Source: Tubulanus polymorphus (taxonomy: Eukaryota; Animalia; Nemertea). Taken from it: a DNA stretch of 64,000 nt. Under the pieces are notes generated by a model. It was not told the DNA's origin. It did not search any database and was given only the letters and a program-made list of their open reading frames with translations. The stretch's first letter is position 1; each line of letters starts with the position of its first letter. The translations under genes were made by a program, and so were the position numbers. Positions 1-64,000 of the stretch are shown one piece after another. The stretch lies in contig NC_134026.1 in the NCBI RefSeq assembly GCF_964204645.1, positions 1,821,950 to 1,885,949 of the forward strand, in the 5' to 3' direction.

Positions 1-1082
1 AACCCACTCTTCAATAAAACTATCATTATGAGAACTATTGAGATTTGGAATATTGGACATATTTATCTGAGGCCCTGTCAATGTGACAGCTTGCTTTATT
101 TCAGTTTAAATGAAAACCTTTGTCAACGTTGTATATATACATGTCAAAGGAAAAACATTTTCTGATGAAATGAAGGGTGGATGTTACCCGTATATACATC
201 TGCGACCATCTAATCTTCTTAAATTTCTGGCATTCATCAATTCAAGTATATTCAAAACGCATATATTTGCGAGTATAGATGACGGTATTTTATAGTCATC
301 AGAGGAGACTACAGAAAAAAAACCTATCATTAATTTTGATGAAGAAACACCTGCTTTACTCGAGACACTAAGAAGCATTTTATTTAAAACATATCTATTC
401 AATACAAATGGCGACACTTGTTAAACGTGAATGCAATAACTCCTCGCAATCAGATCTACGCATGCTGCTGGTTCTCGATAATCCGTCCCATCAGACAAAA
501 AGGGACGACTTTATTTCTAGTTTAAATACATCGATTCTTCAATCATCATTAAAATCCAATACGTACAATACGCATTTAGTACGTCGATTAGTACGTCGAT
601 AAGTCCGAGAGCAAAGAGTATTAAAACACATAATCCTCGAATCAGTAAAGAATAACTGCTAAATTATTGTGCCCTTTACAACTACCCGCAATAATACATA
701 TACATTTATATCATCTAATTTCTTTCTACCGGTCTAGAATTTGAAACGAAATATCAAAACATGAGAAACCATAATTTTACTTTATCAAAAAAATTGTAAT
801 TTTACTTAATCAAAAAATGTGATATTAAAACACAGCGAAACGTTTTCAAACATCCAAATTGTTTGAGGTCAGAGATTTGTTAGTGAAGGATTTTGAATGA
901 TATAACTCGTCAATAGAAGAATGTCTATCCAGGTGGTGTAACAACATTTATCAAGCGAACAATTCAACACGATTATTTATGAACTAGGAAAATGTTTTTC
1001 ACGCCGCACGAGAAAAGCTTTTTATAAACTTTGCAAAATCAGTGGAAAAAGACATTTTCAGGTCATCGAAGCGAACGGACTG

Positions 1083-1146
1083 AGGACAATCGGTGAATCG
1101 GGCGGAGGACAATCGGTGAATCGGGCGGACGACAATCGGTGAATCG
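1083..1146. repeat. 23-bp tandem repeat, ~2.8 copies (AGGACAATCGGTGAATCGGGCGG)
   Basis: Direct repeats visible at 1083, 1106 and 1129, inside the RNF220 intron. Confidence 0.9.
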
Positions 1147-4100
1147 ACGTTCATTCCAAAACGTTGAGTTCCGTTTAATAACTAATTTAGCGTCGGATAC
1201 GGCAGGAAACAGACGCAAGTTGAGAAAAATAAAAACTCGTTTTTACGGCGAAATGTCCGGCGCGTATTCAACGTTGACAGTCGACACCGACAACAAAACA
1301 AAGTCATTCATCATACGCGACTATATCCGAGCGGAACCGCCCTCCGTCCGCGACTATCAACTTAAACACATCGACATCGATGACATCAAAGACCTAAAGT
1401 CAGGCCGGTTAATAGACTTCATCGTCACCTGGGATACATTTTCCCAATAAAACGCATCAAAGTGTTAAACGTGACCCAAAGTTTGAAATTAGCCAAATAT
1501 AATCGTATGATGGTTAATTCAGATTATACACCTCACTAACCGCATCTAAAACATCGCTTTATTCAACACGTTCAGCGCCTCTGGCTATTTTTTGGCATCG
1601 TAAGAAGATGTATGAAGCTAATACGTGCACTTTAGTGCGTCGAGTGAAACCTCCAGAAACATCAAACTTAAGATCTTTCTTGGCCCGTGAAAATTTGTCG
1701 GAATTTTTTGTAATATTCACAACAGGGACGATCATAATGTGAATGGCTTAAATCCAAATGATGACTTAAGCCAGGTGTCGGTCGGCACCAGCGACTTCTA
1801 TTGACGCAATTCTTTGCGACTACCCCTAACGACTCGTCGACCTACACACCCGCGTCACTAACAGTCACCAGTGCTATGAATAGCACATAAATCACACTTA
1901 GTACTTATACAAATTGGGATTCAAAAATGGACAATCATTTTAGTTATGCGACGACTTAAGCATGTTTGACCATATACAGTTAATGTCAGCCGGTCGGGAG
2001 TGATATTCGATCATTGGATGAGTCTACTGAAGCCACGCAGCCCACGCACGCACGTCTGAGATAAACTACACTACGTATAACAATATCTATTGTATGCGGC
2101 GGTTTCTACAAAATACACAACACAAAACAAACTGCGAAAATTGAATTAGAAACGTCTAAAACAGTAATTGAGTCGCTACATATCTGGAGAGAACGGGCTA
2201 TAACTAAGTAGTCGTCAGTGAGGTGAAAGTAATCATCGCCGATCCACTTTCGATTAGTTTCAATCTGTTCAACGAAACACTTCGCTTTTAATCAGCCGAA
2301 TTTCATCGGTCATTTGTCATATTTGCTTCATTAAAGAAATTTTCATCGAGACTCTCGATATCTATTCACTTCTATTGTTGCGAGTGAAAACCGCTCGACG
2401 CGGGACCCGGCGCGTATTTCACAATTAACAGCCTCTCCGCGCAAAAATATGCCATTAACTGACGAAAATGGCTTTGAAGAATTTAATCTGAAAAGAACGG
2501 TAAAGTAAGACGAGTTTGTCGGGGAAGGTTTGCTGGAATTTTTCAATATCGCCGACGAACGTAGTTTATTTGTTGTCAGCCAGTATTTTATGACCGCGCT
2601 ATTTATTATCGTATCATCATCGTCGTTAGACCCTGAAACTCGAGTTACCCGAGTTACCACTCGGTGCAAAACATTATTAAACAGCAACGACGATCGTTGA
2701 CATAGCTCGGTGTCAAAGACTGTCGGATCGGTCGCGATTAAGTCGTGACAGCGGATGCCAAGATCATCGCAGACTTAATCATCAAAAACTCATCACGTGA
2801 AACGCACCTTGGCAACGCAGTTATAAAACTCTAGTTAATTTGTTTGGTTGTATTGTTGTTGGGTGGAGAAGGTGCGATGATGCGTCGTATATCCTATCGA
2901 TGAATTTGATCGCAGCTATTTTCCGATCTTTGATCTAATCGAGTGTCGGTTATTGGAACGTCTTTCGTCGGGGCGTCTCTGTCAAAAATATCGCCCGTTC
3001 TGACTGACGGATTTTAATAAATCTATCTTCAGCAGTTGCGACCGTGCGCTAGAGAGAAAGTTTCCCATGTTATTCACTCCCGAACGAAGAACTGACGAAG
3101 AAAATAATGTCACGACTGCAACTTTTATTTGACTTTATTTCCCCGACTATTCTCTGACATCCAAGTTGTTTTCTCTTGATTTTATCGACTAAGAATCCAA
3201 TAAATTAACACAGTCAAATACGTAAGACATAGACAGAAACTGTTTGATTTTACGTGTGATCTAACAATCTCGAAAAATTTCCAAGATTTTTCCCTGACTT
3301 TTCAGCTTTTTAACAAAATTCCCCGACAATTCCGCGACTTGTCTGAAAGAAAAGAAATTTCCCTGACTTTTCTTTGATTTCCAGGTAAGACGCCGACCTG
3401 AATGTAAATCGACCGTCGAAACATCGAAGATACCTAGAAAATAGCCTCATTCTCGCGACATAATCCCGAATCGTTACGCGAAATGATGACTATTTAGTGG
3501 CGTCAGTTTCGCGGCGAAACGATTCGAACTTAAGAAATAGAGTAGACGATCAACATTAATCAAAAACACGACGCAAAACAACTCGACCAATCACCGACGA
3601 CGATTACAATAAATGAACAGTGATTAGGCAATCTACTGACGAGAAACAGTGGGATTAATTTGCGAAATGAAAACCTCGGCGAAATTGTCTCCGCAACGCG
3701 TGATTAATGAGAGCAATATACATCGAGATTGTCAGTCACCGCGTATTAACCAATAAACTATTTACACTAGCCAGATCTAAACTGTCATCAACTTTGTAAA
3801 ATTCCACTGAATCTTACGTTAATTTACAGACGATCTTACGGCGATATTTCAGGCTTTGATGTTTCAGCCTGGTTTCACTCGGGGGACCTCTCGCTGTCAA
3901 TAACTTCATTCTCTCTGATGTCCGCGTGGATTAAAGTATACACTTCGGTTCGGTTTACGACCGAATACCGAATATCATTCAAAAACCGTCTTAAATCATC
4001 GAACTCACTGAGAGCACGAAGTCAGCGTTAAAGATCTGACGAGGGTCTTTTAGAGTTTTAGAAGAAACATCATTTAAAATGAATTAGCGCCTTATCTATT

Positions 4101-5713
4101 TACATAACCCGAGACGTTTTATTGACTCGAACTGCCATAAATTCTATCGGATTTGACTGACCACTCAAACCCAGGTGTTCATTATTTCTATAGGAGAAAT
4201 GGCACGTTTTTGTCAGTGAATCGGAATCTACGTGATTTGAGCGCTAAGTTTGAGTTTCAGTTGGTTGGTTACGAGACTCGTCTATCATTTTATTGCATTT
4301 AAACCCTGTACGGATTAAAGCTGGTAATTTACACGCAGGCTACAAATCCCCTAACATTTTCTGAAGATCACAAAACTATGAGAGATTTTTAACTTATATC
4401 GACCTCCTGCCAGCAAATACAGTTTGCCCCACCCAGCTTTGAAATTATCATGAAATGGTTTTTCCATGTAGAGTCAACCACTGATTTAGATCAACCCCTG
4501 ATAAAGAGCATCTATTTCTGAGAATTGACCAGTATTTCATCTTGGAACTAGTCAAAATTAAACCCCGAGTTACTGCTTTAATCTCTATAGCGCCAAAATT
4601 CAAAATCACCAATGACATCGGGGCTTGACTGATCATACTGGACCCGGTTTGACTCGATTCACCTTGTACTGGTTTCTAGACACGTCGTTCAAACCAATAG
4701 TTAACACAAATTCCGTATTCAGAAATCACCTGTTGTTAAAAACCGTAGCTAACAATAGTTTTCTATGCTCGGGAAAAAGCTTCAAAAGTCAGATGGAGAT
4801 TACCAAGTCCGACCAAGAATAAAAGCACTTTTTTCTCAATGACATAATCAAGTTACGGCGTTGCCTACAGATGAGGTGCTTAAGCTTATTGGTTGTTCGG
4901 GAAAGGTCTATTTTGCCGATGTTGGGCGAGTGAAATGGACACTACTAGATGAAATGACCAGCATATAAATCGTACGAGAGAGTTGTCAGTAAATGTACAA
5001 GACGTCGACTAACAGACAAGAGTACATGTAATTTAGTGTAATGGGTTGATGTTCAGCAGTAGTGATTGCTCATTAGTGAGGTACATGAAAATCGGATGAT
5101 TCATGAATATTGAACATGGTTTCATATTCTTCTTAAAAGGTTTCTTAACTCAACATTCTCAAACTGAAAGACGCACCAAAAGAATAGACGGGAAACTGTC
5201 CGATAAGTAGAAACAAAATCGCCTTTCGTTAAGTAGTACATTGTACCGACACAATACAATAAGATCAGTAGCAATTATTCAAGTTGACAATTTTAGTTTC
5301 AATTTTCAGAAACAAGTTGAATTTCGTATACCTCATCATTTTTAGTGAAACTTTTTAAGGAAGTTTATTCCAAGAGTTTAATATCAGGGTCGTTTATAAA
5401 TTTAGTATGCAAAATATTGCTAATGCAATTTTTGCAAAATTAAACGTCATACTATAGTAAGAAGCGACCAACCTTACCCACAAAAAGCATACATTTTAGG
5501 GATAGCTAGCCACTAACAGGGAGGGAGGATCCTGCACTTACTTCAATCAGGATAAAATTGGGCAGAAAAAAGCTCAAAAGGGCAATTTTTGCGCAACCAG
5601 TTGAAAATCCTGGAAAAACTTCCAAATACGTGCCGAATGGCCTTTTTATCCATTTGCCCTATGGCAAGACCCTCAAATCTTGCTCCTGCCTAATAATTGA
5701 AATATTTACTTAC

Positions 5714-6278
5714 TTCTGAGATGACGTCCCTCATCGCTAGGCGTATGTCGACCCTGTGAGTCGCCACTTTCAGATAAACCTTCAGAACTGATGTCGTAAC
5801 TCAGTGAATTCGGAGTCGTGTTATTTCTATCCTCTTTATTTAATGAATGAATGACGAGATTTTCCGGAGTGTCTTTATCACTGCAGCTGCTGTCGTTATA
5901 AAGTCGATTTAAATCAGATTCGCGAAGTTTCGAGCGTTTCGCCGGTAGAAACGCCGAATGGTACGGTTCGCGATCGTCGGTACCTGCGGACGACTGCAGC
6001 GGCCGGAACGCACCAGTCGCAGACGGGTTCAGGTGCGCCACCGGATGCTGAACGAACGGCATGTGCATCGGAGCGTAGAGAGGAGGGAAACCTTCCTGAC
6101 GGAACATCGGGTACGCGGCCGATGTAAACGGAACGTCCTTGTCCGGGGCCCCGGAGAAATTGTGCGCCGGTAAACGCTGCTGGTCGTCTCGATTCGTCGC
6201 ATCAGATGCGGCAGTCGACGCTAGGACCATCAGCGCCGGGGACGTCAGCGGGTTCGGAAGAAACGTCGAATTCTCCAT
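5714..6278 (-). CDS. RNF220: E3 ubiquitin ligase RNF220, first coding exon; gene continues beyond the left edge of the window
   Basis: Translation MENSTFLPNPLTSPALMVLASTA...DKDVPFT...GAFRPL...DREPYHSAFLPAKR matches the recalled vertebrate RNF220 N-terminus (MENSSYLPNPLASPALMVLASTA...GAFRPF...DRESYQSAFTPAKR). The exon ends in a GTAAGT donor at 5713. In-frame upstream ATGs exist, so the start may lie further 5'. Confidence 0.9.
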
Positions 6279-7841
6279 ATCTCCATCAGTGCCAGCCGCT
6301 CCCAGAGACTGTGGATGAAAAAATGGACGTCCCCAAAAATTAAAACGAAACATGTTTGTGATATGTGTATAATCACCAGCCATACTAAATATACGCAATA
6401 GTGCGAAAAGTGTCTGCTAGAATAAATCAGTAGCCAAAATAACAGCGCGACGCGAGACGACACTGAGTTGACAACAGTAGGCAGTAATGTACATGTGTGA
6501 AGTACCGACTACTCAGGCATTCTACAACAAGATCTATTCACAGCTCCCATTTTCGCCAGTTGCAATGATTATTTCAACTCCAACCGACAAATAGCAGGCA
6601 TGAAGGTGGGGTACCCCTAGTTGGCTGGTATAATCAATATGCATTAGTGGGCGTGAACAATTGGACGCCCCAATGAGGATCAACCCAGTAATGACGCGCT
6701 ACGTCGCCGGGGAATCACCCCGGGAGAGAGCGCAACTCTACATATAAACAATGATGTGCTTTAGGACGAGTGACAAGCGCCGCTTTGACGGCAAATAACA
6801 GACAAACGACACGAACAAACGTGGAACTACCGGGCCATTTAATTAGATGTAACTTTCACGATTTCTAATTATAATCGGTTGAGATAAATACGACACGGAT
6901 GACGCCACAAATTCACGATACAAATTACCCACCATGAACATTAACTGTGTACTGTTCTTTACTGTCAGCCTCTTTCTCGTATTGGGATTCCCCATCATCT
7001 AGATGGCAGCACCGTCTAAACTCTCTGCCGTCTCGCGTTCTTGAGAAAATAAAATAATTCGTTTTTGTTAGCTTGAAGTATATATATTAGATACGACAAT
7101 TCTTATAAAGCAACCAAAAAGTGCATGGTTTTGTAATTCTTCCCTTTGCTCCTTATATGAAGTAAAAATAATCTATCCACTCGTTTATGTTAGTCTCCTA
7201 GTCATTTACCAGGAGGCTCAGTTGTTTTGATCCCATATTTCCAGAACAAAAAAAAACAAAAAATAAACAAACTACAATAATTTAGAGTGAATTAATCAAT
7301 TTATTCAATTTCGGTATTGCATCACAGAGAGTGAAGTCCCTATATATTTTACAAATAGACATCTGAGATACACTAGTAGTATTCTGCATAGCACCATTGG
7401 AGAAATTCCTTTGAAAAAAATACACAACGAATTATACACAATAAAATAAACAAAAGAAACAAAACATTTAAGAGAATGCATACGCAACAAGGAATTCAAC
7501 ACATAAAATTCAAAAGGTAAATTTCCCTCGGTGAGAAAACTTAGTATATTCTATATTCTGTACTGCTTTAATGTATCGCAATATGAGATCCATACCACTA
7601 CATACAGGACTATATCATACAAAGCATAACATATATTCACACATACTTCCCATTTCGGTATTATTGTTACTTTTTCATATACATACGATGAATATGCATT
7701 AAATCCTAAAACTATTCAGTCCATGTGTCATAAGACTTGCATCAATTCAAAATTCAACCATGTTTTGATTACTGTATTGTTAAATGAGTATAAAAATATT
7801 ATTTACATTAGTTTATAATTTTAGAATGAACTATGACTGTT

Positions 7842-7955
7842 CCGAGCCGTTTCACAAAAACGGTTAACGCCTAAATCGATTTTAGACAAACTGAATTAAT
7901 GATGAAATTTAATCGATTTAATCGGGTCAAAGTTTTTTTGTGAAACTGGGCCCTG
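7842..7955. mobile_element. MITE-like element with imperfect terminal inverted repeats
   Basis: Left end GCCGTTTCACAAAAA pairs with right end TTTTTTGTGAAACTGGGCCCTG. A similar terminus (CAGGGCCCATTTTCACAAAAG) occurs at ~33077. Confidence 0.6.
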
Positions 7956-8441
7956 TAGTTTAGTCTTTCTAGGTACAGCTCGGGTTGATGAATTTAATGT
8001 TGAAATAGCTATCATTTTAAGTAGACACTGTTGCAATTACTTCTGTAAAACTTTTTACAAGCCAACAATGCTTATGGTCCGGCAAAGCTGCAGTTGTTGA
8101 ATTCAGTAAATCAAATTTCACATTTAGACAACAGCTTACTATATATGTACACAATTTGAAAGAAAACATGTAGAAAGTGTCCAAGACTAATCTCTTTATA
8201 TACATATACAATGTACCTACACGTAGTAGCGCTATACATAAAATGTTCAGCATCTTAATCTGCACAAATGCTTCTCATATTTTCCCCATTAATGAACGTC
8301 TCTAAGTTAAATAATGAATATTGCATAATATTGAATTAAGCCTGCTGCCATTTGCACCGACACCGTATTCATTCATTTATTATTTCTATGTAAGATCACA
8401 GTCTGAGGACGAATAATATCTGTCTATGAATTGTGTTAAGC

Positions 8442-10723
8442 TTATCTTCGTTGTGTGCCGCCAAAACCTGAAACAACAGAATACAATAAGATCATCGTAT
8501 TGCTTAGACTTTATTACTGTAAAAAAAAAATATCTTATAAAATGTAAGATCAGACTCGATCGATGATTACGAACCAGAAGCAGTACGAGATGACTCTGAA
8601 CTATTGCCGCCAAATGCAGAATCAGAGAATGAATCTGATGACCAACTACTACCGCTAGTCCAACCTCGCCGACGCGTTGTTCCGTGAGTGGTCGTTGTTC
8701 CGCTGTTTCCGAAGAAATAACCGGCTAATCCTCCCAACGCTGCACCGGTCCAAAAACCTCCAAACCCTGTATCATTATCGTTGCGCGTTGTTGTGCCATA
8801 GTTTGTACGACATCCGCCTGGAAATATCAAACAATCACTGTTTACATCAACAACACCATCAAAATGACACGTAAATAGCAATAAGAAATACTATTTGACA
8901 CATATCAAAATATCATATAAAAATATAGATATGTCTTGATTTAAGTAATGTGATGACTTAAAGCGAGTTTGACTAAAGTTTGTTCAAATTCACAAAAATG
9001 AAAACTTTTCATTACACATGAATGTGACATACCTGGATATGAACTTCCCCTTGGCATATATTCAGGACGGAATCCCGGTGGTGGAGGTGGAGCTGATGGA
9101 CCGAATCCACTATCGTAAGAGGAATAAGTATCATCGGAATCCATTGAACTTCCGTCGTATCTATAATCGTGCTGGTTTCCGATGCAAGTTTTGTAAATTG
9201 CGTAAATAATCAAACCGACAATAACGAGCATGATCAAATCTCCGATGACTGATGTTCCCTTAGTGAGTTGTTTGTAATATCTGTAATATTAAAAGTTCAA
9301 ACATCACAAAAAAATCAATATAATTACAGACCTGCAGAATTATATATGAGCAGCACATTTATAGATTATTATTAGAGAACTATTAGAGACCTGTAGAATT
9401 ACATAGGAACAGAGAATTATAGATTATTATTATCATAGAGAACTCACCCTCCATACGAAGATCCATATTCTTTATTTCCATAATAGCTACTGCCTCCGTG
9501 AGCCCTCTTCTTATATCCAGCTTCAGTGAGATCGATGGTGTATTCCAACTGTATAACGAATAAAATAATCATCAATATAATCATCGCGATTTAAGAAGTA
9601 CGAGTCGATTAACGATTAAATACCGACCCCGCATGATCCTCTCAGAATATACGGATCATCTCTGTATTCATAGCCTTCACATGATACTTCAACTCGACCA
9701 AAACGATATGAATTATCCATATCCGTCTTACATTCCCACTAGATTAGGTATAAAATACAATACATCAGAAAATAAATCAAATACATCAGTTTTACTCATA
9801 TCAAATAATTCACAAACAACAATTATTATCATATCCACTGTTAATCATTAAGCCTTTATTTACTGTGCTATTTACTGTGCTATACTGGTGACCCAGCTGC
9901 ATCAACCCCACTGTGCCATGTATTCATATAATTGTTGATTCGTTAAAATTGTTCTATTGAAAGATGACAGCATCTGTCAAACATCAGCAGTGAAAGGGTA
10001 AAATGTATGTGTGATTTTTTTCACATGTCTATTATCAGATTAGTATTCGACTTCCTAGTTACACTTGCCAACTCATCACCAAATAGGGGCCTAGATTTCT
10101 ATCCTTTCATTTCATGTATTTGGATAAAAAGGATAAAAATAGACCATTTTCAACGATTCAATATTTCACTTACCTGAACATCATAGCCATCTGAACCGCG
10201 ATTGTAACACTGAACGACATTAGGAGTAAAACTATTACAACCAGCAGTACCACCAATACATTTAACCTGCAAATAAAAATGAAATATGAAAATCAGCTGC
10301 TATTGAATTTCCTAGGGGCCAGCTGCGCAGTCATAGCTTAAAAATAAAGCAAATTAAGACCAGTCTTAAAGATAAGACCATTTTTAAAATCAAGTCACGA
10401 CTGCGCAACTAGTCGTTGAAATTAAGAATGTCAATAGAGGAGTACGTACCTGAGGTATAGGGCTACTTCTTCGCGCATTGGTCATCTTTCCATTGTATAA
10501 TGTTAGTACTTGAATATCCGACAGTCGCATTTTTCTATCAGCTAAAAATTGAGAAGAATATTATTTATCAAACAAAGTTTGTTAAACAGTTTCTACATCC
10601 ACAATCAGCAGTCAATCGAAATTACTTACCAGATACAAGTATATTCATCTCCGCAGCGATGGTAAGGAGAACTAATGGTAAATAATCCATGATTTTTAAT
10701 GCTAATTTACTTTTGGAGATCAT
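8442..10723 (-). CDS. SARAF: Store-operated calcium entry-associated regulatory factor (SARAF/TMEM66), about 8 coding exons
   Basis: Spliced product: signal peptide, DRKMRLSDIQVLTLYNGKMTNARRSSPIPQVKCIGGTAGC...QCYNRGSDGYDVQWECKTDMD...CEGYEYRDDPYILRGSCGLEYTID, a TM helix (LIMLVIVGLIIYAIYK), PPPPGFRPEY, GFWTGAALGGLAGYFFG and C-terminal RTASGFGGTQRR*. All are SARAF hallmarks, with GT-AG introns in consistent phase. Confidence 0.95.
10314..10418. mobile_element. MITE, shorter inverted copy of the element at 42830-42973
   Basis: Ends AGGGGCCAGCTGCGCAGTCAT...GTCACGACTGCGCAACT and internal AAGACCAGTCT are shared with the 42830 element. Lies in a SARAF intron. Confidence 0.75.
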
Positions 10724-10899
10724 ATTGCTTACGTACACATTCACAGCTGGAAATGAAAGAAAATGTGACAATCAGCGGTGAGTGGTGTAAAAACAAGTTT
10801 AATTCAAGGCCTTTAACCGGCCTTTTAATTCATCCACAATGATTCTTATTATGGAATAGAATCTTAGAATAACCCCGGCTAAAGCATACAAAATATGAA

Positions 10900-11490
10900 A
10901 CCTACTTGATGACGATTTCTAGCCTTTCGAGATGTCTGTCTGTGTCGAATGATGAAATCTATTTGCTGTTTTTGCGTGGAAATTTCAAGAATATTAAACA
11001 CTGAATCGACTTATCATTTTTTCGCCGAACAACAAATGATTTCCGCAATGTTACGCGCTATCTGCCTGGAAATAGTTTTGGGGAAGCCCTTATATTTTGT
11101 GTTATTTAAGCGTCTATAATTACCTTTTCTCCCATCTAACTAAATTAATAACAATTTAGAATAAACATCTTGATCGAATATTAGTTGACATGTTTATAAT
11201 GAGTAAATAATTGCGGGGCTAATCGCGGATGAATTTAGAATATTTGATGCCTCGTCAGCTTTACGGTGCATTATGGGATAAATTCAACCAAATTCCAACT
11301 TTATTGAAACAGAAATACATAGTTTTTACATAAAACACCAAATAATTGTTTCTTTTTGTTTTCATAACTCAAGATTTCGAGAAGAATTTTAAGAATAGAT
11401 ATTTTCAATGTGACAATTTTGATAGATCGATGACCTTGGCCTATAATATTTGAAGGCCAACTAAATGACTGTCGGGTCTTTTTAGGCTTC
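10900..11490. promoter_or_regulatory. Probable bidirectional promoter / 5'UTR region between SARAF and NDUFA11
   Basis: Head-to-head genes with start codons ~770 bp apart. Both ATG exons are preceded by acceptor-like sites, implying non-coding first exons in this interval. Confidence 0.55.
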
Positions 11491-11493
11491 AAA

Positions 11494-12864
11494 ATGAAAT
11501 TTGCACCCGATTTAGATCGAAAAACAGCAATCGAACCAACTTTCCCTAGTCTTGGCTTTTTTGTCAATCCGTATAAGGGTAAAGATGACGAGCAAGGCAT
11601 CAGAAAGCTGGCAACATGGACAGGGCTCGGATTGTACACTGGTAAATGAAAAAAATTAAAGTCAATCATTTTATTGAATTGAGGGCTCTGGCATTACAAA
11701 TAATTGTATAAATAAATTGTGTATTATAAATTTTAGATATGTATATATGTATTTTCATGTAGGTTCATTCGTTGGTCTAAGTGATGTATTATGTCGCACA
11801 CAACCAGCTACATATACAGGATCTGCTGCTAGAATTGCCAGTATAGCTGTCCCAGCAGGTAAATTCTGTTATTCACATATCTTCTCAGGTGTGGTTGTGG
11901 CACAATGAACCATGCATTTACCTTTATTTCGCAAAAAATGATAAATGTCGACTGAAGATTCCGTTCTAGAGCTAGATTTTTTCGCATTACATTTTTCCCT
12001 GTATTTCTCAAATCAGTATTCAGTTTATCTAATCTCAGTGAAATTTTTACAGTTTGTGGTTGAGTGAGGTCTTGTTTGAATCAATTTTAAAGTTCTGTAA
12101 ATTGCTCTTTTTAGCCTTGATGGGTGCTGCTTTTGGGACGACCACTTTGGTGGCTGCAAGCGTTAGAGGAAAAAGTGATCCATACAATCATATGCTCGGA
12201 GGGTGCGCTGCTGGAGCAGTTCTCGGAGCAAGAAGTAAGTATCAACTGTTTGAGCTGAATTTGGTTCTTTTGCACCATTGAATTTTATCCATTAATTGAC
12301 TAAAGCCCCTCAAAAACCCCTCAAATTCCAAAATCCATTTTTGAGGGTACAAAATCCCTCAAATTCTGAATTTTAGCTCTTGGCCCCTAAAATTCTGAAT
12401 TTTAGCTCTTGGCCCCTCAAATTCTGAAAATTGTGTCTCTCAGAAAATTATGTATCACCTCGGATTCTTAGCAGATCATGTCAGGGAATAGTCGGGGAAA
12501 ATGCATGTCAAATAAAATTGGCGCCACCCTGTTAAATGATGACAGGTGCAGCACTCGGGCTAATCAGGCAGGGTTTTGTGCAGTGGCAGAGTTTGTTTAT
12601 GTCATCAGGTTTGATTCTGCTCTATTACCTGGAAAGTATAGATATCCTTTTTGTATTTCAGTGAAAAGCGTCAAAATGGGAACCGGAATGTGTTTAGGTT
12701 TAGGAGCAGTAGCGTTTGTTACGCGCGGGCTCGAGATGGAGGGAAATTTACAATTCATACCGAAAGGCTATGAAGATGGATTGATTGCTGGTCCGGGATT
12801 ATGGAATTGGGATCGGTCGTTTGATCCATTTAGAAAAGAACCAAATCGTAATATCGATAAATGA
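11494..12864 (+). CDS. NDUFA11: NADH dehydrogenase 1 alpha subcomplex subunit 11 (Tim17-family fold); exons 11494-11641, 11763-11858, 12115-12234, 12662-12864
   Basis: Four exons join in frame (all phase 1) to give Gly/Ala-rich TM segments and the motif AAFGTTTLVAASVRGKSDPYNHMLGGCAAGAVLGAR, typical of NDUFA11. Confidence 0.88.
12355..12427. repeat. 29-bp tandem repeat, ~2.5 copies (CCCCTMAAATTCTGAATTTTAGCTCTTGG)
   Basis: Direct repeats in NDUFA11 intron 3, with degenerate CCCCTCAAA copies upstream from ~12306. Confidence 0.85.
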
Positions 12865-13566
12865 AAATATGACGATGATTTAGAATCGTATCAATTACAA
12901 TGTACCATCGGTCGAAATTAAATTAATATTAGTATATTACGCATGAAAATGTAAATTAGATTTTTGTATGCTTGACATTGTTCGTTTGTTTTGAAAATTA
13001 GTAAAAGTTGCAGGTGTCATACAAAGAGTGCTTTAAGTTTTTAATTTCTTGCTGAAAGTCTTCATCTTCATTCCACGCTCAGTGATTCCAGCTCGGTGAA
13101 TGAGATGGGTCGTCAAAATTTCGCTAATGAAAATGACATTACCATAAGGATATTTGAGATTTTAATGTTTCGGTGATCTGCAAGTGTGGAAGCGCGTATA
13201 CAGTACTAAACTTAACCTGACTTGCCAAACTTAGTCGAGTCTAGTACCTAGTGGTTGTTCCCAACCTGTACTTTATCTGGTATAGACTAGGCCAAACTGG
13301 GACTGGTGCAATTGGCCTGAGGTAAGCGAAGTTTAGTCAAAGCCTGAAATTGGGAAAAGTCTAAATCTAGTTGGCTGTGAACCCTATATTGATTCCGTCA
13401 GTGCTAAGTTGCATTCCAAAAGAATTCAGAACACAAAACATGTCATTGTTTTACTAGATATGAACTTTATTTTCGATAAACAGTAAAGATGTTTAGCTTT
13501 CAACAATATATAAAACTGAACAGATGATGATTCAACAAGTAATGGATAGAATGAGTAGTTTAGTCG

Positions 13567-16137
13567 TCACGTTGAATGCTGCTTGCATCCACTGACATTT
13601 ACGAAATGATCGGTCACTTTGCCATCAATTTTATTCTTGCAACTAAAACACAGATGACAACTGCAGGCCCAGCAGCGTATGTGGTTGTTAGAGCCTTGTT
13701 TAACGTTGTATTGTCGGCATCGAACGCAAGCGATAACATTTTTGCGTCCATTTCGTTCCAATTCAGCTTGAGCTCTGTAGAATTCCTGTAAATATTAGAA
13801 ACTGAATGTAATGAAAAAACTAATTTCCAGAAATTTTGTTTTAAATACCGGTAATGTATATTATATTCTTACGGGCGCCACCACAATTCTTCGCGGAGCC
13901 TGTGGACCTTCTTGAACAAAGGTGGCACAACCAGAGCTCGAGAAATGATCGTATCCTTTTATTTGACGACCACAAACCCAACACATAAAGCTGCCACACA
14001 TGGCGCATGTTACTTTGTTACATCTACGAATAGAAATGTATTATGATTGAATTATAGCCCAAATATAGATGTCTTGAAATTATTCTTCATATTATCAAGA
14101 AGTAAATATGACTTACCCGCTTATCTTTTCAATGGGAATACCGCACTTTGGGCATTTTTTTGCAGTTCGTTTAATCAGCAGTTCATTTGTGTATCTCTCT
14201 ATGAGCTGTCTTATTTCATCTTTCTTTGCCTTGTTTGTTTTCTTTTTGCTCTCTTTTTCCAATTCTGAGAGTTTATCTGCCGCTGATTTGCACGGTGTGC
14301 CCTGTTCAGTTTGATAAGATCGTTGAAATGTTAGAAACAAACACGCTTGAATAGTGACATTACACGCGTTCTGAAGTTATATTTCACCTGATGATAGGTC
14401 TCCTTGCACTGAACACAAAATGTAAGAAAACAGTTTGCACACCTAGCCAAACCTTCTTCACATATCACAACATGATTACATCTTGGACACCAGTCAATAT
14501 CCTCCATCCTTTCCAAGGTTCTCTGTTATAGAAAATAATCCGTTCAAAAATGTTCAATCAATTGAAGAGGATTACTAAAATGAGATGTTCACAAGTGTTA
14601 CCTCAAGCAGTAGTTTTTCCCATCTTTCAAAAGCTTTCGGTCCAAGGACGGCGTTCATGATATAAGGTGGTAAAGCTATCTTGCAGTCAATATCTGGGCA
14701 GCTGAAATTGGAATCGAGGATTGAGTTAAAGCAAGCTTCACTTCAACTGTCGATTCTTATAGAAAACAAACAAATCATACTTCAGCTGTAAAACAGTTCC
14801 ATCTTTGACGTGCATGTGGCAGTAATCGGTTAAACACGCCTTGCAGAAATGATGCATACATTCATTGATATAGAAAAACTCAGTGCCATCGAATTCGTCG
14901 AAGCATATTCCGCAGGTTTGTTTACTTTGATAGAAATCTTCCAACTCACGCTGCAGATGATATCTAAATGGAACGAGCATCAACACTAAGTTTTGGTTAA
15001 GTTACTGATATATTTTCATGTAGTTCAGAATAACCTCTCTATCTGTTTTTACCTGAGCATGGTCGCTAGATCAATTTGAAGGTCAGTAAATTCTGGAATG
15101 ACCCGTGGATCAGGGCGTTCTTCTGTTATGTCAACTGGCATTATTTGAATTTTATCCTTAATTTCTAAACATCTGGAATTTTACCAAACCATTAAGAAAT
15201 ACATGTACATATGTTCTCTTAAAAATATTTCAACATAAACATAAGCGAGTTTGTTTAGGATATATACCTTAATGCATTATCTTCCAACCAATCAATCCAT
15301 AAATACAATATCGGGATCCCAATATTTTCATTCCATAATTGATCCAAATGTTCACATAGCTGTTTCAAATGGTAGCTGTCCAACCAAAGACAGGATAATG
15401 TAAATATGGGAGGTACCTCATCTGGATAGTTTTCGGGTAGAGTAACATGAAGGGTAAATGGAGTCAAATGATTAACATCGAATGAAGAATGCCATCTTGA
15501 ACCTGGGAGCAATGATAAAACATTAATGGTGAAAATATAGATGAAGCCTGAATTTTAGTGAATACCGTGTTGATTTCATTTACCCGAATCACTCCTTTGA
15601 AATGATGGTTTTGAACATTCAGGGACGCCGTGAAGTTCAAGATCTATATCGTTGTTATACGGCACCCATGTATCTATAGTAATGGGTGGTTTATCAACTC
15701 TTACTGGAACTGTCAACTGAAAGAAACATTCAATTCTCAAAATGGGCAATGATCTTTTAGTTCCAATAATGAAAATATTTATTCAAATAAGTACCAATAA
15801 AGAGAATGCAGTTTCTCCTTCTTCGTGTTCAACAACCACTCTACCCTCTTCCGGGAATATAGATTGAAGTAATTCTACCTAAAAATATGGGCACAGGAAA
15901 TTATTGTGAGCATTACGATAGCGGTATACATATTGTCAACACAGCGCCGAGTTTATCTTAGTTACAGGAGCGAGCCCGTAATTAATTCACACTGATCCAT
16001 TCACGTATGGATTATGACTTACATAAATACATCCACCATCTGATAAATGTTAAGAAAAATGCATGTACCTCATCGCGTTGTTGTTCATTTACAAATGAAA
16101 ACGCTTCTGCTGTGAGAGTTTCACCACCACAAGCCAT
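13567..16137 (-). CDS. RNF14: RNF14-like RBR E3 ubiquitin ligase (RWD - RING1 - IBR - RING2 - extra C-terminal RING2-like module), multi-exon
   Basis: RWD: QRDEVELLQSIFP...VNHLTPFTLHVTLPENYPDEVPPIFTLSCLWL...LDQLW...ILYLWIDWL. RING1: CGICFD...CMHHFCKACLTDYC...CPDIDC. IBR: WCPRC...CANCFLTFCVQCKETYH. RING2: KKCPKCGIPIEKISGCNKVTC with the catalytic Cys. Exact orthology is uncertain. Confidence 0.85.
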
Positions 16138-17590
16138 GTTTTGGGGGAAATAATGCAGCAGGAGGACCGTTGAACAGTGCTACAACACTATAATATAGTG
16201 TTTGCCGTTACGCTTTATTGCGACATACATAGGGGTTCCCTAACGTCAAAATGCAAATTAGCACAATGACGTCAGGGATCTTCGTTCGCAGTATGATTGC
16301 GCAATACCAAATGCAAGCGAACAGCGGTTCGAGACCCAAATATCCATAGAGTTCGCTTTTACGCAGTAAATACACTTCGGCGCTCGTTCGACCAATAATG
16401 CGGACCAAGAAGGGAGAATAGTCCATTTAGAAAATTAAAACACAGCCATAATACTAAGTTCAGAGAGAAACTAGAATTTTATTTCCACATGAAATAATTT
16501 GTGCATACAACGTATTTCAGGTAAAAAAAGACTTTGCTTATTAATCATTGATAAAAACCGATGATGGTTGTAAAATCGACGCGTGCACAAAATATACCTG
16601 TAAATATAATGCATAGTAGATCACATTTTGATTATAAAGCTTAAGAGAAATTTTTCAAAGATTGAATTGTAAGATTACAAAATAATCCTATTAAAACAAA
16701 GAGTTCATTTTGATTCAAATGCGTAAAACGATTATTCTACAAAGATAATCAACATTTCACGTACTTCCGAAAACCGATAAATGTATCTAGAAAAACTATT
16801 TTCCTAGCCTTGAAAATTATAAGTACAATCTCAATCACTTAACCCAGTACATAATAATATACATTTGAGATTAATGTAGCACCTTTATAATAACTGTATT
16901 TGTGACCAGAGTCGTATTTACCTATGACTTTATGGCCCGTATAATTAATGATTTTTTACAAGTATAATGATGGATGTTACTTAATCAATAAATGTACAGC
17001 AATGCGTTAATATGAAATATACATATATTATATCTCTGATAAATCGAAGCAAGAGTTCAGAGTAATTTTGTGTGAAGGATAACTGCACAGCAAATGCATA
17101 GAAATGGTTACATCATAAAAGACGTTCTCTCTTGCCGATAGCTTTATTCGATATAAGATATATTCTAAAAATCCACTGTTATAAGTTTACTTATAATGAA
17201 TACCTAAGTTAATGTAAAAGCCCTGTGCGTGGCTCCATTACAGATTCCCTAGTAAAATACAAACTGTATACATCATACAGTAAAGTACAAGTACCGACAC
17301 CTTGAATCCAATGTTCAGTGATTTATTTTAGTGACTGAGGTGGCAATTATTTGTTAACACAATATAATTCATTCATTCAAATATAGATAATAACCAAACG
17401 AAAAGTGACCAAAAGTTAATTTCAGAATATCACACACTTGTTAAGATAATCTATATGAAATAATCATCACAAATATCAATAAAAATAGTTTTGATTAATT
17501 GAGAACGTTTTAAACTGTTCATGTACGTTTCTAAAAGGTCTTCAGTCCAGCTGAGTAAAGTACCGTACATGTCAGTAGACACATCATCGT

Positions 17591-29104
<11,514 letters not shown>

Positions 29105-29656
29105 CCTGGGTTACTGATAATCTCAGCATCCGATCAAAAGATGTCGATCATTCAATCTAAAAATATACACACAATATACATATGAACAAAATCAGGTTAA
29201 AAGTAGTCTGAACAACAGCTATAACTATAGGTTGAAAGTTGAGTAGATATATTAGTTCTTACAGGAAATGAAATGGCTGCAGAATCACGAGTAAAAATCC
29301 CACACTAAGCATGCGTTTTCTTTTTGCAGAATTTTTGTATCATCGTTACAACATGGCCGACGAGTTTTTCATCAATGTTTAACCGTTTTTATATTTCGAA
29401 ATCAACCCCAGCTTGAAAATCTTTCCGACGTTGTAAATAACTGCCATCGATGATAGTGGTTGATGCAATTAAACGTACTGTTAATGATGCTTTAAGCGAG
29501 TAAAAATTAAATATTCATTCGTTCGGCGCGAAGCTAACAATAATCTAATATCGATAACCAATATCACCTTGTTGTAAACATATAGTAGCTAAGTGAATAA
29601 ATTATATAGATATTCACACACATGGTAATATTATCGTACATACATTGTATAGTGTT

Positions 29657-29736
29657 AACTTTTCTGAATATAAACCAGCAGAAACTTTTCTGAATATAAA
29701 CCAGCAGAAACTTTTCTGAATATAAACCAGTAGAAA
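29657..29736. repeat. 26-bp tandem repeat x3 (AACTTTTCTGAATATAAACCAGCAGA)
   Basis: Three consecutive near-perfect copies, intronic. Confidence 0.9.
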
Positions 29737-32700
29737 TTAAAATCAAGATCTAAGTTCTAATACTTTCACCATCTTGCGCAAGATAAAACTTCTAAAATAA
29801 CAATTGAAGACAGTCAATCTTCGAGGGGCGAGTATTAACTTCAATCGCACAGGGACTCTATCAAAACTGAGCATAGCCAATTACCTAGGTGTAATGAAGT
29901 TAATTACTTCCACGTCTATCAACTGTTTATTCTTCTTATGAAGGTAATATAAGCATTGAATCAACACTGAGTACCGAACTATCAAGTATAAATACAGAAC
30001 ATATATATGTACATACTCCATGTACCTAACTAAATGATGAGTTTATAATTCGCTATCATCAACATGGAAACCATGGGAAAATCAGCATCTTAACTGTCGG
30101 CCTAGCGCCATTTCAGTCGACTCAGAATGCCACAAAGATTGAATTATAGTTCCAACAAATATAGTAGAATACAATAATATCGTAGCCTAAACCGTTATTG
30201 AACTTGAACTTTGAAGTGTACACTAATTCCTACGAACAGCCACTCACCTTCCTCACTCAGTTCTCTAGTTCAAAACAGCACTTCATCTATACCTGATTTT
30301 TGCTATATCACTCAGACCCGAGAAAAACTGTATTTTCCCACAAAACGTAAGAGACTGAAACAACACCTGATATAATGTGCAACACATTTAGACAAATAAC
30401 ACTTAGTCATATAATAACCTAAAGATAGGACCAGGTTATTTATATAGACCTAATTGAAGAGCACGCGGTTATCACAATTAGTAAATAGTAAAATCTATAT
30501 TTCATCGACTAAATTTTTTTATTATCAACCTACAGAGCGCGATACGTATAGGTAACCTTGCTACATGTGTGTCCCGATTTGAAACTTGACTTACATACCT
30601 GAATTCAAAAGTACCGAATGATTGCTAGAAATACACATAGCATCAGAATTTAGTCACAACCACACATGAATAGAAAGGAAATAGCTACACAACTGCTCTA
30701 AAGTCTATTCCAAATTTGATGATACTTCGTGACCTTATAGAGCCCAATTAGGCCTACTACGTCACAGTAGGACATTTGGCTCATATCCATGAATCATGAA
30801 AACAATAATAATATATTAGATTAACGTAAACTTTACAGAATGAGATGCTTGGTTGAATTTACATAGAATATACTCATAAACCAGATCACCTTTATTGTAT
30901 ATTCAATCATTAGATATTAGATAAATAATATTAAGATCATTTACCATATAAACATTTAAACACAAAGATTTCGGTAGACGAACAATTTTACCTTATAACA
31001 ACTAGGCTACCACTACTGGCTTCACTCACTATACTTGAAAAACACTGAAAATCACAGCGGTTTGGCGTAATTAGGATGTAACCTAAATGTCGCAATTAAT
31101 TACGTTCCATCAAAGTTAGGTCTTCAAATCACGCGTGCTGCATATTCAGCCCTCCGATCTCCGCTTACTCAATATAATCAGAGAAAAAATTCCAATGCAT
31201 TTAAATTGCGTGGCTTAAACACACAATCAATGGAGGGGAAATTAAACCGATCACAAAGTGGAACATGACACTGATTCCACGACAATCTACTGCTAAATCA
31301 AAGCCAATAAAAAAACATGAAAGCATTCTCTCCCCGAGAAATAATTGGGTGAAGCCTTTTTCCCGAGCATGATCAGGGTTTCAAAATCGACTAACTCACT
31401 TTACATGAAATTGATTCCATACACGATGTCATAAACTTTGGAATAATGAAATAAAGACTTTGAAGCATCGGACATTGACTCGATGAAAGGTCTTTGAATA
31501 GAAAAAGACTGATATTTGAACGATAAAAATACTTTTTGAGATTGTTAGCAGAAATTTGCAGCACTTTTTTACTTAATTGCAGAAAATAAGCACAAATCAA
31601 AACCTTTTTCAGGTAGATTTTTTGTAACTTTGTAACTTCCTACAAACCTTGGTCATGATTTTATTAACATGATTCTCTAGGCAAGAGGCTTCACAACATA
31701 GACAATTTTGACTGAAAATCATTTACGCGCAGGTTCAGCGCACTCACCATCTGGAATATATACTCTGTCCCAAACAATTAATCAATCGCGCACCCTTCTA
31801 ATACAGTATCACATTCTGTCACTTGTCACTTGAATTATCACAGCTGAATGTTTGAAATATATCACAGGCTAGGCGAACAATTTCTCACAGCATGTTACAT
31901 ATTCTAACAGCTACTTGTCAATTGATGAATGGTTCGATTGTCTACAAATTTGTCCTGTTGACTTAACAAGATTTTCTCCAACAAAAACATACTTCAGTTT
32001 TATTCTCGTAGAGTAATTTTCGTCCTCTATTGACCCCCGCGTCTTAGAAAATATAAAGCCTACATTTAAACTTCTTTATTTATAAAAATACACTCGACAC
32101 ACCTGATTTATATAGATTAAGTCACAAAACTGTAGTTGAAATACTTATTTCCACGCGAACGCCCAATATGGAATCATTATGATATCGGTTTGTATTATAA
32201 CTGATCCGTTTTTCACTTTCCCTACTGAGCGAATATCACTAAGCGTATTTCAAATCATTTCCCACATTCTGATTTTCAACGAAAAATATAGATTAACCAG
32301 CACTTGACTGAAATTGAAGACAACATATGCCGCCGCCTATATGGGACGAGCTGGTGTAAGTCATTTATTGATAATTCAATTTTACTGGAATCGGGATAAA
32401 AACATCGAACATACCTCTAGATTTACATACTGGTGTAGTATACGATTCCTGCCGATTCCTGATACTCCAGAAACAGAGCGAGCAGTATACATAGGGCTTA
32501 CAGAACACTGTGAGAGGTGAACTGAACACCTGCGTCTAGAGTGTGTATGTGTTCACGATTGTTGCTGCGTGTAGACTAGACTCGTTTTAGTAGTAAGGCC
32601 TATTTACCTAAACTTATGCCTGATGATAAAGAATCCAAACAAATGATCCAAAATGTACCGAACTAAACCAACAACGCTTTACAAATACGCGGTACTACGA

Positions 32701-33633
32701 TCTGCGAAAATACTGCAGGATATGTAACAGTTGCCTAATTCCGTAACAGTTGACCTAGTCTCATAGCGAGACCAAGCCTACACTTCTAATACTGTGTGTG
32801 GTTAAATCGGGGTATTTTAAAAACCTCGCCCTCTTACGATAGTTACGATAATGGAATGCTTTATGATAGGCACCATTAAAAAACATCCTGGAGCAATTTT
32901 TAAAATGCATACTCGATAGAAATAACTCAGTGTTAGTGTTACTCAATCTTATCTGTGTCATTCAAATAGTTTTATCTCAGTTCACATAATAACATTCTCT
33001 AGTAGGGGTTTTTTCCATACGTTGCTGCCCAGTGGAACAAGGTAAAGATATGAGCTTGGATAATCCCTCAAATACCCAGGGCCCATTTTCACAAAAGCCA
33101 AATTCGGTATTAGGCCTAATTCATTCCGATCAGTAGATTATGAATTTAGAGTATAAAACAGGTCCGCTGAAACATATGAGAAAATGTGTTGGGGATCTGA
33201 AAATGATGAGCCTTTGAAACATCGCTCATAATTTCATAGATTGTGGGTGCATGATTTCCTGGAATTCTAGCCTAATTATTTATTAGTTAATGGTAAGAAG
33301 ACATAGATTTAGGCCTACATGTTTTTTGTCATAGGCTATAACCTCCTCTCATCATCACTTCAACTCTTTTTAGGCGACACGGCTTAAAATAAAGACGATT
33401 TTAATCAATGCGGTTGCTGACATTACCGAAGCTCTACCACAGATATAATACTGACTAGACAAGAGAGAACAATGAATAAAGTAAATTTGATTGATCGTCA
33501 AAGTTGTTTCCCCTCTTGTCTCTGGTTGACGTTTCCTACTTTCAAACTTTGACTGAACACAAAAAACTGCCAACTAGGAATATTTCAAAACGTTTTCAGT
33601 GCGTTCAAAATTATTACAGAATATAAAACTTAC

Positions 33634-33740
33634 CTTTAATTCATCTGTGATGCGTTGGTTATTCAATTATTAAGTATTTCATCGCTTTTTATTCGTAAAT
33701 ATAAACTATCGTTGTTCGAAAACTCCACGATCTCACACCG
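33634..33740 (-). other. Putative non-coding first exon of KANK
   Basis: Strong donor AAG|GTAAGT at 33633, just downstream (minus strand) of a CRE/CCAAT cluster. The 5' boundary is a guess. Confidence 0.45.
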
Positions 33741-33741
33741 C

Positions 33742-33860
33742 GGTATCCCATCGGATTGCACCATATGACGTCATTATTGGTTCTTGGATTCAATTTTCAA
33801 CATCTGACAGGTATCCCCATACGTTTTACCGTATGACGTCATTTATTGGCTCGAGGTTCG
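33742..33860. promoter_or_regulatory. Duplicated CRE (TGACGTCA) + CCAAT module, probable KANK promoter
   Basis: TGACGTCA at 33766-33773 and 33834-33841, each followed by ATTGG, within a degenerate ~68-bp direct repeat. Confidence 0.6.
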
Positions 33861-33915
33861 ATTCCTGAATTAAACAGACATTTATCATTACATAAAGTTT
33901 AAGTAAAGGGATAGG

Positions 33916-34210
33916 TACGGAAGCCCCTAGGTGACATAAGAGATAATTTTTTTTCATAATTTCGACTTATTAAGTCGAATTTCGACATAATAAGTCGAAT
34001 TTCGACTTAATAAGTCGAATTTCGAGATAATAAGTCGAATTTCGTGTTAATTAAGTCGAATTTCGACTTAATAAGTCGAAATTCGACATGAAAATAAAAC
34101 TCGATATTCGACTTAATTAACACGAAATTCGACTTATTATGTCGAAATTCGACTTAATAAGTCGAAATTATGAAAAAAGTTATCTCATATGTCACCTAGG
34201 GGCTTCCGTA
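33916..34210. mobile_element. Foldback-type non-autonomous DNA transposon (MITE) with long TIRs and internal 21-bp palindromic tandem units
   Basis: Ends TACGGAAGCCCCTAGGTGACAT / ATGTCACCTAGGGGCTTCCGTA are perfect reverse complements (the terminal TA may be the TSD). The interior is made of TTCGACTTAWTAAGTCGAA units. Confidence 0.9.
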
Positions 34211-35141
34211 GTCACGACTTATGTCCAAAAGATGGTTTTTAATCTTAACAATTAAAACAATCATTTATATTAGATCTGGTTATATGCTATGGGCACTACC
34301 TTCCTCAATAGTCGTGAAACCGATGATACATTTGTCCGTTGAACAAAATGCATGAGATAATGTTATTCATTGTCGATTTCCTCCCCATTTGATTAATTGA
34401 CGATACGCTATTATGATATGGGATCTTGAGAATGGTTGCACGAAGAGCTCACCGACAGACGGGTTCAACTTCTCACGAACTGGATGGGCGATCCGGGTTC
34501 GACCTCAGGCCTGAGTAGGACTTTTAATTCGTAGAGATCCACTTACTCGCAGCATCGAAATAAAAACTGAACAAATAGTTTTTCTAAATATTTATTATTA
34601 TTTGAACATTTATTATAACTATGTCCAAACTAACAAGTTTACATGTTGATAATTGAAGTATAGGAGTCGATAACGCCTAATCGATTAAAATACAACTCTT
34701 TCTTTCTCTAAGAAAAACGGCTTTAATAATTCTACAAGCAAGATCTATGCTTTTAATGAAACCCATTGATTCGAAGGATGAATTTGCCAATAACTATATG
34801 TAGTAGTTTCCAAAACTATACACCAATGAAGTCATTGACACTTCTTTTATTTAGAAAAATATTCTTTTCGCATTTTAAAAATAGTTCTTGTCATCATCGA
34901 TAGTTTAAATGGTTAGTGATACATTTATTACCTGAGAATTGATGACTGAAATACGCGTCAGTTAAAACCACGAAGATAATGTACAGTAAAATATTAGAAG
35001 AGGTTTCAAAGAGATTTCTCCGCGATGAAGTCATTTCACTGACGTCAGGATGATGAAATTTAAATCAACTGTTGATACAATGATGGTTTTGATTGAAAGT
35101 TGTTCATCTTATATCCGAGTAAAACTGTTCTGTGAAAATAA

Positions 35142-35257
35142 CCAGGACCCAGTTCCACAGTTGTGAGTTAGAGTTAACTCTGAGTTAAAGTTAGTTCATT
35201 TTCAATGTTTTAACCCAGGGTCAAATCTTAACTCAGAACTGTGGAACTGGACCCAGG
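35142..35257. mobile_element. MITE (~115 bp), second copy at 51788-51900
   Basis: TIR CCAGTTCCACAGTT / AACTGTGGAACTGG, flanked by CAG on both sides; high identity to the copy at 51788. Confidence 0.85.
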
Positions 35258-36031
35258 ATAGCATTATATATATATATCATTATACATGTATGAAATCTGA
35301 ATCGTACTATAATATAGCGATTGATGAAAATTATACAAGATGACTATGTCCAATGTCCTTACAGAGAAATAAATCTCTCATTGCTGCTTGATCAAATTTA
35401 TGATAACGAATAACTGTAATACATAATATGATTAGGTAGACAAGAACAAGTAAGACAAATCATTTTTTGCTTTCTCGTATCAAAATTTCTCCGTAATAGG
35501 ACAAACTTCTGTGGTAAGATCGAGCAGATCTTTAACCATACCGACTGAAATTTTGGCCAACGCTTCTCTCAGACCGACTTACAGGCTGGAAGCATTTTCG
35601 CCCTAATAAATAACACAATTGAAATAAGACAAAGTTCATGATTTAAAATTGAATATTGACAAGTAAGTTAAATTTACATACAACATAAAATTATGTTTTC
35701 AGAAAATAATATATTTCCCTTATATATACAACTATAGAGGCAAGATAATATACAACTATATATAATCCGTTATCCATATCAATTCGTTACGCACGTTTAT
35801 AAAAAAGACCATATACATCGGATCCTTATTTCACATGCTTGAAACCTATCTCTCCCCGCGCGTCCATTAAAACATTGACCTATGTCGTCCACGTGTCCAT
35901 GGTTAATGCTAAGAGTTAATCATATATAAATACGCCCTCAAATGAAGCTTGAATTGATCATAATTCTAAAATGCTACATTGGAAAAGTACAGCAGCTCTG
36001 AATAGAATAGGCTTTTTTTCTATCTGATTAG

Positions 36032-39000
36032 TTATTCATTGTCTTCTTCAGCTTTATCCTTTTTATTTTTCTCCGCAAGTTCCTTCCATTTCTTCAGATT
36101 GGCCCTATAAAACCAAACGGGAATGATACACATGAGGTACGAACTCAGAATTAGCTCTTTTCTCGATGCTGATCCGTATTACTTACGTAGCGCCATCAAC
36201 CATTGGTTGTGTACCGGGTAAAACTGCCGCCAGAAGCTCATAACATGGCAAACATATCCCCACTATGAATCCGACCTGGAACAAAGTAATACATGATACA
36301 AAATACATGATAACACATGGAATACACCGTTATTGAATTATGCAATAGAACTTCATTACAATGAAATACATTGGACCAGTATGAGTATAATGATATGCTC
36401 CTTTTATGAGAACTTGTTAAAAGTACCTGTGATTCGGGTAATTCGTGTGCGTAAGTACGATCCATCATACGTATTGGCTGTTGTCCTGCCTTCTTTTCCT
36501 CGTCACCCTGTAATCGAATCAGTTCAAATGTACAATTATCGTTAACGACTCGTATATCATTATCATTTCGTCGGTACGATCAGAAGCGAAGACTGTAATC
36601 ATGAATCACAATCAGACGAGTGACTATCGTTAAACTTCTTATATGTTAATACTAATCGCTCACGTGACGAAAACAGTGTTCCAATTTAAAATCACACCCA
36701 CGATGTTGAATCGCGGTTACTAAATAGATACAACTTAACTTAAAAAAACAGATCGAAAAACCATGCAAAGGGTGAATATATTTACAGAAAAACAAAAATG
36801 TGCATAGTGCAAATAAATTAATAGATGACGGATACTTTTTGGAAAGAATAGTTGTGTAAAACACCAGAATATAATGGAATGGAGGGCAATCAAATAGGCT
36901 TTAAACAACAGTGGGTGAATACAACAACATGAAAGAAAGTTTTGGCAATGATACTAAAATTGAAGGAACACTAACTAATTTCACCTAAATCAGAGAAAAT
37001 TGGAGTGTCCTCTACAAACGAATAGAAAACTAATGAAATAATAAAAAAGTTGTAATTGATAAGTATTAAAAATCTGCAAACATGTCTGTCAGTAGGTCAG
37101 CAAATAGTCCACATGTTATTTTGCTATGGCAATACGGTTTACCTGTTGCCAAAATTCTTCCATAATTATGTGTACAACATCTTTCTGCATTTTCCAGGGT
37201 TTATACATAGAACAAAGATCGGCAGCGGTCATGCATAGTTCCATGAGTAGATGTCTAGAAAACAACAATGATAGTCCAGAGATGCATGCGACATTACGCC
37301 ATCCTATACAACCCACCGGTGATAGAGAGGGAGTTTAGAGTTTTTGATTGTTACTGAAGCTGTAGACAAACGGAATTAGGAGACAACGACACAATTCAAG
37401 ATAGACATTTTACATAGATTTAGATTTAGATGATGACGTAGGATCGAATTTTCTGTAACCGATGTAAAAAGCTTCCTCGAACGACATCATTGAGACGATT
37501 AATTTATCAAAGCAACATAGACACAAAACACCTTTTTGATTAGTAATATCGTACAACGTATATATCTGTAAATTCTATCTACCGAGAATTCGACGAATTG
37601 AAATGTACTTTTTCAGACTTTCTCTTATTTCACGGTTAAATGATTTACAATGATATATACAAGACATAGTGGTCAGGAGAGAGGTACAGAAAGGTTTCCA
37701 GTTAGCGATGCATGCGGTGGTATAGCAGAAGGGATTAATCGTAATAAGCAAACTATGCATAAAAAGCGGCAACACCTTCGACGAGATGAGTTATACCTGT
37801 GCATAGAACTCCTCAAAGATTACTTTAACTGTCTCAACCTGAACATCCCAGGGTTTCACGCTGGCGCATAGATCACACGCGGTCATCGCAATGGCTTCCA
37901 GTAGTTTTCTGAGCATAAAGCATCGCAGGGTCATGTATATAGGGAGGAAAGGTTTTCAGGGGGTCAAATAATCCTCGATAATCGATTATGAACACAGAAA
38001 TATAGCTAAAGACTTTGTGGTATGTTGCCAAAAACAGAATAAGTATAGTATAATGCGAACGATTAGAAAATCTGTCCTGAAAATTTGAACATTTTTGTAC
38101 AGTAGTTATGTTAACAAATTAATGATGCAATTATTTAGATGTTAAATTATCAAACTGGTTATCTTAATAATTTACGTATCGGTATTTCACTATTAGAAAC
38201 GAAAGGCAGTTATTTGACGGTTAAATATAGGAATGACAACTTCACTTTTAAGAAAAGACCCATGCATTCTTCAGTTGTGTTATTTCATCTAATTAGCAAA
38301 AGGTAATTTTCTATTGAAGGGCACCGACTGTGTCTAAGAGGATATCACATGCATTTTATAAGAAATTATCTTTTTAACATATACTAGACAATCATTTAGA
38401 ATTTTATTTTTCAAAATGATTTAACTTCCTTGTAATACATGTATTCTTATCGTATTTTATATAATTCAATAAATTCACAGACAATCAGGGATTTTTTTTC
38501 TTAAGTTTACCTGTGCTCTACCTCTTCCCATGAGAAATCAGTTTTATCAATCATTTCTCGTAATTTAGCGCGGTTGCTGAAAAACAGTGCCAAATCCGTA
38601 GCCAGAATGCAGTGCTTGATATCGGACAGCACCTGAACAGACAATCAGAACAATATTATAGAATTATCAATTCTTTTCTGTCTGTTCATCAGTCAGAGGA
38701 ATCAATGAATTATTTTACCTGTTTATATTCGTCTGATGTGAGATGTTTGAATATGTTGTGTCCGTCGTGCTGAAAACGTGAAAGAAAACTTACATCAATG
38801 AGAAAACAAAACTATATTCATAAATTTGAAAAGTAACTTAATGTCGAACGTTCAAAAATCGGCTGAATTTGATTGGTAATAAGAAAAGCGATACTAACTT
38901 AAAAATTTCGAGAAATAAAGATTAATGTGCTTTGCGTAAAAACGAAATGATATTCATAAAAGTATTTGACTATTACAGCGTCAGGCGGCGCACTTAAAAA

Positions 39001-42000
39001 AAAATGGAAAATGGCGATGAAATTTGTTTGTGGGAAAAATCAAATCTTTGAAATTAACATCGCAATTTTCATAAACAGAATTAGAATATACAACTGGAAA
39101 TGAAAAGCAATTGGTAATAATCCCATAACGACAAGACTTCATCTTCATTTTAGTGTCAAAGCAATTCTTGTCAACGATTCCGTCATCGGAATCAGGATTT
39201 ATTTTATCCACCCACGCAGACGTGATTTGCGTGATCTCAACCTATATGGTTATCGAGAGGCAGGTGTCGAAATTCAGTACGCCCGATGAGGGCTCAAATA
39301 CACATTTACTTAAGAACTTTATACACTTTTGGTTGAATTATTGTGGGATTTCATTCGAAATTCTAACGTATTTCAGAGAGAAGATGGAGGTGTTTGAAAA
39401 TGAAAAAAAAATCATAAAATAAACGTGCGGTGTCGTAAATGAAACTGAATATATTTCCCACATAATAATAAACTGGGAAGTGATCGTAACATTACAAAAA
39501 TCTATCTTACTTGTAATATGTTAACAGTATAGTTAAAATGGTGATTCTCCATGGGAGAGGAGGAATATATAGCGGCTAGGGGAGACGCACTTTTCACTAT
39601 AAATGCATTACTTCTCCCACGATGGTCGACATCATGACATAGGCATGCAATAAAGAACGCTATTTGCTGAAATAAGTTAGAATGACAAAGTGGTACAAGA
39701 GTGATATTACATACTATATTGTTGTTAGTGGAGTAGGGGGGTAGAAGGGCGTGGTGGTCTGTATCGGTGGATCTCAGGGGTGATGGTGCGCCGCCAGACA
39801 TATTCCCAGCAAAAAGACATCAAAAATAGATATTTTGATATCCGTATACCAGCTAGTTATTCGTGGGTTGTTGACTGACTACCTGTAGAATAGTGACAGT
39901 TTGGTTGAAATGATGATGTTCCATGGTCGAAGTAGAATAAATTGCGGCGAGAGGAGAGGCACTTTTCACCATGAACGCATTTGTCTTTCCTCTATGGTCA
40001 AGGTCATGGCAAAGACATGCAACAAATAATGCTAGGCACTGCAAGATAATTAGATTAACCATCAAACAACGTTAACGTCCACCAACTTTGAATAAAAGAA
40101 CTATTTCTTTACGCAATGCTCTCGATCATCGAGAAACCTATCTGAAAAAAAACATCATCGAAAAAGAATCAATTTCCTTTTGACCTTTGCGACCGATAAA
40201 AACGCGATCATTTTCACGATGGAAATTTCCTGTACGTACAGACTTCTTTTCACTGACATGTTTACCCTTAATGACGTCACGGAGCAGCTACCCATTCAGT
40301 GGACTCGTGTATAATGTAGAACTAAGAATGAATTTCTATGAAATGAAGTCGTTCGTATGAAATACTCGATAGTTCGTGGTTCTCGTGTTTTCCATATCGG
40401 TTTTCGATAGCGAATACGATACGAACGCAGTGTTTGACCGTTAATTCGTGACAATTCCGAGAACCTTCGGATATTTACGTTAAAAATGAACGAAGTAACG
40501 CGCACGTACCTCTAATGGAGTAAATAAATTTGTCGTTGTTTTGATAACGGTATACATGGCATGCGCCACCGAGAAAGCATGCGCCCAATTATGATAGGGT
40601 ACATTCCGATAGTTCTTCCGTACTGTAAGTGTGAACTTCATCAAACATTCCTTGTCGAATCTACGAGAAAGATTTAGAGTAATCAATGAAACTGGTATCC
40701 GTGAAAACGTCAGTTTTAGTTCCAACGTGAAAATTTCTTATTCCATGCAAAATTCCACGTAACTGCAAAATAATATCATCAAGTAAAACAAGATTATATT
40801 TTCTTTCCGAACGAATTCAGTTGACTTAAGATGGGAATATTTCTTATCGAAATATCGATAGCACTGAAAATCATAACCCTTAATTTATCTTTCATGCTTT
40901 TTATACGAACAGATTAATGGTGCGTAAAACGTATTAAGACTCAGTGAAAACACAGGAAAACTCGACACGATCTGAGACTAATATTTAACATCGAACTATT
41001 TCGAATAAACAATCGTTCACTACAAGAATGTGTCTGAAAATGCGCATATGTATATAATTTTTTGTTGTATTTCAGTTTGAAAAAAATCACAGCAAAAAAA
41101 CAAGAAATCAAAACCGATACCATATGATGATATACGTATATATAAATGTGTCAAAGAATATATCATGAACTCTACGGAAGGATCGAGGTTAGGTTGAAAT
41201 TCAACGAGTCGATAAAGTTGAAATCTACTATAAATGTTAGGTGTGGACTGCATTTATCTCATCAAACCATTGAGATATAGGATTATGCTCTGGATTTCTC
41301 GAAGGACGAATTGAAAATCTTCATCTTCGTCATAGAATGATAGAAAGAAAATCAGAATTAGAAATACCTCCACCGAAATTAATTGTGAAATAAATGTTAG
41401 ACGATTGGTAAAATTTCTGAACAATTGGATGACATACTGAGATGTATATACATACAATCCCCTAGATTTGTACGAACTACACGCATCGCTCTTCCTATTT
41501 TATCAAATAGAATAATTCGATTCAGGTTTCTCCAAATCACTAAAATCTATATCTACAAGCAACAGATAAAAAAAACGCCGGGAAAATATTTGAAAGAAAA
41601 AAACCTCAGCCACCGTGTTATGAGAAATACTGTTAGCAGTCGACACAGAACTAAAGTAACCTCACCTCTTGTCAATAGGGAGCGATTCAAATTGCTCCGC
41701 TCTTCGTTTTGAAGCACTTAGAATGAAATAAAAACGGTCATGAGAATCGATGTAAATCCCGAATAAAGAAATGCTCGAGAGCCCGAAATAAATCACATAG
41801 AAAAATATTCAACAAAACATTAGGCAGAAGAGAACGTTCATAAAATGTGTATCTTTTTTAGATATGATATGATATCCTACAATGAAATGAGAAAGAAGCA
41901 GTCCACACCTCTGGCTTTCTAGAAATAAATTTCGGATAATCATTATAAAAAGGTTAAGATGATATAGAAAGTCCGGTGTATATAAGGCTATATACCTTGT

Positions 42001-45000
42001 ATCTGTATCTTTTAAACTAATGCTAAAAGAGAGAAAATGTCCAATCGTGTTAATTGGTTTTCTGTGTTATTCCACTGAAATCCATCGGAAACATGATCGT
42101 GACAGTAATTATTAGCTATATCATCTTCTACAGTTGCTTACGTAGGTTATTTCAGGAAATTATTTATTTCAATGGAGCAGCTTTTTACTCGGGTTACTAT
42201 CGTAAATCACTAGTAATACGATAGGCTTTGTTGTCGTAACGGGAATTAACTAATGACAAATTTATTTTTACCTTTGTAACTTGAACAAATCTTCAAACAT
42301 ATGAATAACGACAAGCGGCTTATCGTCACCGTCTATGGACCACGGCGAAAATTCATATCTGCAAACATGAAATACGAGTACAGTTGAAGTTGAATACGCA
42401 ATATTCATTATATTAAGACATTAGTGTATTTTGAATATCTTACTCTTGTAGATGTACTATCGATGACGGCAAATCTCTTGTTTTTAATTTTTCCAACTCG
42501 TCCTCCGAACACTGGCTGTGATACGACAGAACCTCCAACGCTACTTTATATTTCTGTTCCGATCGCCGAATCTTTTCGTACAGCTATGAAATACAAAATC
42601 GAACACTCGTCGTACCGAACGCCCAACTCGCTATACGAGGGTTTTTATCAGATTTATTCGGTTACCTTGGCATGATGCAGCGCTAGTCCACAATAAATGG
42701 CAAACGTTTCGAACGAATCTTCATCAGCGATCGTAAATTTACCGTTTAGTTTATTCACCATTTGAACGACGCCAATTATACTGTAACGATAGATCAACAT
42801 CCATACAGTAGCAGTTTAATCGTGAGTAACAGGGGCCAGTTGCATAGTCGTGACTTAAGTCCAAAAGTGGTCACAAATCTTTAGACTGGTCTTAAGTTGT
42901 TAGATTGGCTATAGAACTAATTTGGTCTTAGACTGGTCTTAAGTCTAAGCCATGACTGCGCAACCGGCCCCTGAAGTCGATTTTCAATTTTCAATCAGAA
43001 GAATTAGAAATATTTTTACCTTCCACGTATGTATATAGGCATACAAAGTATCGTATTTGTTGTGTAACCAGTCTGAAGATCGACATCTCTGAAATGACCA
43101 GATATCATTGTCACCATATTCCAGGGACAAGCAAAGATACACGCTCACATACGGTAGATAATCTTCAATTAAACCCCGATTACCGGTTAAATCTTCCATT
43201 AGTCCCCTCGTCTTACCGGTTAAATCTTTCGTCTTGATAAGCATCGGGAATATTCAACGTTTGTCCAGTCGAAGCTACGTGACCGGCGATACCTTTATCA
43301 ATCGGAAATCTGAATTAGATATTGGCAATCAATTAGTTAAACTATATCATCATCCTTTATTAGAATTGATAACTGTATATTATCTTTAAAGGAATTTTTG
43401 ATTTAATCATTTCAAATGCAAACACCAATGAATTTCCTCTTAAAGAGAAATTGATGAAATATAATGCATTATTGCTATCGAGGATATTGGAGTTGAAGAT
43501 GATCTTTGTCGTAATGAGCTTCGGTAATAATTGTCACTCGTCGCCGCTAAGCAGACTTCAGGCAACTCTTCATTATACATGGGCGATCTATGAAATTTGT
43601 TTGATATCTCTTATCAAATATTGATGCGGCGGTAATAATTTCCGTGAATCGACTGTAGTGTGCAATCGGTGCAATTAACGCGCACTGAATGCGAATCGGA
43701 GAGTTTTCCAGGAGGCATGGATGACGATGATTTCTGTACAAACATAGTTATAGAAATGACAGCGAAATTACGAAAGTAACATAAACCAGTGCATACAGAG
43801 TACGAAGAGAGATAGCTTTAGGTAAAGGGATCCACCGTTCCAGAGTAAATGGAGTTGAATAATATATGGTTTCGAATTGGTTTCAGGATCCGAGAATGAA
43901 ATTTCTATCGAATTTAGTTATTAGTTTCATTCTACGGATTTGCGAGGTTGATTTGACAGGGATAGATTATTCATTATATATCGAAAGAATTAGCGAACAC
44001 AAACACACGTAAAGAGAATCAAAATAGATTACAAAATTAAATCCAGCAATAACTGTACACTTGATCAAAAATACATGTATTTTTGACTAGATAGATAAAG
44101 AGGGATAGAGCTTTCACATTGACGCTAATGAGAGATAATGCAAACAGAACAAGTGTTCAGTATAGTCTGCAACCTGTCAAAACGTGGGAAGGAGTCTGCG
44201 AAAGAATTTTAAGTAATCAAATATTAATGAACGTATAATATTCATGAAAGCCAAATATACGAACACAACAGTGCTTAACACGAGCAGTCATTGTGATTTT
44301 GATACCGTTATAACTGAGTACACCAGCACAATATAAACTTCTAACGGACCATGAATACAGTGGCAAGTGGCTTGGTTTTGGGCATGAGGCCAAAACAGAT
44401 TAGAAAAGCGATCGTGAAACAGCCCCTAAAAAGCTTAGTGCAAGCAATGCGATTTAGCGTGCTATAATACGTGCAAGTCACCATAAACCATGAGTTAAAT
44501 TTTCAGCAGTCAATTAAATACATCAGCAATTCACGTGTGATTGAAGCTGTTCTATTGAATACAAGCCAAATTGATTACGTGCAAACTTTCAAACCTGATT
44601 TCTTTGCCACAGTCTGGTATGAAATCAGTATCATCTATACTACCAGTATCAAAGATCCTGGCGTATAATTCCATGGTATTTATGTCAACCAGAAACAAGG
44701 ATGCCCGGTCAGCATGTACTAATGTTTTAGCGTAATTCTGTGAAAAAGAGAACACACCACAATCCACATTTAAAATGTCATGCAACATGCAACGTACACC
44801 GCAAAACCGTTGTGATGATCGGCCGTTTTGCCGATCAATTTCTGGGATTTTCATCCCCACAAATTTCAAATACGTATTGGAAAAGGTTTCGTGATTTTTT
44901 GCTGATGGACAAAACCAAGTTTCATTGAAAAATGAATTATTGGCCCAAAGTTGGAAATGAAGAAAAAGCATGCTGAATTTCTCGGCGTTTCGATGACTCT

Positions 45001-48000
45001 TTTGACGAACGCTTTTTAATTAGCGACTCAGCAAATCGACATCTTATGCATAAGACATGGGCAATAATCGATAGGATTTTGAAAACAAATCCATCGAGGC
45101 CCTAATCAGTCGCCAAGGCAACATGGTTCACGTTGGGCATCATCATCAATATTGGTCAACGCAGCAGTCAATAAACGAGTTCTTTTCTCAATTCAGTGAT
45201 TAATATGCCGCGGTCATATTGAGACCTGAGCAATATCTCCATTAGGCTTTCCATAAATCTCAATTCAACCTGTCTGATGAGACACTCATTAAATATATAT
45301 ATGATTCTACTGCCGATACCCCAGCCCCGCGACGACAATGACCTTGACACCCCCAACGAACGTAATAAGTAGATTGTAATCAAGTAGACGCAACTAATTT
45401 GTTTCTTCGTGCAAAACAATTCACCAAAAAAGCATTTTGTAAACAGCAAGCAAGGGTGCATGCAGCTTGCTCCGTCACACAATGCCGCCTTAAACGCAGT
45501 GAAAACCTGGAATTCACACGTAGAGACAGTTGGGTTGAAACACTGAACGGATCATCGTTAGAATTCCTCGATATTAGCGAGACGAAAAATGAATCGAAAT
45601 TTTAGATTCTAACCCTCAAAAGAACAGCAGAGGCGTGATCACTTCTACTTTTCTACTTCCTAGCGGTAATTCTCTTGTAGTGTGTGATTTCAACAGAAAA
45701 GTCTCTACGCTAAGGTAACATTGAACGAGAATTTCTACCTTATCTCTTTGTGTTGGCTATCAGCAGGCTGAGCACCCAACCCGTTACCAACATCAAATAT
45801 TCTCGCATATAACTCCCTAGATACGTTGTCTAGTAGGAATAAAGATGCTCTATCTGCGTTCACCAACTTTTGAGCATAGTTCTGTAGCATTGGGCAGAAA
45901 TCAATCATAAATTTACAATGATATTTAATGGCAACCCTTATAAATTTTTGAAAACATAATATATATAATATATAATATATGATCTGAATTGGCTTCGTAC
46001 TATTTTGAAGTCAAACTTATTATCGTATTTTTCAATTACATCTTTTCCGAATTTTCAATTCAATTTTCTTCTGACGAAATATATGCGACTTACCATAATC
46101 TTCATGATCACCGTGTCCATGCTGACAATATCTTGAAAGATCGACCTAGAATTAAATGAAAAATTAGAAAGACGCGGCAAAACCTATCGCGCATAATGAT
46201 AACAGTAATTACTCTTCGTAAAGCAAGGAATAATGACATGATGTTATTAGTCACGAATGTCGTTACAAAGACAAGCTGCATGCACATAGAACTTATTTTT
46301 GCTTAGAAATATATCGATAAGACCGAAGCGTTATTTCTTACTTTGTCACCGCTAATAGGAAATCATTGAGTTTCCGTTGTTTCGTCATGCTGTGATACAT
46401 CTACAAAAAATAAACATTGACAAACGTACATTACATTCGTAATGTTCATCGCAATAACGCATTGACAGAAATATCATAGTTGCATCGGTGATAGAACTAC
46501 TTTATTAACGATTTTCATTTTGATATCAATTTCTTTCAAGACGCGTAAAAAAATGAATACTGAAAAGGCACTGAATTTTACAAATTGACAAATTAGACAA
46601 TATGTCATGATTTCAACAGTATTTTTTGATTTGAGAAATATAGCATCAATCAATAAGGAAGCTACAATCGAGGGCCAGATACCAGTAAAAGATTATCTTT
46701 ATTACACGAATTTATATATAATTCATAAAAATTTGAATTAGAATTCCTGAAAAGAAATTATGACGGAAATTTCTCTGACTTTACCAAAGCATTACCAACG
46801 GCATTACATACAATGAATGTAGCAGACATGCGATAATTTATCTAGGCTACTAAATTCAACGTTACAAGAAAGAGTTGTTAATAAAACAATAGTGCACCGA
46901 GAAAAGTCATTGATTGAAAAGATTAGATGTTTTCTTTTTTTTGTTAGAGTTTACTATAATAGTTAGACATCAGCGTTTACTTAGTTCCAAAGTTTTCATC
47001 GTTAATTGGGTGAAATATGAATGTAAGCGATGGGAGGTTATGTGCACTTCATGGACTGTGTGAAAATCATATATCTAAGCATTATATCACTAAGGACGAA
47101 CCTCATTGTCCATATAATTCTGAAAGTGCCAGCAGCAGGAAAGGCAAAATAACAGGGAACTTATTAAAAATCCCAACTTATATCCCAAGTAAAATGAGCA
47201 AAAATGTAGAAATCAACTTCGATAACCCATTATGAAAAATTGATAGTCAATGAGAGTTGGTTTATGTGGCTCTTATCCCGAGATGACAAGATCTTTTACT
47301 CTATAATAAACCCCTCGTACTAAACTATAACTACTGTAACAATGTGCAGTGTAGTAATCATTACTAAGATATGTTCTCCGTTGATTTCCATCGGAGAAAA
47401 ATAAGAAGTCACAATATCGTACACAGAAATAGATTGCCCGATTCGGAATTCTAAGGTGGCAATAGAAGAAGAAGTTGTACACATTGCTAACACAAGATAC
47501 GAAAGAAGCATGCAATAGTATACCTCCGCTAAATGAACCGTTATACTCCCCCATATCAGAAGGCTGCTGCATATCTGGTCAGTAAGAAACATAAATATAC
47601 AAGCAAGCAATTAGTGTCCAAACACTTGAGAGTATGATGTATGATGCAGAAAAAAAAGAAGCTGTCTCGGGACCATGTCAACCGATTTCAATCACTTAGA
47701 TTTAAAAAAAAATCATCCATTTTGGGAAAATTTGGTATGCAGGAAATAATAAATTGAGAGACCATAAAACCGAGCGAATTCAAAATTGCCCCAACACACA
47801 AAAATCTGATTCCAAAATGCCACGTCAACATAGAACATAAAAAGGATATTACTCCCAGCAGAAAAAAGCGCATAATGTCAACATTGAATTGCGGTTCAGC
47901 ACAATTTCGACGCGTTCAATGCGAGCAGGTTTGCTTAGAGACAGGTTTCTAGATTTCTCCTCACAACGACATGTTGAATTATACGGGTTGAATTGAGTTC

Positions 48001-51000
48001 TGCATACAAAATACCGTTGAATTTTTTGAAACTTATTCCACCAGAAATTCAATTGTTGAATTGAAATTGATTGTTTATATCCAGATCATCCAGGAGACAG
48101 CTTCATTTTTGCATTCTAGTGAGGATCGAAATTGTGCACTGAATTAATGTATTCAGAGTAAGAGGGAATCCACGCCTGGTTGACTAGGGATTAAGCACCG
48201 GTCTCCACCAATCCCTGACTGACCATAGATTTTTTTACCTCGGCACACGACACTGCTACATTTCCCCAAACAAGATAACTGCTGGTAATCTAGAAACAAA
48301 TAAGTTTTATCAATGCTATCTAATGTATATTACTGACAGTCAAAACCACGGACAATATTGTTCAACCTCGCTCAATTAATCTGTAATGATATTATTACCT
48401 TTCACACTGCATTCGCTTTAAAAAAAAGTGTTTATTGGAATATATTCCTGTTGAATAACTATGAACTAACCAACAGTTTTATTTTTCCATCCGTGGCATT
48501 AACTATGAACTCGAGAATGACAGGTGAACGAATGCAGGGTAAAATGTAGAATTAATTCGTTGTTAATGGTAAAAATAATAAATTTGATAAAAAATAGACA
48601 TATTACAAACAGCATTATATTTCATTGCAAGCCCAAAGTTGTAATAGTTTGTGATAGGCTGATAGCCTGGCAAAAATGAGAGACAGCCATTTTTTACTTG
48701 ATCGAAGGAAATTCATCCACGAAACCATTAAAATGATACCATTAGAGACCGCGAGTTTATTTTATCCGAAGTTATCAATCATTTTCACCGCAAGCCAATC
48801 AGACCTATTTTGTAATATAGGATATAAAGGGATCCCGGACACCGGCTGAGAGTGTGATGTGTGGGGTGATTGAACGTTGCAGCATTGCAATTTTTACCTC
48901 TTCACATTTTAAAGCTAAATGACTCCATAATAAATGACTGGCTGCCACCTACAGATAAATTCATCAATTTCTAAAAGAAATTTTCTCCCAGAAAAATTTA
49001 CGGTTGCAAATAAATGCACTCTTTAACGTCATCGGTTTATTAATTTTTCGTGTGAATAAAGAAAACATCACGAAATTTTAACCATAGGATCAGTTTTATC
49101 GGAGGTGGAATGATTCAGAACAAATATCTATAAATATATATACATGTCGAAAAATTATAGGGTCAGTGTGAAAGATGCTAAATAAATGTGAATCGCTCGA
49201 GAAGATGTTTCAAACAATTATGCGAATCGGTGGAATGTTTGTTTTCATCATGGTATTTATACCCGGGGTAAAATGAATGCGACCTTTTGTACGTGACGTT
49301 TTATATCATTGGTTATTTGTCTCGAATGATGAGTGGCGCGCGCCGGACGTGATTGCCATTAGGCAAACGATCAACCAATTACTGCAATTTACTGAATTTA
49401 ATTCTACGCGAATTCCAAGCCATCAGGTTTATTTTTGAAAAAACGAAACCAACTCGTCTGTGTATAAGATGTGCATCGTGCCGACCAAAACGGCGATGAA
49501 AATGCTCAAGTTCACGTAATGATTAATAGTTATAATGTAAACATTCATTGTTTGTAGACCCGGCAATACACGAAAATAAATATGGCTATTAAAGACAACA
49601 GGCATTTTAGATTGCGGTATCCATTGCATTCATATAATACGGCTGTAGCCCGACTACACTGAAATTGCCTGTTTGTAGGAAATGGCTGAAGAAAATATTA
49701 TATTTGATATCAAATATCAAGGACGTGAGGACCGACCTCCCTGCAAATAACAATCATTCGGATAAATCTCATAAAACGGTCCACAGCGACGAAGCGTTGG
49801 TAAATTCGTAAATTCGAATTTTTTTTGTTCGAGCTAAATCTGAATTTCCTACCTCTTCATCTTCTTCGGCAAATGCAGCGGTTCCGACGTTTCTGTACAG
49901 TTCTACCACACCTGATTTATAACGAATATAATTCAATATAGAACAAATACAATTCAATTTCGGGGTTTGACATATATTGCTGCATACAAGAAAAGATATA
50001 GAAAAGTTTTTAAATTTTTCAATATTTATCGATGTGAATTTCATGTTTTTAAAAGCTCACCAACGACTTGTCCATTAGACTGAGTAATTGGTTGCGCTAA
50101 TACTGTTTGTGCATGGTCACCCCCGATACCAATCCCTTCTGGAAATCTTTCATCCTGAAATATCACACGAACTCATGCAGTCAAATAACTATAAATACCA
50201 CGGATGATACTATATTTAAAATAAATGATAAATGGTCTGTGCTCATATTTCACTAATGATAAGTCAGTCACTCACTCCTAGTATTTCACTGGTGCGTATA
50301 GTCTCTTTAGTCGTAGCTACGTAAGCCGACAGAGTCGTTCCTTTTCCTAGTTTTCTCGAAGAAACGGCACCACTGAAATTAGGTTGGTTCTTCTGATTAG
50401 ATATAGGATACGCAGTAACTAACTAATACTTGAGGTATTAATGATGTAGTGAATATAAATGATGATTCCGCGAACTCATTAATGAGTGGTTGTCATATTT
50501 GCATCTAAATGATCAAATCAAATAGGCAATTCGTTTTAACATTATGCTATCCTCTCGGTGTAAACTTACTCTTTCGAATTCGGATTAAAATGTGATATCG
50601 TCTGAAAAAGAATTGAGAAAAGAACTTAATTTCCGACTCGAAAAATATGACCGGAATAAACCGAAAACATCCGAGATGATGCATGCCTACCTGGCCACAG
50701 TCATCAACAAGATATAAATTGTATCCATCAGCATTAATAGCTGCAAAACAAAAATGATATTATCTGTGAAATGTTTGTACTACTTTTAAGGGTGAAAATG
50801 ATAATGGCTTGCAACGTTATTATTTACCAGCCGCGACACAGCTAACCAGTTCATTGAGGACTTGAGCTTTATTTTGATGTTGATGAATATCCCTCGTCAA
50901 TTCTTGAAGCATTTTTCGTTTGTCGGCGTGTACGCAGAACTAGTGAGAATATTATACAAAAATAACCAATTATCTGTGTAAAAACAGATCCACATTGACT

Positions 51001-54000
51001 TTGACTATGATCATCTTACCTTCCATTTTGATAAGCTAACCCTCCTTTCTTCTTGCGAATCGATTTCTGAAATATGGAATTTATTTTCAACTAAGGTCGT
51101 AATGTTTACTTATTTCTTCATGAAAATGCACGATATCCCGATGTGGTTTTACAATAGAGATACATAAACGGCATTCGAACTGAATACTTACGAGATAATG
51201 TGTTTTCTAGGCCATTTTTCTGTTTAGCGTGTTTTTGATTGTGAGTCCGTCGTATTAGCCAACGTTCTAATTGTTCTATAGCTACATTTGATATGAGATA
51301 TTTTTCTAAGAAGTCCGGATTTTCATTGAGATACGCTGTCACCAGTTCAGGACTCAGGTCTGTAAAAACAAATCGTGTTGTTGAGTATCTTTAAGGTGCT
51401 AAATCATTTTAAACTTTAAACTTCATAAAACATAGCGATTATATCACGTTTCAGTCTGAAAGCTCTTTATTCCGATTTTCATTTTCGATACGAAACATTG
51501 ATTTGAGTGAATACACATTTGGAAGCAATATCTACAGATGAAATTACATCCCACATCCCATGTGTCAGGTTTCATTTCAATTCTCATAATGCAGCATCAC
51601 CCATGAGATTTCAGATTTCGATTTAACGTATAATTAGCACATATACCTTATGATGTCATGAGTTTCGTCGGTAATTCAAAACTCATATACACGCATTGCC
51701 TTTACATTTCGCAATTAACTACTCTTGTTGCGTAAATCGTCTATGTTTGAGGTGAAATATTTCAATTTCATCTCGATAAAAAACAACAAGACCCAGTTCC
51801 ACAGTTGTGAGTTAGAGTTAACTCTGAGTAAAAGTTAGTTCATTTTCAATGGGTTTACTCAGAGTCAAATCTTAACTCGGAACTGAGGAACTGGACCCAG
51901 AAATATATCTTAAATTCACTTCTCGAAACCAGTTTACTACGGCAGGAATATGATATCTGAAATACCTATTATCAATTTTTCAATCTTAATGGCCACAAAC
52001 GATCTTTTGGAATTTTTCATGAAGATCGCTAATGAAGGATTAAGGGACCTCTAGAATTTTAGTCTGCGTGTGAAGAAATTCGTCTGTTGACAGATTGTCA
52101 TATTAGCAGCAGTTACGTATCGATTCTAGTAGAATATAACAACTCTTGTGATCAATCACGATTTCACCTTCTTAAAAGGTTAAATTCACTACGCTTGTGG
52201 AATACATCAGTTTTAGCTTTGGCGAATTCTGTGAACAATTCGAATCTTGAATAAGTTTGTGCCCAAACTGCAGAACAAAACTAACCTTGAACGTGAACTT
52301 TAGAATTCCTGCGAGTAGAAAATCGCCCCAAGCAAAAACAAGCTTTTAAAAGACCATCACAATCGTAACCAGCCATATCGTATTATCTGAACCAGAACTC
52401 GCCGCTTCTCATTCTTATTAATGATAATTAATTGATATCCGTGAGACGCCAACTACGTTCGTACTATATATAGTTCATTTACAGTGCACGTATTTGCAAC
52501 CACACTAGATCCATCCGGACACAATTCTGAATAATTTCACGTATATATGACATTCTAATACCATCTCGGCTGCTGCTGCTAGTTTCAAAGGTCTGATAAT
52601 TGACGAAGTAATAGACGCAGCTTCCAGCTAAACAAGAATTCGAATGTACATACACACACCGACATACGCAAGTTTATACATACTAGATATATACACATAC
52701 AACGGGCTCTAAATATATTCAGTAATTTCAGGTATCTTATCAGTCCACCAAGAGGCTAGAGAGTTCAAATACCAGCTTTAAATAAATGCCGACTAATAGC
52801 AAATAACTGATCATAAATCTGCGAAAGAAAAATAACTACCCGGTAGTTTTTTATTTTACTTGATCGTTTAATTAAAAGATGGTCGTTTTAGAGAATAATT
52901 TCTTAACGAACTGTGACTGTTGTCGTTAATTTGCTTTTACTTACCATTCAAACTGAGTTTCCTTTTAATACCCGAATCAAGTTTACAATTGTTAGAATTT
53001 ACCGCGGCAACTTGTTCCTTAATTTCCGTCATTTGGATGGCGCTTCCAGAACTCATACACTGTCCCATTATATATCCGTCAGACACCGGAGCCCTCCCTC
53101 CTAATCCGATGCCAATAACCGAAATTCTATAATATATCCCGATGCGAATAGTCACGTATAATTCCTTCGTTGTAGCTGATTTATGATGTTTATCATTTAC
53201 TTCCTTCTCATCGGTAGAATGATGATCATTAGAAATGTTTGTCTGTCATGATTATATTAATAAGAATATATACCGTTACACGCATATAGAATATAGATGT
53301 GTGGTCACGCCTGCTCTGCAAGAGGCACTCGCGTCAGTCGAACCAACACAACGGCGCTTCATTAACTGACTTATCCTTACCAACGTAAACTGTGTCCAGT
53401 AAATTACTTGTGCCAGTCCGTAATATTGTCATTATTAATATTGATATATGTCTAATATAAACGTAGTGTGAAAGATAACAATATTGTGACCAGCGCAGTG
53501 AATCTAGCTGATAACGCGCTTTGATAATAGTGTCCAGCTATTGACATTCCGGACGTATCAACTAATCACCAAGTCTCCAAACGAGATTTACAGATCACTC
53601 ACATGATTATGTATAATACATCAAATTGAATCTCATTCCTCACGCTCAACTTAAGCTATATCCAGCAGCGTCCCTCGGTGAATAATCAGTTCCTTACTTC
53701 GTCAACAGAAAGATTTGGTAAAAATGTTACCCGTAAAATGCCATCGTTGCTGTGCTATTAATCCCACATCTATTAAATTGCGCAGAAAGTTGGATTTAAA
53801 GTATCGATTTAACTCTGGGGTTCTATAATCCGCATGGCATCACTCACCATGGTAATCCCCTCACATCATAAACACATTCGTGCATGTTTTATATTTTATT
53901 AGATTTCGACTAATACTCGTTATTTAACGCTTCACGCGTTTCGCGATTGTATCAATTTAAGAACTAAATGCAACAACAGATGGCAATAACAAACCTACTG

Positions 54001-57000
54001 AGAGATGAGAGAAAAGAGAGGCGATAGACGTAATGTAGATGGAACGTAATAAAAATTCGCCCAGTAATCATAGAGATCGGCTATTGCGTTAACAAGAACT
54101 CGGCGTAAAAAAAAATCTAATGTAATAGTAACCTTTTAGATTACAACACGTGTTCATTGCAATTATGGTGAATAATGCCCATCAATTTCGAGCTACTGAA
54201 TAAATCCTACGCTTCAAAGTCGAACATACACATACCCAAAACGTGTAGAGATTTATTGAAGAAATGTGAGTTTAAGATTTTAGAAATGTTAGGTTTGAAT
54301 TACCCAGTAGGTAGCCATGGACGAAACTGTTTTGTGGCCATTCTTAAATTTTTCTAAATATTTATTTTCCTGTTATACGTTTTATCATTTGAATAATGTA
54401 TGGTATCGTTTATGATAAGTAATTCGAATACTTACTATTGTTATTATCATGGTCTATATCGTGTCTACCTCGTCGACAGTTCATGGCAGACAGAACTAAC
54501 GCTAAAGCATTCTGCATCTGTTATTTTAACTATCCAAAGTATGTTTGAAGTATTTAAAACATGCGGGTGATAAATTCCAAATCTCGCTGCGCAAAAACTT
54601 CAGTTTTATTCGATTTAATCCATTATGAAACAACAAACAAATTTGACCGAAAAAAAAGTAGTCGAATGCAGGATTAGAAATAGTCGTATCCAGACGGTTT
54701 TTGGTATACACAGGTGTGTATTTCAGTGCTTTAGTTTTCTATAGCGTTGTAATTTCTATATAGAAATCGTTACTGCTCAGGTTATAAAGATCGTGTAGCG
54801 TGACCTGCCACAGTGACGCAAAACTTGCAGCGAATCAGTGTACCATAACCGGCTTATTCCATAAACAACTATTTGTGATTAAATCAACGCATAGGCTATC
54901 CGCAAATGATCTCCTTCATTATCATAACAATTCCTGTAAACGTCGCAAAGCATTTCACCCTTTGAAATACGTCAGAGAAGGCAGTTTATTTTTGGGTATT
55001 TATTTTTGAATGTGAAAAAGTTTTCGAACTATAAAGACCATAAAAAAAGAGAATCGTTATTATCTGATATTCGCGACCATTCAGTCACAGTGAATTAAAT
55101 GTTAGTGTTTAAAAATGCCAGTCAAACACAATATCTAGAATATAAATGATTCGTTTTGCAAGAGCCCTGACCTGAATTACGCGCACCTTCGAAATGAGCG
55201 TTAAAAAAAATAAAGAAATCGTATCAATCGTTTGTATATGATAAAAAATGAAATTGAATGACAACTTTCTGGTTGATTAAATGGATTTATGCCAGCGGAG
55301 ATATCGGGTTACTGATCACATGGCACATTTACACGTTCTGACGTTCATGCCCTATCTATTAAATGACCTATCCGGACTCGAGTGCAGCGGATCCCGAGAA
55401 TTACAGCACCAGATGTGGAATTGTCCGAAATCTTCGATTATAAACGTTGCCATAACAATCGATCTCAAATGATATAACAAATTATCAGATATTCCCTTGA
55501 CGGAAAATTCAAAACAAAAGCACATACCCCCCCCCCTCCCCCAATAAGCCGTAAAATTAGCACATATCCATCAGGAATACAATGGAGGGTGCGGTGATTC
55601 ACTTTGGAAGCGAATCAATGACACTATAAATATGTAAATAGACAATTTCCTGAAGCGCTTCCAATTTATGATGAATATTTTAATCAACGATGAAAAAACC
55701 TAGAAAATTGATATGGCGCGGTAAACTGCAAATACGCGCCAAAATAGAAAAATTGAGTTATCGGTCTTTGAGTAAACTGAGAGTGCCAGTGTTGTGTGTG
55801 CGTGTGTAGATTCCGCTTTCCTTGTGTAATTATCGGAATGAAATCATATTTCAGTAAACCCTGAATACAATTCAATAAGAACCAGACTGAGACAGACATT
55901 TTCCACAGACAGACAGATGAACAGGTTTTTTTTCTAATTTGTTTGCGATATGACTAATTTCCCACGGTTTCAATAGTTCTCAAATAATAGGAAACAATAT
56001 ACGCTCGTTTTTCAGCTGGAAATGAAACTGATTAAGTGTGATTACTACGTCGAGTTATATTGAGTTGATATTTTTGTGTACTACGTCATCAATATAGGGG
56101 CTAGACTGGTTACCATCTAAATTCAAAATATTTTATCCAAATCATCTTATTCATTGTCGACATTATCAAGCGACATATATGTACGTTATTTTTCAAAGCA
56201 TCAATAAACTTTCAAATTAGTTTTCTAGTTATGCGTCATTTCCGATCAACCGATATGATGTCGGCTTTGATCGATCTGATATATCCGGCTAAATGGACTC
56301 CTAATGAGGCGACGATACCTGTACAAAGAAAACACTACTGTCTGGTGTTATCTTCAATTACCACCTACGTCATCAACTCATTCCCGCTTATAACGCCCTC
56401 GTTTCCTCAGAACAACCATTCTCTCTATACATGCCTTCTTTAACCCGAGTTGATTTCCACGGATTGATGCCTAAAATCTACTGTTTCCTTGTTTTGCAGC
56501 AACCAACACATCCATTTCATCTCGAATATCACTATTTTCCTATTTTTTTACTACGTATTTAGTCCGGGTTCGCGAAGCCCATTGAGGTATACATCTACAT
56601 TTGGCTTTTCTTCACAGATCCGGCCACATAAAACTGTACAATCATAATATATAATCGTGTATTGTTTGTAACATCTTGTACGGTAATAGATAGGCTACCT
56701 ATCAAATTTGTTAATTTTCGATTATTCAAATCAAGTTTTAACTACAACGGTGGAGCAGGATCTGGATACCATACATTTGCAATTTTGTAGCTCGGGTGAC
56801 GGTACATTCTAGTGTGCTGAAGGACGTTTCCAAGGTCAATGATGTAAAATCAAAGGTTTGAGAGAGAGGATGCGTCGTTCCACAAAATATAATGATTTAT
56901 CGCGTTCTTACTCATTGACCGTAAATATAATGATTAATAAGACATCCCTTCGCGCTTCAATGGACATTAATTACTCAAAAGCCACGATTCCGTTGCTAGG

Positions 57001-60000
57001 AATAAAATTTTGATGATGAATGATCGCCTTGGAGATTCAGCGTTCCGACAATTGCAGCTATCAAATAGGGACACGTGAACCGTATCGGTTTTGGTGGAGA
57101 AAATCACGAATCTTTCCCCAAACCCGTTTGAAATACTTCCGTTCGAATGATTTATGGGAAATAGTGAAAATCTTACCATTTGAAGTCATTGGACGGTTTT
57201 GGTGACTTCCGTTCAAATGAGCGTATGGCTGGCCTGAAAGAGACACATCAATAAGCAGTCAATATCACCGTCTGGAAAGTGAGCGCTCTATTCAATAAAG
57301 CAATAATCAATAAGTGTTACCGCCATTATCCCATCCTGCAAAATCATTAAACAGATTTATTACCGAACGATAGAAAAAAACATATGTATTTCTCGCAATA
57401 TTATCATGAAAAATAAACTCGTTGTTATCATCGTTAGTAAAATCAAAAACCTGGGATTCATGAATCGTTATTGCACTCATTTCACAAAATGAATATTAAA
57501 TACAGGTCGCATTAAAGAAACCCATGTCAAACGAGATGAAAAACAGCACCGTGAGGTTGTGTGTATATGTCTTGTTATCAATTAATCAAATTGGGTATTT
57601 GATGTGTTTTAGTAGAATTAATTACACCCGATGAGTACGTGTTATTACGCACATCAGAACCACCCACCGGTAGCAGACTCTCTACTTAGTTCGGCAATAT
57701 TTTTGCTCGTAAGAAAATGAACGCGTTTTACTGAGAGTTTCCGTTTGCGCCCTTTTGAGTTGTATACGTGGATACTTCGATGGACTGAAATATAACGTAA
57801 ACGGTTGTCGTTTAAGCGGCGAAAATTAAACTGAAACTTATTCGTCAGTTTGGAAGATAATATAACGACACTCGTCTGACGTTTAAACCACTCGACTCTC
57901 GGATTCTTTCCATGTCCCGGTCAAGATGATCACTATACATTAAGACGACCGGCTAAGTCCCGGTCTCGACTACGTGGATTACATCGCCCATCAGCGTCGT
58001 CGTGGGAATTGGATGGAATATTCGATTTCCATTTTATATATCGAAAACCTGTGCGCGTGATGTATGTTGTATAAATGTACTAATATATACATTAAGAATC
58101 TGAATGGATACTTCTTGAGAGTTCAATGATGAATGCTAATCAACGTCGCGAATTCCATTTACGTCGATATGAAAGATGAGAACCTTTAACAGACGAGATC
58201 CGTTTACTGGAAACCTGGCAGCTATTCACATTTAAAGCTGTGTAGTAATTTCCCTAGCGTGATTCTCTCATACAATGAGACCAGTACCTGGATAATTATA
58301 CACGTCAGATGAAAAGTGACACGTCGCCAATAGCCATCGGAATAAATCTGAATTGGATCTCGATTATCTTTGCCTCTCGCACGGCGGATCTCATTTTGAA
58401 CTATTTTACACGCGCCTATAGTCATATGCATAATCATAAATATTCAAAGCCTTAAAATATGACATACACACAGGTACCAAAATAGACTCATAACAGTATT
58501 GTATTTATAAATGGCCTGAGAGATATAGGCTTTACGTGTAGTTTTGATCAGGTGAATGAACAAGTGTCTAATAACGCTATACATCGGGCGAGAAAGTAGA
58601 AATTCAGAAAAGAAACGATGACCTAAAAAATAACCCTCATTCAAACATCAAACTCAGATCGCTTTCATTAAGAAACCGTGGAAACGATTGTCATCTATAG
58701 ATATATTTTGCTCATAGCCACGAATGGGTTGATTCTTTGTTTGATTTTTTTTTTTGTAATGCTTTCGGGACGATCATTTCAAAACATCAATAGGTAAACG
58801 CCATTAACAGCGAGTATTGATGTCGTTTTGGCCGAGTTTGCCGTTGAAATTAATTTTGAGTTAGCAGCGAACATGTCAATATCAGTGACCACATCGCAAG
58901 CGCGTTGCGGGTTTATATCCATTGTGATAAAATTGATGTTTTTCCTGATCAATGCCAACCGTCAATAAACATTACCGGCGAATGGTTACTGTCTATACTT
59001 GATCAAACCATTACAGAGAGAGATATATCAACTCTCCCCTGGGGTATACCGTAGTTATGTGTTTTCCTAAAGGGACATATCGTTACAGAAGGAAGATGCG
59101 ATTCAGATATACGTAACATCTACATACACCAAAAATGAGTGAAAACAACCACCGAATGTAAAACATATGAAATATCGAAAATATCAACGACAAAATGATA
59201 TCCGACGAAACATTTCAAATTTTTATGAATTTCAGGGAATAACGTGAAATAGCCTAATTAGCATAATTATGATGATAAATATCGCGCGATTATCTGATAT
59301 ATAGATATAGTAATCCTACCTTATTGCGTCTGTTAATCTCTGCAAGCGTCGTATATAGACAAGATCGTTCGAACAAATACGTCTATATACGTGTATTTTC
59401 AGACGCAGTTTATTTATGGAGCTGATGGAAAAATATAGTACAACTATACTATCGATTACTGGTATTTGCAATATATATATTTGTATATATATTTATATTT
59501 TGCTCATAAACATTGACACCGTGCGACGGAGAAAGATGTTTCAATCTACGTTCGAGCAAATTCGAAAGTTTCGAGGGTTACATTCTCAGAATTGTATTAT
59601 CGGAGAAATTTAAAACTACGCTCAGTTGAAAATGTGTTTGGCGCCAGATATGCTACTTCCCATTTGCGCATTTTACCTGTGCCATTTCGTTGCCACTTCA
59701 AATAGTTTTTTGTCAACCAATTGGCTTCCGTAATTTATGTGAATGAGTATTTGGACGAGGGGATGACTTTCTCTAATCCTTTTGTAAACCAAAAATTTTT
59801 TTTACTGTTTTTTTTCAAGATAATTGATTTGTGAATACTAACTATACAATAAAGATTACTTTCAAGATATTATTCGTAATATCGTATTCATTATAACGAA
59901 GATAATTCATATTGAATATGAGTATTCATTAACGGTATATCTGAAGCGAAAATGGATATAGCGAATCGTCGGCTGAGGGTTTGGAAGATATTTATTTCAC

Positions 60001-60862
60001 GTGTAAAAGGAGGAAATTATAATGAAAACGTAAACATGCCGCGTAAACGACCATAATGACTAGAGTACAAACCGAGCCAAATGTAAATATGAAAACCAGT
60101 CTATATTTGTTAAACTCGACTAAATCTTGGCCGTATATATGTAGTATAAATATACCTTCTTCACTTCGCTAGTGAATTCACTTGGCAATTCTATGTTCAT
60201 TCTGATGTAATATATACGTATATAGGCAGAATTGCAGAATTGCAGAATTGCCATGACGTACGAACGAATTTCATTTTAGATGCTTTTACGTAGTTGGAAA
60301 TGTCAAATGAATCAATAAGGTTGCGATATAAAGCCGTTGATATAGGTGTCTATATAATAGACATTCGTACACGGGTAAATAACAAGAAAATCTGCGAAGA
60401 AATCATTTCGGGGCATGCTCCCCGGTTACTATAGAAACATGCACAATACAAAGGTAGCAGTACCAGAGCGCATCGAACTCCAATAAAATTCCCGCAATAA
60501 TGCTTCAATCAGTTGTAAATTTCACTTGTCTGTTTAAAAGGTACATTTAGAAATGAATAATATATAATTTCAACGTTCAGTCAGCCATCTATCGATATCA
60601 AATGTTTACATCGTTTAGATTTGCGATGATGGCATTAGTTCGATTTACCTTTTCCTTTTATGACCATTCCAGTAGAATCAATCCCAGATCGGCTTACACC
60701 TTTACCGGATCCACCAGATCGTGAGCTGTACGTGCTTCTCATGTATGATGGACTACCCGTTTTTAATACGTTCCGCGACGGCACAGGGCTAAGCAGCTTA
60801 CCAGTTACCCCCGGCAGCGGAGGTAGTCGTCTAGAATTTATTTGCCGAGCAGGGCTAGACAT
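36032..60862 (-). CDS. PDE10A: GAF-GAF class I cyclic nucleotide phosphodiesterase, PDE10A-like (C. elegans pde-5 type); more than 25 exons with alternative exon clusters
   Basis: N-terminal [21 protein letters not shown]...LERWLIRR resembles the PDE10A N-terminal segment. GAF-A: [13 protein letters not shown]: [67 protein letters not shown]...F...DE. Catalytic domain: [44 protein letters not shown]. Stop codon at 36032-36034. Confidence 0.92.
37143..37254 (-). CDS. PDE alternative substrate-pocket exon, copy B (112 nt)
   Basis: ag|[38 protein letters not shown]|gtaaac, phase 2 to 0. Confidence 0.9.
37797..37908 (-). CDS. PDE alternative substrate-pocket exon, copy A (112 nt)
   Basis: ag|[38 protein letters not shown]|gtataa, phase 2 to 0. 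Confidence 0.9.
39511..39666 (-). CDS. PDE alternative HD-motif exon, copy B (156 nt)
   Basis: ag|[52 protein letters not shown]|gtaaga. Confidence 0.9.
39883..40038 (-). CDS. PDE alternative HD-motif exon, copy A (156 nt)
   Basis: ag|[52 protein letters not shown]|gtagtc. Confidence 0.9.
41996..42022 (-). CDS. Candidate 27-nt PDE microexon (ISLKDTDT)
   Basis: Strong acceptor TTTTCTCTCTTTTAG and donor AG|GTATAT. Phase 2-2 matches the host intron and there is no stop codon. Confidence 0.5.
42830..42973. mobile_element. MITE (~144 bp) with ~28-bp imperfect TIRs
   Basis: CAGGGGCCAGTTGCATAGTCGTGACTTA versus the reverse complement of the right end, CAGGGGCCGGTTGCGCAGTCATGGCTTA. Related copy at 10314. 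Confidence 0.85.
44595..44737 (-). CDS. PDE alternative GAF-B exon, copy B (143 nt)
   Basis: ag|[48 protein letters not shown]|gtttga, phase 0 to 2. Confidence 0.9.
45739..45881 (-). CDS. PDE alternative GAF-B exon, copy A (143 nt)
   Basis: ag|[48 protein letters not shown]|gtagaa, phase 0 to 2. Confidence 0.9.
47524..47574 (-). CDS. PDE alternative GAF-A C-terminal helix exon, copy C (51 nt)
   Basis: ag|[17 protein letters not shown]|gtatac. Confidence 0.8.
48239..48289 (-). CDS. PDE alternative GAF-A C-terminal helix exon, copy B (51 nt)
   Basis: ag|[17 protein letters not shown]|gtaaaa. Confidence 0.85.
48898..48948 (-). CDS. PDE alternative GAF-A C-terminal helix exon, copy A (51 nt)
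   Basis: ag|[17 protein letters not shown]|gtaaaa. It has the same length, phase and S-x-L-x-W...E pattern as copies B and C. Confidence 0.8.
51788..51900. mobile_element. MITE, same family as 35142-35257
   Basis: GACCCAGTTCCACAGTTGTGAGTTAGAGTTAACTCTGAGT...GAACTGGACCCAG is nearly identical to the 35142 copy. Confidence 0.85.
52945..53068 (-). CDS. Alternative first coding exon of the PDE, N-terminus MGQCMSS
   Basis: ATG at 53068 opens [19 protein letters not shown]...LSLN. The phase-1 GTAAGT donor is compatible with the phase-1 acceptor at 51359. Confidence 0.7.
57177..57233 (-). CDS. 57-nt internal exon of the long PDE N-terminus
   Basis: tctctttcag|[19 protein letters not shown]|gtaaga, phase 1-1 and in frame with the flanking exons. 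Confidence 0.65.
60649..60862 (-). CDS. Distal first coding exon of the PDE ([18 protein letters not shown]...)
   Basis: Open S/G/R-rich frame with a phase-1 GTAAAT donor at 60648 and an acceptor at 60987. A further donor at 61443 suggests a non-coding exon near 61444-61600. Confidence 0.65.
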
Positions 60863-62199
60863 ATCGTATTGTTTTTTCTTAGATTTACAATTTTTCGGTC
60901 TCAAGTATGAGAATTGTATATAACAACAATTTGAGATGATTATTTAATCCTTTCCTGGGTGGTTTTGATATTTCCATTGCAACCATCTGAAAAGATTTTA
61001 AAGGTTGGCTAAAAGCGAGCGTTTCTACGGAACTTATTTTTTAAGTAAGTTTGTTACGTGTGCTTGGTGTATTCTAAGAACCATTATGCACATTGTTTTG
61101 TACAAAATCTTTGCAAGTAAATTAAAGTCTTATATCCCCTGTCTGTAAGTGGATTTTACACGGGTGCTTACGCGTAATCAAGGAACTTTAAGTTTCTGTA
61201 TATTAACGTATTTGCGTCACAGAACTCACAACGACACGGGGATATTTCTATTTTGAGAAACACGGCAACTCTATCATTTGCTTTCGTCGCAAACACGTCA
61301 TCGGCTACTCAGCGTGATTAACCGATAAGGCGAAAGGAGCTCTAACGCCAAAAGCTTTCTATTCGGGTTCTATTCGAAACGAACATTAACGCAATGCAAT
61401 ATAGTATATCATATAATGACACATATTCAGTAAATTCTCTTACCTGTCGTTGTAAAACCAGTAACGCGCCAACAACCGAACCGAATTCATATATGACAGT
61501 ACAGGCACATGGCAACTCTGTGGCGTCAGAGTGTTTATGTTAGCGTTGATTCGCTGACCGGTTTCCCGCGACTTTCTATTCAACCGTCGCCTCCGCGAAT
61601 CCAATAATCGAATCGAACGAATCAATCACCCCCGACTACAGCCAATGATCATCACAACACAACCAAAGGCGCTTTTGTTTTTCATTTTACAGCGGCTGCT
61701 TGGTGATAATCGAAATCACCTGCAAGTCTTCCATCCCCACTTGGCGCGCTTTTGTCCTGCGAAAACAGCGTCATTATTGAAAAATAAAACAAAACAAATT
61801 ATTCTAATCTAAATAAAACCTTGTTAGAATCCGTTCAGATGAAATTTTGCAAATTCCATAAAGGCCACTGTGGCTGCTTCTTGGGGAATATCAGCCTTAT
61901 GAAGAAAGTGAGTTAAATGCGTTTTTCTTAAATTCGTATAAGCGAATCGGGCCTTGTGATCATTAATGCATTTATAATAAGCGAGGTGGCGTCTTGTGCA
62001 TGCACGATTTCTGAACATGAGCGAACCTTAAATCAACAAAAACCAGTACGCACACCAATTGTGATTAATAAAGGCCAAGTGGGACAACATATTTATTCTA
62101 CCCAAAACAGGTTGGGTGGTTATAAGTGTTAAATGTATAAATAGAGAAGTGAATATGAAATACGGTATCAGTATATATGTGCCATTATAAATTTGGAAT

Positions 62200-63924
62200 A
62201 TGGCGCAGAAATCAGAAAATTCGCCGACGCTGCTGTGGCTTGGATCTTCGGTTTATTTGAAGGATTATAGAGCTAATTACAACACTCCGAATATCGTTAA
62301 AGTTACGAAAGGCGAATATCTTCATTTGGGAACAAAGGATGAAGCCAATTCGTCGAACCCGAACAGACAAGATGAAGCTTATCTTCACAAGGTGCAGAGA
62401 ATATCGAAAGTGTTGGCGGTTAATATGAAACATAGTCACGACGCGATGAAGATAGTGCAAACTAACCAGAAATTAGCGATACCGGTATCTTATCGAGGTT
62501 GGTTCGAAGCTCTTTCCGAAGAAGGACGACAAATTCGACCTATCAGATCAATTACTGAACTAATTCGAGTCTCGCCTCATACATGTCTCGTCCGCGAAGA
62601 TATCCGCGGTTATACTTGTAAGGATAACGGTGAAATATCGTTGGATCATTATCGCATCGTGAAAGCAGGTGAAACTCTGACTCTGTTCGGAGTGATAAAC
62701 GCGACAGCAAATAAACAAAAGCAAACGACACAAATTCGTTTTTTGCGCTGCTTGGACGAAAATGGACAAACTGTTCAGTTCAGTGCCGAACAAAAGGGTA
62801 CGTTTAGTCCAGTGGCCGCTCGTAATATAAGCGGTGTACATAATATCAAGAGTATCATATCGAACTTTCGTTTGCCCGTGACTGTGCATTTGGCGTACGG
62901 GCCTCGTCCCCGAACTGGTGATAAAATCAAATTCAGCGGTATTGTGCGTTTATTGTATGTTTATGATGAAGAAATTGCGTTCACGTGTTCATTAACGGGC
63001 AATGAAAGAATGCTGCCGATTCCGACTCACGTACCCTTGAAGATTTTGCCGTCTGCAAATTTCGAAGAGATCAAGAATTCGCCCGAAATGAGACAGGTGA
63101 ATACGAGATGCGGTAAAATGGCCCAAAGTTACTTGAACAGCATTCATGTTTTGTACGACGTAGCTGTTGATTTGCCCGAAGAGGCCCCAAAACAGAATCA
63201 TCCCGCAATCCGACAACCACAGAGTCCACAGCCTCCCGAACCAGAAATCCCGGATAAAGTTACTCAACTGCCTAAAGACGAAGAAGACCAACTTTTCGAC
63301 GAGGTTGAAGATATCTATCTGTACGTAGTGCGTTACGGTATCAAACCACCCGAAGGCCTCGTTAAGAGACATAACTGGTCTGAACATGACAATTGGGAAG
63401 AGCCTATTTATCAAACGCTTCATAAAAAACCAAAAAACAAAGACAAAGACCAACCGCAAAAACTACAAAAATCTATGGAATCTGGAGGACATAACAAGGT
63501 CTTTCGTTTTCATCGACCGAAACAGGATACTGCAGAACCTGTCTGTACAGTAATACACATGAGTAAAGAAGAGAAATTCGATCAGGTTGATTCATTAGGT
63601 GATATACCATTAATGATACCTCAACAACCACCACCATTACCGGCTCGAAAATACGAACGATCGCACAGTGTCGGAGATATCGTCGAACCTTCACCACTCG
63701 ACCGTAAACAAAAGCCAAACGCGGATGTTTCTAGGCGCAAATCCAACCCTGCCATCTTCCGTATATTCGGAGCGAAAAAGAAAACGAAATTGAAAACTAT
63801 AAAAGCGTCCTCGCATGATAGCAGTGACGGCAGTAGTAGCCCTCAGAGTCCGGGTGGTTCAGGAGACAGCGATGAGAAGGTTCAAAAGGTCCGCAGAAAC
63901 AGTAGAGTGAATATGTACTTATAG
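62200..63924 (+). CDS. Intronless 574-aa CABIT-domain adaptor protein (GAREM/THEMIS-like)
   Basis: N-terminal beta-rich region with VKVTKGEY, LAIPVSYRGWFE, GETLTL, FLRCLD...GTFSP and FRLPVTV, resembling the CABIT pattern. Disordered tail with Tyr motifs (EDIYLYV, EPIYQTL) and PPPLPARK. Recognised from memory, no HMM run. Confidence 0.7.
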   Translation: MAQKSENSPTLLWLGSSVYLKDYRANYNTPNIVKVTKGEYLHLGTKDEANSSNPNRQDEAYLHKVQRISKVLAVNMKHSHDAMKIVQTNQKLAIPVSYRGWFEALSEEGRQIRPIRSITELIRVSPHTCLVREDIRGYTCKDNGEISLDHYRIVKAGETLTLFGVINATANKQKQTTQIRFLRCLDENGQTVQFSAEQKGTFSPVAARNISGVHNIKSIISNFRLPVTVHLAYGPRPRTGDKIKFSGIVRLLYVYDEEIAFTCSLTGNERMLPIPTHVPLKILPSANFEEIKNSPEMRQVNTRCGKMAQSYLNSIHVLYDVAVDLPEEAPKQNHPAIRQPQSPQPPEPEIPDKVTQLPKDEEDQLFDEVEDIYLYVVRYGIKPPEGLVKRHNWSEHDNWEEPIYQTLHKKPKNKDKDQPQKLQKSMESGGHNKVFRFHRPKQDTAEPVCTVIHMSKEEKFDQVDSLGDIPLMIPQQPPPLPARKYERSHSVGDIVEPSPLDRKQKPNADVSRRKSNPAIFRIFGAKKKTKLKTIKASSHDSSDGSSSPQSPGGSGDSDEKVQKVRRNSRVNMYL

Positions 63925-64000
63925 GATCATTTCGGATTTCTTCATTATTTTTCATTTTCGATGATATTCGTCGTGAAAACATACGCAAATAGGTTGCTTC

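Follow-up and report, generated by a model that had tools for sequence, protein, structure and literature searches.

Tandem exons used in exclusion are known from several genes. The insect genes Mhc, 14-3-3zeta and MRP1 and exons 4 and 9 of Dscam form multi-cluster exclusive exons with downstream docking sites (PMC6071210). In coq-2, the tandem pair of a/e exons swaps part of the substrate site of the enzyme (Tan et al., 2020, PMC7434440; Alvinella, PMC12403961), and the pair is reported for annelids and molluscs. Vertebrate PDE10A (2OUN, 2ZMF) contains two GAF domains and a catalytic domain, and its splice variants, at least 18 according to PMC12571622, vary chiefly at the N- and C-terminal ends. 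Descriptions of PDE isoforms place most of the variation at the ends of the protein and assign a single catalytic pocket to each gene. The gene analyzed here, from the nemertean Tubulanus polymorphus, has the same domains, but an exon lining its catalytic pocket is swapped in gene models.

The window (the whole stretch of 64,000 nucleotides analyzed) probably contains a PDE10-type gene in which four exons have long been duplicated in tandem, giving the clusters herein called A to D (Table 1); B and D are used singly in models, and splicing likely yields two nucleotide pockets. As in coq-2, a tandem pair would swap part of an enzyme substrate site. In coq-2 the switch of substrate was tested and involves a single cluster; the PDE10 gene has four clusters and encodes a signalling enzyme. 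Several clusters are likewise found in Mhc, 14-3-3zeta, MRP1 and Dscam (PMC6071210), and a stem predicted between the intron separating the copies and the downstream intron loops out the second copy in C and, weakly, in B; unlike in these genes, models combine copies within cluster A. No description of such a duplicated-exon arrangement in a PDE was found in the literature searched. The supplement of the human catalogue of tandem-duplicated exons (PMC8373072) gave 0 matches to 'PDE', and the controls CACNA1C and PKM were found there.

Table 1. Features of the PDE10-type gene in the window.
Feature	Positions	Strand	Remarks
PDE10/pde-5 gene (tandem GAF domains and catalytic domain)	36032..60943	-	several alternative 5' starts; protein-identical exons in RefSeq XP_074640627-640
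A1, 51-nt exon, GAF-A to GAF-B helix	48898..48948	-	nearest relative copy in Lineus, 10/17 identical
A2, 51-nt exon	48239..48289	-	12/17 identity with one copy each in Lineus and Owenia
A3, 51-nt exon	47524..47574	-	in model X6; best BLOSUM match is the Owenia third copy
18-nt microexon	47102..47119	-	follows A3 in model X6
B1, 143-nt exon, first GAF-B strands	45739..45881	-	2/13 models; type common to deuterostomes, arthropods and cnidarians
B2, 143-nt exon	44595..44737	-	11/13 models; lophotrochozoan type
C1, 156-nt exon, HD metal motif and loop behind	39883..40038	-	default copy; 13/13 models
5' arm of predicted intron stem looping out C2	39786..39801	-	-28.5 kcal/mol; 0/1000 shuffles; in MFE and centroid folds
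C2, 156-nt exon, unannotated	39511..39666	-	0/13 models; purifying selection indicated; skipped in X2 contig
3' arm of C2 stem (candidate downstream docking site)	38979..38993	-	shuffle test; MFE and centroid folds
D1, 112-nt pocket exon	37797..37908	-	1/13 models; type common to arthropods, cnidarians and Trichoplax
D2, 112-nt pocket exon	37143..37254	-	12/13 models; spiralian type; 34-row group at 99/97

In the comparisons made, PDE10A is the nearest PDE family to this gene. Domains PF01590 and PF00233 are listed for protein P0041, placing tandem GAF domains ahead of the catalytic domain, and the predicted fold agrees; it matches PDE2A, PDE6 and the PDE10A catalytic domain, with TM 0.91 for the catalytic fold against PDE10A 2OUN. 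Among catalytic-domain chains, PDE10A scored about 295 bits vs. at most 242 for PDE5-type chains; full-length PDE5A, PDE2A and PDE6 chains outscored PDE10A only through their greater length. B1 matches PDE10A GAF-B (2ZMF) and no other PDE. The NCBI gene name pde-5 is that of the nematode PDE10 orthologue (PMC6436744), and the class I PDE signature given in the same paper, HD[LIVMFY]xHx[AG]xx[NQ]x[LIVMFY], was found in both C1 and C2. Tyr693 of the vertebrate PDE10A selectivity pocket is Phe in D1 and Met in D2, and the gene was not classed as vertebrate PDE10A.

All nine intact exon copies that the initial annotation had placed in four tandem clusters were confirmed. Each has AG/GT ends and no stop, with phases 0-0 in A (51 nt), 0-2 in B (143 nt), 0-0 in C (156 nt) and 2-0 in D (112 nt), and profile HMMs built from relatives found exactly 3, 2, 2 and 2 copies of A, B, C and D within the window. 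The remaining exons are single-copy by tblastn of one model against the window, again in agreement with that annotation. Residue identity among copies is 4-9/17 in A, 26/47 in B, 39/52 in C and 18/37 in D, and silent sites between them are saturated or nearly so. The probability that these copies are an assembly artefact or a segmental duplication is negligible. In run X1, one contig covering 35800-42859 carries both copies of C and of D, with 40 letters different from the window; the C and D duplicates thus lie on a second haplotype, which rules out the artefact for these two clusters. The single intervening exons, the flanking introns, which are unlike one another (13-23 of 60 letters), and the orthologous copies in other phyla also speak against it.

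Copy usage was counted in 13 T. polymorphus RefSeq models (pde-5/PDE10), in which eight of the nine copies are present letter for letter; these are automatic models, and the counts are at the level of models, not of reads. None of the 13 has two copies of B, of C or of D. With zero or two copies, an in silico frame test gave a stop at aa 318/368 for B and at aa 704/745 for D. Inclusion of none or both would therefore cause a frameshift and an early stop, so that only one-copy mRNAs would survive. By the gene models and the frameshift on co-inclusion, both B and D behave as mutually exclusive pairs. Two copies were found in 3 of 369 fetched proteins for B and in 2 of 368 for D, all of them non-RefSeq predictions. 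Steric exclusion between copies was also considered and is ruled out by introns of 216-1001 nt and AG-free zones of 26-104 nt.

Cluster A is different, and its strict exclusivity is not supported; it was not filed as mutually exclusive. A1 and A2 are joined in 9 of the 13 T. polymorphus models, and joins of this type recur in models of five mollusc genera: Saccostrea (9/15), Patella (6/10), Mytilus (4/24), Dreissena (2/3) and Elysia (1/1). In some models of Mytilus, Ostrea and Crassostrea, A is skipped entirely. More than one A type was found in 15 of the 18 lophotrochozoan genera with at least two proteins. Among nine mollusc-like proteins from transcript-sized Logan contigs, none joins two A copies, so such joins may be uncommon or a product of how the models are built. 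A is likely a leaky cluster, since it is in frame and has no looping stem (no predicted intron stem around A stood out against shuffles); it would insert a 17-residue helix piece once or twice.

The initial annotation had proposed mutually exclusive use in all four clusters and 24 core variants. It is quite unlikely that the clusters are strictly exclusive and freely combined, with the A1+A2 models being annotation artefacts. All 24 one-per-cluster joins are open, with an 808-aa frame, the nine Logan-contig proteins carry a single A copy each, and the structure model of A1+A2 is kinked over the helix, with pLDDT of about 49-59 vs. 65-83 for A1 only; the A1+A2 model has two copies in only 6 of 73 alignment rows and cannot settle whether this form is native. 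Against this stand the recurrence of A1+A2-type joins in Tubulanus and the five mollusc genera, the skipping of A modelled in three genera, and the lack of any model with C2. Models exist for just four of the one-per-cluster combinations, and one of the four includes the added microexon. The 24-variant reading is thus partly supported: exclusivity stands for B and D, A is leaky, and use of C2 was unseen.

Junction-level evidence, which had been proposed as a check, was obtained in part. Run X2 is spliced when aligned, though not recorded as RNA. Its spliced joints 38769/39883 and 40038/40510 (CT..AC) use C1 and skip C2, and the joint 36506/37142 (CT..AC) uses D2. Contigs of this run also cover bins with B1 and B2. 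No junctions of C2, D1, B1 or B2 were found among the 15 of 45 joints listed (contig data, with the A region outside the comparison). Copies were not ranked by contig depth or by bins left uncovered. Runs X3 and X4, with introns covered and no spliced joint among those listed, were not used as evidence. The X2 contig with C1 appears, by arithmetic, to end at the D and B boundaries; as an intron-covering contig overlaps one boundary, these ends were not counted in favour of alternative copy use.

C2 may be a rare choice. Prediction gives a GC-rich stem that pairs the intron between C1 and C2 with the intron downstream and loops C2 out, so that C1 would be the default and C2 rare and cell-restricted. 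This stem was the only robust one of 15 pairs in the intron pairing scan, 13 of which were no better than shuffles. The stem around B2 was matched by 4 of 300 shuffles and lost after 15 comparisons, and none around D stood out against shuffles. In the distant sequences L003 and L008 the C stem was not found (132 of 200 shuffles as good). A candidate selector behind C2 (39297-39274, -19.4 kcal/mol) was matched by 14 of 200 shuffles and is only suggestive of a second, competing one. C remains in frame whatever the copy number, and the means of holding to one copy would differ between clusters.

The coding sequence of C2 bears on whether the copy is functional. Between C1 and C2, pN is 0.14 and pS is 0.82, and in neutral simulations, run 5000 times for each of three distances, 39 of 52 residues were never retained; by this substitution pattern, as the selection check suggested earlier turned out, C2 is under purifying selection. 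Two C copies of 156 nt with AG/GT ends are also found in genomic DNA of another animal (overlapping L003 and L008). C2 falls, weakly, beside Owenia and the second copy in L008 (92/56, long branch); a C2 query against longer proteins gave two matches among three candidates, neither being a C2 orthologue. That C2 is a silenced, decaying copy in a gene with three working clusters is unlikely, though its absence from all 13 models, its skipping in X2, its branch of 0.59 vs. 0 for C1, and the lack of a second C type in models of any genus fit this reading. Intact frame, splice sites and catalytic motif despite saturated silent sites, the 0/5000 simulations, and the second C copy in the same order in L003+L008 are opposed to it. 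C2 use may have been lost recently. Tuning of the metal site, proposed in the initial annotation, found no support: the HD..H..N motif and the metal ligands are shared by C1 and C2.

The proposed change in the substrate pocket was borne out, as the D exon swap replaces pocket residues. Eleven active-site residues of human PDE10A are listed in PMC12571622, and five of these lie in the D exon: V678, T685, A689, I692 and Y693. At these positions, D1 has S, Q, V, I and F, and D2 has M, Q, V, I and M. Of eight pocket positions, four differ and four are unchanged. Because the metal aspartate and these four positions are constant, the swap would more likely alter affinity, turnover or the preference between cAMP and cGMP than turn a substrate on or off. 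Near-equivalence of the swapped copies, with retention for expression or stability and not for catalysis, is a minor possibility; it fits the shared metal ligands, the four unchanged D positions, and the agreement of both B copies at the GAF-B contact positions that correspond to human C287 and D305. The pocket residues, on the other side, are type-specific and fixed across phyla: among the 34 rows of the D2 group, position 678 is Met in 32 and position 693 in 33, and position 693 is Met in 1 of 66 other rows. The catalytic domains with D1 and D2 differ by 19 residues confined to one 37-residue segment, and so form a natural pair for directly testing which pocket positions set cAMP/cGMP preference.

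Conservation across phyla, another check suggested earlier, was confirmed for the B and D types, and copies are shared with molluscs and Lineus. In molluscs and Lineus both types of each cluster recur; among the 18 lophotrochozoan genera with at least two proteins, both B types are present in 7 and both D types in 11. The B types group at 98/79 in the tree, a grouping that is partly circular because the B type was assigned from a motif that lies within the alignment. In L001, genomic DNA of another animal, a D1-type and then a D2-type exon of 112 nt with AG/GT ends lie in tandem. Two D exons are swapped in echinoderms and hemichordates too, and one D was found in arthropods and amphioxus. The tree of D exons (37 columns and 100 rows, with five near-identical rows removed) had bootstraps that did not settle and overlooked a better tree, which leaves one vs. 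two origins undecided; a common origin for the second D copies of spiralians and ambulacrarians was not rejected (AU p 0.62). Tentatively, and with little confidence, the pocket-exon swap might toggle between cAMP- and cGMP-preferring (or fast and slow) enzymes, and be ancestral to bilaterians, with later loss in chordates and arthropods and survival in spiralians, echinoderms and hemichordates. Two versions of the pocket exon are kept across nemerteans, molluscs and other spiralians. For the annotation of cyclic-nucleotide signalling, it is relevant that the mollusc and echinoderm isoforms stand unremarked in RefSeq.

The phosphodiesterase (PDE) gene in the window is located on the minus strand and is rich in introns. 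At the protein level, its exons are identical to the 13 RefSeq models of Tubulanus polymorphus pde-5; the nematode protein PDE-5 is orthologous to PDE10 (PMC6436744, available part of the text). Among catalytic-domain chains, PDE10A scored ~295 bits versus at most 242 bits for PDE5-type chains, and the predicted catalytic fold resembles 2OUN with a TM of 0.91.

Nine exons in four tandem clusters had been reported in the initial annotation: A1-A3 (51 nt), B1/B2 (143 nt), C1/C2 (156 nt), and D1/D2 (112 nt). Each was found at the position claimed and has AG/GT ends and no stop, copies in a cluster share their length and phase, and all 24 joins of one copy per cluster give an open frame of 808 residues. 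Profile searches of the whole window recovered exactly 3, 2, 2, and 2 copies, and the claim that the remaining exons are single-copy also held in a search of the whole window. One contig of sequencing run X1 extends over C1, C2, D1, and D2, with 40 letters different from the window; none of the 39 differences listed lies inside any of these four exons. The duplicates are old, because silent sites between copies are saturated or nearly so and the flanking introns share just 13-23 of 60 letters. Thus, the exon duplications are both real and old.

In the 13 RefSeq models, cluster A is represented by A1 and A2 jointly (9 models), A1 alone (2), A2 alone (1), or A3 with an 18-nt microexon (1); cluster B by B2 (11) or B1 (2); cluster C by C1 in all 13, with C2 in none; and cluster D by D2 (12) or D1 (1). 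Since these models are automatic, the copy counts are not abundances and are uninformative on coupling between clusters. In the spliced run X2, introns of the CT..AC form were found at 8 of the 15 joints listed (of 45 in all). Joint 38769/39883 uses C1 and skips C2, joint 36506/37142 uses D2, and both cassette exons of the catalytic domain are skipped. No joints for C2, D1, B1, or B2 were found among these 15 of 45; the bins holding B1 and B2 are also covered by X2 contigs. Usage of cluster A is taken from the gene models. With zero or two copies, the frame stops at residues 318/368 for B and 704/745 for D, and for A and C it stays open.

Only non-RefSeq predictions contain two copies of B (3 of 369 proteins) or of D (2 of 368). 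Two joined A copies were found in models of Tubulanus (9/13), Saccostrea (9/15), Patella (6/10), Mytilus (4/24), Dreissena (2/3), and Elysia (1/1), and in none of the 9 mollusc-like proteins taken from Logan contigs of transcript size. For B and D, the initial proposal of four mutually exclusive clusters stands as far as models, frame, and conservation go; cluster C is probably mutually exclusive, with its second copy suppressed, and cluster A is likely leaky.

Other variable or notable features of this gene, of the window, and of related loci
Feature	Coordinates	Strand	Remarks
Microexon behind cluster A, 18 nt	47102-47119	minus	short inserts at the equivalent place in Lineus, hemichordate, and echinoderm models
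Two non-homologous cassette exons, catalytic domain	41666-41716 (51 nt), 41996-42022 (27 nt)	minus	in models, one used or both skipped
Alternative donor 3 nt behind C1	39880-39883	minus	one added Val in 12/13 models; X2 joint agrees with the version without this Val
Alternative terminal exon after D2	36991-37011	minus	model X13; protein truncated ahead of the final catalytic helices
Three annotated alternative 5' starts	60943-57192, 54517, 52376	minus	models X1-type, X12, X11
Candidate first exon, unannotated	52945-53068	minus	Met-Gly-Gln-Cys start; GTAAGT donor in phase with next exon; in 0/13 RefSeq models
Very high-copy element	42830-42973		14-nt inverted ends, 37-nt internal units; depth >100,000 in run X1
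D1-type then D2-type 112-nt exon	contig L001		order as in the window
Rotifer-like PDE10 locus, two D exons	L002:10381-11254		both in the D2 group

Intron pairing beat all 60 shuffles in 2 of 15 intron pairs. Both pair the between-copy intron with the intron behind the cluster, so that the second copy would be looped out. On retest, the predicted C stem reached -28.5 kcal/mol, with none of 1000 shuffles as good; the B stem was marginal (4/300 shuffles, not significant over 15 tests). In the fold of the whole C region, the C helix and a nested second helix are kept in both the MFE and centroid structures. The predicted C stem is arranged as in Mhc, 14-3-3zeta, and MRP1 (PMC6071210, available part), and would account for C2 being hidden. 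The second-best partner of its 3' arm lies behind C2, where a competing selector would be (matched by 14/200 shuffles). No such C stem was found at the distant locus L003/L008 (132/200 shuffles as good).

In C2 itself, 39 of 52 residues are retained, and the class I motif and the two splice sites are intact. The pN and pS between C1 and C2 are 0.14 and 0.82, and neutral simulations, 5000 for each of three distances, never retained as much. Contigs L003 and L008, which overlap exactly over 111 nt, also hold two tandem 156-nt C exons. The second has the HDVDH form, as in C2 and the annotated exon of Owenia, and a tree joins these three weakly (92/56, long branch). Against C2 being alive counts that two C types were found in the models of no single genus surveyed.

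The lophotrochozoan survey comprised 18 genera for which at least two proteins were retrieved. Among the matches listed, both D types were found in at least 11 genera, both B types in at least 7, and several A types in at least 15. None of 10 bivalve genera had both B types, only B2 being found among the matches listed. By identity or score, the three A-like segments of Owenia best match A1 (weakly), A2, and A3, in that order. The C exon of locus L001:967-2755 is identical to the named bryozoan protein P0410 in 51 of 52 residues. In L002, a 20-bp intron stem is predicted around the first D exon (0/200 shuffles), and its D pair suggests a separate duplication. Every one of the 7 echinoderm and hemichordate genera represented by at least five proteins swaps two D exons; only one D type was found in Penaeus (15 proteins), Periplaneta (6), and Branchiostoma (15). 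In the D tree (37 columns), D2 belongs to a spiralian group of 34 rows (99/97), and the derived ambulacrarian copy to one of 8 rows (97/95). A tree constrained to join these groups is not rejected (AU p 0.62) and scored higher, so that one or two origins of these copies are both possible.

In the structure model, A corresponds to a 17-residue piece (residues 271-287) of the long helix leading from GAF-A into GAF-B (266-311). The model with two A copies is kinked and of lower confidence, which the mostly single-copy alignment could alone produce. The opening strands of GAF-B, the domain in which C287 and D305 are ligand contacts (PMC6151459, available part), are encoded by B, with a match to 2ZMF. 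The equivalent positions are Ala and Asp in both B1 and B2, which differ at the residue next to a contact position and in the loop after it. The HD motif and the loop following it lie in the C exon; the metal-site tuning ascribed to this exon earlier is not supported, because the metal ligands are the same in C1 and C2. The D exon contains the metal Asp674 (numbered as in PDB titles) and 5 of 11 human PDE10A active-site residues listed in the available part of PMC12571622 (spacing checked on the human sequence). Together with the PDE4D pocket offsets in the accessible text of PMC6436744, which were mapped gap-free from the metal Asp without direct alignment, these residues make up eight pocket positions. 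D1 and D2 differ at four of the eight: 677 (Ala/Ser), 678 (Ser/Met), 688 (Thr/Val), and 693 (Phe/Met). Met at 693 was found in 33 of 34 D2-group rows versus 1 of 66 others. This fixed contrast in residues suggests that D1 and D2 form two distinct pockets.

Mutually exclusive exons are a well-known class of mechanism, and a phosphodiesterase swapping its pocket exon is undescribed in the searchable literature. Among titles and abstract openings, no report of exon duplication or mutually exclusive exons was found for PDE10 or any other PDE; subscription papers and bioRxiv supplements lie outside this search, and genome-paper tables could list the gene. The supplement of PMC8373072 has no 'PDE' rows (positive controls were found), PMC12403961, in its available part, concerns COQ2, and 'mutually exclusive' is absent from the first 300,000 of 708,272 characters of the PDE review PMC13095499. 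Of the tested analogues, coq-2 comes closest (PMC7434440, available part). The pde-5 isoforms are present in RefSeq, unremarked.

The N-terminus is also variable, given the three annotated alternative 5' starts. The start encoded by the candidate first exon presumably resembles a lipid-anchor start. The very high-copy element in the window looks like a miniature inverted-repeat transposon.

Follow-up and report, generated by a model that had tools for sequence, protein, structure and literature searches.

Homologous alternative exons encode two versions of a predicted pocket segment in a PDE10-type phosphodiesterase gene of the nemertean Tubulanus polymorphus

The window analyzed in this report is a stretch of 64,000 nucleotides from the nemertean Tubulanus polymorphus (assembly GCF_964204645.1, contig NC_134026.1, positions 1,821,950 to 1,885,949). 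Most of what follows concerns a gene on its minus strand that encodes a phosphodiesterase (PDE) with paired GAF domains. Elsewhere, a long open frame at 62191-63921 on the plus strand carries a CABIT domain (Pfam E 3e-32) and is Themis/GAREM-like. On the minus strand, an open frame of 1563 codons, with ankyrin-repeat exons (Pfam Ank) after it, occupies approximately 25922-19150 and resembles a KANK-family gene, and exons with RWD-like and RING/IBR-like cysteine patterns at approximately 15800-13570 form a gene that we take to resemble an RBR E3 ligase such as RNF14. The features of the phosphodiesterase gene are as follows.

60742-36035, minus strand: GAF-GAF-PDEase gene, coding span of isoform X1 (tblastn of P0063; two Pfam GAF domains plus PDEase_I)
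48948-48898, 48289-48239, and 47574-47524, minus strand: three homologous 51-nt exons at the end of GAF-A, one or two of them used in RefSeq models
45881-45739, minus strand: GAF-B exon copy H1, 143 nt, in isoforms X2 and X10
44737-44595, minus strand: GAF-B exon copy H2, 143 nt, in 11 of 13 isoforms
40038-39883, minus strand: exon C1, 156 nt, His-Asp metal motif and H-loop, in 13 of 13 RefSeq isoforms and in sequencing run X2
39666-39511, minus strand: exon C2, intact unannotated duplicate of C1, AG..GT, strong splice sites
38632-38511, minus strand: upstream constitutive exon, 122 nt, phase-2 end
37908-37797, minus strand: exon A, 112 nt, AG acceptor and GT donor, used by RefSeq isoform X3 (P0057)
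37254-37143, minus strand: exon B, 112 nt, AG acceptor and GT donor, in 12 of 13 RefSeq isoforms
37203-37201, minus strand: premature stop of the A+B splice, predicted from the spliced frame
36507-36427, minus strand: downstream exon, 81 nt, M-loop and invariant Gln, one copy in the window

Exon B is 100% identical to the "pde-5" isoforms of T. polymorphus in RefSeq, including isoform X4. Two GAF domains in tandem lie N-terminal to a catalytic domain that Pfam recognizes as PDEase_I with 272 bits, and alignments with PDE5 and PDE10A show that the His-Asp metal motif, the second Asp, the invariant Gln, and the clamp Phe are all present. Against a set of chains without PDE11, the catalytic domain scored 273 bits with PDE10A, 217 with PDE5, and 195 with PDE2. 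Judged by its sequence, the gene is a PDE10-type class I GAF-PDE. The full-length predicted structure of isoform A has a pLDDT of 68 and a pTM of 0.44, and it superposes on PDE10A chains with a target TM-score of ~0.89; this model confirms the fold only. Enzymes of the PDE10 family hydrolyze both cAMP and cGMP, and their GAF-B domain binds cAMP. Nematode pde-5 is a PDE10 orthologue, and according to a 2025 review the substrate specificity of C. elegans PDE-5 had not been measured (PMC12346295, PMC8802716).

Exons A and B are alternative versions of one 37-residue segment of this phosphodiesterase, comprising the metal-binding Asp, a loop, and the start of helix 14, and equivalent to residues 753-789 of PDE5 in the alignment. 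Each is entered in phase 2, after the exon at 38632-38511, and left in phase 0, before the exon at 36507-36427, and the reading frame stays open through both upstream-A-downstream and upstream-B-downstream. Neither exon is a chance reading: apart from their use in RefSeq isoforms, the two peptides each match PDE5/6/10 chains (best E values of 1e-4 for A and 1e-5 for B). They are identical at 18 of 37 residues (61 of 112 nt), leaving 19 residues that differ, with a pN of 0.39 and a pS of 0.73, at which synonymous sites are near saturation. A profile built from both exon types found exactly two copies, A and B, and no third pocket exon within the window, where no second copy of the downstream exon was found either. 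The original prediction had described A and B as alternative homologous exons, and their equal length and phase and their valid splice sites bear this out; both quoted peptides lie on the minus strand. It had also held that inclusion of both 112-nt exons would shift the frame, as indeed it does: translation of the A+B splice gives 17 foreign residues and then the stop at 37203-37201, which lies 58 nt upstream of the junction of B with the downstream exon. If both exons are skipped, translation likewise ends early.

Models that contain A only and models that contain B only are both found in RefSeq for 7 of 10 named nemertean and bivalve species (up to 15 members of each cluster considered), namely T. 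polymorphus, L. longissimus, M. mercenaria, C. virginica, M. gigas, C. angulata, and S. echinata. Among the models listed, O. edulis (B in 15 of 15), S. cucullata, and R. philippinarum have B only. B-type segments also occur in proteins of annelids (Ridgeia, Dimorphilus), a gastropod (Nucella), and a flatworm (Taenia). A metagenome scan with B patterns returned 15 loci, 10 of which show A followed by B; all 20 exons of these 10 loci are 112 nt long with AG..GT boundaries, and they make up 7 distinct pairs. Of the other five, L002, L003, and L005 hold too little upstream DNA to reveal A, L008 has B only and is either intronless or spliced, and L015 is an unrelated chance match. The top multi-stretch matches of a representative search (P0176, P0218, P0230) proved to be unrelated repeats. 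In one lineage (P0177/P0233/P0001), two pocket exons of greater divergence lie close together.

In a tree of 45 distinct exon peptides, which is unrooted and built on 37 columns, all 19 B rows fall on one side of a 100/100 branch, and the A rows group with the corresponding exon from crustaceans, from insects, and from one nematode. The exon A of the window is 89% identical to a Penaeus exon, and the named ecdysozoan proteins examined, which were found with an A query, are all A-type. Vertebrate PDE10A mixes A-like and B-like residues in the alignment. pN was below pS in 28 of 28 pairs for exon A (mean, 0.26 versus 0.73) and likewise in 28 of 28 for exon B (mean, 0.20 versus 0.73), the pairs not being independent of one another. 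Both exons are thus under purifying selection, and the A/B pair is an old tandem duplicate, deeply conserved in spiralian PDE10.

Besides A and B, the gene has three more duplicated exon sets: the 51-nt GAF-A, the 143-nt GAF-B, and the 156-nt H-loop exons. C1 and C2 are identical at 39 of 52 residues, with a saturated pS of 0.78 and a pN of 0.14. C2 appears in none of the 13 RefSeq models and in no joint of run X2, which does not show that it is silent. Near-length relatives of C2 were sought and none was found; locus L010 has two C exons, neither of them closer to C2 than to C1 (identities 43/33 and 39/31). Most RefSeq models use a donor 3 nt beyond C1 (39883-39880, minus strand), which adds a Val, and the run X2 joint after C1 fits the form without it (isoform X4). 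One O. edulis model skips the His-Asp/H-loop exon entirely, and a Nucella model (P0203) has two GAF-B copies in tandem. The exon after B, which is single and carries Gln in the window, is duplicated in Lineus, in oysters, and in L003, and one of the copies in oysters and in L003 carries Glu in place of the invariant Gln. The alternative copies lie at 557-637 and 1245-1325 of L003 and are represented by oyster proteins P0012 and P0116. Glu is present at this position in all Mercenaria, Ostrea, and Saccostrea models listed, and a Periplaneta model (P0040) has two copies of the exon, both with Gln.

A published table lists 15 positions associated with PDE specificity (PMC5617230 S4 Fig). The A/B exon supplies seven of those tabulated positions, and three of the seven differ between A and B, in agreement with the earlier claim that this segment contributes pocket residues; the roles given here come from alignment to PDE5/PDE10A and from the table, rather than from contacts measured on the model. 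In PDE5A1 numbering taken from the alignment, A has Ala767, Ser768, Gln775, Val779, Ile782, Phe783, and Phe786, and B has Ser767, Met768, Gln775, Val779, Ile782, Met783, and Phe786. The differences are therefore Ala/Ser at 767, Ser/Met at 768, and Phe/Met at 783. Asp764, Gln775, Val779, Ile782, Phe786, and the invariant Gln are identical in the two forms, so that the metal-binding Asp and the clamp Ile and Phe are kept in both, as had been noted at the outset. The motifs quoted then for PDE4, PDE5, and PDE10 also agree with our PDE5 and PDE10A alignments and with the table. As to the differences themselves, those at Asp+3 and at Phe/Met had been recognized, and the most consistent one, Ser/Met at Asp+4, had been overlooked.

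Across relatives, column 767 (Asp+3) is Ala in 11 of 11 paired A exons and, among 19 B exons, Ser in 15 and Ala in 4. At column 768 (Asp+4), 10 of the 11 paired A exons have Ser and all 19 B exons have Met; at column 783, 10 of the 11 A exons have Phe and all 19 B exons have Met; and column 787 is Tyr in A and Trp in B throughout. The B rows were collected with B-motif patterns, and their invariance at 768, 783, and 787 is partly ascertainment. These three are the class-fixed columns, and 768 and 783 are specificity columns. The Dimorphilus B copy (P0234) has Asn, the PDE4-type residue, at Asp+3.

The Asn-Pro pair of the cAMP-specific PDE4, PDE7, and PDE8 is absent from both window copies, where A has Ala-Ser and B has Ser-Met, and the supporting Asp of the cAMP triad (Asn321/Pro322/Asp167) is replaced by Ser604 in the common part of the protein. 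B shares Ile-Met-x-x-Phe with PDE4, but the Asn-Pro-Tyr-Thr set of PDE4 is found in neither copy, nor is the Ile-Ala-Val-Ala set of PDE5. Of the PDE5/6 set Ala767, Gln775, and Ala779, A shares Ala and Gln and B shares Gln only, with Val779 in both. Gln775, present in both copies, serves to orient the invariant Gln. Within the published table, Gln775 is confined to PDE5/PDE6, and Met783 is listed for PDE4 and also for the dual-specificity PDE1 and the cGMP-specific DdPDE3 (PMC5617230). In a hand count over the 15 columns, A matches PDE6 at 9 and PDE4 at 8, and B matches PDE4 at 9 and PDE6 at 8.

Choice of A or B would yield two enzymes that are 19 residues apart, three of these residues being at purine-pocket positions: judged by alignment with PDE5 and PDE10A, the residues that face the pocket would be Ala767-Ser768-Phe783 in A and Ser767-Met768-Met783 in B. 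Since Asp764, Gln775, Val779, Ile782, Phe786, and the invariant Gln are common to the two, both are predicted to be dual-substrate or cGMP-leaning. In PDE9, mutation of the invariant Gln or its partner shifts kcat/Km and inhibitor IC50, and the preference for cGMP stays (PMC3069055). Taken with the pocket comparisons above, this makes tuning likelier than a switch. The reading that we prefer, with a probability of roughly 0.6, is that the swap would change Km, kcat, and inhibitor sensitivity without reversing the cAMP/cGMP preference.

The original prediction went further and proposed a splice-controlled substrate switch, with A preferring cGMP and B preferring cAMP. The 15-column count leans in that direction, but by a margin of one residue. 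Differences in pocket columns have been kept across phyla, the Dimorphilus B copy has its Asn at Asp+3, and the rules of PDE specificity are themselves unsettled (PMC3069055, PMC12982385). Against a switch, equivalents of Asn321, Pro322, and Asp167 are absent from both window copies, and the PDE5/6-type Gln775 is present in both. Nor do the two proposed markers discriminate: Ala at Asp+3 occurs in the 4 B exons mentioned above and Asn in neither window copy, and the Met of IMEEF, taken to be PDE4-like, is equally a residue of dual and cGMP-specific enzymes. The switch is thus unsupported by the signature residues, and we regard it as rather improbable.

Somewhat less probable still is that the exon swap acts mainly on regulation, through GAF-to-catalytic coupling, stability, or contacts in the dimer or with partners, in the manner of PKM1/PKM2, with substrate handling little changed. 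The seven specificity columns account for three of the 19 differences; among the other 16, several are class-specific (756, 769, 778, and 787). The gene also swaps its GAF and H-loop exons, and homologous alternative exons mostly alter surface residues (PMC7954323). Against this reading, 768 and 783, two of the three columns fixed most strictly by class, belong to the pocket.

The T. polymorphus RefSeq models include A in 1 of 13 (X3), B in 12 of 13, and both in none, counts that are not usage frequencies. We also considered four public sequencing runs over 35500-41500; all four were produced by one study, and their records do not describe them as RNA. Only run X2 has spliced joints, nine of them with GT..AG ends. 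Among these nine, contig depth, a poor measure of expression, is 71.5 for upstream-B, 27.2 for upstream-A, 27.2 for A-B, and 110.2 for B-downstream; the equal depth of the upstream-A and A-B joints suggests one contig running upstream-A-B. Both exons are thus spliced in, A being seen in this run only where it is joined to B. B is the main productive form in this single spliced run. No A-to-downstream joint is listed in the four runs over this interval, in which contigs drop rare forms, and evidence for A-only transcripts is thus confined to the RefSeq models; A-only use is likely restricted by tissue or stage. Model X13 of C. virginica can be read as A joined to B in the shifted frame. Strict exclusion of the two exons had been assumed, but the A-B joint of run X2, with its GT..AG ends, contradicts it: exclusion is leaky, and it is only in the full-length protein that A and B exclude each other. 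In the intron after B, an alternative acceptor (37011-36988, minus strand) leads to the truncated window model X13, and one run X2 contig starts exactly at 37011.

Familiar mechanisms of exclusion find little footing here. The A-B intron is 542 nt long in the window and 425 to 2168 nt in relatives, with ordinary GT..AG ends; the window intron is too long for steric exclusion of A+B, and its ends speak against a U12 mechanism. Pairing between introns in the window was not above that of shuffled sequences in an ungapped test, in which 13, 26, and 33 of 40 shuffles scored as high; among 15 tests, the best values were 1 of 40 (L010) and 2 of 40 (L011). A repeat search for the docking-site model gave nothing, with no intron sequence in common. 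The spliceosome does not keep A and B strictly apart, and the output of single-copy protein is probably ensured at a step later than splicing, through the frameshift and its premature stop. The A+B product is a predicted target of nonsense-mediated decay (NMD) or else would yield a truncated protein that lacks the invariant Gln and the clamp Phe. Because A+B ends in a premature stop, inclusion of A in cells that use B would also lower the enzyme dose. This NMD geometry is not uniform: read in the shifted frame, exon B lacks a stop in 3 of the 7 loci of relatives.

These observations could be taken to mean that exon A is mainly a poison cassette that sets enzyme level through the A+B frameshift, with negligible A-only protein. 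Such a role would account for a run that joins A to B with no A-downstream joint listed, for the A+B model in C. virginica, and for the presence of B in every O. edulis model listed. The constraint on A is at the protein level, however, and pN below pS in every pair indicates that A is kept as protein, beyond a mere cassette; its 89% identity to the Penaeus exon and the A-only models in seven species point the same way, and we consider this explanation quite improbable. An assembly artefact or a dead duplicate can be dismissed, given that an independent contig (sequencing run X1) spans the stretch unbroken with no substitution listed in A or B, and that A precedes B in 10 other loci with frames and splice sites intact.

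If the exon were instead to reset the cAMP-to-cGMP preference by at least 10-fold, then, together with the H-loop duplicate and the mollusc Gln-to-Glu exon, one spiralian PDE10 gene would provide several specificities by splicing, with A+B as an off switch; we think this unlikely. The basis on which PDEs discriminate between cAMP and cGMP is still disputed (PMC3069055, PMC12982385). A and B amount to a naturally occurring pair of enzymes, conserved over a long time, that differ at 19 residues only, three of them in the pocket; the pair is directly assayable, as is the further natural swap of Gln to Glu at the invariant position in oysters. PDE inhibitors used in work on molluscs, annelids, and flatworms may hit the isoforms unequally. 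Both isoforms are already in RefSeq, as unremarked models.

Vertebrate PDE10A and C. elegans PDE-5 have the GAF-GAF-PDEase architecture of the window gene, but the pocket exon is present in two copies in the window gene, whereas C. elegans pde-5 is listed with one isoform. The pocket Thr/Ala/Tyr of vertebrate PDE10A corresponds to Gln/Val/Phe-or-Met in the window enzyme, and the Gly before its invariant Gln corresponds to Ser. Tyr693, part of the PDE10A selectivity pocket (PMC12982385), is Phe in A or Met in B. Without the PDE10A Tyr and Gly in the window pocket, vertebrate PDE10 pharmacology should not be assumed.

Splicing of PDE genes is generally known for changes at the N terminus, which makes exon swaps inside the catalytic pocket unusual. 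In CYP4F3A/B and ketohexokinase A/C, both vertebrate, a homologous alternative exon alters substrate handling; that effect was shown biochemically, whereas the effect of A and B is predicted only. It is established that alternative exons of common origin can alter residues close to functional sites (Lam et al. 2021, PMC7954323). PDEs are mentioned neither in the text of that survey nor in six of its supplements, and no description of the A/B pair was found in the literature searched, which did not extend to subscription journals or the MXE-MOD web list. As in PKM1/PKM2 and the cases described in the survey (PMC7954323), A and B are tandem duplicated exons of equal length and phase that keep the fold and place their variable residues near the functional site. 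They differ from PKM1/PKM2-type exons in that they carry a metal ligand together with phosphodiesterase purine-pocket residues and in that double inclusion is seen.
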